From a virus (Duplodnaviria > Caudoviricetes): a stretch of DNA of 58,560 nt. The notes beneath the pieces were generated by a model. It was not told where the DNA came from. It searched no databases and saw nothing but the letters and a program-made list of their open reading frames with translations. The DNA lies in the IMG/VR virus record IMGVR_UViG_3300009170_000007, positions 1-58,560 of that record; one strand, 5' to 3'. Shown here piece by piece: positions 1 through 58,560 of the stretch (positions are counted from its first letter, which is position 1; each line of letters begins with the position of its first letter). The translations under genes were made by a program, and so were the position numbers.

Positions 1-8
1 AAAAAGAT

Positions 9-308
9 TTGACAAGGCGAGTGAAAGAACTTGAACAGCAACTCGCCAACGCGACCAAGCAGATCGTGATGCTGCGGGGTGCGCTTCATGGTGTGGTACT
101 GGCAACAGACCCGTGTGTGATGGTTCGCTACGCAACGGAAGTGCTTGCCGCCACGCAAGACCTATCCGGCTACATCCTCTGTGATGCGGAGCCTGTCGGG
201 GCTGTGGGCCTTGCCAATCGTCCAAACGGTGCTGACGAACCTTATGGGAACCTGTACGAAGAACTGGCAGAGGGAACGCCACTCTACAAAGCGAAGGAGT
301 TGAAATGA
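9..308 (+). CDS. Hypothetical early protein, probably 5'-truncated by the window edge
   Basis: Frame is open from position 3; coiled-coil-like start (RRVKELEQQLA); stop overlaps next ATG. Confidence 0.6.
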   Translation: MTRRVKELEQQLANATKQIVMLRGALHGVVLATDPCVMVRYATEVLAATQDLSGYILCDAEPVGAVGLANRPNGADEPYGNLYEELAEGTPLYKAKELK

Positions 309-616
309 GCAACAAATGGATCGACCTTCCCGGTCTTCCTCACATAGCCGCCGCAGTGTTGCTTACGTGGGAAATTGAGTTTTCTGCACAAGGTTCTTTG
401 TGGACCGTTTGGAATGGAAAACTGTGGGACTCCGATTGGAAATATCGGGGGCGTCCAAAACAACCCAAGACCCATGAGATTCTTCGTGAGTGTTGGAGCC
501 ACCCAGAGGGGTTCCTGACATGGAGAAAACCTGGTGAGTTACAGGGTCTTTCACCTGAGAAATGGGAACGCCTACCGGCTGGAGACATCACCGAGGAGTT
601 GAAATCATGTTCTTAG
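305..616 (+). CDS. Hypothetical Trp-rich protein, paralog of 58265..>58560
   Basis: AAGGAG RBS; shares W.DLP, WEI, RGRP.Q.K, ECW.HPE and R.PAGDIT with the ORF at the window end. Confidence 0.75.
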   Translation: MSNKWIDLPGLPHIAAAVLLTWEIEFSAQGSLWTVWNGKLWDSDWKYRGRPKQPKTHEILRECWSHPEGFLTWRKPGELQGLSPEKWERLPAGDITEELKSCS

Positions 617-777
617 AACTTGACATTATCTTGGGGAACTTGACAGACAAGATAGACGCTAGAACCAAGTTACTCGAGCGAGCCAAGGAGATACTTGAAC
701 AATGTTACCCATATCCTTCTGTTTCACGTAAATATCACACACTCCTTAAAGACATCGATAAGGTGCTGAAGAAATGA
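607..777 (+). CDS. Hypothetical protein
   Basis: GAGGAG RBS before ATG 607 (MFLELD); coupled to neighbours. Confidence 0.6.
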   Translation: MFLELDIILGNLTDKIDARTKLLERAKEILEQCYPYPSVSRKYHTLLKDIDKVLKK

Positions 778-917
778 CTCACACCGTAACCTGGACCTGC
801 TTCCGCTGTAAGGAACGCAAATGCTCTGTTCAAGGCTCTAAGTTTGTAGTGATAGGAAAGTACAAGCGGCGTGTCTGTCCCGACTGTTTAGCTGGAAAAC
901 CCAATGGCAATGTTTGA
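774..917 (+). CDS. Small zinc-finger protein (47 aa, not in ORF track)
   Basis: My translation MTHTVTWTCFRCKERKCSVQGSKFVVIGKYKRRVCPDCLAGKPNGNV; CxxC...CxxC; ATGA overlap with upstream stop. Confidence 0.65.
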   Translation: MTHTVTWTCFRCKERKCSVQGSKFVVIGKYKRRVCPDCLAGKPNGNV

Positions 918-1101
918 CCCAGCCGGAAATGATCGTTACCGGGAGATTACTAATCAACCCACCAACTCAGATGGTATATCTCTCAACCTTAGGTACTGTT
1001 CTATTTGTAAGAACCGTGTGCAAATCGCCGGCGGGAAATACATTAGAGGTACCTCCCGCCATAACCCTGGACGCTTTATCTGTAAGGATTGCAAATGTTA
1101 G
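904..1101 (+). CDS. Small zinc-finger protein
   Basis: CSIC...CKDC; similar to 774..917. Confidence 0.65.
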   Translation: MAMFDPAGNDRYREITNQPTNSDGISLNLRYCSICKNRVQIAGGKYIRGTSRHNPGRFICKDCKC

Positions 1102-1835
1102 TTGACCTGTGTTACGAAGTAGCCGCCATCCCCTCTTATCAATCCCTTTATACTGGGGTCAGGAAAGTGGTGCAGGGAATCACCCACTCCCTGGATACTC
1201 TACCTGAAGTCGACTTAGCTCAGCTAGGTTATCGGGGAGGAAAAATCCCTCAACTCATGCGTAACTACTTCAATCAGGAGGAAGTCAATGCAGCTAAAAC
1301 CAAGCTGGCCGCTCGCCGCAGTTCTCCGCACACATCCGTTGCTCTCAATACCCTGGGACAAAACAAAGACACTCGGTCTCAAGGGCACTGTATCCGTTCC
1401 ATCATTATTACTCAAACAACCAAGTGGACTGAAGTCGACATCATATACCGAAGCACGGAGCTCATTCAAAAGCACACCGCCGATTATGCCCTCTTACCAA
1501 TCATTCTTGAACAGCTTGGCCTGGCACACCCCCCCCGCATCTACCGGCTTTACTTCGCCAATTGCTTCCTTACCGCGCTCTTCGCTCCGATCCTCTTTCA
1601 GCATACCCACCCTATTGAGTTCTATGAACACCTAAAGAGGCACGATCCTCGGTACTACCGGACTTTCCTCAACGCCACGGCTAAGTTCTTCGAGCCAGAA
1701 TGCCGATACGCTTACAAGCATAGAGTAAAGATGTGGGAAATGACTCAGGCTAAACTGGACTGTCGTGCCTTAGCTAAATACTGCCAGGACAATGGCGCCT
1801 CTTTTCAGCCTGGGGAGTACCTCGATGAGTCTTAA
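1095..1835 (+). CDS. Divergent thymidylate-synthase-fold protein (paralog 1)
   Basis: GHC (catalytic Cys position) followed by YRSTELIQKHTAD, matching TS RSxD-x7-N/D spacing; AAGGA RBS before ATG 1095. Confidence 0.6.
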   Translation: MLVDLCYEVAAIPSYQSLYTGVRKVVQGITHSLDTLPEVDLAQLGYRGGKIPQLMRNYFNQEEVNAAKTKLAARRSSPHTSVALNTLGQNKDTRSQGHCIRSIIITQTTKWTEVDIIYRSTELIQKHTADYALLPIILEQLGLAHPPRIYRLYFANCFLTALFAPILFQHTHPIEFYEHLKRHDPRYYRTFLNATAKFFEPECRYAYKHRVKMWEMTQAKLDCRALAKYCQDNGASFQPGEYLDES

Positions 1836-2028
1836 GAATTTAGATGAAGTAGCCATCCTACAAAAGTACATCGTTGATCTTGATCAAGAGTTGTCAAGAC
1901 AGAAGGATGAAAATAGGATCCGGTTCATGTGTGCTGCCCTTTCCAGTACTCCGGCTAATGCCAACCCTGAATTAGCCGCTGACAGGGCTTATAATATCGC
2001 TATACACTGCATGAGAATAATTCAATGA
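1825..2028 (+). CDS. Hypothetical protein
   Basis: GGAG RBS; overlaps both neighbours. Confidence 0.6.
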   Translation: MSLKNLDEVAILQKYIVDLDQELSRQKDENRIRFMCAALSSTPANANPELAADRAYNIAIHCMRIIQ

Positions 2029-2831
2029 AATACCCCTCTTTCCAAGATCTACTGATGGATGTTCGGTTGGCCTTTTCCACAGCGCCCATTGTTAAGCCAA
2101 GTCATTGGCAGGGGACGCTGGTTCGTGGTAAGCCAGACATGGAGACTTATGAGATCCTCAACCACTCCTCTACCCTATGGTTACCGGATGAGGAACTAGA
2201 AGGCTATCGGAAAGACATTGAGCCTGACCTTCCATGGGCTGATGATCACTTTGAGGAAAGAGTCTGCGGCTATCCTCTCAACCCCGGTATTCAATGGTCC
2301 AAATGGAGATTAGGGAAAGGTGCCGACCAGTTCAGGGAGCCCAGTGGGAGGTTCAACCACAACTATATGGAGCGATTCTGGCCCCGCTACGCCCGTAAAG
2401 TTCCCGCGTCCGATAGACCACAACCCCAGTTTCTTTTAGGTTTGACTCCACATAGGGGAATCCTCTATGAGTATGGTGACTTGCATAGTGTAGTCGAGTT
2501 ACTAGCTCGGGAGCCCCTCACTCGTCAAGCCTTTCTACCTATATTCTTTCCAGAGGACACCGGAGCTGTCCATAAGGATCGAACTCCCTGTACCTTAGGC
2601 TACCATTTCATAGTCCGGAACGACCAGCTGCATGGCGTTTATTATCTTCGCTCCTGTGATGTTACTAATCACTGGCGAAATGACATCTACATGGCCATTC
2701 GTCTGATAATATGGATATTGGAACGGTTAAGGACCGTTCAACCCGAGGCCTGGGAAATGATTAGTCCCGGGACTCTTACAACTCACATTACCTCACTACA
2801 CTGCTTCCGTGGAGAATACTCAAAGCTTTGA
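2025..2831 (+). CDS. Thymidylate-synthase-family dCMP-modifying enzyme (hydroxymethylase/methylase-like)
   Basis: TRQA, RTPCT (catalytic Cys), YYLRSCDVTNHWRND, HITSLHCF; Asp at the E. coli TS Asn177 position as in T4 dCMP hydroxymethylase. Confidence 0.85.
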   Translation: MKYPSFQDLLMDVRLAFSTAPIVKPSHWQGTLVRGKPDMETYEILNHSSTLWLPDEELEGYRKDIEPDLPWADDHFEERVCGYPLNPGIQWSKWRLGKGADQFREPSGRFNHNYMERFWPRYARKVPASDRPQPQFLLGLTPHRGILYEYGDLHSVVELLAREPLTRQAFLPIFFPEDTGAVHKDRTPCTLGYHFIVRNDQLHGVYYLRSCDVTNHWRNDIYMAIRLIIWILERLRTVQPEAWEMISPGTLTTHITSLHCFRGEYSKL

Positions 2832-2892
2832 AGAACTCTGGGCTGAACTCAAATTTCAGCTCAATCTAACCGACCATGACCTGGAGAACCAA

Positions 2893-3792
2893 ATGAAACC
2901 TCTTGTTATCTACCACGCCAACTGTGCAGATGGATTCGGAGCCGCTTACGCTGCATGGACCCATCTGGGCGACCACGCGGATTATGCTCCCGCCAATTAC
3001 GGAGATTGTGTGATTAGTGCTGATAGCATCTTGATTGGCGAAGACACCTACGTAGTTACCGATCGTTGGGTATACATCTTGGACTACTCTTTGCCGGTTT
3101 CTGAGATGCATCTGCTCATGAAGATCTGTCCACGAGTAATCTGGCTAGACCATCATAAGACGGCCATCGAGAACTGGGTCGGGAAAGGGGCTCTGGATGA
3201 GTTTGTTAGCATCAATTCTTCTACCAACATCCGACTCAATAATGAGAAGTCTGGGTGTCGTCTAGCTTGGGAGTTCTTCCATACCGAGGAACCCCCCATG
3301 GGATTACGACACATCGAGGACTGGGATCTGTGGCGCTTCACGATGGCCGACACTAAGGCTTACTGTGAAGGACTACGTCAAGTACCCCAGAATTTCGAGG
3401 CCTGGGAAGAAGTCATGCATTCTCCTGATCTCCACTGGAAGACCATCCGGGTGGGGGAAACACTGCTGAAGTCTCAAGCTATCCGGATCAATAAGGTAGC
3501 TCACGGAAAGTTGAACGCCATTACCCTTCACGACAACGAGGGTACTCCTCACACTTTCAATAGCATCAACGTCTGCAATGACATCAGCGAAACGGGTAAT
3601 GCGATTTGCCTTCGTACCGGTTTGCCCAGTGCCACCTTCTTCGTCAATCTCAATGAAGTAGTCATCTCTCTTCGATCAGAGGGTGACTTCGACGTTTCCC
3701 GAATCGCCAAGCACTACGGGGGCGGTGGACACAAGAACGCAGCTGGATTCAAGATGAACACTACCATCTTTTTCAACACCATCTGGAAATGA
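2893..3792 (+). CDS. DHH/DHHA1 family phosphoesterase
   Basis: YHANCADG, ILDYS, LDHH, C-terminal GGGGHKNAAGF; GGAG RBS before ATG 2893. Confidence 0.9.
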   Translation: MKPLVIYHANCADGFGAAYAAWTHLGDHADYAPANYGDCVISADSILIGEDTYVVTDRWVYILDYSLPVSEMHLLMKICPRVIWLDHHKTAIENWVGKGALDEFVSINSSTNIRLNNEKSGCRLAWEFFHTEEPPMGLRHIEDWDLWRFTMADTKAYCEGLRQVPQNFEAWEEVMHSPDLHWKTIRVGETLLKSQAIRINKVAHGKLNAITLHDNEGTPHTFNSINVCNDISETGNAICLRTGLPSATFFVNLNEVVISLRSEGDFDVSRIAKHYGGGGHKNAAGFKMNTTIFFNTIWK

Positions 3793-3793
3793 C

Positions 3794-4072
3794 ATGAAAA
3801 CTATCTTCGTAACTCCCGACACCCTAAAGGATAGCCCTGAGCTGAACATGATTCGCAAAGCGTTAGCGGCTGAGCTCATCGAGCTTTCCCGACCTCTGGA
3901 ACTGGTGGTGGATGATGAGATCATGGATCATCTATTGATCGTTATCAGTAACTTATGCTCAGAAATACCCCAACCCAAAGAGATATACGACCGGCTCCTC
4001 GGCAAGGGATATAAGCACCCCGCGGGATGGGCACCTAACGAAACCCACCCCACCCCTGAGCAAGTTCAATGA
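3794..4072 (+). CDS. Hypothetical protein
   Basis: Fills operon gap; ATGA overlap with next gene. Confidence 0.65.
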   Translation: MKTIFVTPDTLKDSPELNMIRKALAAELIELSRPLELVVDDEIMDHLLIVISNLCSEIPQPKEIYDRLLGKGYKHPAGWAPNETHPTPEQVQ

Positions 4073-4545
4073 GAATTTCCCGGGACGAGCAAATGGCTTA
4101 CCATGCCCTCGTCACCTCTCTTCGCTCTACCTGTGGACGAAAGATGGTGGGGGCTATCATAGCCAGAGAGGGGAGAATCATATCCTCGGGCTATGCTGGG
4201 CCTCCCTCGGGATTCCCTCATTGCAACAGGGCCTGCACGGTGGCCTCAAGCGCCATGGGTGGATGTCAACGCACCATTCATGCCGAGCAGAACGCTATCG
4301 CTTACGCCGCTCGACATGGCATCTCTACCGATGGGGCAGTCTTGTATAGCACGTTGTCTCCCTGTACAAATTGTGCAAAGCTCCTGATCAATGCTGGGAT
4401 AAATGCTGTAAAATACATTGAACAGTACCGGGACGCCTCCGGAATTGAATTACTTACTTCAGCTGGAATACCATGTACAACAGTGAATGTCAACTCTGCA
4501 ATCTTCACAAATCTTCAGCAAGCATATGTATCCCAGCCACTTTAG
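4069..4545 (+). CDS. dCMP deaminase family Zn-dependent deaminase
   Basis: RSTC...VGAII, HAEQNA, SPCTNC motifs. Confidence 0.9.
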   Translation: MRISRDEQMAYHALVTSLRSTCGRKMVGAIIAREGRIISSGYAGPPSGFPHCNRACTVASSAMGGCQRTIHAEQNAIAYAARHGISTDGAVLYSTLSPCTNCAKLLINAGINAVKYIEQYRDASGIELLTSAGIPCTTVNVNSAIFTNLQQAYVSQPL

Positions 4546-6956
4546 CCGAAGAGTCTACTGATGTCTTAGTCATTGGCGATGCTCCAAGTGTCTCCGACGC
4601 CAATGCCGGTGCTTACCTCCAGGGGAAGCTGGGAGCTGAGCTCTATCGAGCGATGGATAAGATTGGCATCGAACACTTCGCTTACACTGGGGTAGTCAAG
4701 TGCAACCCGCCAGATGGCAAAAAGCCCGAGCCCGCTGAGGTCAAAGCCTGTTCCCATTACTTACAACAAGAGATAGCCCGGTTACGACCCAAGTTCGTTC
4801 TGGTGCTCGGGGCTACCGCAGTAAAGTCAGTCTGTAAAGAGGCCCGAATCACTGGTGTCGTAGGTAAGGTCATTGAGCGGGACGGCATCAAGTACATGCC
4901 TTGCTTCTCTCCGGCTTATGTTCTGCGTGATCCAGGGAAAGCTCCTGAGTTCAATCGGACTATGGCTAGGTTCAGGGATATGGTAAGAGGGAAGACCCAG
5001 ATTACCACCGAACTCAAAATCCGTATCATCGACCGATCTAACCTGGATGAGTTTCGAACCAAATTCCAGTTAGAGCGTGAGTTTGTATGTGACCTAGAAA
5101 CTTCTGGGCTGGACCATTTTCAACCAGCCTCATACATCAACTGTGTGGGGATGTACCTCCCTTTGGCAGGGGAAGCCTGGGTCTTACCGATACGCAAAGC
5201 TCCAACCCTTCCGGAGGAGACTCAACGTCGACTGCTTGAATGGATGTCCAGCTTAAGCATTCCGGTCATCAACCAAAACTGGAAATTCGACTCACTCTTC
5301 CTGTACCATAAGTTCGGAGTGTCATTCTACAACCGGGATGACACGATGCTTGCTCACTATAACCTGGACGAGAATACCCCGCATGGCCTGAAGGAGAATG
5401 CTAGGTTCCACCTGGATGCTCCTGACTATGATCTGACCACGGCGGAAAAGAAGGGCAATACCACGGCTACTAAGCTCTTCACGTATTGCGCCTGGGACTG
5501 CCACTACACCTATCAGCTCAGGAACCTGTATCGTAAGGACCTGATGAAGGACTTGGAAACCCGAAATATCTATCAGCATCTGACCATGCCCGCCTCCAGG
5601 ATGTACGAGGTTATCGAGCGGGAAGGCCACTTCGTCAACCTGGATAAGTTCCGTGCAACAGAACAGGAGCTATCCACTAAGCTCAAACTGGCAGAAGCTA
5701 AACTCAACCATTCTCTAGGACACCCCATCAATTGGAACTCTCCCGCTCAGGTTGGAAAGGCCCTTTACCATGATCTGGGATTGACTCCATCGGTCTTTAC
5801 GGACAAGGGAGCGGCCAGTACCGGGGAAGAAGCTCTATCCCATCTGGACCACCCCATCGTCAAACAACTGGTGGATTACCGGGAGAATCAGAAGTTTCTC
5901 TCCACCTACATCGAGGGATGGAAGGAATTCATGATCGGCCCCTATCTATACCTTGGGACTAAGCTCCATGGGACGGTCACTGGACGTTACTCTTCACGAC
6001 TCCACCAGGTACCACGTGACGGGACCATCCGCAACCTGATCGAAGCCCCTCCAGGATGGACCTTTGTACAAGGTGACCTCTCCCAAGCTGAACTGAGGGT
6101 CATCGCCATTGTTTCTCAAGACCCAGAACTGGTCAAATGCTATCGAGACGGTATTGATGTTCACTGGAGGACTACGGTTGGGGTTCTTCGGTTAGGGGGA
6201 AGTGAAGCTGATCTTCAAATGGCCAGAGAGACTGTAGCCAAGACGGGGTCAGGTATGGAGCCTCTCTCCATGTCAGAGGTATTAGACCAGTTAGAGGCTA
6301 TGGGACCGGATATGGCTGTGCAACTGGAAAAGCGTTGGAAGGAAAAGCGGAAGCAGTCCAAGGGAATTAACTTCGGGTATGTTTATGGGATGGGAGCTAA
6401 CAAGTTCTGTGAATATGCCAAGCTTAAATATGAGTGGGACGTAACCTTCTCTGAGTCTACCAATATACGCACAGGATTCTTTGGGACTTACCATTTTCTA
6501 CCGGCCTGGCACAAGCGTCAACGGGACCTAGTCAAAATCGATGGGTTCGTTAGGTCTCTATCGGGTAGAAAGCGTCGTCTACCGGGGATCTGGTCTCCAG
6601 ACCGTATGGTCTCTTCTGAAGCTGAGCGTCAAGCAATCAACTCTCCAGTCCAGGGGTTCATTGGTGACCTGAAGGTCATGGGGATGCTAGATATCTATGA
6701 GAAGATTCAACTTCTGAACCCAGACAAAATCCGGATGAAAGGTGAAGTACATGACTCTATCCTCATGTGGGTCAAAACCGAGTACTTGGATGAAATCTTA
6801 CCGCAGGTAAAAAGATGTATGGAGAAACCCACCTGGCTGGACCAATTTGACATAAAATTACCTGTTCCCATTGTAGCTGACATCGAAGTTGGCCCTTGGG
6901 GAGCTGGCAAACCTTGGCATGGAGAAAAGCAATGCTTAAACTGTTCGATGCAATAG
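4473..6956 (+). CDS. polA: Family A DNA polymerase with N-terminal family-4 UDG-like domain and 3'-5' exonuclease
   Basis: CQLC..GDAP..VVKCNPP..C (UDG-4); DLETSGL, NWKFD, YCAWD (Exo I-III); DLSQAELR, KGINFGYVYG, VHDS (motifs A-C). Confidence 0.95.
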   Translation: MYNSECQLCNLHKSSASICIPATLAEESTDVLVIGDAPSVSDANAGAYLQGKLGAELYRAMDKIGIEHFAYTGVVKCNPPDGKKPEPAEVKACSHYLQQEIARLRPKFVLVLGATAVKSVCKEARITGVVGKVIERDGIKYMPCFSPAYVLRDPGKAPEFNRTMARFRDMVRGKTQITTELKIRIIDRSNLDEFRTKFQLEREFVCDLETSGLDHFQPASYINCVGMYLPLAGEAWVLPIRKAPTLPEETQRRLLEWMSSLSIPVINQNWKFDSLFLYHKFGVSFYNRDDTMLAHYNLDENTPHGLKENARFHLDAPDYDLTTAEKKGNTTATKLFTYCAWDCHYTYQLRNLYRKDLMKDLETRNIYQHLTMPASRMYEVIEREGHFVNLDKFRATEQELSTKLKLAEAKLNHSLGHPINWNSPAQVGKALYHDLGLTPSVFTDKGAASTGEEALSHLDHPIVKQLVDYRENQKFLSTYIEGWKEFMIGPYLYLGTKLHGTVTGRYSSRLHQVPRDGTIRNLIEAPPGWTFVQGDLSQAELRVIAIVSQDPELVKCYRDGIDVHWRTTVGVLRLGGSEADLQMARETVAKTGSGMEPLSMSEVLDQLEAMGPDMAVQLEKRWKEKRKQSKGINFGYVYGMGANKFCEYAKLKYEWDVTFSESTNIRTGFFGTYHFLPAWHKRQRDLVKIDGFVRSLSGRKRRLPGIWSPDRMVSSEAERQAINSPVQGFIGDLKVMGMLDIYEKIQLLNPDKIRMKGEVHDSILMWVKTEYLDEILPQVKRCMEKPTWLDQFDIKLPVPIVADIEVGPWGAGKPWHGEKQCLNCSMQ

Positions 6957-8113
6957 CTCAACACAACTCACCAACCGATAAGGTAAGGCTCCTGAGGGAG
7001 TATCCTTACCAAGCGGACCTGAAGGAAGTTCTAAGATACGCTCTTGATCCCTTCATCACCTTCGGAATCACCTCGATGGTTCGCCCGACTCACTGGGCTC
7101 CCCAAAATGAGGACCAAGCGCATCAGCTACTGGACCTGATGTCACTCCGAAAACTTACCGGCAATGAGGCGAGGGTTAAGCTTGGGGAATGCATGAGGGA
7201 CGCCGAAGATTTCGAAGTGTACCTGAGGATCATTCAGAAAGACCTTTGTTGTGGGCTAGGCCCTAAGCTGGTGCTTCAAGCTTACCCCGGACTGATAAGG
7301 CAGTTTGACGTTATGCGAGCGGCTAAGTTCACCACTCTTCCAACTCGGGGAAACTTCGTCATCGAGCCCAAGTATGATGGTCTTCGATGCATCGCCATGG
7401 TTGATGAGGGAGCCGTCACTCTGCTCTCACGCAATGGGAAAGAGTTTACCTCTTCAGACCATCTGAAGGATTCCATTCTGAAGCTAGGCCGCAATGGAGT
7501 ATTCGACGGGGAACTTACCTCAGGGAACTTCAATTCCTCAGTCTCAGCGGTCAAACGGAAATCAGAACAGAATGACTCTACGGTTTACAACATCTTCGAT
7601 TACCTGGACCCGGATGAATGGAAAACCCCGGTCAATTCCTGGCGTCAGCGACGTTTTAAGCTCACAGAAATGTTTCGGGCAGGTACGCCATCAGGGTTGG
7701 TTTTGACGCCCGCGTACGACCTCTCCTCGGAAGCCGACGCCTTCAAATACTACAACCAGTTTCTCAACCTGGGCTATGAGGGTGGTATCGTGAAGAATGC
7801 CAGAGGTATTTATCGCTTCTCTCGGCATCGGGACTGGATGAAGTTGAAGGAAACCAACGATGCGGATCTTCGGGTAGAATCTCTGGTTGAAGGTGAAGGC
7901 AAGTATCGGGGTATGTTGGGAGCCGCCATCGTCTTCTACAACAACAAACGGGTCAGCGTAGGATCTGGATTCTCAGATGAGCAACGGGAGTTGTTCTGGC
8001 AAAACTCCAACTTGATCCTGAAGAAAGTCATTGAGATTCACTACCATCAGGTGACCCCAGAAGGTTCTCTGAGACATCCCCGGTTCATTAAAATCAGGGA
8101 AGACAAGTCCTGA
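6932..8113 (+). CDS. lig: ATP-dependent DNA ligase
   Basis: EPKYDG adenylation motif, FDGEL, YEGGIVK, WMKLK, VGSGF, SLRHPRF. Confidence 0.95.
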   Translation: MLKLFDAIAQHNSPTDKVRLLREYPYQADLKEVLRYALDPFITFGITSMVRPTHWAPQNEDQAHQLLDLMSLRKLTGNEARVKLGECMRDAEDFEVYLRIIQKDLCCGLGPKLVLQAYPGLIRQFDVMRAAKFTTLPTRGNFVIEPKYDGLRCIAMVDEGAVTLLSRNGKEFTSSDHLKDSILKLGRNGVFDGELTSGNFNSSVSAVKRKSEQNDSTVYNIFDYLDPDEWKTPVNSWRQRRFKLTEMFRAGTPSGLVLTPAYDLSSEADAFKYYNQFLNLGYEGGIVKNARGIYRFSRHRDWMKLKETNDADLRVESLVEGEGKYRGMLGAAIVFYNNKRVSVGSGFSDEQRELFWQNSNLILKKVIEIHYHQVTPEGSLRHPRFIKIREDKS

Positions 8114-8138
8114 CATCCGGGCCTGACCCTGATATAAT
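8110..8138 (+). promoter_or_regulatory. Sigma70-type promoter
   Basis: CTGACA-17 nt-TATAAT upstream of AAGGAG RBS of 8192. Confidence 0.7.
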
Positions 8139-8191
8139 GAATTTGTCGGCCCTGGCTGGCACTGGTTACCACCACTTTCAAGGAGAATCAA

Positions 8192-8953
8192 ATGTCTGAC
8201 CTCATCCTCCCCTCCGCGGTTTATTCGGAGACCCATTCCCCCAAGCTGTCTGATCAATACGTTCATATCAAGACGGCAGATGTTCTTTCACGTTTTCAGG
8301 ACATGGGTTGGGAAGTTTCTTCGGCCAACGCGGCTAAGCACTCGAAGACCCCTCAGTTCGCACGCCACGCTATCCGTCTGCGTCATAAAGACTTTCCGAT
8401 GCTGGATACCGACAACGTGGTGCCTGAACTCATCGTACTCAACTCCCACAACGGTTCCTGGGCCTTGCGTATGGCTCTGGGCATGTTCCGTATGGTTTGC
8501 TCCAACGGCATGGTCGCCGGATCGCTCTGGGGTGGCATCGCTCTGAAGCACTACCGGATCAAGGACTTGGAAGAAAAGGTAGTCCAGGTCACCCATGAGA
8601 TCGATGGACTCAGCCACAGGCTGTCTGACAGCATCAAGCACTGGTCGGATGTTCAAGTCCCCCTGAAGGAACAACAGGAGTTTGCTCAGAAAGCTATCGC
8701 CATTCGGTGGGGCAATCGCAATCCTCTTACCGTTGAACAACTTCTGGAAGCACGTCGCCCGCAGGACATGGGAAGTGACCTCTGGAAGGTTTTCAACCGG
8801 GTACAAGAAAACCTGACCCAGGGTGGTATGATGGGCAGGTCGTCCAGTGGAGCTAACCTAAAGCTTCTCCCCGTCCGCAATGTCAAGCGGGACTTCAAGT
8901 TCAACTCCCAGCTCTGGGATCTGGCTAACGAATTCGCGAAGGAAGCAGCATGA
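8192..8953 (+). CDS. DUF932/DUF945-family protein
   Basis: LNSHNGS...GMFRMVCSNGMV, DLWKVFNRVQEN, NSQLW motifs. Confidence 0.85.
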   Translation: MSDLILPSAVYSETHSPKLSDQYVHIKTADVLSRFQDMGWEVSSANAAKHSKTPQFARHAIRLRHKDFPMLDTDNVVPELIVLNSHNGSWALRMALGMFRMVCSNGMVAGSLWGGIALKHYRIKDLEEKVVQVTHEIDGLSHRLSDSIKHWSDVQVPLKEQQEFAQKAIAIRWGNRNPLTVEQLLEARRPQDMGSDLWKVFNRVQENLTQGGMMGRSSSGANLKLLPVRNVKRDFKFNSQLWDLANEFAKEAA

Positions 8954-9882
8954 GTCGAGAAGAATACTACAGCCAGTCCAAAATCAAAACCTGGCGCCGG
9001 TGTCATGCCTCTTATGATTACCGGTATGGCCAGGGGTTGATAAGGCGAACGGCTCCAGTGGCTATGCTCAGGGGTACAGTGCTTCATGCTATGATGGAAG
9101 CCAATATTCTGGGCAAAGACCCAATGGTCCCGTTGGGAGCTTACTCTGAAGCCTATTCAAAGCTCTGGGCTGAAGAGGCTGAACAGTATCCCGCTCCGGA
9201 GGAGTTGGTCTCTATCATTCATCGGTATAATCGACATTGGACCAACGATGGGCTGACCTATGGCGATCGAGCTGAGCTTGAGGTGATGACTGAGTATCGT
9301 GGACTGAAGTTCAAAGGTATCATCGATGCTATGCCAGATGATACTCAAGGAAGACGCTGGCTCTGTGATCACAAAACCCATAAAACCCTACCAGATGAAA
9401 ACGCCAGGTTCGCTGACATCCAGACGGTCTTGTACTATTGGGCGGCTAGGGACACGGGACTTAAGGTTGACGGAATCTTGTGGGATTACCTGAGGACTAA
9501 GCCTCCAGCGATCCCTGAGCAACTGAAGGCGGGTGGACTGACCAAGCGGGCCAACATCGACACTGATCGGGCCACCTACTTGGGACGCATTAACGAGCTT
9601 GGTCTAAACCCTCAGGACTATGCTGATATTCTGGCTAAGATTGACAAGAACGTATTTTTCCAGCGAGTTTACCTACCGAAGCCAGCCGAGGAGTTAATCA
9701 TCAATGTTGTGGAGGAGTTCTTCGACACCGCACATGAGATCGAAAACAGCACCAGCAAAGCCCGTAACTTGACTTTCAACTGTTCAACCTGCACTTACTA
9801 CCCCATCTGCTCGGCTGAAGTTCGAGGTCTGGACTCCTCATACATCAGGAAGCAGTTGTATATGCTTCGGGAGACGAGATGA
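8950..9882 (+). CDS. PD-(D/E)XK exonuclease (Cas4/RecB-like)
   Basis: SQS..C, GTVLH, GIIDA, DHKT, Q...Y, C-terminal CSTC...C. Confidence 0.85.
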   Translation: MSREEYYSQSKIKTWRRCHASYDYRYGQGLIRRTAPVAMLRGTVLHAMMEANILGKDPMVPLGAYSEAYSKLWAEEAEQYPAPEELVSIIHRYNRHWTNDGLTYGDRAELEVMTEYRGLKFKGIIDAMPDDTQGRRWLCDHKTHKTLPDENARFADIQTVLYYWAARDTGLKVDGILWDYLRTKPPAIPEQLKAGGLTKRANIDTDRATYLGRINELGLNPQDYADILAKIDKNVFFQRVYLPKPAEELIINVVEEFFDTAHEIENSTSKARNLTFNCSTCTYYPICSAEVRGLDSSYIRKQLYMLRETR

Positions 9883-10346
9883 AAACCTTCTGGGACAAAG
9901 TTACAGTAAATGGCCTTGACGGATGCTGGATATGGAGAGCAGGACTAAACTCTAATGGCTATGGTATGGTTAGATTCCAAGGTAAGGTCCGTTCGGCCCA
10001 TCGGGTGTCCTATGAATTAACCCATAAACCCATCCCTTCTGGTATGGTAGTTATGCACTCTTGTGACAATAAACGTTGTGTAAATCCCAACCATTTATCC
10101 ATTGGTACGCATATGGACAATATTCAAGACATGGATAAGAAGGGTCGAGGAAACCGTGTTCGACTCCCCGGAGTCCGGAATGGGAGGGCTAAGCTTACTG
10201 AGTTGGATATTCGGAGTATCCAAGGTAGTGTGGAGTCTGGAAAAGCCTTATCAAAGAAATGGGGGATTTCCCAGACAAGAATTAGTTTAATACGTAATGG
10301 AAAAGTCTGGAGTCATCTTCCCTGCGAGAAGCTAAATAGGGTATAA
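9879..10346 (+). CDS. HNH (homing-type) endonuclease
   Basis: CWIW, GYG, AHRVSY, HSCDNKRCVNPNHL, GTHMDN; C-terminal HTH-like segment. Confidence 0.9.
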   Translation: MKTFWDKVTVNGLDGCWIWRAGLNSNGYGMVRFQGKVRSAHRVSYELTHKPIPSGMVVMHSCDNKRCVNPNHLSIGTHMDNIQDMDKKGRGNRVRLPGVRNGRAKLTELDIRSIQGSVESGKALSKKWGISQTRISLIRNGKVWSHLPCEKLNRV

Positions 10347-10414
10347 TTACCAAATCGGAATCCCCTGACCGACCTTTCGGGGGACCTATCCACCAAGTGG
10401 AAGGAGAAGTAGAA

Positions 10415-11185
10415 ATGTCGATCATCGACAAAATAGCGCCTGTAAAGGCTCTGCCCAAAGTACTGTCCATGTTGGTTTATGGACGGTCAGGAACCGGGAA
10501 AACCACCTTCGGCGGGTCTTTCCCTTCACCCATCCTGCTTATCGACATTCGTGAGAAAGGCACCGACAGCATTGCCAACATGGAAGGCATTGATGTAGTG
10601 TCCATCTCCAAGTGGTCTGAGCTGGAGGAAATTTACTGGTACGTGGAATCCTCCGACAAGTACAAGTCGGTGATTCTGGACCAGATCAGCTCAATGCAGG
10701 AATTGGCCATGGAACATGCAATGGCCGAGGAGAACAAAGATATCATGTCCCAGCGGCTATGGGGAGTGGTGTCTGGGCTGATGAAAACCTGGCTGCTGAA
10801 TTACCGCGACCTTACCGAGAAGGGAATCAATGTCTTGTTCATCGCACATGATCGTACCAGTAAAGGTGAGAGTGGTGAGGAAGAAGACGTCATTGATCCG
10901 CAAGTAGGTCCTCGCCTAATGCCCAGTGTAGCGGGTATGTTGAATGGGGCGGTGAAGGCTATCGGGAATACGTTTGTCCGCGAGGTGTTCCTGGAAGATA
11001 AGACCAGGAAGGTAGAGTACTGCATGCGGCTTGGTCCCCATGCTTATTACACCACGAAGCTTCGCAACCCCATGGGGACTGACTGTCCCGAGTCAATCAT
11101 CAACCCCACCGCAGCCCAGATCATGGCTCTCATGGTTGAAGGCGAAAAGAAACCCGTTCGCAAGATCATTTCAAAGGAGAAGTAA
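10415..11185 (+). CDS. Sak4-like/AAA_24 ssDNA-annealing ATPase
   Basis: YGRSGTGKTT Walker A, VILDQIS Walker B, FIAH; between exonuclease and SSB. Confidence 0.85.
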   Translation: MSIIDKIAPVKALPKVLSMLVYGRSGTGKTTFGGSFPSPILLIDIREKGTDSIANMEGIDVVSISKWSELEEIYWYVESSDKYKSVILDQISSMQELAMEHAMAEENKDIMSQRLWGVVSGLMKTWLLNYRDLTEKGINVLFIAHDRTSKGESGEEEDVIDPQVGPRLMPSVAGMLNGAVKAIGNTFVREVFLEDKTRKVEYCMRLGPHAYYTTKLRNPMGTDCPESIINPTAAQIMALMVEGEKKPVRKIISKEK

Positions 11186-11188
11186 ATC

Positions 11189-11767
11189 ATGGCAACTACT
11201 GCTCGTAAGCGCGCTGACATCACTGTAGACTTCACCGGAGTTGAAGGTGGGGGTGGTGGACGGCTAGTTCCCGAGGGAGAGCATGTCCTCGAAGTCGTCG
11301 AAGTCGTCGAAAAGATGTCCCGCGACGACAACCCCTACTTGGGTTGGAAGTGGAAGGTTCACTCGGGTGACTACAAGGGTTCCGTGGTGTATGACAACAC
11401 CTCCCTTCAACCTCAGGCCCTTTGGCGTCTGAAGGGTTTGCTGGAGGCCATGGAAGTGGATGTGGCTGATGGAAAGCAGGGTCTCAATTTCGGAGAACTG
11501 AAGGGAAGAACCTGCCGTGTTGAAATCGCCCACGAAACTTACCAGGGGAAAGATAAGGCCCGTATCTCGGCATTCATCCTTCCGGAAATCCAGTCCTCTT
11601 CAGCTGAGCTGTACAAGAAGGGTGATAAGGTTACCTTCAGCAATGATGGGATCGACCTGGAAGGAGTGGTCATCAGTTGTACCAAGGGGAAAGTCGTCTT
11701 GAAGTTGACCGTCGATGGTGCGGAGGAGGAGTGGGAGTTGGACGCTGATGAACTGATCCCGTTCTAA
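11189..11767 (+). CDS. DUF669-like ssDNA-binding protein with extra C-terminal SH3-like domain
   Basis: VPEGEH, ALWRLKGLLEA, HETYQGK; acidic end with terminal IPF. Confidence 0.75.
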   Translation: MATTARKRADITVDFTGVEGGGGGRLVPEGEHVLEVVEVVEKMSRDDNPYLGWKWKVHSGDYKGSVVYDNTSLQPQALWRLKGLLEAMEVDVADGKQGLNFGELKGRTCRVEIAHETYQGKDKARISAFILPEIQSSSAELYKKGDKVTFSNDGIDLEGVVISCTKGKVVLKLTVDGAEEEWELDADELIPF

Positions 11768-11782
11768 ATTCCCCTGGACTAA

Positions 11783-11810
11783 TGGAAAGGCCCTTTCGGG
11801 GGCTTTTCCA
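11783..11810 (+). terminator. Stem-loop, probable terminator
   Basis: TGGAAAGGCCCT-TTCG-GGGGCTTTTCCA hairpin right after SSB stop. Confidence 0.6.
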
Positions 11811-11811
11811 G

Positions 11812-11832
11812 CTTATAATGGGTATGTCACTA
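11812..11832 (+). promoter_or_regulatory. Promoter element, identical 21-mer also at 57817..57837
   Basis: CTTATAATGGGTATGTCACTA with TATAAT, upstream of RBS. Confidence 0.65.
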
Positions 11833-11848
11833 TTCAGGAGTTCATCAA

Positions 11849-12319
11849 ATGAGCGACTACAAAATCTTCACCGACCACAACCGTCACACCTATCTGCAGT
11901 ACAGGGACAACGGGAAAACCCGGAACTATATCTCTATGGTCGATGGAACTATCGACTGCATACAGCTATCCAAGACTGATTTCATCCGACTGAAGCCTTA
12001 CATCAAATCTACCACAGAACACTTTGCTAAAACCTACCTTAACAGCCACTTGACTATTTCCCGAGCGGCCAGAGCCGTTTTACGTGGGGTTTTAGGGGAT
12101 TCCGGAGCCGAAAATGAGGCCAGTGGAGACCCGCGTTTTAGCGGGGGTACAGTGGGAATACAGGAAATTGCGCTAGAAAATAACTGGGAGCCCTCCCACT
12201 GCCGAAGGTTCCTCAGAAAGACCCTGGATAAGCCCGGGGGTCGATGGGTATTTAGCCCGGAAGAAGCTCAGAGGATAACCGAGATGCTTAAGGAGTACTT
12301 TACTCGTGAGTCAGTTTGA
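11849..12319 (+). CDS. Hypothetical protein with C-terminal HTH-like domain
   Basis: AGGAG RBS; C-terminus (IQEIALE..RRFLRK..GRWVF) resembles 13661 and 51773 proteins. Confidence 0.7.
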   Translation: MSDYKIFTDHNRHTYLQYRDNGKTRNYISMVDGTIDCIQLSKTDFIRLKPYIKSTTEHFAKTYLNSHLTISRAARAVLRGVLGDSGAENEASGDPRFSGGTVGIQEIALENNWEPSHCRRFLRKTLDKPGGRWVFSPEEAQRITEMLKEYFTRESV

Positions 12320-13568
12320 ACTAAGGCCTTACCAGGAGGAGGCTGTACAGTCTGCCCTTCACCATGAGGGCTATGGGTTGTTGATGGAGCAGCGAACAGG
12401 AAAGACCTACGTCTCTCTTGAGCTGAGTCGACGGTGGGGTTGTACTGATGTTCTAATCATCTGTCCCAAGAAAGGTATCCCCGTCTGGACTGAAGCCATC
12501 AAGCTAATGGGGCTCAATCCAGCATATTACACCATCATTAACTTTGAGCGATTTATGCTCAACCCCGGAGATTACCTCTATAGTCGGGACTTAACTATAG
12601 TCGATGAGAGTCATCGCATTAAGGAACGCAGTAGCAAGGTTACTCAGGCATGTTGGAGACTTGGCCGTATAAGCCGCAAACGTCTGATCCTGACAGGTAC
12701 CCCACAGGGGCAGGGGATGGAGGACTATTACGCTCAATTACGGTTCATTAGGCCCGATCTTTTCCCCAACTGGAAAGCGTTTTCGGGACGATACCTGATC
12801 ATCAAACAAGTTAGAATCCCTGGAAGGGAAGAAGATCCGTTCCCTAAGATTACCGGATACAAGAACCAGGAAGAGTTTAAGCAAATACTTAAGTCATTAT
12901 CATATCGGGTTCTTCGAGATGAAGTCTCAACCGTAAAGACCCTGGTTAGAAGGAAGATTTACAAGATTCAGCCCTCCCCTGAGTTCTTGGTGGACTATGA
13001 GCAAATGAGGGATAGGCTTTACTTAGAACTGCAAGATGCATTAGCTACGGCTGCGATGCCCATGACCCAGATGATGAAGCTCCATCAGTTATGCGGCGGT
13101 TTTATCAAGGACGACACGCGAGTCACTCATGCCACTTCTCAGGATAAACTCTCTTTCCTGTGGAATCTGGTCGATACTGAGCTTAAGGGTAAGACCTATG
13201 CTATCGTGGCTAACTTCAAAGCTGAAATGGATGCAATCTCAGTCGGACTCACTGAGCGAGGAATATCCCATGTACAGATCCGTGGGAAGCATCAGTATGA
13301 TCCTGATGACCGAAGTCAAGTAACCATCTTGAATCCATCAGCGGGAGAGAGCATTAACCTGGCCCACCACAATGAGATGGTAATCTTCTCTATGAACTAT
13401 TCGTTCTTGAAATGGAAACAGTTCTTGGATCGAATTGTGGTGGTAGATACCACAGAAGTCAGATACCATTACCTACTAATGAAAGGGACGGCCGATGAAG
13501 TAATTTACACCGCAGTAATCAACAAGAGAAGATTGAGCGATTCGGTGATGGAAATTTTCAAAATTTAG
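12306..13568 (+). CDS. SNF2-like SF2 helicase
   Basis: LRPYQ, EQRTGKT, VDESH, LTGTP, GESINL. Confidence 0.9.
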   Translation: MSQFELRPYQEEAVQSALHHEGYGLLMEQRTGKTYVSLELSRRWGCTDVLIICPKKGIPVWTEAIKLMGLNPAYYTIINFERFMLNPGDYLYSRDLTIVDESHRIKERSSKVTQACWRLGRISRKRLILTGTPQGQGMEDYYAQLRFIRPDLFPNWKAFSGRYLIIKQVRIPGREEDPFPKITGYKNQEEFKQILKSLSYRVLRDEVSTVKTLVRRKIYKIQPSPEFLVDYEQMRDRLYLELQDALATAAMPMTQMMKLHQLCGGFIKDDTRVTHATSQDKLSFLWNLVDTELKGKTYAIVANFKAEMDAISVGLTERGISHVQIRGKHQYDPDDRSQVTILNPSAGESINLAHHNEMVIFSMNYSFLKWKQFLDRIVVVDTTEVRYHYLLMKGTADEVIYTAVINKRRLSDSVMEIFKI

Positions 13569-13580
13569 TTCATCGAGACA

Positions 13581-13609
13581 TTTACATTTTTGCTTACCTG
13601 ACATATAAT
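13581..13609 (+). promoter_or_regulatory. Sigma70-type promoter
   Basis: TTTACA-17 nt-TATAAT upstream of AAGGAG RBS of 13661. Confidence 0.7.
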
Positions 13610-13660
13610 GATTTTACTGGATCCAAACCCAGACTTTTTAATTTCTGAAGGAGAAATATC

Positions 13661-13906
13661 ATGACCAAGACTCAAACCGACGAATCCGTTGCAGAAGCCA
13701 CCACCATCACTCTTGCTGAGATCTGCGCCGAGATGGGCATCAAGACCACTGGTGCTCGGGTGAAGCTGCGCAAGAAGATGGCCGGCGAGCGCGAAGGCAA
13801 TGCCCGCTGGACTTTCCCTCTCGATCAGAAGGACGAGATCATCGCCCTTCTCACTCCGACGCCGAAGACTGAAGCTGTCGAAGAAGACGAAGAAGCTGCT
13901 GAGTAA
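13661..13906 (+). CDS. Small HTH-like DNA-binding protein with acidic tail
   Basis: TLAEIC..ARVKLRK..RWTF; own promoter and terminator; strong RBS. Confidence 0.75.
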   Translation: MTKTQTDESVAEATTITLAEICAEMGIKTTGARVKLRKKMAGEREGNARWTFPLDQKDEIIALLTPTPKTEAVEEDEEAAE

Positions 13907-13922
13907 TCTATCCGATTATCCA

Positions 13923-13962
13923 GGAAAAAGGAGGAGGGAGGGTCACAAGCTCTCCCTTTTTC
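13923..13962 (+). terminator. Probable intrinsic terminator
   Basis: AGGGAGGG/CTCTCCCT stem followed by T-run. Confidence 0.55.
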
Positions 13963-13963
13963 T

Positions 13964-14350
13964 ATGAATCCAGAAACCTCAGCCTCTCGAAAGTTCAGGA
14001 AGAAGTTACCCCTTGGATGTCATCAAGTTAGGGTAGAGAATCCGGCTGGACCAGGAACCCCGGACTTAAACTGTTGCTTAAACGGTAAAGAGTTCTGGAT
14101 CGAGTTTAAGCAAGTAAAGACCCTACCTAAGCGGGCCGCCACTCCGGTATTCACTAATTGCCTTGAGCCACACCAAGCTTTATGGGCCATGCTTAGGACT
14201 CGAGCTGGTGGTAGAGTTTACGTCGTGGGGTACGTGGAAGAGTCCGATGAGTTCTTTATCATCCCCGGAAAACTAGCCTCAGAGTTTAATTCCATGACTT
14301 TAAGCCAACTCAAAGAGCTAACCGTAACTATCGAGCAAATCCTAGAGTAA
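13964..14350 (+). CDS. VRR-NUC/Holliday-junction-resolvase-like PD-(D/E)XK nuclease
   Basis: RVEN...GTPDLNC...FWIEFK...HQ..W...GG. Confidence 0.8.
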   Translation: MNPETSASRKFRKKLPLGCHQVRVENPAGPGTPDLNCCLNGKEFWIEFKQVKTLPKRAATPVFTNCLEPHQALWAMLRTRAGGRVYVVGYVEESDEFFIIPGKLASEFNSMTLSQLKELTVTIEQILE

Positions 14351-14412
14351 GCTCATGTCTTTACTACTTGAAAATTCCACGCATCGCTACTTGGACTTTT
14401 ACCACACCCACA

Positions 14413-16215
14413 TTAAGGGCGTGGTTTCAAACCGAGAACCCTCTTGGTTCCGGACTCCAGGGGTTGCTGAACCCCCTGTGATGCTCCCCAAACCAGCCTT
14501 CCGGCCGGACTCCCCTCCAAGACGTCTTTGGCGAAGTATAGTCTCTTGGCTCCTTCGGACCCCAAAAGGGACCTAGTTCCTGGGATGTGGGCTAAGGCCG
14601 CCCGAACCCCCTGGAAGGGACTCCCAGCTACTACTCCAGCCATAGCCGTCAATGGTCCCATAGGGGGAGTAGGAAGTTGACCCGTGGTCAAATGCCGACT
14701 TACGTCAGGAAGAGTATTGAGTGTGCTGAACAGATCCTGACCTGTCGTAGACATGTAAGGATAAATGTCTTGGAGGTTTTGGGTGTGACGATTGACATCC
14801 GAGTATAGCTGAGCCGGGTCAGTGTAAGCTCTTGGAGTAGCCCCATACACCCCTTGGTTAGAGCGTTGATAAACCTTATTGTTGACTGTCCCTGGAACCA
14901 CCTTATCCCGCCAAAAGCTCTTGGCATCAGACAGGAGGGACTGAGCTGACTTGTCTTTTACTGCCCAGGCGTCTACGTCAGCCGACAAGTTGGAATACAG
15001 GTTACGAAGCTCGGTTCGGGCTTTCCGGTCGCCCATGGATGACCCTGGAACAGCGGCATCTTTTTCGGCCCTACGCAGGGCGGTTCCTACGGCTGTCTGA
15101 AGCTTATGAAGCTCATCAAAAGACAGTAAAGTTTTAGGGCTTTGAAGAGCCATAAGTCTTTTAGCTGAATCCGGATCAAACTCGTCGATTCGCTGATAGA
15201 TAGGATTTTTCTCTAGTACCGAAACTCCCCTTTTGTTGACTGGAGTCAACTGAGCCACTACTCGAGAGACCGTAGGGGCAGTATTCAAGAGCTTTACTCC
15301 AGGAAGCCCGGCATTAAGGACATGGTTATCCAGTTCTTGCCACAACTGGCTCCCTCGAGTCTCTAGAGCTTTTCCACCCTCAACAATAGCTTCCCTGAGC
15401 TTTTCACCCTCTAGAAGACGAGGCTCAAAAGATTTCCCGGTCTTAGAAGGAATGTCCTTAATGTCTTGAGCCGCCCGAGTAAAGGCTAGACTCTGGTCTT
15501 TTACAATTCCTGGATATCCCGGGAGGTTACGCTCGAGAGCTGAAGTGGTAGAGGATGGGTCCAGGTCCCCAATTTTCCGGTCTATCCCCAACCTATTAGC
15601 CGCCGAATTGAGCCGCATGGCGGACTCTCCCTCTGGGGAGTATTGACGACCGACAGCTCCAGCACCCTTGCCCGCTAGTTGAATCATACTTCCTGTCAAG
15701 GCCGTGGTACCTGCGGCGGCGCCCGAGTTTACTAGCCGCTCTAAGGTTTCAGGACCCTGAATGGGGCCAGCCGTGGGACGCACAGCCGCTCCAGCGCCAG
15801 CTAGCAGCACCTGGGGAAGCACCTTAGCGCCACCCAATGCCGACGTAATGACATCTGAGCCCAGCCCTCCAGCACCCGCCTCCCAGTTACTGAGCAGGGC
15901 CTTGTCGATGCTCGACTGATCGCTTTTCTCTTGGTTATATTCCTTGATCCGTTCGGGTGTCCCGAACATCCCAATCCCAATCTCCTTAAGTCCTCGGGGG
16001 ATTCCCATCATCCTTTGACCCATTCCAGCGGCAAATAGCTCAGGGCCTGACATTCCCTGAGTGTTGTCTACTGAAGCTGGTTTGGACTGAGCCTCTTTAT
16101 TGGCTTGAATTGCCATACTCAGTGGATGACTCTTAAGGTAAGCGTTCAATTCCTCATCGGAAGCCGAGCTGGCATATGCCGCTACTTCTTCCGGGGTCAT
16201 ATTGTCAAGTTTCAT
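14413..16215 (-). CDS. Putative ejection (internal virion) protein
   Basis: Last gene of structural operon; Ala/Gly-rich hydrophobic stretches plus helical body; typical podovirus position. Confidence 0.65.
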   Translation of the reverse strand: MKLDNMTPEEVAAYASSASDEELNAYLKSHPLSMAIQANKEAQSKPASVDNTQGMSGPELFAAGMGQRMMGIPRGLKEIGIGMFGTPERIKEYNQEKSDQSSIDKALLSNWEAGAGGLGSDVITSALGGAKVLPQVLLAGAGAAVRPTAGPIQGPETLERLVNSGAAAGTTALTGSMIQLAGKGAGAVGRQYSPEGESAMRLNSAANRLGIDRKIGDLDPSSTTSALERNLPGYPGIVKDQSLAFTRAAQDIKDIPSKTGKSFEPRLLEGEKLREAIVEGGKALETRGSQLWQELDNHVLNAGLPGVKLLNTAPTVSRVVAQLTPVNKRGVSVLEKNPIYQRIDEFDPDSAKRLMALQSPKTLLSFDELHKLQTAVGTALRRAEKDAAVPGSSMGDRKARTELRNLYSNLSADVDAWAVKDKSAQSLLSDAKSFWRDKVVPGTVNNKVYQRSNQGVYGATPRAYTDPAQLYSDVNRHTQNLQDIYPYMSTTGQDLFSTLNTLPDVSRHLTTGQLPTPPMGPLTAMAGVVAGSPFQGVRAALAHIPGTRSLLGSEGAKRLYFAKDVLEGSPAGRLVWGASQGVQQPLESGTKRVLGLKPRP

Positions 16216-17774
16216 TTCTTTCCACCGTACCTAAGCATTAGCTGGTCATGGGCATGTTGTAGCTTGAGCATCTCTTCCCTCATCACTCGGTCTTTGCGTT
16301 GATACCAGTTGGGGGACAGCTGATTCTTGTTAGCCGCGGCCATCTTATGGGCCTCTTCGGCCAACCGCATATTGGACCTAGCCACTAAGATCATGTACTC
16401 AGTCAAAGACTTCCTACCCTCACTGGTCAATCCCAGGGTTGGAGCCATGTTCATCAACAACCGCTCTTCAAAGGTAGTCATCGAACCCGGCATCAGGTTA
16501 TCACCGTTGGCAGTTCGTTGAGCCAGTGAGAGGTTTGTGGCAATAGCCGTAGCCAGATCAGCCGGCCCGATCGAGGGGTCTACATTGATTCCCAGAGACT
16601 TGGCCCCAGATTGGATTTGATGAATGATTGGAGCTAATGCACCCTCAGGGATATTGGGATCTTCGTAGATCTTCCTCAGGAGGGTAAGTTGATTCAAGAG
16701 CCTGGCTTGATTAGTGTGTAGCTGACCCAGGGACTCATATTCCTTGAATAGTCCCTTACCTTCAGATTCACCATACCCTTTGTTTTGCTCTTCCACACGC
16801 TTGTCTTTATACTCCAGAGTAGCCGGAGGGGTTTTGGGAGCACCTAACGATCTCATCTCTTGCTTGAGTAAAGCTTGATTTCTGAGGGCTTGCTGATACT
16901 CAGGATGAGTGATATCATTCTTGTATCGCTGAATGATCTCATTTTCTTTGTCCCATTCCTGACCCAAGATCATCTGCCGATCAGATTCTGGAGAACGGGC
17001 ATCGGGGAATCCCGCCGTTGCTCCAGACTTGGAGTTATTTGGGGAAGTCGAGACGGGCTCAACTCCAGGGGTAATCGGACCCTGAACTCCAGCCGGGCGA
17101 GTGGGCTTCTGGACGGTATCAACGGTGACTATTCCACCGGGAACACCCCTTAGGGCCTGATTAGCCATATTCGTGGCATAACCCTCAGGGTCTTTCATCG
17201 TTTCAGCTACGGCTTTTTCGAATGCCAACTTATAGGCATCACCCCAAAGCTTGGTGTGGGTAGCGGGGATCATCTCTCGCTGGCCCGTAGCTTTATTCAT
17301 GATGTACAGGTTTCCATTGTCATCTTTGAACTGAATGAATGAACCGGCACTACCGCCTCTGCCCGCGAGCATTGACAAGCCCCGTACGTTCATCAAGTCC
17401 AGCTTGTCCAGGTCTTTTTCATCCTCATAACCCAGTTTGGCAGCAGCGAGCTCCCCGGCTTGTTTCAACTTAGCTTGCTCGCCAAGCATCGCCCCTCCCT
17501 GAGCAATGCCTTTCAGAGCAGCATAGCCCGTCGGAGTCCCTGGACCGAAGTTTCCGATCATGGAATACAGGCTGTGAAGCGTCGGGGTGTAGTCCTCACC
17601 CATCGCCGGTTGACGAAGACGGTTCTGGTACTCACCGAGGGCATCAGCACGGGACATTGCTTGACGTTGCTCTTGCTCTTGCGAGGGGATGCGCGACATG
17701 AGCAACTGTTGCAATGCACCTGTCACATCACGACTTTGTGCTGCTTGAGGAAGAGTCATCGGAACGTCAGACAT
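16212..17774 (-). CDS. Putative ejection protein
   Basis: Helical, Gln/Ala-rich; PGSMTTFEERLL..MAPTL motif; position. Confidence 0.65.
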   Translation of the reverse strand: MSDVPMTLPQAAQSRDVTGALQQLLMSRIPSQEQEQRQAMSRADALGEYQNRLRQPAMGEDYTPTLHSLYSMIGNFGPGTPTGYAALKGIAQGGAMLGEQAKLKQAGELAAAKLGYEDEKDLDKLDLMNVRGLSMLAGRGGSAGSFIQFKDDNGNLYIMNKATGQREMIPATHTKLWGDAYKLAFEKAVAETMKDPEGYATNMANQALRGVPGGIVTVDTVQKPTRPAGVQGPITPGVEPVSTSPNNSKSGATAGFPDARSPESDRQMILGQEWDKENEIIQRYKNDITHPEYQQALRNQALLKQEMRSLGAPKTPPATLEYKDKRVEEQNKGYGESEGKGLFKEYESLGQLHTNQARLLNQLTLLRKIYEDPNIPEGALAPIIHQIQSGAKSLGINVDPSIGPADLATAIATNLSLAQRTANGDNLMPGSMTTFEERLLMNMAPTLGLTSEGRKSLTEYMILVARSNMRLAEEAHKMAAANKNQLSPNWYQRKDRVMREEMLKLQHAHDQLMLRYGGKK

Positions 17775-17783
17775 ATTGATTCC

Positions 17784-18503
17784 TTACTCGTTAAAGTTGA
17801 TTCCGGCCCAGTTCAACAGGTTGTTGATCGTGCCGTCGTTGAGACCGGAATTCAAGACCCCTAGTGCACCGGACAGTTGTTCCATGGTGCTTGGGCCGGC
17901 CGACGAAGACGAGATCGACTGAGCTTGACCAGGACGCATACCCGCGTAGATCTGACCCACTTGACCCAAAGCACTGAGCGGGTAATTCGCTTGCTGAAGC
18001 CAGTTAGTGAAGTCCTGTTGACCGGCTTGCGTACCCATCTGTGTCCAGTCTTTGTACTGGTTGCCAGCGGCTTGTTGAGCGTTGAACAGAGTCTGCCCTT
18101 GCTGCCCCATCAGGTTCTGTTGTTGGTCAGAGATAGCACGATTAGTGAAGTCCGCATTGCGGGTAGAACCAAACTGACCTGCACCAGCAAACGTGCTGTT
18201 GACTCCAGGAAGGATGTTCTGGAACAGGTTTTGATTTGACAGGCGGGCTTGCTCATTCACCACGTTGTTGATGTACGGGTTCATGAACTGCTGTTGATTG
18301 TTAGCGTTCCACTGGGAATACTGACCCAAGGCTCCCTCGTTCGGGGCGGCATTGTACCAGTTGTTCATCGTGTCATTGATGAACCCAGTATCACCCATGA
18401 TGTCCTGCAATCCACCCGCAAGCGATTGGCCCGTCTGGGTGTAGTACGCCGGTTGCGTGTAGTCTACGGTAGTACCGGCTTGAGGAGTTCCAATATCAGC
18501 CAT
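17784..18503 (-). CDS. Putative ejection protein (Gln/Asn-rich)
   Basis: QFMNPY..NVV and AGQFGSTR motifs typical of podovirus pilot proteins. Confidence 0.7.
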   Translation of the reverse strand: MADIGTPQAGTTVDYTQPAYYTQTGQSLAGGLQDIMGDTGFINDTMNNWYNAAPNEGALGQYSQWNANNQQQFMNPYINNVVNEQARLSNQNLFQNILPGVNSTFAGAGQFGSTRNADFTNRAISDQQQNLMGQQGQTLFNAQQAAGNQYKDWTQMGTQAGQQDFTNWLQQANYPLSALGQVGQIYAGMRPGQAQSISSSSAGPSTMEQLSGALGVLNSGLNDGTINNLLNWAGINFNE

Positions 18504-19950
18504 GATTACGGCCTTTCATATAAGCGAGGGGTGACTTAGCCTGAGGAGGCAGTCGATTGGGTTGTCCCTTGTGACGACGAATACCCGCCATCATCTGGTT
18601 CAGTTGAGCAGCTCCAGCGTCGGTGTTTCCATCACCCAAGTGGGAGACAACGTCCGAAGGAACCACGAATTCACCCCCGGCCAGTTGAGCCGGAATAGCG
18701 TCGGCTTGACCACCAGAAGCGTGACGTACTAGTGAAGGGCTGAGAAACTGACCTCGTACAGGACCACCAGCGGCGTAATTGTGAGCTTGAATCAAACCGC
18801 CCTCACGCTTAGCTTTTCCAGTACTCTTCATGCGAGCAACCTTCCACTTCTCAGCGTCTTTACTACCTTGAGTAGATTTCGGACCAGTCTTTGGACCACC
18901 CATCAAAGCGGCCATCATCGCAGCCATGTTCAACGCGCCCATCGCACCGTTGGAAGTGGTTGTACCATCACGGTTTCGTGTAGGGGAATTACCCGAGACT
19001 CCAGCTCTGGTAGTTGGAGTTTGTGAGTTAGCCCCACCGCCTGAGGCACTGGCTTGACCACGATAACCTGACGTAGCACCAGCAGCACCAGATCCAGGAC
19101 TTCCAGGACGTTGAACACCATACAATGAGGGACGACCAGCAGCTAGGTTATTGGCAATACGCTCATCCTGATAATACTGTGGACCGTCTTCACCGAGCCA
19201 CCCAATGGCGTCATTGTTACGAATATCTTGGATGAAAGTGTCACCCGCATTGCTGGTACGATACTCGTACGGGTTCTGGTAGTCAGTTCCCTCAGTACCG
19301 AGCAAACCGACCACATCACCATTTTCATCCAGGTACGATTGGCTTGGACGCGTTCTAGGGTCATCCTCAAATGAGCCGACCGGCAACGCCCCATACAGAC
19401 CACTGCGCAAAAACTCAGGGCTGATCGACTGTGCTCTGGGCGCTCCGTACTCTGTCATCAATCGCTCAGCTTGATCGCGGTCAACAATCTCGCCTGTGGG
19501 CAGTTGAACCTGACCACCACCCATGTCGGCGAACTCAGACGTGGCGTCATTGAGCCTAGAGAGGTTCTGATTACCCTCTTGCAGTGCCGCCATGACCATC
19601 GGGTTGTTGTCGGAAAGCGCAGCGGTGTCAAACCCGTAGTTGCCCCCCGTAGTGAGTTCTGCGCCCAGAGGAATATCGCTGAAGGTATAAGGACTCATTC
19701 CACTGGTATCGAAACCAGTGTTGATGATAGAACCAAGATCACCGTCGAAAAGGTATTGATCGGAGTCAATTACTCCCATCCCTTGACCGAAGTCATTCAG
19801 ATAGTTGCCGATATCATTACCTTGTGAAATGTAATCATTCCACGAGGAATCAGGCTCAAATTCTGGGCCAGCGTATTCGCTTAGCCCATCATCGTAAGTG
19901 TAGTCGCTGACATACTCTGGCTCAGCATAATAATCATAATACTCATCCAT
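18496..19950 (-). CDS. Putative internal virion protein with very acidic N-terminus
   Basis: Likely start MDEYY at 19950; C-terminal YAAGGPV and DAIPAQLAGGEFVVPSDVVSHLGDG. Confidence 0.7.
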   Translation of the reverse strand: MDEYYDYYAEPEYVSDYTYDDGLSEYAGPEFEPDSSWNDYISQGNDIGNYLNDFGQGMGVIDSDQYLFDGDLGSIINTGFDTSGMSPYTFSDIPLGAELTTGGNYGFDTAALSDNNPMVMAALQEGNQNLSRLNDATSEFADMGGGQVQLPTGEIVDRDQAERLMTEYGAPRAQSISPEFLRSGLYGALPVGSFEDDPRTRPSQSYLDENGDVVGLLGTEGTDYQNPYEYRTSNAGDTFIQDIRNNDAIGWLGEDGPQYYQDERIANNLAAGRPSLYGVQRPGSPGSGAAGATSGYRGQASASGGGANSQTPTTRAGVSGNSPTRNRDGTTTSNGAMGALNMAAMMAALMGGPKTGPKSTQGSKDAEKWKVARMKSTGKAKREGGLIQAHNYAAGGPVRGQFLSPSLVRHASGGQADAIPAQLAGGEFVVPSDVVSHLGDGNTDAGAAQLNQMMAGIRRHKGQPNRLPPQAKSPLAYMKGRNHG

Positions 19951-22018
19951 TGCTTGTCTTCCTCTTCTTACGTGCCAGTTGTTTTCCAATAACGTCTGAA
20001 GCTAGGCGAGTACCAAACTGACCCAGTCCGGTACCAAACCCACCCATGTTGAGCCCACTGGGAGCCCCAAGATAGTTTCCTAGGTCATAGCCCGCAGCAT
20101 TTAGCCCGCCACCCAAAGCTCCGCCGAGCATGGCTTGACCCACGTCACCCTTTCGGAGAGCAGCGTTCAAACCGCCAGTCAATGCGCCAACCCCTGCGCC
20201 ACCGGCTAAATGCCCGAGCGTAGTGTCTGGGAGGTAAGCTCCAGCTAGTGAGTTTAGACCCGAACCAACCACGCCCGTTAGACCACCGATGAGCGCACCT
20301 TGACCACCACCATTGAGTGCTCCCCGCGCAGCACCAGTTCCAGCGCCAATTGCAGCTCTACCAACAGCCGGCGCCCATTCAGCCGAGGCTCCCAAGGCTG
20401 ATCCGATATCACCCGCGTAAGGAGCTATTCCCGCTCCGACCAGACTAACGCCCGCGTTGAGTGCGGCATTCTTCCAGTTTCCGGTGGTTGCCCCTTCCAT
20501 CAAGGCTACGGAACCGGGAGCAATATAGTTCAGGAGACCTTTGGTAAGGGTAGTCCCAACACGGGACATGAGGTCGCCACGTTTCCGATAGTCGCTGATG
20601 TTGGCATCATATTCGTCAGGCATAGTATAGCCGGCGAAACTAGATGCTTTGTCCACAGGGATGAAGTACTTATTCCCATCTAGACCATATGCGTTCTGTT
20701 TCCACCAATCTGCATCATTGATTGCTTGCCCTTGCTGCGAACCCCATGCAGCATGGAATGACCGGCGATCGCCGCCGTCATCATAACCTTCATGAGCTTC
20801 ACCTTCACTTTTCCTGGGGTCGTAGAACTGATTCTGATAGCCAATGACTTTACCAGTCTTGGGATTGATAACTGGGATCGAACCGACTAAGCCCCTTTCA
20901 CCCGAAACCAAGTCGGCCTTCTGGTTACCCGCCGTAGTAATCCTTGGTTTGACAAACTGGTCCCACATCCCACGATCATAGTTATTTTGTTGGCCCATGA
21001 ATCCAAGCATACCCCCAAGAGACATCATAGAGGCGGTGTTCTGCATCCACTGGGAAGGATCACTCGTGTCCATACCCTTGGACTGCATGTACTCCGCAAG
21101 ACCTAACTCATTGGGATCGCCTGAGTGTAGATTGGACAAACCATTATTGACCAGTTGTGAATACGCTTCTAGTCTATTAAGATCATCCCCAGCAAAGGAC
21201 TGTGTGTAAGCCTCCATTGCCCGTTGCGTAGCAAATTCCTCAGCCTCTTCTTGGGTGGCGAAGTTGTTATCCCTAGAACCAACAACATATCGGGTAGTAG
21301 ACCCGTTTGGATCAACCTCTCCAGGTTGATGCTGAGCCCGTAATGCTGCATGGACCGGGGCATAGTCACCAGTTTTTGCCGCCTCGAGCATGGCCCGATT
21401 AATCGCCCCTTGATAGTCAGGGATAGCCCAGTCGTTTAGGACTTGTCGGGTTTCCTGAGGGTATAGCCATGCGCTCTCATTAGCATAGGTGTCATACGGT
21501 ACAAACTCAGTGCGGCTATTGGGAAGTTCCTTCTCGCGAATACCCTTTTTACCCTGTTCTTTAATCAGGTTATTGATCGCAGTCTCTACGTCGTAGTATC
21601 CCACACCGATGACGTTTTTATCTTTGTCCAGGAGGTTATAGGAGTATCCATTACCTAGATCCTCCCGATCGTATCCAGCGTCACCAAACAGCATGTCTGC
21701 CCAAGTCAGAGCAGAACCTCCGCCCCCGCCACCAAAGGTAGTACCACGACGGTTGGCAATCTCTTGGATAGCACTAAGAGGGGCCACACCTAGTTTGGAG
21801 TAGGAATTGACGGGTGAAAACCCAACCTCACTTTTTACCTGCTGAAGAAGTCCAGAGTCGGTGATCTGATCTTCCCGAACCGTTCGCTGGCTCGCGGGTG
21901 CCATGAAGCTATTCGGTGTGGAACTGGTGTAGGAATTCGATCCTTGAGCGGAGTTACCCCCCACAAAGGAGTTGACTCCTTGAACCCCGTTGACACCTTG
22001 ATAGGAATTGATAGCCAT
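19943..22018 (-). CDS. Putative ejection protein with glycine-zipper C-terminus
   Basis: Long GxxxG-rich hydrophobic C-terminal region. Confidence 0.65.
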   Translation of the reverse strand: MAINSYQGVNGVQGVNSFVGGNSAQGSNSYTSSTPNSFMAPASQRTVREDQITDSGLLQQVKSEVGFSPVNSYSKLGVAPLSAIQEIANRRGTTFGGGGGGSALTWADMLFGDAGYDREDLGNGYSYNLLDKDKNVIGVGYYDVETAINNLIKEQGKKGIREKELPNSRTEFVPYDTYANESAWLYPQETRQVLNDWAIPDYQGAINRAMLEAAKTGDYAPVHAALRAQHQPGEVDPNGSTTRYVVGSRDNNFATQEEAEEFATQRAMEAYTQSFAGDDLNRLEAYSQLVNNGLSNLHSGDPNELGLAEYMQSKGMDTSDPSQWMQNTASMMSLGGMLGFMGQQNNYDRGMWDQFVKPRITTAGNQKADLVSGERGLVGSIPVINPKTGKVIGYQNQFYDPRKSEGEAHEGYDDGGDRRSFHAAWGSQQGQAINDADWWKQNAYGLDGNKYFIPVDKASSFAGYTMPDEYDANISDYRKRGDLMSRVGTTLTKGLLNYIAPGSVALMEGATTGNWKNAALNAGVSLVGAGIAPYAGDIGSALGASAEWAPAVGRAAIGAGTGAARGALNGGGQGALIGGLTGVVGSGLNSLAGAYLPDTTLGHLAGGAGVGALTGGLNAALRKGDVGQAMLGGALGGGLNAAGYDLGNYLGAPSGLNMGGFGTGLGQFGTRLASDVIGKQLARKKRKTSNG

Positions 22019-23751
22019 CAGCTTCTAACATCTCCAGGTTCAGTATGCAGGATCGTGCGACCCATCTCGTAGAACCCACTCAGGACATTACTAGAAAACC
22101 GAAGACGTATCAGCCTTCCTTGTTCGCGTAAATCTATTTTACCCGTGTTTGCGTCGATTGTAAATAGCTCGCTGTAAATATCCTCACCTTGAGGGAATTC
22201 ACGTGAGACCACTTGAAAGTCTAAGTGACCGGATAGCAGGAAATCGGGTTCGACGCGTACCATTCTGAGCCAACGGTTCAAACCTTTCTCTTGGTTCTTA
22301 CCAGGACCTCCGCAGGGGTAGCCAAAGTCACAGGTTTCGAAGAAGCTATGGATAGCGGTCTCATAATCACCAGCCACTTTATTCAAGCCCTTCTCGTGGA
22401 TAAAGGCTGAGTACAAGTGTGCTTGACTAGCCAACGTAGCTTCACCTGCACGGGATGTATTGTGAATCCCTTCTAGCATAATGAAACTCTCAGCGTCATT
22501 GGATAGTCTGACACTATAAAAGGTTCCAGTGATCGCGTAGACGTAACCAGTGGTACCTGACGTTGTTCCTGTGATGTTGTCACCGACAAGAAACGACCCG
22601 GATGACACAGTCAGGTTAAGTCGCAATGAACCACCAACATCGCTTGAATCTGCCATTACGGGGTAGTGAAAGACCTGTGAATAATACCCCGCCGACCGAG
22701 CTAGTTCACAGTCATACCAAGTCTTTTCACGAACATTGAAGATGATTGCGTGGGTACATTCAGTAGCCTCTCCACGAGGATAGAACCACCAGATTTCCCC
22801 GTAGCGTGGAATCTTCATCGCCCACACTTTTTGACGCTGAGCAAAGTTCAGGTTATCAAAGAACCAGTTGATGTTGTTGTCGTTAGGTAGTTCTTGAACC
22901 TGACCCCCAGAATAAACCAGGAACCGGTCAATACCAATCCAGAAATAACTTCCATCATACTCTATGACAGAATTCTGAGCCAGGATAGACGTTTGTGAAG
23001 AGAGGGTGGTGAATCGGAAAATCGCCGAGCCACCCACATACTGCATAGAAATGAGGGAGTCCAGCGACCAGAGCAATGCCCCCGGCCCGTTGCCGCCACG
23101 TAAGGGTAGTCCCTTAACGATCTTCGCACCAGTCACTCGGTCCTGGCCCGCATCACCAGTCGTTAAGGTTTGGGGTTGGTTGATGTCGGACCAACCTACC
23201 AAACCATCAGAACCGAAATAGACTAGATACGGGGCAATACACAAGACTCCCCCTGAAACGGTCAAACCCGTGATCGGTGCTAGTACAGTAGTGTCGTTGA
23301 TCAAACCCCAATAAACCTGCTTCTCATCGAGATTATCAATGTTCTGAAGTGAGTTGGTACCAACGGCAACAATGATGGTTCCCTGACTGCCAACGGCATC
23401 GTCGTACATTGAGTCAGCCGACCAGATGATGTTGTCATTGGCGGTGAAGCCAACTGGTGTGCGGTCATACGTAGCGTTACCTAGACCGTTTTGATCAACC
23501 AGTACGGTAGAAACCCCCTGTGAAGAAAAGGAATAAATGACGTTCATGAGGTCTCGTGACCACACATACATCAAGCGAATAGGTCCAGAAAGATTATCCG
23601 TGATAGCTTGATAACCGCCCATCTTCTTGGGTCGCCCTCGCTGGAATCTGACCCATTGACCGTCGCTATAAAAGTCGCCGTCAATCATGGTACCATCCCG
23701 ACGAATACCAGGAAGGACAGTTATTTGACTTAGTTCTTTGATTTCAGCCAC
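22018..23751 (-). CDS. Tail nozzle/hub protein (P22 gp10/T7 gp12-like)
   Basis: 577 aa, beta-rich; WVRFQRGRPKKMGG start, YGEIWWFYP, REQGRLIRLRF end; position. Confidence 0.7.
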   Translation of the reverse strand: MAEIKELSQITVLPGIRRDGTMIDGDFYSDGQWVRFQRGRPKKMGGYQAITDNLSGPIRLMYVWSRDLMNVIYSFSSQGVSTVLVDQNGLGNATYDRTPVGFTANDNIIWSADSMYDDAVGSQGTIIVAVGTNSLQNIDNLDEKQVYWGLINDTTVLAPITGLTVSGGVLCIAPYLVYFGSDGLVGWSDINQPQTLTTGDAGQDRVTGAKIVKGLPLRGGNGPGALLWSLDSLISMQYVGGSAIFRFTTLSSQTSILAQNSVIEYDGSYFWIGIDRFLVYSGGQVQELPNDNNINWFFDNLNFAQRQKVWAMKIPRYGEIWWFYPRGEATECTHAIIFNVREKTWYDCELARSAGYYSQVFHYPVMADSSDVGGSLRLNLTVSSGSFLVGDNITGTTSGTTGYVYAITGTFYSVRLSNDAESFIMLEGIHNTSRAGEATLASQAHLYSAFIHEKGLNKVAGDYETAIHSFFETCDFGYPCGGPGKNQEKGLNRWLRMVRVEPDFLLSGHLDFQVVSREFPQGEDIYSELFTIDANTGKIDLREQGRLIRLRFSSNVLSGFYEMGRTILHTEPGDVRS

Positions 23752-24132
23752 TTAGATCTCCAGGTACCCAAGACCCTTGATCGCCTTGAGTCTTCTGGGT
23801 GCATAATTGGTGTTGATGGTAATTGAAGCTGCGCCATTGATTGTCTCACCGGCAGGTGCTACAATGACTAAGTTGTTGCCTCCGGCTATACGACTGGAGG
23901 TAATGCGTTGTCCAGCGTTTGCACTGGGAAGATAGACATTGACTGTCCCTGAAGTGGTATCGGCGAAGATAAAGTCGACACTACCTGATGGGCTAAAGTT
24001 GGCGGTGATGAAGCGGGTATCTTCCAATTGCTGCATACGATGATACTGATCAAGCGTCACTGTATGCGGGTGAGAGTGAAAAGTAATTTCACCCCCCATG
24101 ATCAACTGAAGAAGTCGTTCTTGTACGTCCAT
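23752..24132 (-). CDS. Putative tail accessory protein
   Basis: DTTSGTVNVYLPSA...GETING beta-rich module. Confidence 0.6.
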   Translation of the reverse strand: MDVQERLLQLIMGGEITFHSHPHTVTLDQYHRMQQLEDTRFITANFSPSGSVDFIFADTTSGTVNVYLPSANAGQRITSSRIAGGNNLVIVAPAGETINGAASITINTNYAPRRLKAIKGLGYLEI

Positions 24133-24779
24133 TACTTGAGTCCCTTGTAAGGATTCAACCTTGACACGATACCAACAGACCGGTCGCGTATGTTAGATTC
24201 GGCTGTCAGGTTTGCGTGAGCCATTTGCAGCTTGTGTCCATAGACTCCGTAGAAGACGCGCTTTGGGTTGAACCACCATGCGTACGAAAACCGCAAGCAG
24301 TATCGCCTCTTCCCAGTGATCTTGTGGGTGGCCAGAATGAACTGCCAGCCGTGTTTGGTCTCGGAGACTTCTTGAATTCCACCGAGCAATTCGTAAATGT
24401 AGTCCTTGGCGTCAATGCCGAGAATGATGCGACCAAAATAATTGGCCGGATTTCGCACGGCCAACCACTCCCACATGGCGAGGAAGCTGGTGGCAGGGAG
24501 ACCATATCTGGCAAGCACGATCCTGTTCCAATCTCCGGTTGAATCCCCGAGCACGCCGTCGAACATATTGTCCCAAAGCAGGAACGGCTTCTTGAGTCTG
24601 CGGAGCGTCCATGTGCCGGGAGACTTGGTGAATTGCTTCGCGGTTTCCGGCTGATCGTTCGTGCCAAACAACAGGGCCACGACGACCATCGGCAACCCTA
24701 GTAGCGTCACACACATGCTGACAACAGAATTAACTAGTGTGCTGAGTATGAAGTGCGGGATATGATATAGATATCTCAT
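24132..24779 (-). CDS. Hypothetical membrane-anchored protein in tail-fibre cluster
   Basis: N-terminal hydrophobic segment; WDN..DG..GD and WLAVRNPAN motifs. Confidence 0.65.
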   Translation of the reverse strand: MRYLYHIPHFILSTLVNSVVSMCVTLLGLPMVVVALLFGTNDQPETAKQFTKSPGTWTLRRLKKPFLLWDNMFDGVLGDSTGDWNRIVLARYGLPATSFLAMWEWLAVRNPANYFGRIILGIDAKDYIYELLGGIQEVSETKHGWQFILATHKITGKRRYCLRFSYAWWFNPKRVFYGVYGHKLQMAHANLTAESNIRDRSVGIVSRLNPYKGLK

Positions 24780-24818
24780 TCTAATATACCAGCAGGGCGA
24801 GGGCGAGGAGGCGGGTCA

Positions 24819-25430
24819 CTACTTGCTCCAATTCACGGTGATGTTGCCGTTGTCGAACAGATCGACCTTGTTCTGAGTTGTGACTTGCAGCGTCGTCAAT
24901 TCTCCGGGCATTACTTTTAATCCGGCGGAGTCAAAACGCGCACCACTTGTGCCATTGAGTAGGTTGCCGAATCCGTACCAAACATTGTCGGCAGGATCAA
25001 CCCGATTAAGCGTAAGGACACCTGTGTGATTAGCAGCATCGGCAGACGTAGCAAAATTGAAACCACTGGTAGCTGCAATTGGGTTATTAAATACACCAGC
25101 TGGGACAAAGTTGATCATGTTGGTGTTGTAGTTGACGTTTTCCACACCACCCGCCCCGCCAAGCCGAACTGACAGGTTATTCGACCCGTTCGTACTGACC
25201 GCACGGAACAGCACCTCGATCTTCTTCGCACCCGCAGGGATCGTGAAGTTGATTTCGGTGCCGCTGGTGGATGCCTTTGTCTCCGAGCCGGAGTTCTGCG
25301 GAGCATCAAACAGGTACGGAGCCAGCGCCTTGATCGTCTTGGCCGTCGCGTCGATTTGCAGGGCATCTTCTGCTGTGGTGCCGATGGTGACTTTGGTGCC
25401 GTCGGCAGATGCTGAGAGTTTTGCGGTCAT
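24819..25430 (-). CDS. Putative tail fibre/receptor-binding subunit
   Basis: Beta-rich; TIPAGAKKIEVLF, C-terminal FDNGNITV. Confidence 0.6.
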   Translation of the reverse strand: MTAKLSASADGTKVTIGTTAEDALQIDATAKTIKALAPYLFDAPQNSGSETKASTSGTEINFTIPAGAKKIEVLFRAVSTNGSNNLSVRLGGAGGVENVNYNTNMINFVPAGVFNNPIAATSGFNFATSADAANHTGVLTLNRVDPADNVWYGFGNLLNGTSGARFDSAGLKVMPGELTTLQVTTQNKVDLFDNGNITVNWSK

Positions 25431-26047
25431 TAGTTCTGAATCTCCGTAATATCAACTATCAGGTTGCTGTAGTTCGCTGATCCTACTCCAGTCACATACC
25501 CCCCAAGCCCGAACTGTCTTGCGGTAAGCGTGGTATTTGTCAGAATCGCAGTACAAACACCAGAGCCTCCGGGTGAAATTCCGGTTCCTGCCCCGGAGAT
25601 GGCTGATAATGGAACAAGAGGACCAACTGGTGTTGCTATCGACCCCTCATAAATCCTCATGTGCCTTGAAAGATTAACGCCGGCAGCAGGCGATGGACCA
25701 GCAATTTGAGCAATGCCAACAACATAAAGCGTTGAGTTGGTACTTTTTGGTGTAATGCTTTTAAGTGTGTCGATGATATTGACCAGTGATACCGCAGAAA
25801 CGCCGGTTGTGCTTCCGCCGTCAAACACCAAACGCTGAATCACCTCGCCGGAAGCATAGACCCGTGGCGTGGCAGGAAACGCCACCTTCCCGTCCGCTGC
25901 CACAGTCATGATGTCTTGCGTCGTCGCACCCGCGTTGCCACGGGCGAGTTTCATCGTGCCGTTGTCAGCAGATGCGTCCAGCGTGAAGTTGTTGGCCGGG
26001 GTGACGGAGAGGCCCAGTTGGGCCTTGATTGCTTTGATTAGGCTCAT
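25430..26047 (-). CDS. Putative tail fibre/receptor-binding subunit
   Basis: AADGKVAFP, GEVIQ, SITPKSTNS, terminal ITEIQN. Confidence 0.6.
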   Translation of the reverse strand: MSLIKAIKAQLGLSVTPANNFTLDASADNGTMKLARGNAGATTQDIMTVAADGKVAFPATPRVYASGEVIQRLVFDGGSTTGVSAVSLVNIIDTLKSITPKSTNSTLYVVGIAQIAGPSPAAGVNLSRHMRIYEGSIATPVGPLVPLSAISGAGTGISPGGSGVCTAILTNTTLTARQFGLGGYVTGVGSANYSNLIVDITEIQN

Positions 26048-26048
26048 A

Positions 26049-26462
26049 TTAGTTTCTCAATTCAAAGACACTGAGCGTCGGCGATCCGCCGTAGTTAGTA
26101 TAACCAAGAACATAGGTTTCTCCAGCAGGAACGACGGCGGAACAAGTAGATGCACCACCAAGGCCGGAATTGCCGACGTTTCTTTCACGCGCAACAATGA
26201 GACCGCCAACCGTGATGTTAATATCAGCCCCAGAGGCACCAACCGTATCGCTTGCGATGAAATGTACCGTAATTGGCAGGCTAGTATTGTTGGTATAGGT
26301 TACACCCGGCGTCCGACTTCCGCTCACGTTCTGCCAAGTCTGAGCGTTCTGCGGAAACGCCACCTTCCCATCAGCGGCAATCGTGATCGCCACCGGGTCG
26401 CCATCGGCGGGGCGCAGTTGGGCGGTGTCAATACCGTTCGTTCCATCAATTTTAACTGTCAT
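26049..26462 (-). CDS. Putative tail fibre tip subunit
   Basis: AADGKVAFP, QTWQNVSGSR..GVTYTNNT..PITV...VPAGETY...FELR. Confidence 0.65.
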   Translation of the reverse strand: MTVKIDGTNGIDTAQLRPADGDPVAITIAADGKVAFPQNAQTWQNVSGSRTPGVTYTNNTSLPITVHFIASDTVGASGADINITVGGLIVARERNVGNSGLGGASTCSAVVPAGETYVLGYTNYGGSPTLSVFELRN

Positions 26463-28207
26463 ACAATACTCCAGACTGAACCAGATTCAACCGTGACGGT
26501 GAAACCACTATCCACTATCACAGGTCCGAAAGTGCCGCCATTCGTACCGGCCAGCACAGTGATGTTTTCCGAAATGTTCGTGTTGTTATAGAAGATTCCC
26601 TTGACCAGTGCTTGACCATACATCTGGCCTCCACCAATAGAGGTCCAGTTAACACCATTCCACCCTTCCCAACCCAGAAGCGTAGTGGAGAAGCGCATAC
26701 CACCAACTGTCGGTGATCCATCACGTTGAGCCGTGGTTCCTGACGGTAGCAGGGCAATCCCGGTGTTGCTGGTCTTCTGAACAGCGGTAGCCGCATCTTG
26801 CTTGAGAACAATTTCGGCTTCTAGTTCAGCCAGTGCAGCATTCAGTTCCGTGGCTACCAGACCACCTGATGCCGCAGTGGTGATCGTATTGTTCGCCGCA
26901 ACAATCGTCTTATTCGTCAGTGTTTGTGTAGCGGCGTTCAGGGTGAAAGTATCGCTAGAAACTGCCGGGATAGTGTGTTGTTGACCAGTGGTCGGACCAG
27001 CCTTAGCTGAAACGATTGGCGACGTCCCGTTGAAAGTGGTGCCTGTCGTATCGACGTGAGCAACATCAACACCGTTGATCGCGATACCAAGTCCCGCAGT
27101 GCTGTACTTATAGAGGCCAGTATTGGTCTTGGACGCGAAGTTGAGCGAGGGTGTAGAAACCGAACCGTCGATCAGTGAGATCGAAGTGGACGCAGAAACT
27201 GATTGAGCAGAATAGACGTTAGTGCTGTCGCAAATGGCTACGATACGTTGTCCCTGAGGTACGGCAACACCCGTTCCTAGTGCAGTCTTCACTGTCACAG
27301 TTTGCGCAGTAGACAACTGACTGAGAAGGTAATAAACTGCCACCACAGACGGAACAACCACCGTCACCCCTGCTGCGGGGTTCCCAATAAACGTTAGGAG
27401 CTTGTTGCTGGCTTCGGTTGGAGTCAGGGTGAAGGTACCGCCCGCCGAAACATCCAGGACCAGTTGAGTGAAGTTGTAGATTACCGACCGACCGTAACCA
27501 ACCGTGTACCACGACACACCCGAACAGAACAGGAGTAGCGATTCCCCTGGCTGAACTTCAAACGTCGAAGAACCGTCGATGAGTTCAGCACCGTAGGGGT
27601 TGATGGTTAGCGTACCAGTTCCCGAGTTACGAACAATAGTGAAGAAGTCGTCACCCAGAACTGAGGCTTGATCAAGCGCGCAGGTTGTTACGCCCCCGGT
27701 GAAGTTGACCAGTGATGCACGATGAGTAGCATCAAGCGTTAGACCCGCCCCGGTAGTCAGGATCGGGTGCGACTGGTTCAAGGTGTTGCCAATAGCCTTG
27801 ATACCGTAGCCCATCAATGTCGCAGCATCTACCGCAGAGGTGCCTACCCCAAATGCCACCGTACCCCATACACCCGCAGGGGTGGTATTGTCGGTAACAT
27901 AGAGATAGATCACCGAACTAGGTGCCACCGAAGCGATGGTTACACCCGTTGAACCTTTGACCGTGACGGTATTGGCACCAACGTTTCGGATAAGAATGTC
28001 TTGTCCAGGGGAAACATCATCCGCCGCTGGCATGATCATGGACAAACCGGCGGAAGCCGACACATCCATGATCGCCGAGATAAGATTGGCTGTCCCTTGA
28101 GAGGGCCAGTTGAACGTAGTGTCTGCAGTTAAGACTATTGCCTGATAACCATACTGCGACGGGGGAACGGTATTTACCCCAAAGACGTCGTTATAATTTT
28201 GGGTCAT
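26459..28207 (-). CDS. Tail fibre (proximal/adaptor) protein
   Basis: Repeated beta modules; LPSGTTAQR...MRF...WEGWNG; C-terminal GPVIVDSGFTVTVESGSVWSIV. Confidence 0.75.
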   Translation of the reverse strand: MTQNYNDVFGVNTVPPSQYGYQAIVLTADTTFNWPSQGTANLISAIMDVSASAGLSMIMPAADDVSPGQDILIRNVGANTVTVKGSTGVTIASVAPSSVIYLYVTDNTTPAGVWGTVAFGVGTSAVDAATLMGYGIKAIGNTLNQSHPILTTGAGLTLDATHRASLVNFTGGVTTCALDQASVLGDDFFTIVRNSGTGTLTINPYGAELIDGSSTFEVQPGESLLLFCSGVSWYTVGYGRSVIYNFTQLVLDVSAGGTFTLTPTEASNKLLTFIGNPAAGVTVVVPSVVAVYYLLSQLSTAQTVTVKTALGTGVAVPQGQRIVAICDSTNVYSAQSVSASTSISLIDGSVSTPSLNFASKTNTGLYKYSTAGLGIAINGVDVAHVDTTGTTFNGTSPIVSAKAGPTTGQQHTIPAVSSDTFTLNAATQTLTNKTIVAANNTITTAASGGLVATELNAALAELEAEIVLKQDAATAVQKTSNTGIALLPSGTTAQRDGSPTVGGMRFSTTLLGWEGWNGVNWTSIGGGQMYGQALVKGIFYNNTNISENITVLAGTNGGTFGPVIVDSGFTVTVESGSVWSIV

Positions 28208-28212
28208 GCGAT

Positions 28213-28827
28213 TTAACTCCTAACCGTTGCATCATCAGTAACACGCGACTGATCCTCTTTATTGATCGCCCCCATCGCACGATCATACAGACCTTGAAAC
28301 TCAGGGATACGCTCACTGGTCTTAAGGAAAGGCATGGCTTCCATCAGCGCCGCGTACAGAAGGAGTTGAGGCGCGTAACGGGTAGTCCAGTTGGTCTGAG
28401 TGGCCTCCGACAACGGCTCCGGCAATTCATAGTATTGAATTTCCATGGGGAATGACTGAACCGGCGACGGAGCAATAAACAGATGTTCGTAGTCATAGTC
28501 CGCGTAGTATAGAGGAACGTCAGTCAGTGTAGGATTGGGCCAATAAGAAACACAGTACTCGTAACTTCGGTTGTACAAGAATGTCTTTTGGCTATTCACC
28601 GTGATTGAGATACTTTTGGTTTTTCTCCATCTCACAGGCTTTTGTACGACATTACCGGTGAGGTTGCCAGATACGACACGCAGGAAACCGAAGGGCTTAT
28701 TCTCACTGGCAATGCGATTTTCAGCCAGAGCAATGAAGCGGGGGACTTGTGCCAAGAAAGGCTCATCAGTACGTTCGCAGTAAGTGATGATATCATTTAC
28801 CAAAGTGCTGTAGGTTGTTGCGGTCAT
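28213..28827 (-). CDS. Head-to-tail adaptor protein
   Basis: TYSTL..DI..Y, FIALAENRI, TNWTT..APQLLLYAALMEA. Confidence 0.7.
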   Translation of the reverse strand: MTATTYSTLVNDIITYCERTDEPFLAQVPRFIALAENRIASENKPFGFLRVVSGNLTGNVVQKPVRWRKTKSISITVNSQKTFLYNRSYEYCVSYWPNPTLTDVPLYYADYDYEHLFIAPSPVQSFPMEIQYYELPEPLSEATQTNWTTRYAPQLLLYAALMEAMPFLKTSERIPEFQGLYDRAMGAINKEDQSRVTDDATVRS

Positions 28828-29045
28828 TCTAGCGACTCATCTGGGCGAGGATAGCGTAGTGAAATGTTCTCGGTCTGGCGAGCAGGGAGACGGTACGGAT
28901 CTTTTTTGTCCCAACAACCTTTACACACTCGAAGCCCTGGTGAGTTACCATCTGACCGTAGTGCAGTGTATGGCATCTTCATATGGCACCTATCGCAGAC
29001 CGCGATAGCTAGATTAGAAGGACCGGTTGAGATATACTTAGGCAT
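28824..29045 (-). CDS. Small Cys4 zinc-binding virion-cluster protein
   Basis: AVCDRC...GLRVCKGCWD..DP...PRPD. Confidence 0.7.
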   Translation of the reverse strand: MPKYISTGPSNLAIAVCDRCHMKMPYTALRSDGNSPGLRVCKGCWDKKDPYRLPARQTENISLRYPRPDESLE

Positions 29046-29047
29046 GT

Positions 29048-30067
29048 TCAGCGGGTGTAAACACCAATTCTTGGAGCAAAGTAAGTGGGAGCATTATCCG
29101 TTTCACCGGCCTCAACTTCAATGACCATACCTTGCGCCATTTGCTGAACGGCTTGTAGTCGCCCTGGATCAATTCCAGGGAGCTCAAACGCCAGACGTAA
29201 TGCCAAGTGCCACGTGATTGCTTCATACCACCTAGCCGGAATCTCGAGCTCTTCGGTCAGGTCGCCAACGTCTTGAACTTGACGATAGCGCCAAATTTCA
29301 ACGCACTTAGTTTCAGAGTTAGGGACGGGCCAGAATGTAACTCTAGGGGTCACCAACTTCTCAAACCAGTAGTTCGTGATAGTCGGTGAAGTGAAAGTTT
29401 TGCGGGGTTGGTTGGTGTAGTCATCGCGATTGAACGGGGTAATCGGGATAGAAGAACAACCTTGATCAAATTCCAACGTATCGAAAATGACTCCAGGGAG
29501 CGTAAGCGGATCAAGCACCGTAGTGAGTGTGAAACGTAGCAACTTACCCTCAGTTGCTGGATTCAGGTCGTACCAGTACAACTGGTCAACCGCCATTACC
29601 CCACTGCTTTGAGTGAAGGTTTGTGTCCCTAGCAGGGTAACAAGGTCTGAAGCATAGGACGCTACTGAGATGCTTGAAATAGCCTCAGTGAACCGGACCC
29701 CGAATCGGGTGACTTTTTGGGTGTCACTGGTGAACGTAGCGTCTATTACGGTGTTCAGGGAAGAACTAAGGGTCACACCAGTGACTTCCGAGGGCGTGGA
29801 GATGACCGCGTTTAGAATATCCTGAGTACCGACCGGGAGATTATACGTCGCTTGATTCGGTACTAGTGCTATGATCTGATGATCAACAGTCCAAAGATTC
29901 AAACCTTTATTGGACAGGCTGAGCAACAGCATGAACAGGTCTTCCTGTGCCGTAGTCACGGTCTCGGCTGTGAGCGATGCTGGATTCAGCCCAACACGAC
30001 GAATAGCCTTCTCAAGCAGTTTCGCCGTGCTGATTCGGGTGAGACCAATAGTTCCTGACGTTGCCAC
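29048..30067 (-). CDS. Tail tubular/connector protein
   Basis: MATSGT, NKGLNLWT, WPVP, PARWYEAI..LA..LA. Confidence 0.7.
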   Translation of the reverse strand: MATSGTIGLTRISTAKLLEKAIRRVGLNPASLTAETVTTAQEDLFMLLLSLSNKGLNLWTVDHQIIALVPNQATYNLPVGTQDILNAVISTPSEVTGVTLSSSLNTVIDATFTSDTQKVTRFGVRFTEAISSISVASYASDLVTLLGTQTFTQSSGVMAVDQLYWYDLNPATEGKLLRFTLTTVLDPLTLPGVIFDTLEFDQGCSSIPITPFNRDDYTNQPRKTFTSPTITNYWFEKLVTPRVTFWPVPNSETKCVEIWRYRQVQDVGDLTEELEIPARWYEAITWHLALRLAFELPGIDPGRLQAVQQMAQGMVIEVEAGETDNAPTYFAPRIGVYTR

Positions 30068-30088
30068 GGTTCTCTCACTTCCTAGTGG

Positions 30089-30406
30089 TTAAGATCCAAC
30101 CTTCTTTATCCGCTGTTCGATCATGCGTTCAATTATGAACAGGAGTCTCGCTGCCATGTGACCACCTACACCCGCACCAGCGGCGCACAAGCTTGCAGGT
30201 TGTCCAAAGCCATCAAGCGCCATGAACACACCGATACCGACAAAACCCGACGTGACAAGCTCACCGATGAGTTCTAGGATGTTGAATGACCTCGTGTGTG
30301 AGTGTCTAACCTTAGCATACCAATTGACGAGTCCTCCACCTAAAGCCATGGCTAAGGCAAGAAGCCATGTTGCGGCTTGCCAGTTTGTAGGGTCTTTTTC
30401 GGGCAT
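30089..30406 (-). CDS. Holin (LydA-like, 3 TM)
   Basis: MPEKDP start, three hydrophobic segments, basic C-terminus. Confidence 0.8.
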   Translation of the reverse strand: MPEKDPTNWQAATWLLALAMALGGGLVNWYAKVRHSHTRSFNILELIGELVTSGFVGIGVFMALDGFGQPASLCAAGAGVGGHMAARLLFIIERMIEQRIKKVGS

Positions 30407-30666
30407 TATTTCTTGAACAGTCCGATGGAGTTGGCCATGCTGACCACGGCGGCGACAGCTGACTGGATCGCCGGCCAGATTCGCTCGAAAGTAACCGTTG
30501 CATCAGCACCTTTTTCATAGGCGGTTTCGAGGATGCTGCGGATAATCTGCAGCTTGGCCTCACCTTGACCAGTAGCTGGAAACGCGGCTTCAATCGTCTT
30601 CACGGCCTCAATAATTGAGGGAAGCAGTGAGAGTACGATCTTGATGATAATAATGAAGGTTTGCAT
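30406..30666 (-). CDS. Hypothetical lysis-cluster protein
   Basis: AGGAG RBS; amphipathic, GQGEAKL motif. Confidence 0.65.
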   Translation of the reverse strand: MQTFIIIIKIVLSLLPSIIEAVKTIEAAFPATGQGEAKLQIIRSILETAYEKGADATVTFERIWPAIQSAVAAVVSMANSIGLFKK

Positions 30667-30674
30667 GGTTTCTC

Positions 30675-30920
30675 CTAAAATCGGCAGTTAGCCGAGACTC
30701 CGGTTATGAAATAGGTCTGGTTGTTCAGGTTTGACAACGACTGGTGTAGATTCGGTAGGTAACTCGATGGGTGCGAGTTCCGTAACTTCTCCTCGCCCTC
30801 CGGCGTCAGTCCCACCAGCGGGAAGGCCACGCAGGCCAATTTTGTCTGTTGAGACCACTGTAGCGGTGCCATTGAACACGCCGACAAGAACAGTGACAGC
30901 GCTGGCAACAACCACCGCAT
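30675..30920 (-). CDS. Putative lipoprotein (o-spanin-like) overlapping 30688..31089 in another frame
   Basis: MRWLLPALSLFLSA-C signal peptide with lipobox. Confidence 0.6.
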   Translation of the reverse strand: MRWLLPALSLFLSACSMAPLQWSQQTKLACVAFPLVGLTPEGEEKLRNSHPSSYLPNLHQSLSNLNNQTYFITGVSANCRF

Positions 30921-31089
30921 CCTCGATCGTAACCCCTTCGAGGTAGCCGAAAACCTTGGCGAGCGGGAGCAGGAAGCCGAACAAGATGGCGAGCTTCGAT
31001 CCGACGAGTTGAGCGTTCTTCCATGTGGCTGCATTCGATAGCGCCTTTCCGGCTTTGAAGGCTTCAGTAAAGTTTTTGATTAGCATCAC
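30688..31089 (-). CDS. Two-TM membrane protein (holin/antiholin- or spanin-associated)
   Basis: AGGAG RBS; two hydrophobic segments; lysis cluster. Confidence 0.65.
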   Translation of the reverse strand: MMLIKNFTEAFKAGKALSNAATWKNAQLVGSKLAILFGFLLPLAKVFGYLEGVTIEDAVVVASAVTVLVGVFNGTATVVSTDKIGLRGLPAGGTDAGGRGEVTELAPIELPTESTPVVVKPEQPDLFHNRSLG

Positions 31090-31208
31090 TTCACTCCTGT
31101 GTTATACTGTGGATTAGCCCGTTGTACATGGGGAATACCCACGGAAAGCCAACCATACAAAGCCAATGAAAGAAGGGCCAACATCATCCCAGCGACAAAC
31201 CATTTCAT
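31086..31208 (-). CDS. Small single-TM protein
   Basis: MKWFVAGMMLALLSLALYGWL; sits between endolysin and 31089 gene. Confidence 0.5.
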   Translation of the reverse strand: MKWFVAGMMLALLSLALYGWLSVGIPHVQRANPQYNTGVK

Positions 31209-31210
31209 GA

Positions 31211-31654
31211 TCAAACTTTCGAAGTTGCACGTGCTTGAGCCAAAGTTAAGCCCCCGCGAAATTGACAGTGAGCGGTTTCTCGCAGACGACCCGTCCAGCG
31301 ACCAGCCCATTCAAGACCTAATGATTCAGCAATAGCACCACACTTCGCGTACAGCTCTTTACTGTTCCAAGCCGCTTTACCGTTCACCAGAGGAACAAAG
31401 TCAAATGCAGCTCGGAAATTATGCCAGCTTTCTCCGCCCCTAGCATTGGTCACGATGTCACCAAGCGGCTTAGAGGATCGTGGGTTATTTCCAGGGGTAG
31501 TGCGCCCTTGGGAGTACAGGACGTCTTGTTCTTTTTCAGAACGATAGGTACAGTAGATCAGTACATCAATACCGGCTTCGTCACAAGCTGAAACGAATTG
31601 TTCAGCTTTCTCTCGTGTCGCAGAGTTCAGATCTAACAGGCTTCTAGATGCCAT
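31211..31654 (-). CDS. Endolysin, M15 (L-Ala-D-Glu) peptidase
   Basis: YRSEKEQDVLYSQGRT, VTNARGGESWHNF..AFD, LEWAGRW, ETAHCQ. Confidence 0.9.
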   Translation of the reverse strand: MASRSLLDLNSATREKAEQFVSACDEAGIDVLIYCTYRSEKEQDVLYSQGRTTPGNNPRSSKPLGDIVTNARGGESWHNFRAAFDFVPLVNGKAAWNSKELYAKCGAIAESLGLEWAGRWTGRLRETAHCQFRGGLTLAQARATSKV

Positions 31655-31667
31655 GATGGATCTTTCA

Positions 31668-31937
31668 TCAGGCAAACAGGATATTTACGGTTTCGGCACC
31701 GCCTACGGAAACATAAAGACCGTTTCCTACGGCAATACCTTGTCCGCCGAAATGCACCACCTGACCAAGCGTTAGTGCACCTGACCAGAGGATGTTTCCA
31801 GAAGCCGCAATGCTATCGTAAACGATACACGAAGCTACTGACGTGACCCCGACGATACCAAACAGGGCAGCGGGACCCGAGGTCACGAGCGCGGGCGCAC
31901 CTGAGACTTTGGCGTATCCAAGCCTACTTCCAACCAT
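31668..31937 (-). CDS. Small virion structural protein
   Basis: AGGAG RBS; beta-rich, VYDSIAASG, GIAVGNGLYV. Confidence 0.65.
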   Translation of the reverse strand: MVGSRLGYAKVSGAPALVTSGPAALFGIVGVTSVASCIVYDSIAASGNILWSGALTLGQVVHFGGQGIAVGNGLYVSVGGAETVNILFA

Positions 31938-31980
31938 AGTGTTCTCCTAGCGTAGGGAGAGGGTTGCCCTCCCTATGCGA

Positions 31981-32694
31981 TTAGAATTGCGTCACGCCCA
32001 AAGCACCAATACGGGTGGCATTCGGACCACTGGCAATCGCCGGGAGAGCGATCGTAGCGACCAGACGTTTGACACCGTCGGCCACCGAAGCCAGCGTAAT
32101 GAAGCCGCGAACATCGTTAGTCGTAGCCGTTGCCGGACTCGTCGTATCAGCCACCGTAACTGCAGCCAGGAGACCCACCGTCGCATTGTAGTTGAAGTTG
32201 ATGTAGTCGCGCGACAGAACACGGAACGGGAGACCGATCTTGTCGGTGAAACCGGAGGAGGCGTTACCAGCCATCGTCGCCGAGATAGCGATACGGTTGA
32301 TGCTCTTGAAGGCTTTATCCCCAACGGCACGGGTCGTACCGTTGAAGGTGATCGTTTCGGTCATCGGTTGACCGTATTGATCAGTTCCGTAGAACGTAGC
32401 CGTTTGAGTCGTGTCACCAGCACCAGACGACAGGATGTCGACGCAGCGGGGGGTGTCCAGGACCACGGCACCGTTGACCAGAGTAGTACCCGTGCCAGCC
32501 GTGAGCGTCAGGTTGCCAGCAGCAGCGACGGCTTGAGCCGTAGCGATACCGAGCAGGTTCAGGGCAACAGGAACAACGTCGAAGATATGGACGCGACCCA
32601 TTGGGCCAACACCCAGATCCATAGGAGAAGGGCCGTCACTGAGCGGACCACCCCGAGACACTGGACCCAAGAAGAGGTCATCAGAGATTTGCAT
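31981..32694 (-). CDS. Capsid decoration/structural protein
   Basis: Strong RBS, highly biased codons, directly after the capsid gene. Confidence 0.7.
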   Translation of the reverse strand: MQISDDLFLGPVSRGGPLSDGPSPMDLGVGPMGRVHIFDVVPVALNLLGIATAQAVAAAGNLTLTAGTGTTLVNGAVVLDTPRCVDILSSGAGDTTQTATFYGTDQYGQPMTETITFNGTTRAVGDKAFKSINRIAISATMAGNASSGFTDKIGLPFRVLSRDYINFNYNATVGLLAAVTVADTTSPATATTNDVRGFITLASVADGVKRLVATIALPAIASGPNATRIGALGVTQF

Positions 32695-32728
32695 GTTAAT
32701 TCCTTTACTTCATGAAAAGCGTAAGGGT

Positions 32729-32756
32729 AAAAAGAAGGGGACCGAAGCCCCCTCCG
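32729..32756 (-). terminator. Intrinsic terminator after major capsid gene
   Basis: Minus strand GGAGGGGGC-TTCG-GTCCCCTTC-TTTTT. Confidence 0.8.
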
Positions 32757-32761
32757 TTTAC

Positions 32762-33673
32762 TTAGGCACCAGCGTTGCAGAACATGGCCCGCCATTCGGT
32801 CCAGCCGGAGCCGAAACGCATGGTGGACTTGTAACGCATCGAATCGGTCTCGAAGTCGCCTTCCATACCCTTTTCGACCTTGCGACGCCACAGAACCTTC
32901 ATGCCATCGCGGGCATCGGTCTGGACGAACCAGGCAGTCGGGGAAGTGAGACGGGAGATGACCACTGCATCGTTCAGGGAAGTGGTAGTCTTCACCGGAT
33001 TGATGTCGTTGTTGTTGGTGCCAGTACGAAGCACCGACTTCAACAGAACCTCAGCTTGAAGCATGTTCGACGGAGCGACGACCAGTTGCTTCGGCGTGAG
33101 GCGGATCTTCTTACCACGAGCATCCATGGTTTGACGAACCGAAATCAGGGCTTGTTCCAGGGAAGTCTGGGACAAAGCGGCCGACGTCAGGACGTTGGAC
33201 TGAACCCCCCCGATGACCGGGTGCGAAGCCGAAGCCAGCGGAACACCATCACCCCCGTTGAAGCCAGAAGTGAACGCACGGTTCAGGTGATTGGCGGCAA
33301 CCGTTTCCAGGGTCTCGTCCATCGACTGGGCGAGGTGCTTGGAGTAGGTCGTGCCGAGGCGGATGTGTTCGCCATCTTCCACGAGAACCTTGGTCAGTGC
33401 GAAAGCCAGACCGTAGACGTCGTACTGGTAACGCTTGACGTAGAGCTGACCGCCCTCGTCGTACATGACCGGTTGACCATCCGGAAGGATCGGGGCGGCA
33501 CCGAAGCCATACAGAACGACTTCTTCGTGGTAGGCACGGGCAATACCCGTTTCTTCCGAAAAGATCTTCTTGTATTCGTCGGAGCGTTGATTGTAGACGC
33601 CGTCGAAGGATTGATTGAGAATCGGCTCAACGATCGAGCGAAACTCGGTACTGCGCATAATTGCACCAGCCAT
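32762..33673 (-). CDS. Major capsid protein
   Basis: 303 aa, strong codon bias; GGDGVPLASASHP, PKQLVV, TAWFV, GDFETDSMRYK..RF..GW motifs. Confidence 0.85.
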   Translation of the reverse strand: MAGAIMRSTEFRSIVEPILNQSFDGVYNQRSDEYKKIFSEETGIARAYHEEVVLYGFGAAPILPDGQPVMYDEGGQLYVKRYQYDVYGLAFALTKVLVEDGEHIRLGTTYSKHLAQSMDETLETVAANHLNRAFTSGFNGGDGVPLASASHPVIGGVQSNVLTSAALSQTSLEQALISVRQTMDARGKKIRLTPKQLVVAPSNMLQAEVLLKSVLRTGTNNNDINPVKTTTSLNDAVVISRLTSPTAWFVQTDARDGMKVLWRRKVEKGMEGDFETDSMRYKSTMRFGSGWTEWRAMFCNAGA

Positions 33674-33687
33674 GACTCAGTACCTCC

Positions 33688-34263
33688 TTAGATGGCTACT
33701 TTGTTCGCGATGAACACGTGCTGAGCGATCTGCACGAGAACTTGCGGGAACGGGTTGAGGGTGGCATCGTAAGCGCCGCCTTCGCCAAAACCGATGATCC
33801 GGAATTGACCTTGCGAGGAAGCTGCGATGGGCGTGGCGTTCAGGGCTTGAGCCGACTGACCGGTCATCGTATTCGGAGTACCGGTGACCAGATTGGCTTG
33901 TGCGCCGATGACAGCTTGAACGTAACCCGAGCCACCAGAGGCGACCTGGACTTCGAACACGTTCTGCGGGTCGTCGTAGACCCAAGCACGGATGTCAGTA
34001 GCACCGGTAATTGCGCCGGGCCAGTTCTTTTGGAAGGTCGGTTTGCCAGTGGAGTCAGTGTAGCTGACGCCGGCGAAAACACCGATCAGGTCGGTAGTGC
34101 CAGCCGGACCGGGAATGATCTGGCCGTTGGTGTCCAGCGAGACCCCGTCACCATAACCCATGACACCAGATTGGTTCGCGGCGATCGTGTATTGCATCGC
34201 GCGAGACTGACCGGTGGGGTGGCGGCGAACGAGGAAGCCAAACGGGGAGGCGGTGAGTGCCAT
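33688..34263 (-). CDS. Minor capsid/head decoration protein
   Basis: PFGF, GVFAGVSYTD, VYDDP..VFEVQ; precedes capsid gene. Confidence 0.7.
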   Translation of the reverse strand: MALTASPFGFLVRRHPTGQSRAMQYTIAANQSGVMGYGDGVSLDTNGQIIPGPAGTTDLIGVFAGVSYTDSTGKPTFQKNWPGAITGATDIRAWVYDDPQNVFEVQVASGGSGYVQAVIGAQANLVTGTPNTMTGQSAQALNATPIAASSQGQFRIIGFGEGGAYDATLNPFPQVLVQIAQHVFIANKVAI

Positions 34264-34275
34264 GTTTGTTCCTTG

Positions 34276-34824
34276 TTAGAAATGAGGAGTTGATACCCGT
34301 CTAGACGTGAAGCCTTCGACTTCACCTAGGGGGCGACCATTACTGTCTTCTCCGGAGACCGCTTTCTGAGCATTGGCACGAAGCATCTCTTCCTCTTCCA
34401 TCGGCAACTCATGGTGCAGATAAAGCATGATATCCTGATAAAGGTCCTCAGGAATCTTGGAAAGGATCATCTCGTTGACAGCAATGCAGTCAGCATACTC
34501 ACCCGAATCAACCCGATACTGCGTCCATCCGGGGATCTCACTGGCTTTGACCAGTTGATAACCTTTCTGAACACGTTTGTAAATTGGGTCGGTGGAGTTG
34601 GTCGTAGACAGCCAGCAAAAATGCCATCCGGCTTGTTTCGGAGGGGTTGGTAGAACTTCTTGTGTCCACTCGGTACGAAGCATAGCGCGACGTTCCGCAG
34701 CAGTCATAGAGGTTCCGTCCTTTTGAGTACGTTCGTCATCAGACGATGCGCGATCACCACGGACAGCTTCGGCAGCAGACTTCTTCAGTCTTTCATCGCC
34801 ATTCAGCAGGTTCTTGTCGGTCAT
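34276..34824 (-). CDS. Conserved head-cluster protein
   Basis: LPTPP..AGWHFCWLS, GYQLVK; AAGGAG RBS. Confidence 0.7.
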   Translation of the reverse strand: MTDKNLLNGDERLKKSAAEAVRGDRASSDDERTQKDGTSMTAAERRAMLRTEWTQEVLPTPPKQAGWHFCWLSTTNSTDPIYKRVQKGYQLVKASEIPGWTQYRVDSGEYADCIAVNEMILSKIPEDLYQDIMLYLHHELPMEEEEMLRANAQKAVSGEDSNGRPLGEVEGFTSRRVSTPHF

Positions 34825-34836
34825 TTCAATCGCTCC

Positions 34837-35769
34837 TTAAGCCTTGTTTTCTTTGTCATAGTCCCTGAACCGCTTTACGGCTTCAGCGCGTTGCTTGGGA
34901 TCATCCCAGATACCTGCGTCCTTAAGAGCATTCACCCTTTCAGCAGATAGCTTGTAAGACCCAGCAGAACTCACACTAACCCCTTCACGTCCAGAACCAG
35001 TAACAACAGACCGAGGCCTATCACTACTAATTTTACCACGATTTGCGCGGTGTGGCAGGTATTTCTTGACTCTTGTTTCGAGTTCTTGCCAATATTCTTT
35101 CGTGGTAGGATCCCAACCTTCCTCAGCCAGTTGTTGATCAACCGTTAGCGTAATGCGTGAGTCAGGGTCTTTCGCCGAAGGGTCATACCACTTGTTGCGG
35201 GTCATCCACTCCTGAGCATGGTTGACAAGACGGGGGTCCAGCGGTTGAGTAGCCTGACCCTTCTGCTTGTAAGCTTGCTCATAAGAAGTGAGCTGATCAA
35301 ACTTGCGCTGTGATTGGATCAGCTTTTCGGTGGCTTCTGCAACAGCCGTACCATTACCCGCCTCGGTGGCGATACGGATCTGATCCTTGTAGTAGGCATA
35401 GGCTTGAGCAGTCTGCTTCTTCGCCTGTTCAATCTGGGCTACTTCGGAACCTGTATTGCGTCTTTCCACCGCATCCAGACGTCCACGCATCTCGTTGATG
35501 ATCGAGTCTCTGGCAGCGAGTTCCCGACGAAGTGTGTCTTCCCGTTCTCGCTGATTGATTTTGCGGTTGCGTCTCTCTTCCCTTCGACGAGCTCGGATTT
35601 CTTCCCGCTCTTCGTCATCGGAGGCTTCCGACAGTTCTTCGTCGTGTCCACCGCTTTCTTCATCCCCACCTCCAGTGTCTTCATCGTGATCGGATTCTTC
35701 GGGTACTTCAGGGGCGATAACTTCTTCACCCGTTTCGGTGTTTAGTTCAACTTCTTGTTCGACAGCCAT
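34837..35769 (-). CDS. Scaffolding protein
   Basis: Acidic N-terminus, long coiled coil, W..RNKWY, C-terminal LSAE..A. Confidence 0.75.
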   Translation of the reverse strand: MAVEQEVELNTETGEEVIAPEVPEESDHDEDTGGGDEESGGHDEELSEASDDEEREEIRARRREERRNRKINQREREDTLRRELAARDSIINEMRGRLDAVERRNTGSEVAQIEQAKKQTAQAYAYYKDQIRIATEAGNGTAVAEATEKLIQSQRKFDQLTSYEQAYKQKGQATQPLDPRLVNHAQEWMTRNKWYDPSAKDPDSRITLTVDQQLAEEGWDPTTKEYWQELETRVKKYLPHRANRGKISSDRPRSVVTGSGREGVSVSSAGSYKLSAERVNALKDAGIWDDPKQRAEAVKRFRDYDKENKA

Positions 35770-35780
35770 TTCAATTCTCC

Positions 35781-36188
35781 TTACAGAATTTCGTCGATTT
35801 CTTCAAACGCTTCGGGTGACACCTTAGCGATTAGTTCATGATCAGAGAACACGCAGAAAATTGCCGTGTCATCCGTCCCGGGGATCTTACGCTCGAACCG
35901 GTCACCCCCCCATTTAGGAATCCGGACATAGTCTCCTGGACGAGCCCATACACCCTCACGCCAGAGTTCACCTGTGTCTCGGTTACGGAAGGCAATAGGC
36001 CCAAGCATGATCAAACGACCGAGTTGCGTATTGGCCTTATTGAAAGTCTTGGTATCCTCAACCAGAACGATACCCCCCAAGGTTTTGGTGCGAACCGTGC
36101 GGAGTTGAACAACCACTCGTGCGCCAAGCGGGGACATGCCGGGATGGATCTCCGGAAATGCCGTTTGTAGATCAGAAGCTGAGATCAT
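35781..36188 (-). CDS. groES: GroES-like co-chaperonin
   Basis: PLGARVVV, KTLGGIVL mobile loop, PGDYV..PKWGG, DHELIA. Confidence 0.85.
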   Translation of the reverse strand: MISASDLQTAFPEIHPGMSPLGARVVVQLRTVRTKTLGGIVLVEDTKTFNKANTQLGRLIMLGPIAFRNRDTGELWREGVWARPGDYVRIPKWGGDRFERKIPGTDDTAIFCVFSDHELIAKVSPEAFEEIDEIL

Positions 36189-36204
36189 AGCGATTCTCCT
36201 TAAA

Positions 36205-36273
36205 GTCTGGTGTCTGGTCCTCCCCCGTGAAGCCCCAGACGAGCTTCATCACCGCGCAGTGATTGGGGGAGGA
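36205..36273 (-). ncRNA. Candidate structured RNA (three-way junction with possible pseudoknot)
   Basis: Three stems; G-U pairs valid only on the minus strand; loop complementary to downstream CCAGAC x2. Confidence 0.5.
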
Positions 36274-36274
36274 T

Positions 36275-36466
36275 TTAACCTTCATCTATTGCTCGTGCCG
36301 CGTCGTCAATAGCATCGTGTGCCATCTTCAGACCTTGCAACCGACCTTGGAGCAATCCGATCTGGTACAGGTCACTGAACACCGTTTGCTCCAAAGCGTC
36401 ACGCAGCTGTTCACGTTTCTCATGGATCTGGACAACTACTGCGACAACTAATGGATCAGTATTCAT
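36275..36466 (-). CDS. Hypothetical head-cluster protein
   Basis: Y..GLLQGRLQGL motif; ATGA overlap. Confidence 0.7.
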   Translation of the reverse strand: MNTDPLVVAVVVQIHEKREQLRDALEQTVFSDLYQIGLLQGRLQGLKMAHDAIDDAARAIDEG

Positions 36467-36639
36467 TTGCGACTGGGCTTGACTACTTTGGACTCTTCTT
36501 CAGCCAGGGTAACCTTGACTTTGGAAACCCCCGAGGATGATCCAAAACGAGTGTTGATAAACTGCTCGACCGTAGAGCAATCTGATGCTTCTTCCACCCG
36601 ACTAGTGCCGTCAGAGTAGGTGACATTGAACTTGGCCAT
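36463..36639 (-). CDS. Hypothetical protein
   Basis: Start MAKFNV overlaps upstream TAA (TAATG). Confidence 0.6.
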   Translation of the reverse strand: MAKFNVTYSDGTSRVEEASDCSTVEQFINTRFGSSSGVSKVKVTLAEEESKVVKPSRK

Positions 36640-36809
36640 TACTTCTTCACCTTTCCACCGCACTTCATCTCTTTACGCTCTTCTTGCTTGATCAACTTCT
36701 TGATCAGAGCGGTATCTTGTTTGACATCATCATGCTTGACGATGCCGCCTTTGGCGTACTGCTTGACTTGTTGGCTTTGGCCACCAAGATTTTGTGCCAG
36801 TCTGCTCAT
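36639..36809 (-). CDS. 56-aa basic protein with two GG motifs (not in ORF track)
   Basis: My translation MSRLAQNLGGQSQQVKQYAKGGIVKHDDVKQDTALIKKLIKQEERKEMKCGGKVKK; GAGGAG RBS. Confidence 0.75.
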   Translation of the reverse strand: MSRLAQNLGGQSQQVKQYAKGGIVKHDDVKQDTALIKKLIKQEERKEMKCGGKVKK

Positions 36810-36820
36810 TTGCTTCTCCT

Positions 36821-39800
36821 CTAGTAATGCAACAAAAGAAACTCAATATCATCTTCTTCATCGAGTTCGGATTGTGCTTCATCCCGAATACGTTGATATT
36901 GTACCCCATCGTTCGAGATTTGTAAATAAGTCTCGTTGATCTTAGCGTAAATCTTTTCCCACGGATCATCAGGGGAGACTATATGTGGAGTGTAGGTTCG
37001 TGCGGAACGTACAGGAACTGCCGTAACGGGCTTCTGAGGCTTTACCTTACGAGTCTTGGGTGTTGTTATAACCGGTGGAGGTTCACTTACTACTTTGCGT
37101 TTTGCGTCTTCCTCTAGAGCTTTTGCCTGGAGCTCTTCAACGAACTCACGCGGTAATTTAGTCTGTACTGGCTTCCAAACATTGCTGCGAGCCAGACGAC
37201 TAACCCCGGATTGTCCTTGACTAGCCGCGTCACCGCTATTGATGATTATAGCGGAACCACCAGTCAGGTTGTACTCACCGCCAGCAGTTTGAAGATACTT
37301 ACTCTTCAGGAGAGTGGAATTTGCTCCGATCAAGTCATAACTACCACCCAGAGCAATGAGGGTGTAATTTACTACCTTAGTGATTATCGCTTGACTACCG
37401 GTAACGGAGTATGCACCGCCAGAACTTTGAATGTACTTGCTTCTCAGCAAGGTGGCACTAGCGCCGGTCAAGGTGTAGCTGCCACCAGAAGCTTGAATCC
37501 GCTTAGACCGCAGGAGGGTAGCTGAACTACCTGTCAGGGAGTATGAACCCCCCAGAGCCGTGAGCGTATAGTTCGCTGCTAACGAGGTCCAGGTTAGAAC
37601 TGCGCTCGAGCCTGTCAGGGTGTAGCTGCCGCCCTGAGCGACTACTAACTTAGAACGGAGAAGCGTGGCTGATGCACCAGTTAAGGAATAAGCCCCACCT
37701 TGAGCAGTGAGTACTCTTCCCTTGACTAGGTTCGCGCTAGCACCAGTTAGTGTGTATGAACCACCCGTAGAGACAATACGCTTAGAACGTAAGAGGTTAG
37801 CTGTCCCACCGGTGAGATTGTACGCGCCTCCGGTTGAGACGATACGCTTGCTCTTCAGTAGGTTCGCACTTGCCCCGGTCAGGGCATAAGAACCACCAGT
37901 TGATACAATACGCTTGGAGCGGAGCAGATTCGCAGAGCCACCTGTTAAGCTGTAGGTTCCACCAGTTGCTGTCATGTTTCTATTTCTAGATACAACAGCA
38001 CTTGATCCGGTTACTGAGTACGATCCACCTAGTAGAGTGAACGTATAGTTGACAGAACCTGCGGTCCATGTAAGTACAGCACTGGAACCAGTAAGAGTGT
38101 ACGCTCCTCCTGATGCGGCTACGTACTTGCTTCTCAGCAGGTTTGCTGTTCCACCTGACAGAGAATAAGAGCCACCAGAAGCAGTGAGTTTTCTGTTCCT
38201 AGATAAGTTAGCAGAGCCACCAGTAAGCGTGTATGCTCCACCGGTTGCGGTTAGTTTCCTATTTCTAGATACTACAGCACTGGCACCTGTTAGACTATAT
38301 GAGCCCCCGCTAGACGTTAGTTTTCTATTTCTAGATACTACCGCTGAGGAACCAGTCAGGGCATAGCTACCACCATTAGCAGTTAGTGTATAAGTAGATG
38401 CCGGGGCTGCTACCTTGAATGCTATGACGTGTGTGGTTCTTGGGAAGCTGTTTGTACCATCGGTGAATGTCGCCGTTTGCGCGCCGGTTGCCGAGACATT
38501 CTTGTACTCTGAGGTCAGCATTTGCCGGCTGCCGATCAGGGCGTACCCTGTTCCGGCATTCAGCGTCGTGCTTTCTGCTCCTGACGATCCTGTGTTCTGA
38601 GTCAGACCGATGACAAAATCATTGGCGTTTGTTGTGGCAGCGGTAGCTGATGAAGAAATTCCATCAGTAGCATTACCAGGTGCTGCCTGATACTGATTTG
38701 CCGCTCTATCCTCTGCTGAGGTTGTGGCGAGTCCTGCGACCTCCACCAAGAGCAATCGGCGAAAAGGAACAGCCGTACTGAACGTGGCGGTTACTGTGTG
38801 GCTTCCCGATCCAGCATTAAGCAAGTAGAAGGCATTTGAATTCTGCGAATTACCTGTGTCACGGCATCTACCGTCCGCCGACTGCGTATAGGATGTACCG
38901 TCGCTAACCGTAACTGTTACTGTAGAACCACCGCCGTCGCCAACAAAGGCGATGATCGCGCTGCCTGCGGCTACACCCGTGATCGTTGTGGCTATGGTTG
39001 TGGTACTTGTTGCGTTGTCTCCACTACCCTCATAGACGCTTTGGAGGACTGTGCCACCTGCTGCTGCCTTTGTCAGAATGGCACTAGAACCAGTCAGTGA
39101 GTATGAACCGCCTGATGCTACTAGTTTTTTACTTCTCAGTAAAGATGCAGTACCACCAGTTACAGAATAAGAACCGCCCTGTGCAGTTAGTGAGTAGTTA
39201 TTAACCGCAGGTCGTAGAGCAATCGTATAGGCCGCCCAAGAATCCACCGCATTAGTTGTGCCGCCAGTGTATTGTGCCGGATCGACCGCACCGCTTGTCC
39301 AGCCTGACCAGTAGCCGGAACCAACCATAGCATCGTTGGTATCTGCGGTGAAGCCCGTCAGGAAGTTGGTCGTGAAGTTGGCCGGCGCAGTGTAGGCCGC
39401 ACCGGTGGCCGCTGCGCCACCACCACAGATGACCACCCAAGCGCCGGCTGTCGTCGGGGTGATCGAGCCGGGATTGGGCCTGCCTGTTGCCGTGCCAGTA
39501 GCAGAGACCGCAGCCACATCGAGCGGGTTGGTTGGATCAACCCCACGAAACACCTGAATCGTGTAACGCTGGGCGTCCGCCACATTGCCCGTCGAGGGCA
39601 GCGTGAAGGTGGTATTCGGCGTGGCCGGCATGAACTTCCGCGACACGTTGAGACTTGTGTCGTAGGTCGTCGTGTTCGGGTTGAGTTGCCCGAGCGCCGT
39701 CCAAGTGGCGGGGGCGGTGATCGCCTGTGCGGGATTGCGGCCCTGTGAGCCGACAATCGCCGTGATGATGACGAGATCGCCCGCCGCTGGGACAGAGGCT

Positions 39801-39889
39801 AAGCCGCCCGTCAGGGCATAGGTAACGGTCGTGGTGGAATTTGCCCCAGCACGACCAGCGACCTGCCCACCGACGTATTGAATAGCCAT
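36821..39889 (-). CDS. Large repeat-containing virion protein (fibre/adhesin-like)
   Basis: Two beta-sandwich-like domains plus about 19 copies of a ~22-aa GG[SA]Y.LTG repeat. Confidence 0.75.
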   Translation of the reverse strand: MAIQYVGGQVAGRAGANSTTTVTYALTGGLASVPAAGDLVIITAIVGSQGRNPAQAITAPATWTALGQLNPNTTTYDTSLNVSRKFMPATPNTTFTLPSTGNVADAQRYTIQVFRGVDPTNPLDVAAVSATGTATGRPNPGSITPTTAGAWVVICGGGAAATGAAYTAPANFTTNFLTGFTADTNDAMVGSGYWSGWTSGAVDPAQYTGGTTNAVDSWAAYTIALRPAVNNYSLTAQGGSYSVTGGTASLLRSKKLVASGGSYSLTGSSAILTKAAAGGTVLQSVYEGSGDNATSTTTIATTITGVAAGSAIIAFVGDGGGSTVTVTVSDGTSYTQSADGRCRDTGNSQNSNAFYLLNAGSGSHTVTATFSTAVPFRRLLLVEVAGLATTSAEDRAANQYQAAPGNATDGISSSATAATTNANDFVIGLTQNTGSSGAESTTLNAGTGYALIGSRQMLTSEYKNVSATGAQTATFTDGTNSFPRTTHVIAFKVAAPASTYTLTANGGSYALTGSSAVVSRNRKLTSSGGSYSLTGASAVVSRNRKLTATGGAYTLTGGSANLSRNRKLTASGGSYSLSGGTANLLRSKYVAASGGAYTLTGSSAVLTWTAGSVNYTFTLLGGSYSVTGSSAVVSRNRNMTATGGTYSLTGGSANLLRSKRIVSTGGSYALTGASANLLKSKRIVSTGGAYNLTGGTANLLRSKRIVSTGGSYTLTGASANLVKGRVLTAQGGAYSLTGASATLLRSKLVVAQGGSYTLTGSSAVLTWTSLAANYTLTALGGSYSLTGSSATLLRSKRIQASGGSYTLTGASATLLRSKYIQSSGGAYSVTGSQAIITKVVNYTLIALGGSYDLIGANSTLLKSKYLQTAGGEYNLTGGSAIIINSGDAASQGQSGVSRLARSNVWKPVQTKLPREFVEELQAKALEEDAKRKVVSEPPPVITTPKTRKVKPQKPVTAVPVRSARTYTPHIVSPDDPWEKIYAKINETYLQISNDGVQYQRIRDEAQSELDEEDDIEFLLLHY

Positions 39890-39906
39890 GAACGGCTACC
39901 TACGGA

Positions 39907-40341
39907 TTAGGTGATCTTGAACACACCGACAGTGGCGGTTTGGTCTAGGTCAACCGTAACGGTCTCACCTGCGGCAACCGCTTGACTTGAACCATAGTCC
40001 CAGTAAGCTACGTTAGTACCACCAGCGCCCTGAGTCACGGTCTTGTTGACGAGAATTGCGTATCGGAATGTAAAGCCACCGGCAGATGCTGTCCATACGG
40101 CAGGGTCCGCTAGAACAAGGACAAAGTCTGACCCATTCATACTCGAGGAGGTTGTACTCACGTTGTTACCCCCTGCGGTGTAACCACCAGAAGTAGCAAG
40201 GTCCGTAGTACCAGCAGTGAAGACCTTTGAACCGGGTACTGTATTGGTAAGAGCGATGGCCCATTGGTCAGTACCACAGTTGATACCTTCGGCCAGATCT
40301 TCATTGGCAGCGGTGACTTTTACGTAAGAGGCGGTAGGCAT
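39907..40341 (-). CDS. Virion structural protein, partner of repeat protein
   Basis: GYTAGG, WTAS.GG..FRYAIL, YWDYGS, GETVTVD; AAGGA RBS. Confidence 0.7.
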   Translation of the reverse strand: MPTASYVKVTAANEDLAEGINCGTDQWAIALTNTVPGSKVFTAGTTDLATSGGYTAGGNNVSTTSSSMNGSDFVLVLADPAVWTASAGGFTFRYAILVNKTVTQGAGGTNVAYWDYGSSQAVAAGETVTVDLDQTATVGVFKIT

Positions 40342-40353
40342 GGTAATTCCTTT

Positions 40354-43179
40354 TTAGTGAGGTTTGATGACTTTGCGAATCCCAACAGCTTTACCCCGTT
40401 CGTCACGAACGAGTTCGGCAGGGGCAGACAGGTGTTCCAATGCGACTTGAAGGGTGGAAGTGATTGGACCTATGGCTTCACTCAGTTTCTTGGTACCAAT
40501 TGAATCTAGCATCTCTGCCATCTTTTGGAACTGCTCAGTGAAGTCGGTTGGTGCTGGCGGAGCCGCTTGTGCTGCTTGGGTCTGGGCCATCGCGTTCATT
40601 TGGTTTTTCATCATCTCAATTTCACGCTTCGTTTCATTGTCGTCGTGGTTCTTGAGAAGTTCGGTCATTTGTTTCTGATCGTTGTCAGCACGATTCTTCA
40701 CCAACTCGATCTGCTGCACCAACTGATCATTCTGCGAACGCAACTGATTCTCGGTAGTTTTCGCTTGCTCTTCGACCAGGAGTTTTTGTTGCTCAAGCTT
40801 TTGCTCAAACTGCGCGTTACGTGTTTCCATCATCTGGTCGAACTGTTGCTGCTGTTGATCCAGTTGGACTTGCGCCGCGTCCGTGGCTTGTTTCGCTTGT
40901 TGTTCCGCTTGACTGTTTGCCAGCGTGGCTTGGTCGAGCTGAACTTTCCGCTGATTCTCCATCTGGGCGATTTGCAACGTCGCCTGAATCTCGGGAGGCA
41001 TCGGGGGTTGAGGAATACGCTTTTGAACCTCAGGCTGTATTTGAGTTACCTGTTGAATCAATGGGCCAAGCTGTGAAGCTAGTTCTTGTTGAACCTGAGT
41101 TATAGCTTGAGCCATAACCTGATCAGGCTGAGGGCTAGGCGGCGGAGGTATTCCCATCATAGTAGCTTGCTGAACCATTTGCTGATGTTGCTGCATTAGC
41201 TGCTGAGCTACTCGCATAGTCATTTGGCTTTCAAGCATTTGCATATGCTGACCCATATGATTTAGTATAACCATTAGGCCTTGAGCCGGAACTAGGGGAT
41301 TGTGCAACTGCAGTGGACTGGAAACAAAAGCCAAGTGACCCATCAGATGACTTAAGTGATCCTGCTGGGGATTTGCCAGGACCTGATTGCCCGCTACGGC
41401 GGCCGCGTTTTCCGAACTGGGGTCAGCAGTAACCGGTTTCGGTGAAGGAGGCAGCAGTTCTTCTGGGTTATCCACCCGCATCTGCTTAAGAGCTCTGCGG
41501 TAAAGAGCTTCCTTGTTCCACTTGACAGATTGGTCCTGAGACATCTGGACCATAGCTTGAATCTGAGCGAATCGCTGAGCTTCACTAAAGATAGAAGGAT
41601 CAGAGACAGGGACAACGTCGATTGATCCCTTAAAGTCATCAGAAGAAATAGCTCGAGGATCCGGGTTCTGAGGATCCGCTGGAGGCATGAAGGTAGCATT
41701 GATCCGATGAAGGATACTTAGGGCTTTCTTCTGACTGTAGTGCAACCGAGCGTGGATGGCCGAGTAGGTAGTGCTTCCTTGCTCGATGAGGGCCATCGTA
41801 GTGCCGACCGGAGTGCGGTCACCCACCTGTGACATCTTCTCTTCAGAAGTAGCGACAACCCCTTTAGCCAACCCATACAAGTCTCCCATCAACTGTGCCA
41901 GGACAGGGGACGGGGGATTGAACGGCATGGGCATGGCAAGCTTGCGAACGTCGTCGATGCCCGCCGGACCTTCGATGTCACAAACCTGAGTGACGTTGAC
42001 CGAGGTATTCTGACCCACCACACGACCACTCTTGAGCTTGAGCATGGTCGCGGCGTTGTTGATGTGGGCGCTGTCTAGCAGTGCGCGAAGCGCTCCGGTG
42101 AGTGCGGCAGACAACCCACCAATCAGGTGAGGCAGTCCGATACCATAAGCCCCCCGCCAGGGGATAAAGACCCATTCAACGAACCAGTCTAGCTTGGTAA
42201 AGAGTGGGTCGCCCTCTTCCCAGTTGCGGTAGATCGCTAGAACTTCTTCGGTATCTTCATCGATGGTGATAATGTAAGGGGCATACTCTCCTTCAGCTAC
42301 GGTATCATCTTCAATGACCTGCCAAGTATAGATCTCCAGAATGGCCCGTAGCCCATCATCGTTATACCCATCATCTTCTCGACCTTCGATCTTATCATTG
42401 GCCATAGCTGTAGCGCTACGGTCAGGGATAGATCCAGTGGAAGAGTCAAAGATATCTGCGTACAAGCCAGATTTGACCCGCTCTTCAAACTCATACTTGT
42501 TAATAAGCTGGCGATGAGTGGCCCGAGGAGCGGTATAAAAGCAGTTCGAAGAGAATGGGAGAAGAATTTCATCGACCGGAACAAACTCCACTCTCGGGCG
42601 TTTGAACCTCTCATCGAACCAAAACTTTTGGAATTGACTACCACCCATGGGTAGTTGAGTAAGCAGCTGTTCCAGTGACGGTCGGTACTCTTCCATTTGA
42701 GTAGTCAACTGCCAATTCATGTACTCGACTTTCCTGTCCGATCGCTCAATTACCTCGGGTGACAGGATGTCGGTGAACTGTTGACGTCTTACTGGGCCAG
42801 TGGCGGGGAAAAGCTCCTTAATGGCTCGGCCTGAGAAATCCACGCAGGCTTCCGCCAAAACCGGGTGAACCACCCGCGAAGCTCCTTCAAACTCGGCACC
42901 GCCTGGAGCATCGTCACCAAGACCGCTACGACGAAGACCTTCTTCATATTGCTTGTCCCTCTTCTTACGAGACTCACCATCTTTCTCCACTTGCTCAGTC
43001 AAAGTGGAGGCTAAATCCTGAAGTACCTGAGAGTCTAAGACGGTGACCAGGTTAACTTGAAAGTTATTGATTTCGTCCAAGACGACTGGTTCGAGTCCGG
43101 GGATCTCAACTGATCCATCGTCATTTTCGACGTAGTCTTCGGGAACTTCACCCAGTGTTAGAGGATCAATGTCAGCCAT
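40354..43179 (-). CDS. Portal protein with long Gln-rich C-terminal barrel
   Basis: HPVLAEAC, YMNWQLT, YGIGLPHLIGG, PVGTTMALIEQG, PVSDP; P22-like coiled-coil tail. Confidence 0.85.
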   Translation of the reverse strand: MADIDPLTLGEVPEDYVENDDGSVEIPGLEPVVLDEINNFQVNLVTVLDSQVLQDLASTLTEQVEKDGESRKKRDKQYEEGLRRSGLGDDAPGGAEFEGASRVVHPVLAEACVDFSGRAIKELFPATGPVRRQQFTDILSPEVIERSDRKVEYMNWQLTTQMEEYRPSLEQLLTQLPMGGSQFQKFWFDERFKRPRVEFVPVDEILLPFSSNCFYTAPRATHRQLINKYEFEERVKSGLYADIFDSSTGSIPDRSATAMANDKIEGREDDGYNDDGLRAILEIYTWQVIEDDTVAEGEYAPYIITIDEDTEEVLAIYRNWEEGDPLFTKLDWFVEWVFIPWRGAYGIGLPHLIGGLSAALTGALRALLDSAHINNAATMLKLKSGRVVGQNTSVNVTQVCDIEGPAGIDDVRKLAMPMPFNPPSPVLAQLMGDLYGLAKGVVATSEEKMSQVGDRTPVGTTMALIEQGSTTYSAIHARLHYSQKKALSILHRINATFMPPADPQNPDPRAISSDDFKGSIDVVPVSDPSIFSEAQRFAQIQAMVQMSQDQSVKWNKEALYRRALKQMRVDNPEELLPPSPKPVTADPSSENAAAVAGNQVLANPQQDHLSHLMGHLAFVSSPLQLHNPLVPAQGLMVILNHMGQHMQMLESQMTMRVAQQLMQQHQQMVQQATMMGIPPPPSPQPDQVMAQAITQVQQELASQLGPLIQQVTQIQPEVQKRIPQPPMPPEIQATLQIAQMENQRKVQLDQATLANSQAEQQAKQATDAAQVQLDQQQQQFDQMMETRNAQFEQKLEQQKLLVEEQAKTTENQLRSQNDQLVQQIELVKNRADNDQKQMTELLKNHDDNETKREIEMMKNQMNAMAQTQAAQAAPPAPTDFTEQFQKMAEMLDSIGTKKLSEAIGPITSTLQVALEHLSAPAELVRDERGKAVGIRKVIKPH

Positions 43180-43243
43180 GGTTTCTTTCCGGAGATAAGG
43201 TATTATACAGCGATTTTCAAGCCGGGAGTGACCTTGAAATTAG

Positions 43244-45502
43244 TTACTTCAAAAACAACTCAAGATCGTCGAAATGTCCTTCAGGATAGTTTTTCACTAA
43301 TCCCCCTTCAGCATACCGTTGATTTGGCTCCCAATCACCAGTCATACGGTTTTGTCGAATCCCACCATAATGTTCATCCCGGACTTGGCCCCAACCCATA
43401 TTTGACTTCAAGTGCTCAGGAGGGTTGTTGATAAAGTCCAGCAAGTGTGGGACGGCGGTTGGATCGATCTGTTCGTTACTCTGTCCCTTGATCTGGCCTA
43501 TCTCGGCTGGCTTTTGACGGTAGTAGTTATACAGCCTTTGAGCTCGAGATTGAGCCGCTAATGACGGGTGGTTATCTTTCAACCATTCCACCATATCAAC
43601 CGGGGTAGGGTCCACACCCTCTGGTAGTATATTAGCCAGCTCCTGGTACATGGTCTTTTCCAGGTCGGAATTAAGTCCCACCATCTCATCTATCTGTTCT
43701 AAGTCGGGTATGTCCCAGCCCCGAGGATTAGACTTCGGATACACCGAAATAGTGGCTTTAGGCTTCCCTGAGGGGTCCCAAATTGAGTAAATTTCCTGTT
43801 CACCTCTAGCCACCGCTTCGCAGTATCGACCAACGCAGTGACCCATGCGATTTCCTTCAATAGCTAATTGACCCGCCAGATAAGCCTTCTCAGGAGTGTC
43901 ATGGAATATCTCTTCCTCTCCCCTATGCGGGTCTATTAACATGACCGGCTCTCCTTTAGAGTCAAGTGGAGAGAAAGTTCCGTCATCATTCGTTCGAATC
44001 TTGACTCCTTCAGGGACCTTTTCTGGCAGCTTGTATTGGATCAAAGAGTGGCCTTCAGGAAACTCTCGAATGGTGTTGGAGTAACGGCGAGCCAACTCAG
44101 CCTCTTCTGACGCTAGCTTAGCCTGGGCGATTTTGTCGGCTTCACGAGCATCATGCATAGCTCGAACGGCAGCTTCAACCGAGAAGTTACCAGACTTTAG
44201 TTGCTGGGGAGTGATTATTCCTTCTTCGAGGGCATTCCTAATCCATAGAGGGATTTCTTCCAGTCCGGTGTCCTGAGTCATGTGGGTAGGGTAACCAAAC
44301 CCATACACTTTATCGTCATCCTGGAGATTGCTCAACCATTTAGCGTCATCCTTATAGAACTTCTCATAACGGCGTTGAATTTCGGCTTCAGCCTTGGCTA
44401 GAGCCTCCTCTTCGGTGTGACCCAGAGTGTAATCCATGGGGGTGGCCAAAGCGGATTTTCCTCCTTCTCCCGGCCTTATCCAGATGTCCCCATTTGGCAG
44501 AGGGTGGCTCAAATTATAAGCTCCGGGACCGCCATTAGGACTTGGAATCATGTGAGGACGCTTAAGGTCTTTCCCGTAGTTGTCCATGATTGAGCTGTCG
44601 GTTGCGAACTCAAAGGCTTTAGCCGCGGGAGTTTTCCCGATCAACCCGATGTTAGGGTGCACATCTGTCCCATGGGCATTAACTTTACTGGCATCCAGAC
44701 CTATATCATTGAACTCTTTTCCTTCATTTAGCAGTCGAAGAATAGGGTCATTATCCGTTCCTAAGTCGCGCTTAAGGTACTTGGTGAATGGGCCATTTAT
44801 CCAGTCATTTACCGCTCGAGCATTTAAGATCTCTTTAACCTCTCGGGAATCGAATATCTCACCAGTACTTCGGTGCAACATCCACCCTTGATGATTAGCA
44901 TCTTCATATGGAACTATATCTGGATGTAACTGCCAAGCCCCCCTATGATTCACGGAGGAAAGGGCTTGTTCGATGTCCCGATTAAGCCAGTTTCCTCCAC
45001 GCTCTTTGATAATTCCTAGAGCTCCAGCCTGTGGAGAGCCCACCCCATCAGGGAGTCCATGAAGGATACCTAGAATAGAAGCCGCATTAGGGTATTTCTC
45101 TACCAAGGCTCCCATTTTCGCTGGACTGAGGAATAATAGTGGATTGGCTATATTTGCGGCCAACTCCAGTGGGGGGATGTCTGAAGGCTCTTCAATTACT
45201 GACTCGAGGTTAGGAGCTCTGGCTGCATGGGAGAACCTTCGTCTAGCCGAGTTGCCAAGCTCCCCAGGTCGAAGATTCGGGCCACGCTTACCCTGTGCAC
45301 GCTGAATGGTGTTGGTAAGAACGTCTCCAATATCCCCAGCGAAGCCCAGGATCTCCGGACCCCAATTACTGACTCCACGCTTAAGATCTTTCCATCCGGT
45401 GTTGTGTCCAATCGGAAGATCTTGAGTATATGAGCGAGTATGCTCATTCTGCTTTGGTTCAGAAAGCTGCATACTTGCAAGACCGCCTAAAGAAGTTGAC
45501 AT
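43244..45502 (-). CDS. Putative virion-associated protein with PcfJ-like domain
   Basis: EGNRMGHCVG.YC, IYSIWD..GKP.ATI, QIKG..N; ends YAEGGLV. Confidence 0.65.
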   Translation of the reverse strand: MSTSLGGLASMQLSEPKQNEHTRSYTQDLPIGHNTGWKDLKRGVSNWGPEILGFAGDIGDVLTNTIQRAQGKRGPNLRPGELGNSARRRFSHAARAPNLESVIEEPSDIPPLELAANIANPLLFLSPAKMGALVEKYPNAASILGILHGLPDGVGSPQAGALGIIKERGGNWLNRDIEQALSSVNHRGAWQLHPDIVPYEDANHQGWMLHRSTGEIFDSREVKEILNARAVNDWINGPFTKYLKRDLGTDNDPILRLLNEGKEFNDIGLDASKVNAHGTDVHPNIGLIGKTPAAKAFEFATDSSIMDNYGKDLKRPHMIPSPNGGPGAYNLSHPLPNGDIWIRPGEGGKSALATPMDYTLGHTEEEALAKAEAEIQRRYEKFYKDDAKWLSNLQDDDKVYGFGYPTHMTQDTGLEEIPLWIRNALEEGIITPQQLKSGNFSVEAAVRAMHDAREADKIAQAKLASEEAELARRYSNTIREFPEGHSLIQYKLPEKVPEGVKIRTNDDGTFSPLDSKGEPVMLIDPHRGEEEIFHDTPEKAYLAGQLAIEGNRMGHCVGRYCEAVARGEQEIYSIWDPSGKPKATISVYPKSNPRGWDIPDLEQIDEMVGLNSDLEKTMYQELANILPEGVDPTPVDMVEWLKDNHPSLAAQSRAQRLYNYYRQKPAEIGQIKGQSNEQIDPTAVPHLLDFINNPPEHLKSNMGWGQVRDEHYGGIRQNRMTGDWEPNQRYAEGGLVKNYPEGHFDDLELFLK

Positions 45503-45506
45503 TGAA

Positions 45507-46982
45507 TTATCTTCTAAAGTTGTGAAGGTATTTTACCGGAATCTCGTTTTCTTCAACCAGGGGAGTATCCGACTTATCGATCATCCTTTCCAGCATCCGA
45601 CCGGCAATCAACTCGGCCTCATTTTCCCCAGAGTTAGCCCGATAGACTTTATATGCATCACCGGAATGATACCCTAGGTTGGGTGGAGCTTCTCGCTGAA
45701 AGAACTCAGCCGATTTCATAACGTCTTCTGGAGCGAAGTCTCTCAGTCCAGAGTTTAGAATGGAGTGAAGGGACTGAGAATTTTGCCAAGTCTCTCGTAG
45801 CCGGTCAGCTTCGCTTGAGTAGTGTCCAGCTAGTTCCATTGCATCCTGTGGATCAAGCTTTCCCGTCATCAGGTTTTGAAGAGACTGTTGAACAAAGCGT
45901 CTTAGGCTGGGATCTTTGGCCACGTAAGTCGCGGCTACGTTATGGGGATTCGAGCTTGTAACCAGCTCTCTCAAAAACTGAGAACTTAACTCATTTTTGT
46001 CCATTAGCATAGGACGCGAGTTAGAGGCTAGCAGGTCTCCCATGCGACTCTTATTCGTGCCTTGAGTGAATCGTTCAACATCGGCTACGGCGTGTCCTAA
46101 CCCCTCATGCCCAAAAGTATTGATTAACTGACTCTCAAGGATGTGGGGATATTGATTAGTGATGAAGTTTTGATTCGCGGGGCTTAGGTTAGACTGATTC
46201 ACGCCAATTACCATTTGCTTGGCGGATGGGTCATATGAACCGTTACCTAGTAAGACATCATTAGAGTGATGAACCATCATGTTGTCGGATAGCTCAGGGT
46301 AAGCTTTCTTGAACCAATCTTCCAGATTCCAGAGGTCTTGTACTGGTACAAAATTATCCGTAGGCCGCAGATGCTTAGGCTTAAATCCCAGCGTGTCCAT
46401 TTCGGCTCGAGGCTTTAAGTCGAATCCGGTCCAGGTGGTGGAAGATCCAGAGTTTCCCTTCATTCTTGGATCTTCGCCACGAGCCTTTACCTTAGCTGCG
46501 GCATTAAACTCATCTTCCAATCTACGCTGAATGGATGACCGACCCAATTGGTCAGCTCCACGCCTTCCAATTATACCTAATCCACCCGGCAATCCATGAG
46601 CCCCGGCGGCTACGGAGAGTAGAGCTGGATTTGAGGCTAAAGCCAGAGCGCCTTTAGGTCCTACCGCGGCGAATTGCCCTAGTTGCTCTACGGTGGGTTG
46701 CTGAAACTCCTTCGGGAGCTGAGGCAAATGCTTCGTAGCCATATCCTCCGTGGTCGGAAGAAACGACTCTTGAGAACTCCGTTGAAAGTTATTGGCAAAT
46801 GACTCTAGGGTAGGATTCTTTATCCAGGAAGGGATGGTGCGAGCTATGGCTTCAAGATCGCCAGGAGTTCCGAGCGTAGACGCTAAAGCTCCTCTACCCG
46901 CGCTGGCGAGAGTTCCACCCAGTCCTCTTAGGAGTTGAAGTACCCCAAGGTCGGGATTATTACGACCGGTTGCTGCGCCCAC
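45507..46982 (-). CDS. Putative LPD23-like + zincin metallopeptidase protein
   Basis: W.GFD.KPRAE, L.KAYPEL, GSYDP, HEGLGH (HExxxH variant), Y..NSGENEA. Confidence 0.6.
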   Translation of the reverse strand: MGAATGRNNPDLGVLQLLRGLGGTLASAGRGALASTLGTPGDLEAIARTIPSWIKNPTLESFANNFQRSSQESFLPTTEDMATKHLPQLPKEFQQPTVEQLGQFAAVGPKGALALASNPALLSVAAGAHGLPGGLGIIGRRGADQLGRSSIQRRLEDEFNAAAKVKARGEDPRMKGNSGSSTTWTGFDLKPRAEMDTLGFKPKHLRPTDNFVPVQDLWNLEDWFKKAYPELSDNMMVHHSNDVLLGNGSYDPSAKQMVIGVNQSNLSPANQNFITNQYPHILESQLINTFGHEGLGHAVADVERFTQGTNKSRMGDLLASNSRPMLMDKNELSSQFLRELVTSSNPHNVAATYVAKDPSLRRFVQQSLQNLMTGKLDPQDAMELAGHYSSEADRLRETWQNSQSLHSILNSGLRDFAPEDVMKSAEFFQREAPPNLGYHSGDAYKVYRANSGENEAELIAGRMLERMIDKSDTPLVEENEIPVKYLHNFRR

Positions 46983-47496
46983 TACGGCTCCTTCTCATTT
47001 GTACAAGACCCCCGCACTTCTTAGCTTGGGTGATAGACTTAATAATGCTAGGATCGAAAATAGCATACTCTGATCCAAAGTGATTGTATAGGTCTTGCTT
47101 AAGCCCGGTAAGACCAGATTCTACCAGTGCCTGCCTTACTTCCTGAGGGTTGTATGATCTACCCACCAAGAAAGCATTTGGTATGCCTGAGCTAGAAGCC
47201 CTCAATCCAAGACTATCTAGCCCTTTAAGAGCCTGTTGGTAAATCTCTTTATGCTCCTCGGACATCTTTTTCTGTGGCTGAAGGATGCTAGTAGGGTCTA
47301 CCATTAGCTCAGAGAGGGCTGGGTCTTTTCCTCCATACTTTAGATACACCCGAGCCAGGTCGGGATTATCCCCAGCATAGAGTCCGGGGCCTTGAGCTAA
47401 GTACCTCATTCCTTCACCCGACCCGACGGTCTTAGGATCCCATTTCTCGAACTTACGCCCCCCATGGAAGAGCTTCAAGAGTTCAAGTGGACCCAC
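46960..47496 (-). CDS. Putative ADP-ribosyltransferase (ART-PolyVal-like)
   Basis: FHGG..F..WD....GSGEG....GPGLY......A..Y; EYAIFDP; GTG start at 47496 with AAGGAG RBS; ends KKCGGLV. Confidence 0.7.
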   Translation of the reverse strand: MGPLELLKLFHGGRKFEKWDPKTVGSGEGMRYLAQGPGLYAGDNPDLARVYLKYGGKDPALSELMVDPTSILQPQKKMSEEHKEIYQQALKGLDSLGLRASSSGIPNAFLVGRSYNPQEVRQALVESGLTGLKQDLYNHFGSEYAIFDPSIIKSITQAKKCGGLVQMRRSRSGRSNRS

Positions 47497-47938
47497 AGCT
47501 GCACTCCTTGATTTGTATGAGGCCGCCACGTTTCTTCCTGGGTCCGCTCATCAGCTGATATTGATCACCCTCTAGAATATCCGCGTAAGCGTCTGCCTTG
47601 TAACGACCGTCTGCGCCTACCGGAACATCCACTCTCTCTGTTCTATAGCGAGGGCCAGCATTTTTGCCCCCCGACCAGGTCTGCCCTTGAATCTCTAGTA
47701 CTTGACCACTCGGGGTAAGGATACGGTCTCCGATTTGGTACTTCCATTCTCTCTCTTGCACATTAGTTGCCATTTCATCCATACGCTGACGTACTGAACT
47801 CATCAGCGTACGATGGAAATCTCGGGTGGGTTGAGTAATCAGGGGAGTAACGGCATGTTCCGAGTTAGCCGCAATGGCACCTTTACTGGCTACCTGAGCC
47901 AAAGGAGAAGTGACCTTGATTAGCTTGCTAGGATCCAC
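47483..47938 (-). CDS. Hypothetical protein with SH3-like domain
   Basis: KYQIGDRI.TPSG.V.EI; ends KKRGGLI. Confidence 0.6.
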   Translation of the reverse strand: MDPSKLIKVTSPLAQVASKGAIAANSEHAVTPLITQPTRDFHRTLMSSVRQRMDEMATNVQEREWKYQIGDRILTPSGQVLEIQGQTWSGGKNAGPRYRTERVDVPVGADGRYKADAYADILEGDQYQLMSGPRKKRGGLIQIKECSCGST

Positions 47939-48533
47939 GGTTTTGACTCATTTGTGCGAGGCCGCCTTGAGCGAACCGCTTGTTGCGGGAAAGGTCACGT
48001 GACGAGCCAGGACCTTCGGGATAGACCAGCATAGGACTCTTGGGGAGAGGGTCTCTGGAGAAACGTACTGGCCATTCTAGGTCAGGTCCGAATACGTCTT
48101 CAATGGCCAGGTTACGATGACGACCCTCGTGTCCGGTGATTTGGCCACGGATCTTTGACATGGGGTCTTGCATGTATTGCAGGAATGGTATGTCAGAGAA
48201 ACCTTCAAAAGGTCGGTTTCGGACGGTGTTCAGGTAGTGTTCCATGAACAGGTTAGGCGGAGGCTCTGACCACTCCCGGTCTCTCAAGAGCTTGGCATAG
48301 TGAGCTACATACGGGTCTGACTGCTCCTTCGGCAGGTATTGAGCTAAGGAGCGATATTGGTCGGGACGCATAGCCATGATCTGGCCCGGAGGAGCGTACT
48401 CTAAGGCCTGAGCTACTGAGCTAGGGGAATAAGCTTTGGCTATATGCGGGAGTTCCTCATACAAGCCGGAAGCCCGAGTTAGATGCTCGGGGGTCTGACG
48501 CGTGAGCGAGAGGAGTTTGTCAATCCAGCCCAT
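47928..48533 (-). CDS. ParB/Srx-like domain protein
   Basis: MRPDQY..LA, PFLQY, ITGHEGRHR.LA, PV; ends FAQGGLA; start MGWIDK. Confidence 0.6.
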   Translation of the reverse strand: MGWIDKLLSLTRQTPEHLTRASGLYEELPHIAKAYSPSSVAQALEYAPPGQIMAMRPDQYRSLAQYLPKEQSDPYVAHYAKLLRDREWSEPPPNLFMEHYLNTVRNRPFEGFSDIPFLQYMQDPMSKIRGQITGHEGRHRNLAIEDVFGPDLEWPVRFSRDPLPKSPMLVYPEGPGSSRDLSRNKRFAQGGLAQMSQNRGS

Positions 48534-49338
48534 GACTGAAGATCCATTCTTGAAGCTCTTTCGGGGACAGATGATAAGGAACATCTTCACCATCTATTAG
48601 ATTGTCTAGGTCTTCTGTGGCTCGTGGCATATTTTCTTGAAGATGTTCAAGTGCCTGACGCTCCTCTGCGGTGAAACCTTTACTTTGAATCCCTTTATGG
48701 ATCTCTGGAATAATTTCTTGGTCATAGTAGCTAGAGGGAGATTCACCCTTCAATAACCGAACTAAGTTTCCATCGTATAAGTCATAACTAGGATCAAAAT
48801 CATCCGACTCTAGAGACTTAAGCTTCTTTAAGGCTGTGTCCAGGTGGGGAATTTGCTCTGATGGATATAGCTTCATGAGATACCCCTTCAGGATATCTTT
48901 ATAGCTCACCCCAGCGCCTATATCATACAGTTCATCCCCTATTCCACCTTGATATAGGAAATCGGTTAGAGTTTTAGACAGTGATTTAGGGCTTACGGTT
49001 AAGTTAGCTTCCTTGAGTGCGCGAGCCATGCCTTCTTCCAATGGACTTGTGGCCATCTTCATGAGCGGGTCGGCGATCTGGTCGGGGACCGAGGCTCTTA
49101 GCGCGGTAGCGGCGGCTTGTTTGAGGATCTTGCGGCGCTGCGGGGACTCGAGGCCTTCTGGTGCGGGGCGATAGGCTGGAATCTCTTTGAGAACCTGGGC
49201 TTTTGAGACCTCGGCTAAGGGAGAGGCCTGTCGTGGAACGGGAAGATGGGTGACCTGTTCTGTGGCGAGAGGGATTTCCTGCGCCATTGTCTTAGTTTTG
49301 AGCGCGGCTCTCTTGGCGAGTTCTTGTAAAATGCCCAT
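48520..49338 (-). CDS. Hypothetical protein, first gene of effector cassette
   Basis: 272-aa ORF with GGAG RBS and its own promoter. Confidence 0.7.
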   Translation of the reverse strand: MGILQELAKRAALKTKTMAQEIPLATEQVTHLPVPRQASPLAEVSKAQVLKEIPAYRPAPEGLESPQRRKILKQAAATALRASVPDQIADPLMKMATSPLEEGMARALKEANLTVSPKSLSKTLTDFLYQGGIGDELYDIGAGVSYKDILKGYLMKLYPSEQIPHLDTALKKLKSLESDDFDPSYDLYDGNLVRLLKGESPSSYYDQEIIPEIHKGIQSKGFTAEERQALEHLQENMPRATEDLDNLIDGEDVPYHLSPKELQEWIFSHGLD

Positions 49339-49366
49339 GCGATGAAACTCCCAGGAGGATTAACGT

Positions 49367-49395
49367 ATTTTATACCTCCCGGGGAGTCTTGTCCA
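49367..49395 (-). promoter_or_regulatory. Promoter for 49338 cassette
   Basis: TGGACA-17 nt-TAAAAT; TGGACAAGAC shared with the terS promoter. Confidence 0.55.
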
Positions 49396-49398
49396 GTA

Positions 49399-50880
49399 CT
49401 ATACGGCGTATGGATTTCGGTGCGAGTGAGTAGTAGTGGCGTCGTCTGGGTCTACGTAGTCGTCTTCTTCCTCGGGCTCGTCGATGATGAGGAATCCTTG
49501 ATCTTTAGCGTACTGCATAGCTTGACTAAAGGTGTCGACTAGGTCGTCGTGATCAACCAAGGGGAAGGTACACACCTGCTCAACCAGGGGATCTACCCAA
49601 TTGCGCGGGTGTCCCGGATTCTTCTCTGATTCGGGTAGGAAGACCAGCCCATGACAGGGGAGATGAGAGACCGCGTGGAGACGTTCTACCTTGTCTGCGC
49701 GGCCAGGGTTGTATGCCCGGACTGGGATGACTGTTTGAAGCTCTTGACGCAGGGAGATTCCCGAGCCCTTATCTTCGATCAGAACGACGTCGGCTTTGCG
49801 GGCGTCACCCTCTGGACCATAGTAGGAGGTATCATACTCCTTCTTTACTCGCTGTCTTAGCTCTGGGAATCCTAGATGCTCGGTCCAGGCGTCGAGAAGG
49901 AGGATTCCGTAGCGGATATGGCTTGGGAGGGACGAGAAGTGAGTACGGATCGCGGGGGTGATCGCGAAGATGCCCCAGGTGGAGGACGCGGAGGGATCGG
50001 CTTCTTGCGTCTTGCGGTCTAGGGAGCGCTCGGTGAACGCCGTGTCATAGGACTGGATGATCAGCTCAAACTTCGGCGTAGGTAGAGTGTTGGGATAGAG
50101 ACGGAACCAGCCTTCTTGAATGATCCCTGACTCGCGGGGGTCGATCAACTCGGCGTGAAGCTCTTGTCGACCTAGGCGGGTGCCTTCGTACTGCGCGACT
50201 TGCCTGAAGAAGGGCTTGGCCAGGTTGGCTTTGTTCTCATAGGTAGAGCCAGTGGACACGACTACGGTGTCAGGCTCTTTCTTGGATTGCGCTATGAGCT
50301 TGCGAAGTAGGGGGATAGGCTTCGGTGTGGTGGATACAAAGACCTGAGGCAGGGTGCCCAAGCGTAGGCCGAACATGAGCTGATCCCAAACCTCTTGTGG
50401 ATAGGCCCAGGCGGCGATTTCATCGCACCAAGCGGCTGAGCACTGTGGTCCTCTAAGTCGTTCGGGCTCTTCAGCTGAGAACAGAAGAGCGGTGGCCCCG
50501 TTGGGAAAGGTCAATCGCCGCTTAGAAGGCTCGTACGTGGGCTTCTTGGAGGGGTGAGCGACGGAGAGGATGCCCGACTCACCGTCTACGCAAACGTCTC
50601 GGGTATCTGCGGTGGTCGGAGCGACGATGTGAATGCGTCGATGACCTTGCTCTACCCAGCGGAGGACTTGCTCGGCTCCAGCGCGGGTTTTGCCCCAACC
50701 TCGACCGGCAAGTGCAAGCCAGATCTCCCACGTCGTGGAGCGGTGAAGGGAGGAGTCAGGGTGGTCAGGGGGGAGCTGAGAGTGGCGAGCCCAGAGGGAC
50801 CAGTCGTGAATTAAGGCTGTGATCTCGTCGGGGGAAAGGTGCTCAATGTCCGCTAGGGTGAGTTCGCGGTCATTTCCCAC
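49399..50880 (-). CDS. terL: Terminase large subunit
   Basis: AGRGWGKT, LRGPQ, WCDEIAAW, STTPKP, SYDTA, IEDKGSG, HDDLVD. Confidence 0.95.
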   Translation of the reverse strand: MGNDRELTLADIEHLSPDEITALIHDWSLWARHSQLPPDHPDSSLHRSTTWEIWLALAGRGWGKTRAGAEQVLRWVEQGHRRIHIVAPTTADTRDVCVDGESGILSVAHPSKKPTYEPSKRRLTFPNGATALLFSAEEPERLRGPQCSAAWCDEIAAWAYPQEVWDQLMFGLRLGTLPQVFVSTTPKPIPLLRKLIAQSKKEPDTVVVSTGSTYENKANLAKPFFRQVAQYEGTRLGRQELHAELIDPRESGIIQEGWFRLYPNTLPTPKFELIIQSYDTAFTERSLDRKTQEADPSASSTWGIFAITPAIRTHFSSLPSHIRYGILLLDAWTEHLGFPELRQRVKKEYDTSYYGPEGDARKADVVLIEDKGSGISLRQELQTVIPVRAYNPGRADKVERLHAVSHLPCHGLVFLPESEKNPGHPRNWVDPLVEQVCTFPLVDHDDLVDTFSQAMQYAKDQGFLIIDEPEEEDDYVDPDDATTTHSHRNPYAV

Positions 50881-51247
50881 GGTTCAGGAGTCTCAGAAGC
50901 TTCTGGCGGGCGTCTTGATGAGCGGCTTCTTGCTCTTCTTTGGACAGAAGGGAGGAAGTGGTGGTGGATTTGGACCAGCGGGCGCGCATCTCCATCCAGG
51001 CTTGGGTCATTTGGGGGAAGTCACCCGAGGTGGCGAGATCGTGGAAGACTTTGGCTACGCGGAGGTTGGCCTCCTCTTCCGCGTGCTGGATCTCCTTCTC
51101 ATAGTACCGCTGGAGATCTGCGGAGGAGAGGTTCAAGTGTGCGGAGACATACTCGAGGGAAGCGCCCATACCGATGAGGACCTCGATTTGAGTCGAGTCT
51201 CGCTTATTGGGGTGCATCGGGACTGATGGGGTAGGCGCAGGGTTCAT
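50870..51247 (-). CDS. terS: Terminase small subunit
   Basis: HTH-like N-terminus, YY.KEI, ANLRVA..F..A..G, W...RARW; precedes terL. Confidence 0.8.
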   Translation of the reverse strand: MNPAPTPSVPMHPNKRDSTQIEVLIGMGASLEYVSAHLNLSSADLQRYYEKEIQHAEEEANLRVAKVFHDLATSGDFPQMTQAWMEMRARWSKSTTTSSLLSKEEQEAAHQDARQKLLRLLNRGK

Positions 51248-51253
51248 GTGGTT

Positions 51254-51283
51254 ATTTTACCGTGGGTTCTGGGGTCTTGTCCA
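51254..51283 (-). promoter_or_regulatory. Promoter of terS
   Basis: TGGACA-18 nt-TAAAAT, 6 nt before ATG. Confidence 0.55.
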
Positions 51284-51534
51284 CAAGTTTTCGTCTCAGT
51301 CGGTACACATAGGCTTTAGTGATGTTGTACTTCTTCATCATGTTGAGGGGAGAGCCCTTGGATTGGGCTATCTCGAGGAGTTCTTCGGGGGTTAGTCTGC
51401 GCATAGGGGTATTATACCCTATAGGGGTCTACTTGTATACTCTTTTTCTCTTTGAGCCCCGCGCTGCATGGCAGAACTCTAAGTTCAAGCGCTTTGGGGG
51501 GCGCTACCCAGGTGTCATGCAAGTTCAGGACATA

Positions 51535-51602
51535 GCCATATGCTGAGGCCATATGCCAGGTGGGTACGCCCATGCTGATGCCATATCACTGTGGCCCATG
51601 GA
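51535..51602. repeat. Cluster of short GCC(C)AT(AT)G repeats
   Basis: GCCATATGC at 51535 and 51548, GCCCATG at 51568 and 51594, GCCATATC at 51580. Confidence 0.55.
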
Positions 51603-51695
51603 CAAGCCGCTTGGGGTATGGTATACGCGCGCCCCCGCGCCCTCGCGCACAGTTGTTAAGTGTGGTCGGGGTATCAAAATAATTTGAGAAATATC

Positions 51696-51724
51696 CTGAC
51701 AGGAGGAGGGCAATACCTTATGAT
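51696..51724 (+). promoter_or_regulatory. Sigma70-type early promoter
   Basis: CTGACA-17 nt-TATGAT, followed by TTTGTCGGC as in the 8110 promoter. Confidence 0.7.
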
Positions 51725-51772
51725 GGGTTTGTCGGCAGGGAAAGGTCCCTGCCACTAACCGGAGATACTGCC

Positions 51773-52261
51773 ATGACCAAGCCCAAGAAGACCCTGCCCG
51801 CCAACCTGTGCGTGGCTTTCAAAAACCAGACCGGCGAACACACCGGTACCATCCTCGAGGACCGCGGCCTGTTCTGGAAGGTCCGCGACGACGCTGACGA
51901 GGAGTACCAGGTGAAGAAGACCAGCTGCACTGAGTGCGACCCGCCCACCCCGGTGGCTGGCACGCTGAGCGCCTCCCTGGCCTCCCTGATTAACGCTGAT
52001 CCCGCCCCCGCTGCGCCGGTGGAGAAGAAGGCCAAGGTCGAGAAGGACCCGGACCTCGTGACCCTGGCCGAACTGTGCGTCGAGCTCAGGATCGTCGGCC
52101 GGATCGCCCGCCGCCGCCTGCGCAAGGCCCTGGGTCAGGTTGGCACTGGCTCCCGCTGGGAGTGGAAGAAGGCCTCGGAGGAACTGGCCAAGGTCAGGTC
52201 CCTGCTGACCGTCGCCCCGCCTGTCGCCACCGCCCCCGAGGCTGACGCTGACGACGAGTAA
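51773..52261 (+). CDS. Early protein with C-terminal HTH-like domain
   Basis: GGAG RBS, strong GC3 bias; TLAELC..ARRRLRK..RWEW; acidic tail. Confidence 0.8.
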   Translation: MTKPKKTLPANLCVAFKNQTGEHTGTILEDRGLFWKVRDDADEEYQVKKTSCTECDPPTPVAGTLSASLASLINADPAPAAPVEKKAKVEKDPDLVTLAELCVELRIVGRIARRRLRKALGQVGTGSRWEWKKASEELAKVRSLLTVAPPVATAPEADADDE

Positions 52262-52291
52262 TCCAGGCAAGGTGGGGTAACCAATCCCCAC

Positions 52292-52345
52292 CTCCGTCCG
52301 GCGCTACCAGCGTCGCTGAAGAGCCTCAGCAAAGGCGAAACGGAG
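52292..52345 (+). ncRNA. Hammerhead ribozyme, type III
   Basis: CUCCGU-C, stem I CGGCGC/GCGUCG, CUGAAGA, stem II GCCU/AGGC, GAAA-CGGAG; complete catalytic core in an intergenic gap. Confidence 0.9.
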
Positions 52346-52348
52346 TAT

Positions 52349-53053
52349 GTGATGACTAACAATCGTGCGATCGAAAAGATCCAGAAGCTGCTGGCGCTGG
52401 CCAGTGACCCGGGCGCTGCGCCCCAAGAGGCGGAGACGGCAGCCCGTCAGGCGGCGTACCTGATGGCCCAGCATGACCTGGACCTGGGCGACCTGGCCGC
52501 AGTGGAGCTGGCGGCGCAGTGGGATATGACCACTCAGTCGGCTCAAGGCTGCAGACCGGGAAAGCGTAACGCGGTGGAGGTCCCGCCCTGGATAGGGATC
52601 ATCGCTTGGGGCGTCAAGATATTCACCCGGACCCGAGCTTCGAACGGCCTCGGCACTGTTACCTTCAAGGGACCCAGGGAGGACGTGGTCCTCGCCGTCT
52701 GGCTCCACGAATACCTCCTGCACCAGGCGTACGCAGCCAGTAAGGGCCTGGGCCTGGGTGAGGCTAACAGGTTCCGTAACGGATTCGCTAGCGCCCTCCA
52801 GGGGCGCCTGAAGGCTCTGGCCAAGGCCAGGGACACTGCGGACCAGGAGCTGACCGCCGGCAAGAGTGGCACTTCCTTGGTTCGGGTACAGGATGCTCGG
52901 AAGCAAGAGATGGACAAGTTCTTCGGTGACGAGGCCAGGGGACACACCTCCAAGGTCGGCCAGTCGATCGACGGTTACTTGGCGGGCCAGAAGGCAGCCA
53001 TCCCCACGAACCGCCCCCTGACCGGGTCTAGCAATCGTCTGCTGGGGAGCTAA
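52349..53053 (+). CDS. DUF2786-domain protein
   Basis: IEKIQKLLALA.DPGA.P.EA..A...A..LM..H; F..GF...L..RL; GY.AG. Confidence 0.85.
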   Translation: MMTNNRAIEKIQKLLALASDPGAAPQEAETAARQAAYLMAQHDLDLGDLAAVELAAQWDMTTQSAQGCRPGKRNAVEVPPWIGIIAWGVKIFTRTRASNGLGTVTFKGPREDVVLAVWLHEYLLHQAYAASKGLGLGEANRFRNGFASALQGRLKALAKARDTADQELTAGKSGTSLVRVQDARKQEMDKFFGDEARGHTSKVGQSIDGYLAGQKAAIPTNRPLTGSSNRLLGS

Positions 53054-53055
53054 TC

Positions 53056-53349
53056 ATGGACTACTCTGAGATCCTGGAGAGGGCGCAAGCCCTCGCCGAA
53101 GAGGCCCTGGCCACTGGCACTGAGTGGCCTGCGGAAAGGATGAACCTGGATAAGCGTATCGGCAAGCTGATCGTAGGGGAGACCTGGATCGCTGCACGCC
53201 GGGACACCATTAAGCGCCTCCGTTACTACGGTGGGTTCGAGTATATTGATGAAGAGTATCAGCTCGCCCTGGGCGACATGGTGTTCTACAGCCGGGATGA
53301 CGATCGGGTGGAGGCTGCCCTCATGAATCTTGAGTTCAACGAGGATTGA
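53056..53349 (+). CDS. Hypothetical protein
   Basis: GGAG RBS; LRYYGGFEY. Confidence 0.7.
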   Translation: MDYSEILERAQALAEEALATGTEWPAERMNLDKRIGKLIVGETWIAARRDTIKRLRYYGGFEYIDEEYQLALGDMVFYSRDDDRVEAALMNLEFNED

Positions 53350-53353
53350 TGCC

Positions 53354-53734
53354 ATGAAGACACTGATGCTGGCCGGCAAGGCCACACTAACCATCAAGAG
53401 TAAGAAGACAGGAGTACGCTACACGTACCGGTTCAATCGCCCTCCTGGGGATGATCCCGCACGCTGTGTCTGGGTCCGCGTCCTGACCGGACCTGACAGC
53501 TACAGGTATCTGGGCGTGCTTTGGCCTGACACCATGAAGTATCACCCCAAGGGTCAAGAGCCTAGCAGTCGAGCCATAGCTTGGGTGATCCAGACCCTGA
53601 AGGGCAGAGGGGAGGGAGCTCTCCTGGAGGATGTCGAGGTATGGCATGAAGGTAAGTGCTGCCGCTGCGGTCGCCAGCTGACCACGCCTGAGTCCATAGC
53701 CAGAGGATTGGGTCCGGAGTGCGCCTTAATGTAA
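53354..53734 (+). CDS. DUF6011-like zinc-finger protein
   Basis: C-terminal CCRCGRQLTTPESIARGLGPEC; GAGGA RBS before ATG 53354. Confidence 0.8.
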   Translation: MKTLMLAGKATLTIKSKKTGVRYTYRFNRPPGDDPARCVWVRVLTGPDSYRYLGVLWPDTMKYHPKGQEPSSRAIAWVIQTLKGRGEGALLEDVEVWHEGKCCRCGRQLTTPESIARGLGPECALM

Positions 53735-53752
53735 TCAAGCCTTGAAACAAGG

Positions 53753-53777
53753 TAGGCCCTACGGGGCCTATATTTTT
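53753..53777 (+). terminator. Intrinsic terminator
   Basis: TAGGCCC-TACG-GGGCCTA followed by TATTTTT. Confidence 0.8.
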
Positions 53778-54178
53778 GTGGGTACATATACCCACCACCC
53801 CACTAGTACGCGGGTTACTGAACGGCGCCCACTAACCAATTTGGTGCCATCTGGGGGCGCTGTTTCCAGTGGTTCCGAGTGGGAATTATTCCACTATGAT
53901 TTTTCTCACCAGTATTGAATAGCTAAGTTACTGATATATATACTTATTTTATTATCTTGAAGAGAAAAAGAGAAAAATAGGTAAAATATACAAGTTTCTT
54001 GCTGTATTTTTAACCCTATGATGATTGGGTATAAGTTATACCCCGCGCGCCCCACTGGGGGGATATTAAAATAAAAAAAAATATGTCTCCCCATCTATCG
54101 CTTTATAATCAGTGACTTACGCTAGTCTGGTGAGAAAAAAATTTCTCCCCAAGATAACCTTTGACCCATCATTGGAAA

Positions 54179-54232
54179 AGTTATCCCCAACAGAAGAAAA
54201 GTTATCCCCAATCAAGACCGAGTTATCCCCAA
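54179..54232. repeat. Three 12-bp direct repeats at 21-bp period (iteron-like, candidate origin)
   Basis: AGTTATCCCCAA at 54179, 54200, 54221, next to an AT-rich tract (53920-54085) and the primase-helicase. Confidence 0.75.
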
Positions 54233-54419
54233 CCATTCTCGAACTTTTACCCATTTGGTATATTTTTCCCGCCCCCACTTTAGGACATTGGGATATCATC
54301 TCCCCTGGTATAATATACCCACACACCGCCACCCGGGAGAACGAAATGAACCACGCATATCCGGGTGATCGTCTACCTGACCGATCCAGCCCGACCCGAC
54401 CCGACTTCGAGGTAGAAGA

Positions 54420-56501
54420 CTAACTACGCATTCCCAGCTTCCGGCGTACCCTCCGGAGCCAGCCAGCGTCGAATACAGCGATCTCTTCCTTACCCCCACC
54501 CGAGGTGCGCTTCACCCTACGTATAGCCCCAGGTAGCAAGAGGTCCTCCAGCTGTCGCTTGAAGTGGAGTCTCCGCTCACACCGAGCTCGACCACTCCAA
54601 GACACATATTCATCATACAACTTATTCACCCCCACATGGCCTTCCTCCCAATCAGAACCCCAATCCAGGAGGAACTGCGTCACACCAGCCACACCCTGCA
54701 CCATCTGGGATTCACGGCCATCTGTCCACGGGATCACCCCTGGCTTCCACCCCGACAGATCCATTCGGCGCAGGTCATACAACATCCGACCAAGTCCACC
54801 ACCCTCCACGCTCATTTGAGCCACCACCCTATCCCAGTAATCATGGTCTCCCACTCGACCACCCAATACCTTGGTGATGAAATACCGTCGATCACCCGCA
54901 TCCACCGGAACCACCCAGTCATGATTAGAGCAGACCCCCAACCCGATGCAATTGGCGATCGAGAATGAATCCCGACCTTTCATCTCGACCATCTTAGTCT
55001 TCTCCGTTATGAGCGTCTTCAGGACACCCTCACGAACCTTGTCTCCACCCCATGTCGCCTCATCCGCCAACACCAAACACTTGTTAGCCAGATGATAGTT
55101 GAACTTGCCAGCCAAGTGATCACCCTGGGTGACGGTCATGTAATGATCACCAAACAACTCGCCCAGCAGACGGAAGACCAAAGATTTCCCACACCCTGGC
55201 ACACCCACTAGCACTATGGCCGAACCTGGCACCTCCCATGGCCTCTGTACCCTATGCGCCATCCACCCCAATAGGTAATCCCGAAGGTCCTCTCTCTGGT
55301 GGCAGACATTGATCCAGAGATGTTCAAGAAACAGCTCCCACCCAACCCCAAAATCCCCTTCCTCTTCTTCAACTGCCCAGCCGCGCCACAGGTTGTACTC
55401 CCCACCCCCACTCTCAAGCCCAGGCTTAAACACCACACCACCAGGAAACTCACGACGATCAGGGTGACCCAGCCAGAACTTGTCAGCCGTCACTTCCCGC
55501 TCACCCGAAGTCACTCTTCTATTCGCCATAAGCAACGAAAAATCCGAGCGGGTCAGGAATGCCACTCCACCTCCACGCTGCTCCTGCAATACGCAGACTG
55601 AGCCGCCGTTCCTAATCACAGCATACTCGGCATTAAGCTGCTCTATCAGATCGCCAGCACCTAACTCAAGCCACTCGACCAAGGATTCGAAGCCCCGAAG
55701 TCCAAAGCCCGAACCCCCACTAACGCATAGCTCACGAAGCCGCTTCAGCCCAGGGACTCGACCTCCGCTCTCTAACTCTTCACGAAGCCTCTCACTCTTG
55801 AGACGCTTCTCACCTTCTTCATCCCCTGCCTCAATCAGTATCCCACGCAGGAACGAGTCTACATCCTCATCTTCCCAGCCACTGCGAACCATTGAACCCA
55901 CTAGGCAGACGGACATCTCATCTCTAGCCCCGCCATGCCAATCTCGTAACAACAGCGAAGCCGCAGCTAACCAGCGGACGGACCTCTCAAGGTTCTCAGG
56001 ATCTATCCCAGAGATCTCTTCCTCACCCATCCACTCTATAGGTTCGCCGGTGTCAGGGTGCACGCTACCAGGTCCCATCGTCTGTCCCGAAGCACGCAGC
56101 TCCAGCAACACCGACTTCTCATTCCGCTTGTCCCAACACATACGCTTACTGCTCTTCACTCCAGACCGGTAGATCATGTGAGTTACGGCACCGCCTCGAC
56201 CAAACCGAGCAGTAGTAGGCAGATAGTACTTGGCCAGAACGCGGGACTCCTCAGAGTCCAGATCTATATCAACGATGTCCCCGAATCCCCTACCTAACCG
56301 GATGCCGAAGTTGCTATCCCCACCCCCATGGCTCTCACTCCATTCCCAGATCTTCTCTTGGGCTTCTTCCTCAGTGATCTTCTGCCAAGCCCCATATCCT
56401 GGAGACTTCCCATGTAGTAGGGGTATAACACTTTTGATGCCTCGGTCATATAACTTCTGGACCTTAGGGTGAGTCTTATGTAGCCGGGTTACCGCACTCA
56501 T
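54420..56501 (-). CDS. Prim-pol primase fused to SF3 (D5-like) helicase
   Basis: NFGIRLG, DIDLD, H.IY, PGSVHP.TG..; GVPGCGKS Walker A, LADE Walker B, SNH, DRRY. Confidence 0.9.
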   Translation of the reverse strand: MSAVTRLHKTHPKVQKLYDRGIKSVIPLLHGKSPGYGAWQKITEEEAQEKIWEWSESHGGGDSNFGIRLGRGFGDIVDIDLDSEESRVLAKYYLPTTARFGRGGAVTHMIYRSGVKSSKRMCWDKRNEKSVLLELRASGQTMGPGSVHPDTGEPIEWMGEEEISGIDPENLERSVRWLAAASLLLRDWHGGARDEMSVCLVGSMVRSGWEDEDVDSFLRGILIEAGDEEGEKRLKSERLREELESGGRVPGLKRLRELCVSGGSGFGLRGFESLVEWLELGAGDLIEQLNAEYAVIRNGGSVCVLQEQRGGGVAFLTRSDFSLLMANRRVTSGEREVTADKFWLGHPDRREFPGGVVFKPGLESGGGEYNLWRGWAVEEEEGDFGVGWELFLEHLWINVCHQREDLRDYLLGWMAHRVQRPWEVPGSAIVLVGVPGCGKSLVFRLLGELFGDHYMTVTQGDHLAGKFNYHLANKCLVLADEATWGGDKVREGVLKTLITEKTKMVEMKGRDSFSIANCIGLGVCSNHDWVVPVDAGDRRYFITKVLGGRVGDHDYWDRVVAQMSVEGGGLGRMLYDLRRMDLSGWKPGVIPWTDGRESQMVQGVAGVTQFLLDWGSDWEEGHVGVNKLYDEYVSWSGRARCERRLHFKRQLEDLLLPGAIRRVKRTSGGGKEEIAVFDAGWLRRVRRKLGMRS

Positions 56502-56665
56502 GCTGCCTCCCTCTCAGCCAACTTCTCAGAGAGCTTCTTTACATCCTTGTCAAATAGCACCCAGCCGAACCCTACCTTCTGACCCAGTCCCTCGCGACGC
56601 ACCCACTTATATAGCCGCTTCTCAGGGATGCCCAGTCGCTTACTCACTTCGCCAATAGAATACAT
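56498..56665 (-). CDS. MerR/excisionase-like HTH protein (55 aa, not in ORF track)
   Basis: My translation MYSIGEVSKRLGIPEKRLYKWVRREGLGQKVGFGWVLFDKDVKKLSEKLAEREAA; AGGAGG RBS; ATGA overlap with primase. Confidence 0.8.
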   Translation of the reverse strand: MYSIGEVSKRLGIPEKRLYKWVRREGLGQKVGFGWVLFDKDVKKLSEKLAEREAA

Positions 56666-56770
56666 TTTTCCTCCTAGAAAGTTTACTGCTAGATACCACT
56701 CGGGTTATAATACCACTTTACCCCCGAGCTAGAAACATTCGCTCCCACTAAAATTTTCCCAGGTAACCCC

Positions 56771-57262
56771 ATGATCATAGTTGAAGGTCCAGACAATACC
56801 GGAAAGACCACACTTATCCAACAGCTGCAGGATATTTTTCATCTGCCATCACTTAGGGCGGGCTTCCATCCACAGAACCCTAAAGACATCCATCAATATC
56901 ACTACTGGGCGGTCACCTCCCCACGTCAGTTGATTTTAGACCGACACCCCGCCGTCTCGGACTTCATCTATACACCCATCCTGAGACCCACCGAACCTGA
57001 GCTCTCCTCATTAGACCTCATCATTCGGATGTTGGACCGTCACTACACTATTTTCGCCCTCCCTCCATTCAACCAGGTTGAAAAGAGTTATGACGAACGA
57101 CCTCAACTTAAGGGGACGAAAGAAAACCTCCGACGCATTTATCAAGCCTATGAGAAACTGTTGAATGACTTTGAACCCAACTTCCTGTATGACTATACCA
57201 AACCCAATGCCTTTACGGCTCTCACCACCCACCTAACCCACTACCTGGCGCGCTCATCATGA
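56771..57262 (+). CDS. Nucleoside monophosphate kinase (thymidylate-kinase-like)
   Basis: IIVEGPDNTGKTT P-loop, ILDRHP..SD..Y, YDYT. Confidence 0.85.
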   Translation: MIIVEGPDNTGKTTLIQQLQDIFHLPSLRAGFHPQNPKDIHQYHYWAVTSPRQLILDRHPAVSDFIYTPILRPTEPELSSLDLIIRMLDRHYTIFALPPFNQVEKSYDERPQLKGTKENLRRIYQAYEKLLNDFEPNFLYDYTKPNAFTALTTHLTHYLARSS

Positions 57263-57813
57263 TCCAAGAAACCCTTCCCCGAATCTTCGAATTTCAGTCT
57301 CAGCTCATCGAGACACTCCGTCCCATCGAAATTGAACTGGGATATACCCCACCCCAAATTCCGTTAGATTTCACTCTCAGAGCCCACCAGGACTGGTTCC
57401 GGCTCATGTCATGGTACCTGACGGAAGAGATCATCGAGGCGAAAAGTGCTAACCACACCCTGCTTCCCGAGGAAATGGCTGATGCCCTTCACTTCGCAGT
57501 GGAACTGTGTATCCTCGCCGACATCCCACCTCATCAGGTGTTAGAACGTCTGGCCCTGGAGCAATTCGAGCCTTACTCCACCCCGCAAACCCTGGACGAC
57601 GTCATCTTCCATCTGGGACTAGCTAACAACCTGCTCAAGGCTAAGCACTGGAAGAAAAACCCCAAGCCCACACCACTGAGCAACTTCCGGTATCATCTGG
57701 CTTCTTCCTTGATCTCTTTACTTCAGTGCTTCTTCCAGGCTCAGATTGACCCCGCCGAAGAGTACTTCAAGAAGCATCAAATAAATAATGACAGAGCCCA
57801 ATCCGGGTACTAA
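57259..57813 (+). CDS. All-alpha dNTP pyrophosphatase (dimeric dUTPase/dCTPase-like)
   Basis: TEEIIEA...EEMADALHF, K.KHWK, EYFKKHQIN..RA.SGY. Confidence 0.8.
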   Translation: MIQETLPRIFEFQSQLIETLRPIEIELGYTPPQIPLDFTLRAHQDWFRLMSWYLTEEIIEAKSANHTLLPEEMADALHFAVELCILADIPPHQVLERLALEQFEPYSTPQTLDDVIFHLGLANNLLKAKHWKKNPKPTPLSNFRYHLASSLISLLQCFFQAQIDPAEEYFKKHQINNDRAQSGY

Positions 57814-57859
57814 TCCCTTATAATGGGTATGTCACTAACCAAAACCGGAGTCCGATATC

Positions 57860-58096
57860 ATGCCCTGCATCCAGTACCTCACCGCCAAAGTTAAGCATCA
57901 CGACCAAGAGTTCAATGCGGTTATCTCCGAACACTCCAGCAACACCTTCATCTTCGGATTCAGTCAACTCCCGGTCACCACTTCGACTCACATGAGCTTC
58001 GCTTCCCTGAAGGCGATCGCCGACATGTTGAACCTCGCCGTCGCTGTTCACGAGCAGCGCATCGCCGCCGACATGGAGCATCAAGACAATGACTAA
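57860..58096 (+). CDS. Hypothetical protein
   Basis: GGAG RBS downstream of the 57817 promoter element. Confidence 0.65.
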   Translation: MPCIQYLTAKVKHHDQEFNAVISEHSSNTFIFGFSQLPVTTSTHMSFASLKAIADMLNLAVAVHEQRIAADMEHQDND

Positions 58097-58268
58097 TCGT
58101 CAATTCGCAGCGGCACACGACCGCTACCTCGAGCCGGAAGATGACCGGCAGGACGACTCCCCCGAGGACGACGAAATGGACCTCGCCGACATAGCGCGCC
58201 AGAAGCGCTTGGACCGTGAGGATTGGGAAGCGGAAACGCTTCGGCAGAAACAGGAGTGCGACGAATGA
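58089..58268 (+). CDS. Small acidic protein (59 aa, not in ORF track)
   Basis: MTNRQFAAAHDRYLEPEDDRQDDSPEDDE...; GGAG RBS; ATGA overlap downstream. Confidence 0.6.
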   Translation: MTNRQFAAAHDRYLEPEDDRQDDSPEDDEMDLADIARQKRLDREDWEAETLRQKQECDE

Positions 58269-58560
58269 ACAACGAATGGCAAGACCTGCCCACTGTGCAG
58301 GACGTGGCCCGCGCCCAATACGAAGGGTGGGAGATTCAGTACCGAGTAAAAGGCACTGAGTTTGGTTGGTGGCCAGGGAATAATTGGTATCGTGACTATA
58401 TATTCCGTGGTCGTCCCGCGCAGTCGAAGAAGGTCACAGTCACCAGCGAGTGCTGGCGGCACCCTGAGCACGGAGGACTGTTTTGGCGGTCTCACGGAAA
58501 TACAACTTGCAAGCCGGAGGCATATGTACGCTTCCCCGCCGGAGACATTACAGGATATGT
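58265..58560 (+). CDS. Trp-rich hypothetical protein running off the window end, paralog of 305..616
   Basis: MNNEWQDLP...WEIQY...RGRPAQSK...ECWRHPE...RFPAGDITG; AGGAG RBS. Confidence 0.75.
   Translation, partial: MNNEWQDLPTVQDVARAQYEGWEIQYRVKGTEFGWWPGNNWYRDYIFRGRPAQSKKVTVTSECWRHPEHGGLFWRSHGNTTCKPEAYVRFPAGDITGY

Follow-up and report, generated by a model that had tools for sequence, protein, structure and literature searches.

In the window, the whole 58,560 nt stretch of tailed-phage DNA analysed here (IMG/VR record IMGVR_UViG_3300009170_000007), we found a divergent protein with the predicted fold of thymidylate synthase (TS), ORF1, whose functional tie to a second TS homologue encoded downstream, ORF2, is supported by the conserved pairing of their genes. 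We rate ORF1 as a new subfamily within a fold that is already known. The two proteins probably cooperate in producing a modified building block for DNA. In our judgement the chances are even that ORF1 constitutes a catalytic TS-fold subfamily performing the second step, after ORF2, in a pre-replicative pathway to a modified cytosine nucleotide.

ORF1 is a real open reading frame of 246 amino acids on the plus strand at 1095..1835, in agreement with the initial annotation of this DNA. It starts with the ATG at 1095, 8 nt downstream of an AAGGA, ends with the stop codon at 1833-1835 and overlaps the upstream ORF at 904-1101 by 7 nt. The next in-frame start, the TTG at 1089, is not supported, as close homologues begin with MLVDL. 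No function could be assigned to ORF1 from Pfam, NCBIfam or PHROGs.

According to its AF2 model (pLDDT 95.5, pTM 0.90), ORF1 has the TS alpha/beta fold, as the initial annotation had proposed. When the model was compared with the PDB using Foldseek, 83 matches were obtained at E<=1e-3, and all those listed were TS, dCMP hydroxymethylase or dCMP hydroxylase. A search of BFVD returned three uncharacterised relatives first, followed by viral TS and gp42, and the top ESM Atlas feature cluster for ORF1 was 100% PF00303 (score 0.90). Residues 161-232 of the model are helices; the structural alignments mostly stop at model residue 172-175 and some at 211-226.

The homology of ORF1 to TS was visible only via structure and via bridging third paralogues, whereas routes that used sequence alone failed. 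There were no matches for ORF1 in Pfam or NCBIfam, PF00303 included, and none of the 129 members of the ORF1 family matched PF00303 at E<=0.1. The family profile retrieved no TS chain from the PDB, phmmer and profile searches giving chance matches only. BLASTP between ORF1 and ORF2 gave an E of 0.33, and hhalign between the two families a probability of 2.5%. The profile of the bridging third paralogue matched the ORF1 family with 99.1% probability. It also aligned the Cys, the Arg, the Glu/Asp and the Asp to the ORF2 family, a weak match (E 0.0064, probability 5.9%), and by BLASTP the third paralogue was linked to the ORF2 family with an E of 0.005.

To describe the putative active site we used the family alignment of 129 members, which are 19-59% identical to the query. 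The residues of ORF1 were mapped onto TS by spacing, by secondary-structure order and by the weak bridging alignment, so that all position equivalences given here are predicted ones. The presumed catalytic nucleophile, Cys99, at the position of TS Cys146, comes from a GHC motif (codon 1389..1391, plus strand), precedes model strand 100-108 and is invariant (129/129). The segment YRSTELIQKHTAD supplies Arg119 (1449-1451), Ser120, Glu122 (1458-1460) and Asp130 (GAT, 1482-1484). The stretch Arg119-Ser120-Thr121-Glu122...Lys126...Asp130 (1449..1484, plus strand) lies on model strand 112-122 and helix 126-139, and is predicted to be equivalent to the TS positions R166-S167-x-D169...G173...N177. On the model secondary structure the residues follow the order seen in TS, with the Cys before a strand, the YR at a strand end and the Asp in the next helix. 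Eleven residues separate Arg119 from Asp130 in ORF1, and likewise Arg209 from Asp220 in ORF2; we take the spacing between Arg166 and Asn177 of E. coli TS to be the same. At the place of Asn177 in canonical dUMP-specific ThyA, 11 residues past Arg119, ORF1 thus has Asp130 in 129/129 sequences. Thus the Cys, the Arg-Ser and the cytosine-type Asp noticed in the initial annotation were all read at their codons.

Besides Cys99, Arg119 and Asp130, the invariant residues include Lys50 and Tyr58 (each 129/129), which form a pair on helix 50-58 (1242..1268, plus strand). Lys126 is conserved in 122/129 sequences, Arg74 in 101/129, and Ser/Thr120 and Arg23 in 100/129 each, and Gln96, at the Leu143 position, is Gln in 73 and Met in 33 of the 129 members. 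The Asp of the RSxD motif is replaced by Glu122, as had been noted earlier, and position 122 of the family is Glu in 125 and Asp in 4 of the 129 sequences and never Asn. The loss of the C-terminal H..S.H.Y motif, also part of the initial annotation, was borne out: ORF1 reads YFANCFLT on the strand where ORF2 has the H..Y motif (HITSLHCF), and strand 147-160 of ORF1, PRIYRLYFANCFLT, lacks a conserved His or Tyr pair in the 129-member alignment. An origin of ORF1 by decay of an ORF2 copy into a pseudo-enzyme was rejected because the catalytic residues are invariant throughout these 129 members, and the conservation points to an active enzyme. A specificity for cytosine would rest on a single residue, Asp130. 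At 50% identity the family splits into at least 204 clusters; a single-protein query found no ORF1 relative in species-representative genomes.

The Cys/Arg/Asp motif shared by ORF1 and ORF2 exceeds chance. We scanned the open frames of at least 100 aa in the window (n=127) with the pattern C-x15-25-R-[ST]-x-[DE]-x7-D, and exactly two matched, ORF1 and ORF2; residue shuffles (n=200) gave a mean of 0.18 matches and a maximum of 2. One extra match, at 41896, fell in a short frame that lies opposite a gene on the minus strand.

ORF2 (2025..2831, plus strand, 268 aa) has the TS fold, is C-terminally truncated and carries Asp220 at the Asn177 position; Arg167 is invariant in its family. It is a non-canonical TS subfamily and not a known homodimeric dCMP hydroxymethylase. 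A 78-aa ORF (1792..2028, plus strand), with no family at the thresholds used, overlaps the end of ORF1 and the start of ORF2. This spacer is variable, many relatives having a direct overlap between the two paralogues. We gathered ORF1 loci with a single-protein query and a 23-sequence alignment, and an ORF2-type gene was the next one downstream on the same strand in 36/36 ORF1-carrying sequences (35 loci and the window). The same order was found in 6/6 annotated phage records inspected. Of 70 measurable non-redundant pairs, 44 overlap at stop and start, mostly by 4 nt, 7 more are separated by 30 nt or less, and 15 lie more than 300 nt apart, up to 2.3 kb. The suggestion that ORF1 is linked to the gene at 2025..2831 was thereby strengthened, and the strict co-occurrence could in part arise because the replication module is conserved as a whole, and not from a specific partnership. 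Viewed from ORF2, we examined the best 80 of 373 ORF2-type loci in IMG/VR, 68 of which had enough upstream DNA. In 10 of these 68 no ORF1 relative was present within 4 kb on either side, and their ORF2 active-site signature was unchanged. In three phages a third paralogue follows ORF2. The complex prediction for ORF1 and ORF2 scored 0.00, which is below the mark with controls not run and speaks neither for nor against binding.

Downstream of the pair, all on the plus strand, the window encodes a DHH/DHHA1 phosphoesterase overlapping the end of ORF2 by 23 nt (2809..3792; PF02272 4.8e-7, phrog_4771 1e-63), a dCMP deaminase (4069..4545; PF00383 3.5e-20, phrog_174 1.3e-42), a DNA polymerase A with an N-terminal UDG-superfamily domain and a 3'-5' exonuclease (4473..6956; PF03167, PF01612, PF00476, phrog_17) and an ATP-dependent DNA ligase (6896..8113; PF01068, PF14743, phrog_114). 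At the other end of the window, also on the plus strand, we found a weak match to a thymidylate-kinase-like dNMP kinase (56771..57262; phrog_761 4.3e-15, TIGR00041 0.0024 and far below its cut-off) and an all-alpha, dUTPase_2-like NTP pyrophosphohydrolase (57259..57813; phrog_12184 9.6e-10, PF08761 4.7e-4 and just below its cut-off). In relatives a thymidylate-kinase-like gene likewise lies upstream of the pair and a gene called 'dUTPase' or 'hydrolase' occupies the pyrophosphohydrolase position. The cassette lies in a module of kinase, dUTPase-like enzyme, dCMP deaminase and PolA, with ligase genes as well, in both the window and its relatives. In the available part of PMC8670742, metagenomic contigs with modified cytosine are reported to be enriched for Asp177 TS, PRA-PH-type pyrophosphohydrolase, dCMP deaminase and ligase domains. 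A thymine or uracil pathway could also account for the dCMP deaminase and the UDG-fused polymerase.

The cassette is found in phages of several bacterial phyla. Carriers infect Pseudomonas, Serratia, Yersinia, Brevundimonas and Clostridium, the cultured ones including Pseudomonas phage PMBT14, Serratia phage Serbin and Brevundimonas phage Polewnik, and putative remote homologues occur in Gordonia phages and in mycobacteriophage Muddy, where the protein is gp47. To our knowledge Muddy and related actinophages were sequenced routinely, with no modification reported. The paper on one carrier, Yersinia phage P744, made no mention of pyrimidine, thymidylate, restriction or modification.

From these observations we infer the nucleotide substrate, the order of the steps, the chemistry and the modification of the DNA. 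ORF1 would be expressed and catalytically competent as a hitherto unnamed TS-fold subfamily, binding a cytosine-type pyrimidine 5'-mononucleotide. Attack of a Cys on C6 is common to all TS-fold enzymes, and Cys99 would do this in ORF1. The surroundings of C5 appear altered compared with TS, with Tyr118, Glu122 and Lys126 at the predicted positions of Gln165, Asp169 and Gly173, and the helical extension (residues 161-232) may take the place of the folate-closing C-terminus. ORF1 would share a pre-replicative pathway with ORF2, the Asp177-type, C-terminally truncated TS homologue. ORF2 might add a one-carbon group to dCMP in a hydroxymethylase-like reaction, and its product would then undergo a second, different C5 reaction by ORF1; this order of steps is a guess. 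The most plausible chemistry for ORF1 would be that an exocyclic methylene is re-formed via Cys addition and handed to a new nucleophile. The modified nucleotide could reach the phage DNA through the adjoining kinase, NTP pyrophosphohydrolase, dCMP deaminase and polymerase. The available text of PMC13326640 describes TS-fold enzymes as capable of non-folate C5 chemistry, with residues 143, 169 and 177 predicting the type of product. In its most specific form the proposal is a two-enzyme pathway, possibly a channelling heterodimer, that works on mononucleotides and builds an undescribed 5-substituted deoxycytidine. In this pathway ORF1 would act independently of folate, with Cys99 regenerating the methylene and Lys126, Glu122 and Tyr118 coupling the new group; this full scheme we consider unlikely.

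TS-family enzymes are dimers, and each active site uses Arg126' and Arg127' of the partner subunit. For this arrangement the available part of PMC8989533 cites Carreras & Santi 1995. An asymmetric heterodimer had been suggested in the initial annotation along with sequential action. In such a TS-like heterodimer ORF1 and ORF2 would pack via back-to-back beta-sheets, each lending an arginine to the active site of the other, and form a composite or channelled two-site enzyme; we regard this as possible but doubtful. The 36/36 pairing, the overlap in 44/70 pairs and the TS fold of both proteins speak for it. The Arg pair of TS sits just before the strand preceding the Cys, and the location of Arg74 in ORF1 (101/129) and of the invariant Arg167 in ORF2 at this place speaks for it too. 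Against it stand the 10/68 ORF2-type loci without ORF1 (among the best 80 of 373), the third paralogue in three phages and the 15/70 pairs more than 300 nt apart. Moreover, ORF1 and ORF2 each have a complete Cys/Arg/Asp set, neither resembling a pseudo-subunit, and none of 816 candidates among longer proteins was a significant ORF1-ORF2 fusion, which is weak evidence. The heterodimer is compatible with the two-step reading because it concerns quaternary structure. Because of the ORF2 loci without ORF1, the full catalytic sets in both proteins and the third paralogues, we lean towards the two acting in sequence, with ORF1 dependent on ORF2, over ORF2 needing ORF1 as an obligate partner.

It is quite improbable, in our view, that ORF1 works independently and makes a separate product from unmodified dCMP, for example by flavin-dependent C5 hydroxylation like AfhB, a 5hodCMP synthase. 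The TS C-terminus is absent from ORF1, and enzymes of the 5hodCMP-synthase type are widespread and diverse according to the available text of PMC13326640, both of which would agree with such a role. However, in place of the Asn that is diagnostic for 5hodCMP synthase at the Asp169 position, the ORF1 family has Glu (125/129) or Asp (4/129), and at the Leu143 position it has Gln or Met where Glu would be expected. A phrogs scan of the other large ORFs in the window did not detect any gene for sugar activation or for an arabinosyl- or glycosyltransferase, and the immediate, often overlapping pairing with ORF2 would be left unexplained. T4 has two TS-fold enzymes, td and gp42, in one phage, and an independent ORF1 would likewise give two parallel TS-fold activities. 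We give very little credence to a non-catalytic ORF1, either one that binds nucleotides and regulates or scaffolds the dNTP-synthesis complex of the phage, or a decoy poisoning the host ThyA dimer. The lost folate-side residues and H..Y motif would suit it, and so would the lack of any match by sequence to a characterised enzyme family, but 129 sequences of 19-59% identity to the query show no variation at the nucleophile Cys, at the Arg that binds phosphate or at the Asp that reads the base. Lys50, Tyr58 and Lys126 are conserved polar residues too, a pattern that is that of an active site, and the family spans phages of hosts from multiple phyla with differing ThyA.

Nearly all pre-replicative pyrimidine modifications of phages known to us enter through TS-fold enzymes. 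One TS-fold subfamily was recently shown to catalyse an unexpected flavin-dependent hydroxylation, according to the available part of PMC13326640. ORF1 appears to define another, with a rebuilt C5 pocket, and its strict pairing with ORF2 singles out a cassette for nucleotide modification that is testable and probably new, and that spans cultured phages and relatives of a therapy phage. In the open-access main texts searched, no phage system of paired or heterodimeric TS-fold enzymes was described, nor was the ORF1 family. If true, the two-enzyme pathway to a 5-substituted deoxycytidine would mean an unrecognised DNA base in widespread tailed phages. The identity of its product would inform restriction and CRISPR evasion, the sequencing and engineering of carrier phages and the limits of TS-fold repurposing.

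Among known systems, ThyA (PF00303) resembles ORF1 in its core sheet-and-helix topology and in the spacing of the Cys, the Arg and the base-reading residue, but ORF1 lacks both the folate-closing C-terminus and the His207/Tyr209 motif that TS carries on its last core strand. The dCMP hydroxymethylase gp42 of T4 and the CMP hydroxymethylase MilA share with ORF1 the TS fold, the Cys, the Arg-Ser and the Asp at the Asn177 position. The T4-type signature given in the available text of PMC13326640 is Asp/Glu at 143, Asp169 and Asp at 177; of these only the Asp at 177 fits ORF1, which has Gln/Met at 143 and Glu at 169, as judged by spacing. The 5hodCMP synthases (AfhB of phage HY126, PDB 9iqu/9iqc; RB69 gp48; DLP3 gp80) are about 12% identical to ORF1. 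In the same available text they are marked by Glu at 143, an Asn where TS has Asp169, and an Asp at 177, and only Asp130 fits, Glu122 and Gln96 being different. Unlike the AfhB type, ORF1 has Lys126 at the Gly173 position, about 70 extra C-terminal helical residues and no sugar-transfer genes nearby. SP15-like UDG-PolA polymerases are much longer than those at issue here (PMC13697223, available part), and the TS context of phage AXL3 is different (PMC7504290, available part). The clade 2 aGPT-Pplases of thymidine-hypermodifying phages have an unrelated helix-hairpin-helix fold and act post-replicatively, on DNA, with 5-phosphomethyl-dU as substrate. Their chemistry, as described in the available part of PMC8989533, comprises addition of a thiolate to C6, formation of an exocyclic C5 methylene from a 5-hydroxymethyl-type group and capture by a new nucleophile; it is the chemistry proposed here for ORF1, a purely mechanistic analogy.

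The 58,560-base window, a single IMG/VR record with a completeness of approx. 92% (CheckV), carries a tailed-phage structural block on its minus strand and a block of replication and nucleotide genes on its plus strand. ORF1, the divergent paralogue with a thymidylate synthase (TS) fold, is a plus-strand frame of 246 aa that starts with an ATG at 1095 and stops at 1833-1835. A Shine-Dalgarno-like AAGGA lies 8 nt ahead of it, and its first 7 nt are shared with the small ORF before it. The residues named in the initial annotation were all found: GHC contains Cys99, and YRSTELIQKHTAD contains Arg119, Ser120, Glu122 and Asp130, the last encoded by GAT at 1482-1484. Among the 127 open frames of at least 100 aa in the window, the pattern Cys-x15-25-Arg-[ST]-x-[DE]-x7-Asp was present in two, ORF1 and the downstream TS homologue ORF2; residue shuffles (n = 200) gave a mean of 0.18 and a maximum of 2 for the same pattern.

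ORF1 matched no Pfam or NCBIfam family, and its sole PHROG match was phrog_34294 (function unknown). No TS was matched in the PDB by either the ORF1 protein or its 129-sequence family profile, PF00303 was matched by 0/129 family members, and comparison with ORF2 and the ORF2 family was insignificant in both BLASTP and hhalign. An AlphaFold2 model was built with the family alignment as input and reached a pLDDT of 95.5 and a pTM of 0.90. Foldseek returned 83 PDB matches for this model at E≤1e-3, and those listed were all thymidylate synthases, T4 dCMP hydroxymethylase or the phage HY126 dCMP hydroxylase, in agreement with the TS fold proposed initially. The best match in BFVD was an uncharacterised homologue from Pseudomonas phage PMBT14 (TM 0.82), followed by viral TS and gp42 proteins, and the top feature match in the ESM Atlas was a PF00303 cluster (0.90; 182 shared features). 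The structural match to TS mostly covered model residues 1 to ~175, with some alignments extending to 211-226; residues 161-232 are helical and lie mostly beyond it. We concluded that the predicted structure settles the TS fold of ORF1, on which sequence methods alone were silent.

An exhaustive profile-free search with ORF1 yielded 204 representative clusters at E≤1e-3; for 107 the E-value was 1e-10 or lower. The family alignment (n = 129; 19-59% identity to the query) consisted of the query and 128 of the 150 listed sequences; the other 22, plainly short fragments or proteins of far greater length, were dropped. Lys50, Tyr58, Cys99, Arg119 and Asp130 were each present in 129/129 sequences, and the position of Glu122 was occupied by Glu in 125 and Asp in 4. 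Conservation was also high at Lys126 (122), Tyr118 (121), Thr121 (114), Lys91 (110), Arg74 (101) and Arg23 (100). The order of these residues on the predicted secondary structure is that of TS: strand 100-108 begins immediately after Cys99, strand 112-122 closes with Tyr-Arg-Ser-Thr-Glu, and the helix thereafter holds Lys126 to Asp130. The spacing from Arg to Asp is 11 residues in ORF1, in ORF2 (Arg209 to Asp220) and in the CMP hydroxymethylase MilA alike. The C5 pocket was compared over 12 E. coli TS residues taken from section 28 of PMC13326640, with equivalences inferred from spacing. In ORF1, Leu143 would be replaced by Gln/Met96, His147 by Met/Ile100, Gln165 by Tyr118, Asp169 by Glu122, Gly173 by Lys126 and Asn177 by Asp130; by these equivalences the surroundings of C5 differ from those in TS. 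This conservation is characteristic of a working active site, which would accept a 5'-phosphorylated cytosine-type pyrimidine and combine the TS thiol mechanism with other partner chemistry at C5.

ORF2 (2025-2831, plus strand) is a TS homologue that matched PF00303 under its cut-off and phrog_160 at 3e-24. Its family profile matched MilA best, then TS, the flavin-dependent dCMP hydroxylase AfhB of HY126, and T4 dCMP hydroxymethylase. Glu78, Arg186, Cys189, Arg209, His216, Asp220 and His259 were invariant in 111 ORF2-type proteins, and Asp212 was kept in 110. Arg186 takes the position of Leu143 (HMM alignment), His216 that of Gly173 (by spacing) and Asp220 that of Asn177. In contrast to ThyA, ORF2 lacks the C-terminal ~48 residues, and it carries neither the T4 hydroxymethylase signature (acidic at 143) nor that of 5hodCMP synthases (Asn at 169), as these are described in PMC13326640. 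Judged by its sequence, ORF2 is a non-canonical TS subfamily in its own right.

A tblastn search of 50,697 phage records with ORF1 matched 27, from phages of Clostridium, Serratia, Pseudomonas, Stutzerimonas, Brevundimonas and Yersinia plus two uncultured phages. The ORF1 homologue lay directly upstream of a TS homologue in 6/6 annotated records inspected, and in two of the inspected records it was labelled 'pyrimidine hmase synthase'. The downstream gene was annotated 'thymidylate synthase' in five of the six, and the 'hypothetical protein' of Lebethron matched the ORF2 family. In these six records the ORF1 homologue comes after genes for a thymidylate-kinase-like protein and for a dUTPase or hydrolase, and the genes beyond the pair encode, in most, dCMP deaminase and, in all, PolA, a PD-(D/E)XK/Cas4 nuclease and Sak4. 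With local HMMs of both families, an ORF2-family gene was found downstream on the same strand, at 0-2.3 kb, in the window and in 35/35 ORF1-family loci, some of them near-duplicates; scores were 344-453 bits except in a Clostridium phage (116 bits). Gaps could be measured, with ATG starts only, in 70 of 74 non-redundant pairs: 44 overlap, 7 are at 1-30 nt, 4 at 31-300 nt and 15 at >300 nt. In the window the gap is 189 nt, in the 31-300 nt class, and a 78-aa ORF of no recognised family (1792-2028, plus strand) overlaps both genes; since ORF1 and ORF2 overlap directly in many relatives, this spacer is lineage-specific.

The reverse test used the best 80 of 373 ORF2-type IMG/VR loci, 68 of which had at least 1,500 nt upstream. 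An ORF1-family gene was upstream in 58/68; in the other 10, no ORF1 relative was detected within 4 kb on either side, whether with search filters off, by BLAST with divergent paralogues as queries, or by motif. The ORF2 signature was identical with and without ORF1 upstream. At E≤1e-20, 103 phage records contained ORF2-type genes, most of them from Gordonia or Mycobacterium phages, and a Desulfofustis phage carries the full pair. In Muddy (gp47, 2925-3818 of its locus) and Gordonia phage Survivors (gp44, 3093-4001), hypothetical proteins of ~300 aa occupy the ORF1 position. The ORF1 profile matched them weakly (16.9 and 12.9 bits, six-sequence database) across their N-terminal halves as far as the Cys, and both retain Cys, Arg and Asp at +11. 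As a lead, these actinophage genes and their ORF2-type TS may be a remote version of the pair.

In three IMG/VR phages, the region downstream of the ORF2-type gene encodes a third paralogue of the TS fold (L020:6524-7291, L026:6052-6894 and L027:6696-7274). Its profile aligned to the ORF1 family with 99.1% hhalign probability and weakly to the ORF2 family (E 0.0064, probability 5.9%). In this second alignment Cys, Arg, Glu/Asp and Asp lined up, and one member of the paralogue group matched an ORF2-type protein by BLASTP (E 0.005, small database). On these alignments it is a divergent ORF1-family member, and its matches to both families support the mapping of ORF1 residues onto TS.

On the plus strand, the last 23 nt of ORF2 are shared with a DHH/DHHA1 phosphoesterase gene (2809-3792), which was not found in the six annotated relatives inspected and could encode a nucleotidase of the pathway. 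The first 73 nt of the DNA polymerase A gene (4473-6956) lie within the end of the dCMP deaminase gene, and the polymerase has a UDG-superfamily domain at its N terminus (PF03167, E 4.8e-21). A DUF932 protein (8192-8953; PF06067, E 4.7e-30) is encoded between the ligase and the PD-(D/E)XK nuclease. In relatives the kinase-like and dUTPase_2-like genes stand upstream of the pair; here they are at the opposite end of the record (56771-57813), and the nucleotide module probably continues across the record ends, by circular permutation or a terminal cut. Several small ORFs lie between these genes and the pair, some with CxxC pairs (774-917, 904-1101). GC skew is strongly negative at 54001-58000 (-0.34, -0.29) and within +/-0.14 in the rest of the window.

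The initial annotation had offered a heterodimer or two-step enzymes. A candidate ORF1-ORF2 heterodimer would fit the pairing, the frequency with which start and stop overlap, and the conservation of Arg74 in ORF1 and Arg167 in ORF2 at the site from which TS donates arginines to its partner subunit. Against an obligate heterodimer, however, stand the 10 loci with ORF2 alone, the third paralogues and the pairs that are separated. An independent hydroxylase-like activity of ORF1 is suggested by AfhB as its nearest structure, but the diagnostic Asn is never present. The invariance of the active-site residues makes a non-catalytic ORF1 unlikely. The pathway may instead concern thymine or uracil, as the dCMP deaminase and UDG-fused polymerase would allow, although both ORF1 and ORF2 have the cytosine-type Asp. 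ORF1 was never found without ORF2 and ORF2 sometimes without ORF1, which supports a dependence of ORF1 on ORF2.

We infer a sequential pathway, in both its chemistry and its order of steps. ORF2 would put a one-carbon unit on dCMP, and ORF1, as a second TS-fold enzyme, would use the product as substrate. Cys99 would attack C6, activation of the C5 substituent would proceed via the exocyclic methylene, Lys126, Glu122 and Tyr118 would help to attach a new group at C5, and binding of the second substrate would fall to the C-terminal helices. In the open full-text literature covered, neither the ORF1 family, paired phage TS-fold genes nor a phage TS heterodimer was described; the TS fold is known, and the ORF1 subfamily, its rebuilt C5 pocket and the obligate pairing with ORF2 are undescribed there.

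In T-even phages the base is replaced before replication: a pyrophosphohydrolase takes the canonical dNTP to the dNMP, a TS-fold enzyme modifies it, a dedicated kinase re-phosphorylates the product, dCMP deaminase balances the pools and the phage polymerase incorporates the modified nucleotide. Pre-replicative logic of this type also appears in the introduction of PMC8989533 and section 24 of PMC13326640. PMC8670742 reports an association of cytosine-modified metavirome contigs with domains of Asp177 TS, PRA-PH-type pyrophosphohydrolase, dCMP deaminase and ligase, and all these domain types are encoded in the window. ORF2 is proposed as the one-carbon enzyme because the module fits T-even-type base replacement and this metavirome association. 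It retains Glu58-, Tyr94-, Asp169- and His207-type residues and, like the hydroxymethylases, is without the tail that TS requires for hydride transfer.

Follow-up and report, generated by a model that had tools for sequence, protein, structure and literature searches.

The replication region of a near-complete (~92%) uncultivated phage genome, which we analysed as a single window of 58,560 nt, carries a module of nucleotide enzymes comprising a kinase, two thymidylate synthase-like proteins (TS and TS2), a deaminase and a PolA (Table 1). Judging by sequence and by analogy with published systems, we give a probability of about 60% to the reading that this module modifies cytosine before replication, such that cytosine would be replaced by its 5-methyl or 5-hydroxymethyl form. 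The original prediction had likewise proposed a modified-cytosine pathway; its foundation, an Asp-type TS within a conserved module that mirrors published systems, stands, while the modification itself is argued from homology and context. The runs that hold the phage record are ordinary metagenomes, kept as contigs.

Table 1. Features of the module and its surroundings in the window
Feature	Position	Strand	Remarks
TS2, very divergent TS-like paralog	1089..1835	+	248 aa from TTG 1089; ATG at 1095
78-aa ORF between TS2 and TS	1792..2028	+	44-nt overlap with the end of TS2, 4-nt overlap with the start of TS
TS homolog, cytosine type	2025..2831	+	268 aa; candidate dCMP C5-hydroxymethylase or C5-methylase
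DHH/DHHA1 phosphoesterase, NrnA-like	2809..3792	+	PF02272 30.6 bits; phrog_4771 1e-63
92-aa ORF	3794..4072	+	between DHH gene and deaminase
dCMP-family zinc deaminase	4069..4545	+	PF00383 72.2 bits, 3.5e-20; phrog_174 1.3e-42
UDG-superfamily domain + 3'-5' exonuclease + PolA	4473..6956	+	PF03167, PF01612, PF00476
Small P-loop NMP kinase, thymidylate-kinase-like	56771..57262	+	P-loop GPDNTGKTT; candidate kinase of C5-modified dCMP
All-alpha (MazG/dimeric-dUTPase-like) NTP pyrophosphatase	57259..57813	+	candidate dCTPase or dUTPase

The central element is ORF 2025-2831, a divergent TS homolog of the cytosine (Asp) type, whose activity we infer from its residues. It contains YYLRSCDVTNHWRNDIY, and reading of the DNA (CGC at 2649-2651 for Arg209, GAC at 2682-2684 for Asp220) confirmed the Asp that had been reported 11 residues after the Arg. 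That Asp220 is the equivalent of E. coli Asn177 and T4 Asp179, the position claimed for it from the start, follows from agreeing alignments and not from the residue count alone: mafft aligns it with Asn177 of E. coli and the corresponding Asp of PaMx74 ThyA, phmmer with the Asp of the CMP hydroxymethylase MilA, and hhalign comparisons with the TS family profile set its HWRND on FGFRND of T4 gp42, the Asp of which is Asp179 (probability 88.6%, a remote homology), LPYD of the Xp12-type TS family on Asp220 (95.3%) and the RSCDV blocks of E. coli ThyA in gap-free register (93.9%). In the same numbering, Arg186 occupies the position of E. coli Leu143 and Asp212 that of Asp169, while Cys189 aligns with the nucleophile. 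All 31 aligned homologs share Asp220, and all 81 family members from the window and 80 IMG/VR loci have it together with Cys189, Arg209 and Arg186, so that it is not a chance substitution; Asp212 is kept in 80 of the 81, with one Glu.

General TS models recognize this protein below their cutoffs (PF00303 with 20.6 against 24.3 bits; the archaeal-type model TIGR03283 at 9.1e-9, with 35.1 against 174.55 bits). It matches phrog_160 at 3.3e-24, has 3624 homologs at E<=1e-5, and finds its best PDB sequence match in MilA (E 7e-4, 69 residues). In the mafft alignment, it has no C-terminal tail beyond the SLHCF strand, the tail being the element that seals the site for hydride transfer in TS (PMC6400193). 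A six-frame search of the window detected PF00303 in ORF 2025 alone, with no canonical TS, no ThyX and no DHFR.

Paired tightly with TS is ORF 1089-1835, which we predict from its motifs to be a second TS-like paralog; it lies inside the interval covered by the original prediction, which had missed it as such. TS2 has no Pfam, NCBIfam or PDB sequence match and belongs to phrog_34294, to which no function is assigned; a search at E<=0.001 yields 204 cluster representatives. Cys101, Arg121-Ser-Thr-Glu124 and Asp132 are retained in TS2, and in 40 sequences K52, Y60, K93, C101, R121, E124 and D132 are invariant. In hhalign comparisons, the Cys and RS..[DE]..D motifs are in register with T4 gp42 (E 0.0086), and the motifs likewise with PaMx74 ThyA (E 0.0041, 122 columns) and the Xp12-type TS profile (E 8.7e-4, probability 23%). 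The top ESM Atlas match, a lead only, is a PF00303 cluster (0.90; 182 of 256 features), and GenBank MW202455 includes a member of the family under the annotation 'pyrimidine hmase synthase'. Our preferred guess is that TS2 is a second dCMP-directed C5 enzyme. Since one TS suffices for an Xp12-type route to plain 5mC, the scheme first proposed leaves the pair unexplained; with two C5 enzymes, one paralog might provide the modified cytosine of the DNA and the other, together with the deaminase, thymidylate. The 78-aa ORF between the two has no Pfam or PHROG match and a homolog in one of 80 related loci (L007), and may not be a real gene; the 92-aa ORF has neither a match in family searches nor a homolog in the 80 loci.

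The other enzymes named at the outset, i.e. the kinase, the pyrophosphatase (weakly), the deaminase, the DHH protein and the phage's own polymerase, are all present. The kinase matches phrog_761 'thymidylate kinase' (4.3e-15) and viral 'thymidylate kinase' clusters in the ESM Atlas (0.98, TM 0.87), while its Pfam and NCBIfam matches span the P-loop alone and stay under their cutoffs; it could simply be a dTMP kinase. The pyrophosphatase, whose first 4 nt are shared with the end of the kinase gene, matches PF08761 dUTPase_2 (4.7e-4; 20.9 bits against a cutoff of 22.9), PF01503 (0.094), phrog_12184 'nucleotide pyrophosphohydrolase' (9.6e-10) and, weakly, the PDB entry 4qgp (E 0.33). The deaminase displays the HAE and PCxxC motifs, matches PDB entries of the S. 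mutans dCMP deaminase (2.7e-22), cyanophage S-TIM5 (2.1e-21), T4 cd (6.4e-21) and the PBCV-1 dCMP/dCTP deaminase (6.5e-14), and shares 25% identity with PaMx74 cd. Its candidate substrates are dCMP, yielding dUMP, or a modified dC nucleotide, as in the conversion of 5mdC to dT.

The association of these genes was assessed in 80 related IMG/VR loci and, for upstream genes, in the 64 with >3 kb upstream of TS. The deaminase is found in 67 of the 80, with PolA directly 3' of it in 65, and the kinase in 54 of the 64. Among the 57 loci whose flanks extend for at least 1.5 kb upstream and 3.5 kb downstream, 48 contain kinase, TS2, TS, deaminase and PolA together, and the gene order is identical in the cultured phages MW202455, Yersinia phage P744 and Gordonia phage Nina. 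Two proposed components fare less well. The all-alpha pyrophosphatase, present in 9 of the 64 loci, gives little backing to the idea that canonical dNTPs are destroyed, and the DHH gene, present in 7 of the 80 and every time directly 3' of TS, is an accessory, possibly recycling oligonucleotides to mononucleotides.

The closest parallels are Xp12, PaMx74 and the MetaGPA contig 'mSCD-B5', which, like the window, combine an Asp177-type TS (acting on dCMP, as proposed for the window TS) and an adjoining dCMP-family deaminase with an NTP pyrophosphatase, a phage-encoded PolA and a Cas4-like exonuclease in the replication module; the gene set of Xp12 and PaMx74 runs PPase-TS-deaminase. Their TS, however, is a full-length ThyA of ~290 aa that scores above the PF00303 cutoff, retains the C-terminal tail and has a DHFR partner, whereas the window TS lacks tail and DHFR and is paired with TS2. 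Among the matches listed in a tblastn search with the window TS (E<=1e-3) there was no Pamexvirus, which places it in another clade than the Xp12-type enzymes. T4, with gp42, the dNMP kinase gp1, the dCTPase gp56 and the deaminase cd, shares with the window the Asp at the specificity position, the missing C-terminal tail and the kinase/pyrophosphatase/deaminase logic; it differs in having, in addition, a canonical TS (td), DHFR and glucosyltransferases, for which no counterparts were seen in the window. MilA of Streptomyces rimofaciens (PDB 5b6d/5jnh), the best solved-structure match, aligns at both Cys and Asp over its 69 residues, yet its substrate is the ribonucleotide CMP, in an antibiotic pathway, and not the dCMP proposed here. 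At the Leu143 position, the invariant Arg sets the window TS apart from E. coli (Leu), the Xp12-type methylase family (Asn), T4, where Asp145 is the water-activating residue, and MilA, which has an Asp (PMC13326640).

The published record agrees with a role of such enzymes in cytosine modification. Asp177 TSs are described as enriched in cytosine-modified contigs (PMC8670742), and of the deaminases in modified contigs 104 of 149 lie within 3 kb of a TS, versus 17 of 277 of those in unmodified contigs (bioRxiv 2024.12.05.627091). The same preprint reports that five of seven tested Asp-TSs made 5mdCMP and that a TS-linked deaminase prefers 5mdCTP and 5hmdCTP; in Xp12-type systems, deaminases act on 5mdC nucleotides, and dTTP is made from 5mdCTP where cytosine is replaced (bioRxiv 10.1101/2024.12.05.627091). 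In Xp12 and PaMx74, C is replaced by 5mC (PMC8670742, bioRxiv 2024.12.05.627091).

We therefore propose the following pathway. Because of the Asp at the Asn177 position, TS would bind dCMP and not dUMP, and Cys189 would, with methylene-tetrahydrofolate, add a one-carbon unit at C5. The product would be 5-hydroxymethyl-dCMP or 5-methyl-dCMP, two outcomes that are not separable and that we each hold tentatively, at somewhat under even odds. The lack of a tail and of DHFR, MilA as top PDB match and two related loci in which TS sits inside a sugar-nucleotide tailoring cluster lean toward the hydroxymethyl form, the coupling to the deaminase and the published result on Asp-TSs toward the methyl form. 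The P-loop kinase and a host NDP kinase would then yield the modified triphosphate for the phage PolA to insert instead of C, and the pyrophosphatase may lower competing canonical dCTP or dUTP. The deaminase would supply thymidylate, either from 5mdC nucleotides or by converting dCMP to dUMP for the host TS, and TS2 belongs to the module in dependence on TS. The final base is probably a plain C5 adduct, since no sugar or group-transfer enzyme is evident: Pfam searches of 49 window ORFs found no hypermodification genes, six-frame searches no GT1, GT2, carbamoyltransferase or C5-MTase, and the glycosyltransferase said to be missing was found by neither. Several large minus-strand ORFs (14413-23751) have no family match, so a transferase there may go unrecognised.

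The same genes could form a self-contained route from dCMP to dTTP, in which TS or TS2 methylates dCMP, the deaminase at once yields dTMP, kinase and pyrophosphatase serve as dTMP kinase and dUTPase, and virion DNA is canonical. We consider this unlikely. The frequent company of TS and deaminase, the thymidylate kinases as the kinase's nearest named relatives and the dUTPase family as top Pfam match of the pyrophosphatase all suit it, and it would equip a phage that encodes neither a canonical TS nor ThyX with a dTMP route of its own; but published systems of the same architecture have modified DNA (Xp12, PaMx74 and the enriched Asp177 TS contigs), two TS-like paralogs would be left unexplained, and TS occurs without the deaminase in 6 of 57 loci.

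Slightly less probable again is a hypermodified cytosine, with TS2 and/or unannotated ORFs enlarging the first C5 adduct. TS is present in 32 of 32 TS2-seeded loci, yet also occurs without TS2 in some related loci, as would fit a downstream or dependent step, although this co-occurrence may merely reflect the inheritance of one replication module. Elsewhere, TS family members adjoin sugar-tailoring genes or amidotransferase and C5-MTase genes, but the window has no recognisable transferase, and the fold and chemistry of TS2 are putative.

Replacement of thymine, and perhaps of cytosine too, by 5hmU is improbable. Its SPO1-like form, the alternative initially considered, needs a dUMP hydroxymethylase with Asn at 177 and is excluded by the invariant Asp of both paralogs. 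A TS-adjoining deaminase could in principle convert 5hmdCMP to 5hmdUMP, as seven metaviromic ones acted on 5hmdC nucleotides in vivo (bioRxiv 2024.12.05.627091), and TS has the hydroxymethylase-like traits named above; against this, Pfam searches of the 49 ORFs found no 5hmU-directed genes, and PolA bears a UDG-superfamily domain of putative activity. Most improbable is 5-hydroxycytosine made by a flavin- and O2-dependent 5-hydroxy-dCMP synthase like RB69 gp48 or DLP3 gp80, which are Asp177-type phage TS homologs as well but carry D169N (PMC13326640), whereas the window TS keeps Asp at 169, TS2 has Glu there, and neither NDP-sugar genes nor arabinosyl- or glycosyltransferases occur in the window.

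Cytosine replacement by a C5-modified form thus remains our preferred reading. Systems of this kind are already known from Xp12, PaMx74 and the MetaGPA contigs; what is uncharacterised here is this clade of TS, the accompanying TS2 and the product formed. If true, a known kind of anti-restriction trick would here be performed by an unstudied pair of enzymes.

Judged by its sequence, the protein encoded at 2025–2831 (hereafter TS, 268 aa) is a real, though divergent, homolog of thymidylate synthase, and it contains ...YYLRSCDVTNHWRNDIY... Its match to the Pfam family PF00303 (20.6 bits, E = 2.8e-4) lies under the gathering score of 24.3, and a six-frame search of the record, in which this ORF is the sole PF00303 match, yields 19.8 bits; TIGR03283, the archaeal-type model, also stays far under its cutoff (9.1e-9). 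The match to phrog_160, ‘thymidylate synthase’, reaches 3.3e-24, and many close homologs have a precomputed PF00303 match. When aligned profile to profile, a family of 31 members attains probabilities of 93.9% with E. coli ThyA, 88.6% with T4 gp42 and 95.3% with the Xp12-type TS family (E = 2.3e-8), while the closest sequence match of solved structure is MilA, a CMP hydroxymethylase.

The alignments also place the active-site residues. Cys189 falls on the catalytic cysteine (C146 in E. coli; PC189 on the E. coli PCH), and R209-S-C-D212 (RSCD) falls on E. coli R166-S167-x-D169. The original prediction had placed an Asp 11 residues after the Arg, and the DNA bears this out: CGC at 2649–2651 encodes Arg209, and GAC at 2682–2684 encodes Asp220, which aligns with E. 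coli Asn177, T4 Asp179, and the corresponding Asp of MilA and of Xp12/PaMx74. In the window and 80 IMG/VR relatives, Asp220, Cys189, Arg209 and Arg186 are invariant (81/81), and Asp212 is kept in 80/81. The positions of E. coli Trp80 and Trp83 were set aside as evidence, as the mafft alignment is ambiguous there.

At position 177, as is well established, Asn confers selection of uracil and Asp that of cytosine (PMC13326640; PMC8670742). By this residue, TS is predicted to be of the cytosine type. SPO1-type dUMP hydroxymethylases, by contrast, have Asn at the equivalent of position 177; the invariant Asp in TS and in its upstream neighbor TS2 (D132, 40/40) excludes the SPO1-like 5hmU pathway that had been offered as the alternative. 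In MetaGPA, no domain was more strongly associated with cytosine-modified metaviromic contigs than PF00303, which co-occurs with a PRA-PH pyrophosphatase, a dCMP deaminase and a ligase; Asp177 marks the modified set (PMC8670742).

The further enzymes of the original prediction, i.e. a kinase, a pyrophosphatase, a DHH protein, a deaminase and the phage's own polymerase, were all found in the window, the pyrophosphatase by a weak match; specificities of kinase and pyrophosphatase that would make modified and destroy canonical dNTPs are putative. The kinase has no sequence match in the PDB. The deaminase, which starts 1.2 kb beyond the end of TS, matches PF00383 with 72.2 bits (cutoff 25) and dCMP deaminases in the PDB at 1e-21 to 1e-22, and its translation contains HAEQNA and PCTNC. 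The N-terminal part of the PolA protein (4473–4950) matches the UDG superfamily (PF03167, 75.8 bits), and the usual motifs of UDG family 4 read GDAPS and FSPAY in its translation. Six-frame searches of the record returned no ThyX, no DHFR (PF00186), no glycosyltransferase of families 1 or 2, no carbamoyltransferase and no C5 DNA methylase. The predicted lack of a glycosyltransferase holds within the scope of the search: Pfam shows no group-transfer enzyme on 49 ORFs, with five large minus-strand ORFs (14413–23751) and several others matching no family, about a dozen ORFs of <105 aa left out of the scan and ~8% of the genome possibly missing.

Features of the window (positions in nucleotides)
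Feature	Position	Strand	Remarks
TS2, TS-like protein	1089–1835	+	
TS, thymidylate synthase homolog	2025–2831	+	
DHH/DHHA1 protein	2809–3792		
dCMP-family deaminase	4069–4545		HAE and PCxxC motifs
UDG-exonuclease-PolA fusion	4473–6956		
DUF932 protein	8192–8953	+	early region
Virion and lysis genes		−	large terminase, portal-like protein, capsid, SU10-type adaptor, holin, M15 peptidase
Cpn10/GroES-like co-chaperonin	35781–36188	−	PF00166, 26.3 bits; head-gene region
DUF2786+DUF7168 protein	52349–53053	+	early region
DUF6011 protein	53330–53734	+	early region
Primase	54420–56501		opposite strand to other replication genes
Small P-loop kinase	56771–57262		
All-alpha NTP pyrophosphatase	57259–57813		weak match

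The record is linear, estimated to be 92% complete, and has a GC content of ~0.48–0.60. Virion and lysis genes occupy ~14.4–51.4 kb, while the replication and nucleotide genes run on the plus strand from ~56.7 kb via the record end to ~14.3 kb, with a ligase, the DUF932 protein, a Cas4-like exonuclease, Sak4, an SSB-like protein and a helicase following PolA (some of these were named from PHROGs). A tRNA scan of the window found none, and no near-identical DNA was found among GenBank phages; of the sequencing runs that match the window, two (one probable source run, and one with a third of the sampled words) are ordinary metagenomes labelled freshwater sediment and stored as contigs, and three others contain only small fractions of it. 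GC skew is strongly negative across the primase/kinase region 54000–58000 (−0.29 to −0.34) compared with the remaining genome. Two small ORFs at opposite record ends, 305–616 and 58223–58558, resemble paralogs and have the stretches W..RGRP, ECW.HPE and PAGDIT in common; the second runs past the record end, and the two ends do not join in frame, which is consistent with an incomplete linear record. DUF2786-like proteins occur in 17/80 related loci.

Kinase, TS2, TS, deaminase and PolA form one module in many related loci. Its general architecture and logic are already published. According to a preprint, 104/149 deaminases of modified contigs but 17/277 of those of unmodified contigs lie ≤3 kb from a TS, one TS-linked deaminase prefers 5mdCTP and 5hmdCTP, and in Xp12 and PaMx74, which have counterparts, 5mC replaces C and some 5mdCTP is deaminated to dTTP (10.1101/2024.12.05.627091). 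The last reaction is a direct precedent for the original suggestion that the deaminase may supply thymine nucleotides from 5-methyl-C. We confirmed the gene order of PaMx74 as PPase-thyA-cd-frd. Like the Xp12 type, the window has a deaminase next to an Asp-type TS and no separate dUMP-type TS; unlike the Xp12 type, it has neither a full-length ThyA with a C-terminal tail nor a companion DHFR. TS ends 9 residues past the His of SLHCF, whereas ThyA of E. coli and PaMx74 runs ~55–65 residues further. In PaMx74, frd lies next to cd and thyA, and all eight Pamexvirus phages are reported to encode a DHFR (PMC9206674); the window has no such gene. Moreover, Pamexvirus is not among the organisms or hosts listed for TS (tblastn, E ≤ 1e-3), and the deaminases of the window and PaMx74 share only 25% identity. 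We regard TS as representing a clade distinct from the Xp12 type.

TS would yield a hydroxymethyl or a methyl product; we consider 5hmdCMP and 5mdCMP equally probable, each at somewhat less than even odds, with the remainder going to something else. Several observations speak for hydroxymethylation. TS is devoid of the C-terminal tail, which in E. coli TS closes off the folate site so that hydride can be transferred, and which is likewise missing from T4 dCMP hydroxymethylase (PMC6400193). The lack of a DHFR in the window counts in the same direction, since methylation needs DHFR, and MilA is the nearest solved relative. Furthermore, two related loci, L078 and L079, have a TS with identical active-site residues inside a sugar-nucleotide tailoring cluster, which would need a hydroxyl acceptor. 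In favor of methylation are the tight coupling to the deaminase, the absence of a dUMP-type TS, and the experimental result that 5/7 of the Asp-type TSs assayed made 5mdCMP, as stated in the preprint (10.1101/2024.12.05.627091). At the position of E. coli Leu143, T4 has Asp145, which activates water, the Xp12 type has Asn, and the TS family has an invariant Arg (Arg186); a ‘methyl versus hydroxymethyl’ rule for this position was set aside as indecisive, given the Asn of the validated Xp12-type methylases. Lastly, RB69 gp48-type 5-hydroxy-dCMP synthases have Asn in place of Asp169, the published criterion for these flavin-dependent enzymes (PMC13326640), whereas TS keeps Asp212, which argues against an enzyme of this kind.

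Two contexts of TS outside the module deserve description. In L078 (3205–13834) and L079, a TS of this family that shares the Arg, Cys, Asp and Asp has no TS2, deaminase or PolA nearby, and is accompanied by a cupin, two FkbM methyltransferases, an HAD+nucleotidyltransferase fusion, a CmcI/rhamnosyl O-methyltransferase, a TylF O-methyltransferase, a DegT aminotransferase and an ATP-grasp protein, while an uncharacterized 359-aa ORF overlaps the TS stop; we consider this a candidate cluster for the hypermodification of cytosine by glycosylation. A second TS2-less context (five loci by clustering; L033:4930–8813, also L055, L059 and L075) has an asparagine-synthase-like glutamine amidotransferase and a C5 cytosine DNA methylase preceding TS.

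Upstream of TS lies the second, very divergent TS-like gene, TS2, with its ATG at 1095. The original interpretation as a cytosine-modification pathway is supported in part, by the cytosine-type Asp of TS, the gene set and the deaminase precedent, but TS2, which lies within the interval it covered, went undescribed. TS2 has no match in Pfam, NCBIfam or the sequences of the PDB, and neither does its profile in the PDB; at E ≤ 0.001, 204 cluster representatives were found. In 40 aligned members, K52, Y60, K93, C101, R121, E124 and D132 are invariant and fall in the motifs SQGxC and YRSTE..KFxAD, with Asp132 located 11 residues past Arg121, just as Asp follows Arg in TS. In profile comparisons, these motifs line up with the catalytic cysteine, RS.D motif and Asp177 equivalent of T4 gp42 (E = 0.0086), PaMx74 ThyA (E = 0.0041 over 122 columns) and the Xp12-type TS profile (E = 8.7e-4), at low hhalign probabilities of 5–23%; the profile comparison with E. 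coli ThyA gave no match, and that with the family of TS itself is not significant (E = 0.32). An ESM Atlas feature search ranks a PF00303 cluster at the top (0.90, 182/256 features), which we treat as a lead only. TS2 probably has the TS fold.

A protein of GenBank record MW202455 is a clear member of the TS2 family (hhalign probability 100%) and is annotated as ‘pyrimidine hmase synthase’, a label that the positional counterpart in Yersinia phage P744 bears as well; the name ‘pyrimidine hmase’ reportedly goes back to Iyer et al. in 2013. Literature searches brought up no paper that deals with TS homologs in pairs or with modified DNA of the cultured relatives, and the Serbin announcement names kinase, TS and deaminase only.

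The TS family is large, with 3624 homologs at E ≤ 1e-5. It occurs in 118 GenBank phage records (Gordonia 68, Clostridium 10, Mycobacterium 9, Serratia 6, Pseudomonas 5, and others), its clade is also present in Yersinia phages, and the TS of the module is spread over proteobacterial, actinobacterial and clostridial phages. Relatives were found in 375 IMG/VR stretches, of which the best 80 were analysed. Among these 80 loci, the deaminase is present in 67, TS2 and PolA in 65 each, and the kinase in 58 after profile iteration (54/64 where >3 kb lie upstream), while the pyrophosphatase type of the window is found in 9/64 and the DHH gene in 7/80. Where at least 1.5 kb upstream and at least 3.5 kb downstream are available, 48/57 loci carry kinase, TS2, TS, deaminase and PolA together; of the other nine, two are without the kinase only, one has TS, deaminase and kinase without TS2, and six have TS alone.

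TS2 stands immediately upstream of TS in 49/65 loci, 29 of these 49 with a 4-nt overlap (longest-ORF starts). A scan seeded with TS2 gave 32 loci, some on shared contigs, and TS lies just downstream in 32/32. Conversely, 15 loci have no TS2; six of them have <1.1 kb upstream and hence are not judgeable, and the TSs of the remaining nine form no single clade, their common ancestor spanning the whole tree. Residues separating TSs with TS2 from those without it were sought, and none were found. Within these samples, TS2 requires TS, not the reverse.

Gordonia phage Nina shares the gene order of the module: kinase, a dUTPase-like gene, the TS2-like gp47 (hhalign probability 85%), TS, deaminase, PolA and Cas4. 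Cultured actinophages of the genus Emalynvirus carry the module, as in Nina (MK279900, 2321–9247), where a lysin B gene is inserted between TS and the deaminase, gp47 is annotated as ‘hypothetical’ and the kinase as ‘polynucleotide kinase’.

This widespread, unexplained pairing of TS2 and TS is the most interesting feature of the system. We give a chance of about one in five to the reading that the pair constitutes an undescribed two-enzyme system, by which both pyrimidine dNTPs, one of them non-canonical, would be made from dCMP alone. In such a system, the cytosine-type TS would make 5-hydroxymethyl-dCMP. TS2 would be a stripped-down TS-fold protein with a Cys nucleophile, a phosphate-binding Arg-Ser, a cytosine-reading Asp and a Glu at the position of the folate-contacting Asp169, and might re-activate the product of TS (or dCMP) by the same exocyclic-methylene chemistry. 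The outcome would be either a different C5 adduct, or 5-methyl-dCMP bound for deamination to dTMP.

A pure thymidylate bypass, in which dCMP would pass via 5mdCMP to dTMP and the DNA would be canonical, suits the deaminase, the thymidylate-type kinase and the dUTPase-like pyrophosphatase, but we think it unlikely: it leaves the two paralogs unexplained, as well as the modified state of contigs with such an architecture. We hold it to be quite unlikely that TS2 or unrecognized genes build a larger adduct, and very unlikely that 5hmU arises here through the deamination of 5hmdC nucleotides. A 5-hydroxycytosine product is, given the retained Asp169 equivalent in TS, extremely improbable.

By replacing cytosine wholesale, phages gain a major defence against restriction enzymes as well as CRISPR, and such replacement is also a source of enzymes used in epigenetic sequencing. 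While the logic of such pathways is known, the enzymes described here are not: this divergent clade of Asp-type TSs is common, yet its members are as a rule labelled simply ‘thymidylate synthase’. Some of them may have escaped the IMG/VR screen of the preprint, which required a PF00303 match at E < 1e-7 (10.1101/2024.12.05.627091), a threshold that TS with its 2.8e-4 would fail. Should the cytosine of these phages be modified, non-canonical DNA would have gone unnoticed in many cultured phages, which would affect sequencing, restriction mapping and the use of such phages in therapy and biocontrol. Beyond this, TS2, as an obligate TS-like partner, could reveal new chemistry of the TS fold.

What the first reader, a model, noticed from the sequence alone, without database searches (positions are those of the whole stretch)
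52270..52354. Type III hammerhead ribozyme that sequesters the RBS of the next early gene
Seen: stem III 5' CUCCGU (52292-52297), cleavage-site C 52298 (GUC triplet), stem I CGGCGC/GCGUCG with loop UACCA, core CUGAAGA (52316-52322), stem II GCCU/AGGC with loop CAGCAA, GAAA (52337-52340) and stem III 3' ACGGAG. All conserved core nucleotides are present. The GGAG of stem III is the Shine-Dalgarno of the DUF2786 gene (starts 52349/52352). An upstream hairpin AGGUGGGG/CCCCACCU (52270-52293) overlaps stem III and would cap the 5' product. Inference: self-cleavage after 52298 splits the first early transcript, frees the RBS and leaves a 5'-OH end, making a natural ribozyme-gated translation or stability switch.
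Basis: partly seen in the sequence, partly recalled or inferred. Interest (0 to 1): 0.85.

Follow-up and report, generated by a model that had tools for sequence, protein, structure and literature searches.

The report
Phage hammerhead ribozyme overlapping a ribosome-binding site
A small self-cutting RNA (a type III hammerhead ribozyme) sits between two genes of a phage operon, with one strand doubling as the next gene's ribosome-binding site; it is a real, conserved example of a known kind of phage ribozyme, and its layout suggests a testable idea of what such ribozymes do.

Summary
Positions 52292-52345 (+) hold a complete type III hammerhead. All core nucleotides are present, and GGAG 52342-52345, in the 3' strand of stem III, lies 6 nt before the ATG of a DUF2786/DUF7168 gene.

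Rfam Hammerhead_3 scores it 38.0 bits. That is below the gathering score of 48.5, but it is the only hit in the window (E 1.2e-4). A covariance model built from 27 other phage hammerheads, without the window, scores it 54.3 bits (E 1.3e-13).

Two metagenome relatives (DUF2786 protein 85% identical) keep the hairpin and ribozyme at the same place. Of 76 nt, 71 are identical, and one stem II pair has changed on both sides. Relatives at 53-64% identity lack the ribozyme.

The element belongs to a phage class that sits 0-22 nt before a start codon and often directly after a GC hairpin. The Shine-Dalgarno lies inside stem III in only 5-7 of 30 members.

Most likely it is a constitutive cistron separator. 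Cleavage after C52298 leaves a hairpin-ended upstream RNA and a 5'-OH downstream RNA whose ribosome-binding site is freed. A regulated switch and "early" timing are unsupported. It is a new member of a known kind, of moderate interest.

The parts
51696..51724 (+). sigma-70-like promoter match (CTGACA-17-TATGAT); possible start of the + strand unit
   Evidence: consensus scan only, 10 of 12 positions; not evidence of function
51773..52261 (+). gene 1, 162 aa, no known family; the upstream cistron
   Evidence: no Pfam or PHROG hit; homologues at 42-45% aa identity in L002/L003 and 78-79% in L169/L170, each upstream of the DUF2786 gene; protein atlas gave only sub-0.9 leads
52270..52293 (+). GC hairpin (conserved part GGUGGGG/CCCCACC, 52271-52277 with 52286-52292, loop UAACCAAU); it abuts and overlaps the 5' strand of stem III and would be the 3' end structure of the upstream cleavage product
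   Evidence: read; the 5' product folds to it at -17.1 kcal/mol, z -3.31; stem and loop identical in L169 and L170, but the outermost A-U pair is not kept; not followed by a T run and not listed as a terminator
52292..52297 (+). hammerhead stem III, 5' strand (CUCCGU)
52298..52298 (+). cleavage-site nucleotide C17; the predicted scissile bond lies between 52298 and 52299
   Evidence: GUC triplet; the orthologues have GUA, also an allowed triplet
52299..52315 (+). stem-loop I (6 bp, loop UACCA)
   Evidence: across the class all 6 stem I pairs covary and 99.4% of cells are paired
52316..52322 (+). catalytic core strand CUGAAGA (C3-A9)
   Evidence: A52320 (N7) is C in the orthologues
52323..52336 (+). 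stem-loop II (4 bp, G10.1-C11.1 closing pair, loop CAGCAA)
   Evidence: the pair U52326-A52333 is C-G in L169 and L170, a change on both sides
52337..52339 (+). catalytic core GAA (G12-A14)
52340..52345 (+). stem III 3' strand ACGGAG; GGAG 52342-52345 is the Shine-Dalgarno of the next gene
   Evidence: GGAG is kept in L169 and L170 while the spacer to the ATG varies
52352..53053 (+). DUF2786/DUF7168 gene (233 aa from ATG 52352; an in-frame GTG lies at 52349); the downstream cistron
   Evidence: Pfam PF10979 E 7.9e-13 and PF23771 E 1.3e-9; phrog_421, function unknown; the N-terminus aligns with homologues that start at the corresponding ATG
53056..53734 (+). two further small genes of the same unit (53056-53349; 53330-53734 with DUF6011)
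53752..53781 (+). terminator-like hairpin plus T run; possible end of the unit
   Evidence: consensus scan only

Best explanation
The element is a genuine, probably active type III hammerhead ribozyme in the 90-nt spacer between gene 1 and the DUF2786 gene of a four-gene phage operon. It most likely works as a constitutive cistron separator, not as a regulated switch.

Proposed sequence of events (inferred, not shown):
1. Once the 3' strand of stem III is transcribed, the RNA folds and cuts itself between C52298 and C52299.
2. The upstream RNA then ends in the conserved hairpin plus a few nucleotides and a 2',3'-cyclic phosphate. That is a terminator-like protected 3' end made without stopping transcription.
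3. The downstream RNA starts with a 5'-OH followed by the compact stem-loops I and II.
4. The short 5' strand of stem III leaves, helped by the overlapping hairpin. This frees GGAG 52342-52345 for the ribosome, 6 nt before the ATG.

Pairing of the Shine-Dalgarno in stem III therefore imposes an order: cut first, then translate. It probably tunes expression of the DUF2786 gene, but it is a variable feature of this ribozyme class rather than its purpose.
For: **Identity**
- All core nucleotides and three helices are present.
- RF00008 gives E 1.2e-4 and is the only hit in the window.
- The model that excludes the window gives 54.3 bits, E 1.3e-13.

**Class-wide covariation.** In 28 sequences, 91.9% of cells are paired against 57.6% in shuffles (0 of 500 shuffles reach this). 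Sliding the partners gives 30-42%.

**Orthologous conservation**
- L169 and L170 have gene 1 at 78-79% and DUF2786 at 85% aa identity. They keep hairpin plus ribozyme at 71 of 76 nt.
- The flanks are far less alike: 16-18 of 31-40 nt upstream and 18-19 of 29 nt downstream.
- Their changes fall at H17 (C to A), N7, and one compensatory stem II pair.
- In L170 the plain minimum-free-energy fold is the canonical hammerhead.

**Position and layout in the class**
- 26 of 30 members not chosen by stem III sequence have a start codon 0-22 nt (median 13.5) after stem III.
- 15 of 31 have a stable hairpin abutting stem III, against 5 of 31 control windows.
- Downstream genes are unrelated to each other.
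- Several phages carry 2-3 such ribozymes, and one gene is bracketed by a type III and a type II hammerhead.

**Established knowledge (passages read)**
- Prophage hammerheads flank genes and cut polycistronic RNAs in vitro and in vivo (PMC3088659).
- 5'-OH RNAs are poorer RNase E substrates (PMC8495972).
- Engineered ribozymes that pair the SD in a stem give 5- to 100-fold more reporter when active than when inactive (PMC5052635).

**Release of the cut strand.** The stem III duplex after cleavage is only -9.1 kcal/mol.
Against: **No direct evidence of expression or cleavage.** No RNA run holding the locus was listed, so nothing here bears on expression or cleavage either way.

**Rfam score.** The score is below the family's gathering score. 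The genome tool's control at E<=1 'rings' in 3 of 14 ordinary genomes, so sub-threshold Hammerhead_3 hits do occur by chance.

**Folding predictions**
- ViennaRNA folds of the window's own sequence replace stem II with an alternative helix, GCUGA/UCAGC.
- With 55 nt of coding sequence added, they prefer a long-range pairing. The hammerhead-constrained fold is 7 kcal/mol worse.
- Neither alternative is supported by the changes seen in the orthologues.

**Tertiary contact.** No loop I-loop II pseudoknot can be drawn for the window's ribozyme, although many class members can form 3-4 bp. Fast cleavage at cellular Mg2+ is therefore not assured.

**Dispensability.** Relatives at 53-64% identity have the same gene pair without a ribozyme, so it is dispensable for expressing DUF2786.

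**Unmeasured steps.** The stabilising roles of the hairpin and the 5'-OH end are inference from general RNA-decay knowledge and were not measured here.
Confidence: 0.6

Rival explanations
1. Active ribozyme, but the overlap with the Shine-Dalgarno has no effect. The ribozyme only sets RNA ends and differential stability, and GGAG lies in stem III because the phage packs the spacer tightly and the sequence of stem III is free to vary.
For: - The SD lies outside stem III in 23-25 of 30 class members.
- L135 has three ribozymes that abut start codons with no SD at all.
- L169 has a C.A mismatch opposite the SD while keeping GGAG.
- Spacers in the class are almost filled by hairpin, ribozyme and ribosome-binding site.
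Against: - SD-in-stem-III recurs in unrelated members: L011, L145 with a 10-bp stem III, L150, and with one bulge L138 and Roseobacter phage CRP-125.
- Engineered ribozymes show that such pairing strongly depresses translation of uncleaved RNA (PMC5052635).
Confidence: 0.2
2. A true regulated switch. Cleavage, and so translation or stability of the DUF2786 message, would be modulated by Mg2+, by temperature, by a ribosome competing for GGAG, or by a factor that binds the fully conserved hairpin.
For: - Stem III's 3' strand is the last part to be transcribed, so binding of the small ribosomal subunit and ribozyme folding could compete (inference).
- The hairpin overlaps stem III by 1-2 nt, so the two helices are partly exclusive.
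- The hairpin loop is identical in all three orthologues.
- No obvious tertiary contact is visible, which could make cleavage slow and tunable.
Against: - No ligand-binding or sensor domain is present.
- The predicted alternative structures are not conserved.
- Natural prophage hammerheads tested so far cleave efficiently during transcription (PMC3088659).
- Three close orthologues are too few to read meaning into loop identity.
Confidence: 0.1
3. An inactive relic or a fortuitous hammerhead-like motif with no self-cleavage.
For: - The Rfam score is below the gathering score.
- The single-sequence fold is weak (z -1.75 for 52292-52346).
- One class member (L147:5087-5140) has a degenerate core, so decay does happen.
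Against: - The core is intact and kept in the orthologues, with changes only at permitted positions plus a compensatory pair.
- The model without the window gives E 1.3e-13.
- Chance expectation of the core pattern is 0.01 per window.
- All inspected class members score below Rfam's cut-off (32-44 bits). The cut-off therefore fits this phage class poorly.
Confidence: 0.05
4. The ribozyme serves something other than operon expression. Examples are an RNA of a mobile or selfish module, production of a discrete small RNA, or ends that evade or trigger a host RNA-based defence.
For: - The ribozyme comes and goes between related phages: present at 85% identity, absent at 53-64%.
- It lies in a stretch richer in G+C (57-60%) than the genome mean of 52%.
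- The biological role of bacterial and phage hammerheads is stated to be unresolved (PMC6765202).
Against: - There is only one ribozyme in the window, so no unit-length RNA is excised.
- No repeats or integrase were seen next to it.
- The consistent placement directly before start codons points to messenger RNA function.
Confidence: 0.05

Closest known systems
Hammerhead ribozyme, type III (Rfam RF00008; clan CL00010)
   Same: The three-helix junction has stems I and II capped by loops and stem III open. It has the full consensus core (CUGANGA, GAA, A15.1-U16.1, G10.1-C11.1, GUH cleavage triplet) and aligns end to end with the model.
   Different: It scores 38.0 bits, below the 48.5 gathering score, as do the other phage members inspected (32-44 bits). 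The stems are GC-rich. The loops do not show the pseudoknot that many relatives can form. It is DNA-encoded in a tailed phage, not in a viroid, satellite or repeat.
Prophage and phage hammerheads that flank genes in polycistronic transcripts (Perreault et al. 2011, PMC3088659; abstract and passages read)
   Same: It is intergenic in phage DNA, and the neighbouring genes are not constant. Relatives carry several ribozymes per phage (L135 three, L134 and L142 two each, L145 type III plus type II). The expected outcome is a cut operon RNA.
   Different: That paper's main text does not mention a Shine-Dalgarno or ribosome (0 occurrences). It reports one haloarchaeal virus variant 13 nt before a start codon. 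The regular layout seen here (hairpin, ribozyme, ribosome-binding site) and the SD inside stem III were not found in the passages I read.
Engineered ribozyme expression platforms that hide the Shine-Dalgarno in a ribozyme stem (hammerhead design cited in, and twister version tested in, PMC5052635; passages read)
   Same: The SD is base-paired in a helix of a self-cleaving ribozyme in a bacterial 5' leader. Cleavage releases the short complementary strand and exposes the SD.
   Different: Those are synthetic and ligand-controlled through an added aptamer. By my recollection the hammerhead versions use an extended stem I. Here the arrangement is natural, uses stem III, has no aptamer, and lies between two cistrons.
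Self-cleaving ribozymes just upstream of ORFs in eukaryotic RNA viruses (PMC13725137; abstract and passages read)
   Same: A small ribozyme fills an intergenic untranslated region with its cleavage site a few nucleotides before the next start codon, and is linked to translation of that ORF.
   Different: Those are type I hammerheads in RNA genomes of fungal and plant viruses with eukaryotic translation. No Shine-Dalgarno is involved.

Membership tests
Hammerhead ribozyme (type III, RF00008) | Conserved catalytic core: C3 U4 G5 A6 N7 G8 A9, G12 A13 A14, the A15.1-U16.1 pair, and a cleavage-site nucleotide H17 that is not G | tested here: met
   CUGAAGA 52316-52322, GAA 52337-39, A52340-U52297, C52298. 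The orthologues keep all of these and vary only N7 and H17 (C to A). The core definition is from established knowledge and matches the Rfam consensus line shown.
Hammerhead ribozyme (type III, RF00008) | Three helices around the core; for type III, stems I and II are closed by loops and stem III is open to the flanks; G10.1-C11.1 closes stem II | tested here: met
   Stem I 6 bp, stem II 4 bp beginning G52323-C52336, stem III 6 bp.
Hammerhead ribozyme (type III, RF00008) | Score at or above the family's curated gathering threshold | tested here: not met
   38.0 bits against 48.5. The six class members that Rfam scored reach only 32-44 bits, so the threshold is not diagnostic for this phage class. 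E 1.2e-4 in the window.
Hammerhead ribozyme (type III, RF00008) | Helices supported by covariation in relatives | tested here: met
   Class alignment A1: stem I 6 of 6 pairs, stem II 2 of 3 and stem III 5 of 7 pairs change on both sides; 0 of 500 shuffles reach the observed pairing. Within the orthologues, U-A changes to C-G in stem II. Caveat: most class members were collected with a pattern taken from this element's core and loop II.
Hammerhead ribozyme (type III, RF00008) | Tertiary contact between loops or stems I and II, needed for fast cleavage at low Mg2+ | tested here: inconclusive
   No loop I-loop II helix longer than 1 bp for the window, whereas many class members can form 3-4 bp (GCU/UGCU with AGC/AGCA) (the script mis-parsed three rows). 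Non-Watson-Crick contacts cannot be assessed here.
Hammerhead ribozyme (type III, RF00008) | Site-specific self-cleavage giving 2',3'-cyclic phosphate and 5'-OH ends | not testable with these tools
   No RNA run holding the locus was listed. Needs a bench assay.
Ribozyme-masked ribosome-binding site (works like the engineered SD-sequestering ribozyme platforms) | The SD is base-paired within a ribozyme helix before cleavage, and its partner strand is on the other cleavage product | tested here: met
   GGAG 52342-45 pairs with C52292-C52295, which lie 5' of the scissile bond. The local fold 52270-52346 forms stem III. If the 8-bp hairpin forms fully, only GG stays paired.
Ribozyme-masked ribosome-binding site (works like the engineered SD-sequestering ribozyme platforms) | The masking is conserved among relatives | tested here: inconclusive
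   Kept in L170 but weakened by a C.A mismatch in L169. In the class, 5 of 30 members have the SD in contiguous stem III, or 7 of 30 with one bulge allowed.
Ribozyme-masked ribosome-binding site (works like the engineered SD-sequestering ribozyme platforms) | Translation depends on cleavage, or on a ligand that controls cleavage | not testable with these tools
   No aptamer-like domain is present. Needs a reporter assay.

The most novel reading that the evidence does not exclude
Tailed phages carry a widespread class of type III hammerheads that standard Rfam annotation misses. The class forms a three-part cistron-separator module of GC hairpin, ribozyme and ribosome-binding site. Self-cleavage would make a hairpin-capped 3' end for the upstream message without terminating transcription. 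It would also make a 5'-OH, structure-capped 5' end for the downstream message. In roughly a quarter of lineages, this phage included, the Shine-Dalgarno is one strand of stem III, so translation of the next gene is licensed only by cleavage. That would be a natural counterpart of the synthetic SD-masking ribozyme devices, and a concrete answer to what phage hammerheads are for.
Probability: 0.3. Interest if true: 0.7.

Novelty: new member of a known kind. Interest (0 to 1): 0.5.

Why it matters
Hammerheads have been known in phage and prophage intergenic regions since 2011. A 2019 review and a 2026 paper still call their roles undetermined or elusive (PMC6765202; PMC13725137).

This locus and its relatives give a regular, checkable layout:
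- the ribozyme sits immediately before the ribosome-binding site;
- it often follows a hairpin directly;
- it sometimes uses the Shine-Dalgarno as a helix strand.

That turns the vague idea of 'mRNA processing' into specific predictions about RNA ends, cistron half-lives and cleavage-dependent translation.

A cultured phage with the same layout, Roseobacter phage CRP-125, offers a system in which to test them.

There is also a practical point. Every inspected member scores below Rfam's Hammerhead_3 threshold, and one lies inside an annotated coding sequence. Such ribozymes are therefore probably under-annotated in phage genomes.

Tried and rejected
**Searches that found nothing useful**
- The default Rfam scan of the window gave no hit.
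- blastn of the locus against cultured phages gave no match for the 1.7-kb stretch. The 99-nt spacer gave only a 23-nt chance hit.
- No RNA holder was listed among the sequencing runs.
- Contigs of four DNA runs laid on the locus show the same phage with an identical ribozyme, so they give no variation to use.
- The protein atlas gave only leads below 0.9 for gene 1.

**Relatives without the ribozyme**
- Seven viral loci and eleven metagenome loci with DUF2786 relatives at 53-64% identity have no hammerhead by Rfam or by model R1.

**Patterns that misfired**
About 108 rows were one conserved Streptomyces stretch that is not a hammerhead, and ten more looked like chance matches.
- The strict pattern returned 9 stretches, of which only L038 and L095 are hammerhead-like.

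**Ideas rejected**
- The hairpin as an intrinsic terminator: it has no T run and is not listed.
- A specific link between the ribozyme and DUF2786: the downstream genes of the class are unrelated, and no paper holds both 'hammerhead' and 'DUF2786'.
- The long-range pairing of 52298-52311 with 52387-52400 as a switch: -22 kcal/mol in the window but about -12 in the orthologues.
- The alternative helix GCUGA/UCAGC: the orthologues' U-to-C change is compensated in stem II, not in that helix.

**Rows dropped before counts**
- Exact duplicates: L133, L144, L146, L147:4059, L149, L151, L156.
- The degenerate L147:5087-5140.

**Sources not available**
- Jimenez et al. 2011 is not held.
- Paper supplements are closed, including the alignments and figures of Perreault et al. 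2011 that may already show this layout.
Full report
**1.

Reading 52100-52520 confirms every element at the stated coordinates.
- Stem III is CUCCGU 52292-52297 paired with ACGGAG 52340-52345.
- The cleavage triplet is GUC, ending at C52298.
- Stem I is 52299-52304 with 52310-52315, loop UACCA.
- The core strands are CUGAAGA 52316-52322 and GAA 52337-52339.
- Stem II is 52323-52326 with 52333-52336, loop CAGCAA.
- GGAG 52342-52345 lies 6 nt before ATG 52352. An in-frame GTG lies at 52349.
- The hairpin 52270-52277/52286-52293 overlaps stem III by two bases.

The downstream ORF is DUF2786 plus DUF7168 and belongs to phrog_421, of unknown function. Homologues begin at the equivalent ATG with GGAG-type sites 7-8 nt upstream. 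GGAG is therefore the Shine-Dalgarno by position.

**2. It is more than chance**

- The bare core pattern occurs once in the window, against 0.01 expected.
- Rfam's default scan reports nothing, because Hammerhead_3 scores 38.0 bits against a gathering score of 48.5.
- At the E-value threshold it is the only match in the window at E<=1 (E 1.2e-4). Locally E is 4.3e-7.
- One caution: the genome tool's control shows that sub-threshold Hammerhead_3 hits at E<=1 occur in 3 of 14 ordinary genomes.
- I therefore built an independent model. It uses 27 hammerheads from other viral and genome contigs, with the window left out (A2, R1).
- R1 scores the window's element at 54.3 bits, E 1.3e-13. The next best hit in the window is 12 bits, E 0.4.

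**3. Context**

- The window is a whole IMG/VR virus record of 58,560 bases, with estimated completeness of 92%.
- It is a tailed phage. DNA polymerase lies on the + strand; portal and large terminase on the - strand; a primase at 54420-56501 on the - strand.
- Mean G+C is 51.8%. The stretch 50-54 kb is richer, at 57-60%.
- The ribozyme lies in a short + strand unit. A promoter-like site is at 51696-51724. Gene 1 is 51773-52261, then the 90-nt spacer, then DUF2786 52352-53053, then two small genes. A terminator-like hairpin with a T run is at 53752-53781.
- The promoter and terminator are consensus matches only.
- 'Early' timing is not shown by anything I ran.

**4. Orthologues**

*Distant relatives.* Seven viral loci with DUF2786 relatives at 54-64% identity lack any hammerhead. 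Two of them (L002, L003) keep the gene 1 homologue upstream. L003 has a different hairpin in the spacer.

*Close relatives.* The metagenome scan added two closer relatives, L169 and L170. Their DUF2786 protein is 85% identical and gene 1 is 78-79% identical. Both carry the ribozyme at the same place (48.9 and 52.3 bits). The other eleven loci, at 53-62%, do not.

*Changes in the orthologues.*
- Hairpin plus ribozyme is identical at 71 of 76 positions.
- The adjacent coding flanks agree at only 16-18 of 31-40 positions upstream and 18-19 of 29 downstream.
- C17 becomes A, and GUA is also cleavable.
- N7 changes from A to C.
- The pair U52326-A52333 becomes C-G, a compensatory change in stem II.
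- In L169 only, U52293 becomes C. This puts a C.A mismatch opposite the SD while GGAG itself is kept.
- The spacer between GGAG and the ATG varies.

This pattern is what a functional ribozyme whose 3' strand is also an SD should show. It also shows that full pairing of the SD is not strictly maintained.

**5. The class**

*How the set was collected.*
- A pattern free in stem III, but fixing the core and a CAGCA loop II, found 29 viral stretches. These gave 27 distinct ribozymes including the window.
- A pattern fixing the window's stem III found L009, L010 and L011, and L038 and L095 in genomes.
- R1 then found further copies that no pattern had chosen (L134:1000, L135:11694, L142:3757), plus a degenerate one in L147.
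- blastn with a class member, followed by R1, found a full member in the cultured Roseobacter phage CRP-125 (68.3 bits).

*Covariation.* On the 28-sequence alignment, 91.9% of cells pair against 57.6% in shuffles (0 of 500). Slid controls give 30-42%. All six stem I pairs covary. The caveat is that the patterns fix the core and some closing pairs.

*Rfam coverage.* On seven of these loci Rfam scored six type III members, all at 32-44 bits and below its cut-off.

*Downstream genes.* They are unrelated to each other.

**6. Layout statistics**

The set is 30 ribozymes not chosen by stem III sequence. Related sets were not collapsed: window/L169/L170, L136/L137/L158, L152/L155, L132/L159, L135a/b.
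- 26 have a start codon opening an ORF of at least 40 codons (or one that runs to the contig end) 0-22 nt after stem III, median 13.5.
- The four without one include one at a contig end.
- 22 have an SD-like word of at least 4 nt.
- The SD has at least 3 nt inside contiguous stem III in 5: window, L170, L011, L145, L150.
- That rises to 7 if one bulge or mismatch is allowed, adding L138 and CRP-125.
- L135's three ribozymes abut start codons with no SD.

Separately, among 31 ribozymes, 15 have a hairpin of -8 kcal/mol or better ending within 4 nt of stem III. In control windows 70 nt upstream the figure is 5 of 31.

The class signature is therefore 'right before the ribosome-binding site, often right after a hairpin'. 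SD-in-stem-III is a recurrent minority variant.

**7. Mechanism**

*Shown.* Sequence, conservation, covariation and layout.

*Inferred.* The steps below.
1. Co-transcriptional folding and cleavage occur after C52298.
2. The 5' product folds into the hairpin (-17.1 kcal/mol, z -3.31). The hairpin also draws in part of the released stem III strand.
3. The remaining intermolecular stem III is weak (-9.1 kcal/mol), so the products should part and free GGAG.
4. The downstream RNA then begins with a 5'-OH and two hairpins.

*Supporting knowledge from papers.*
- 5'-OH ends are poorer RNase E substrates (PMC8495972).
- Engineered ribozymes with the SD in a stem raise expression 5- to 100-fold when active (PMC5052635).
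- Prophage hammerheads cut polycistronic RNAs in vitro and in vivo (PMC3088659).

*Evidence against.*
- ViennaRNA does not recover stem II for the window's sequence.
- With coding sequence added it prefers a long-range pairing.
- That pairing is not conserved, and L170's minimum-free-energy fold is the canonical hammerhead.
- No loop-loop pseudoknot is apparent for the window, so the cleavage rate is uncertain.
- No RNA data exist for the locus.

**8. Comparison and novelty**

*What the literature shows.*
- Hammerheads in phage and prophage intergenic regions, flanking varied genes, are established (PMC3088659).
- Their role is called unresolved in a 2019 review (PMC6765202) and elusive in a 2026 paper (PMC13725137).
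- My searches and the passages read found no description of a natural hammerhead whose stem III is the SD, or of the hairpin-ribozyme-RBS layout.
- Supplements were closed and Jimenez et al. 2011 was not held. This absence is therefore weakly established.

*Classification.* I file the element as a new member of a known kind, with a class-level layout worth testing.

**9. Verdict**

- Observation: confirmed.
- Interpretation: partly supported. The ribozyme, the SD overlap and the hairpin cap hold. A regulated switch and 'early' timing do not.
- Confidence that it is a real hammerhead is about 0.9.
- Confidence in the constitutive separator mechanism as stated is 0.6.
- Interest is 0.5.

Noticed in passing
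L012-L131 (genome contigs), e.g. L013:3776-3828: About 108 Streptomyces and related genomes share a nearly invariant stretch of about 53 nt. It lies just upstream, on the opposite strand, of a gene whose first codons are also conserved. It matched my relaxed pattern but is not a hammerhead: it has an extra A before GAAAC and no stem I. It is an unidentified conserved leader or intergenic element.
   Followed up: no
L145:220-284 (-) and L145:526-581 (-): A 78-codon gene (L145:283-519) is bracketed by two ribozymes. A type III hammerhead with a 10-bp stem III containing the SD lies upstream. A type II hammerhead (RF02276, 41.1 bits, above its cut-off of 37) lies immediately downstream.
   Followed up: partly
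L135:9729-9785, 11223-11279, 11694-11750 (-): One viral contig has three type III hammerheads in successive spacers. For two of the three the stop codon of the previous gene touches stem III. In all three the next ATG follows stem III by 0-2 nt, and no Shine-Dalgarno is recognisable.
   Followed up: partly
L166:1447-2223 (Roseobacter phage CRP-125, OR420743.1 38141-38917): The annotated CDS gp49 starts upstream of the hammerhead and runs through it (L166:1475-1531). An in-frame ATG at L166:1546, with GAGG 8 nt before it, looks like the real start. CCUCUA upstream pairs with UAGAGG, extending stem III over that SD.
   Followed up: partly
window 50001-54000: This stretch has 57-60% G+C against 51.8% for the whole phage. 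It holds the small + strand unit with the ribozyme, so the unit may have been acquired separately.
   Followed up: no
L003:1409-1473: A relative without the ribozyme has a long imperfect hairpin in the equivalent spacer between the gene 1 homologue and the DUF2786 gene. It may be a different processing or stabilising element at the same place.
   Followed up: no
window 52298-52311 with 52387-52400: There is strong complementarity (-22 kcal/mol) between stem I of the ribozyme and the codons for the KLLALA motif of the DUF2786 gene. It is not conserved in L169 or L170, so it is probably fortuitous.
   Followed up: yes
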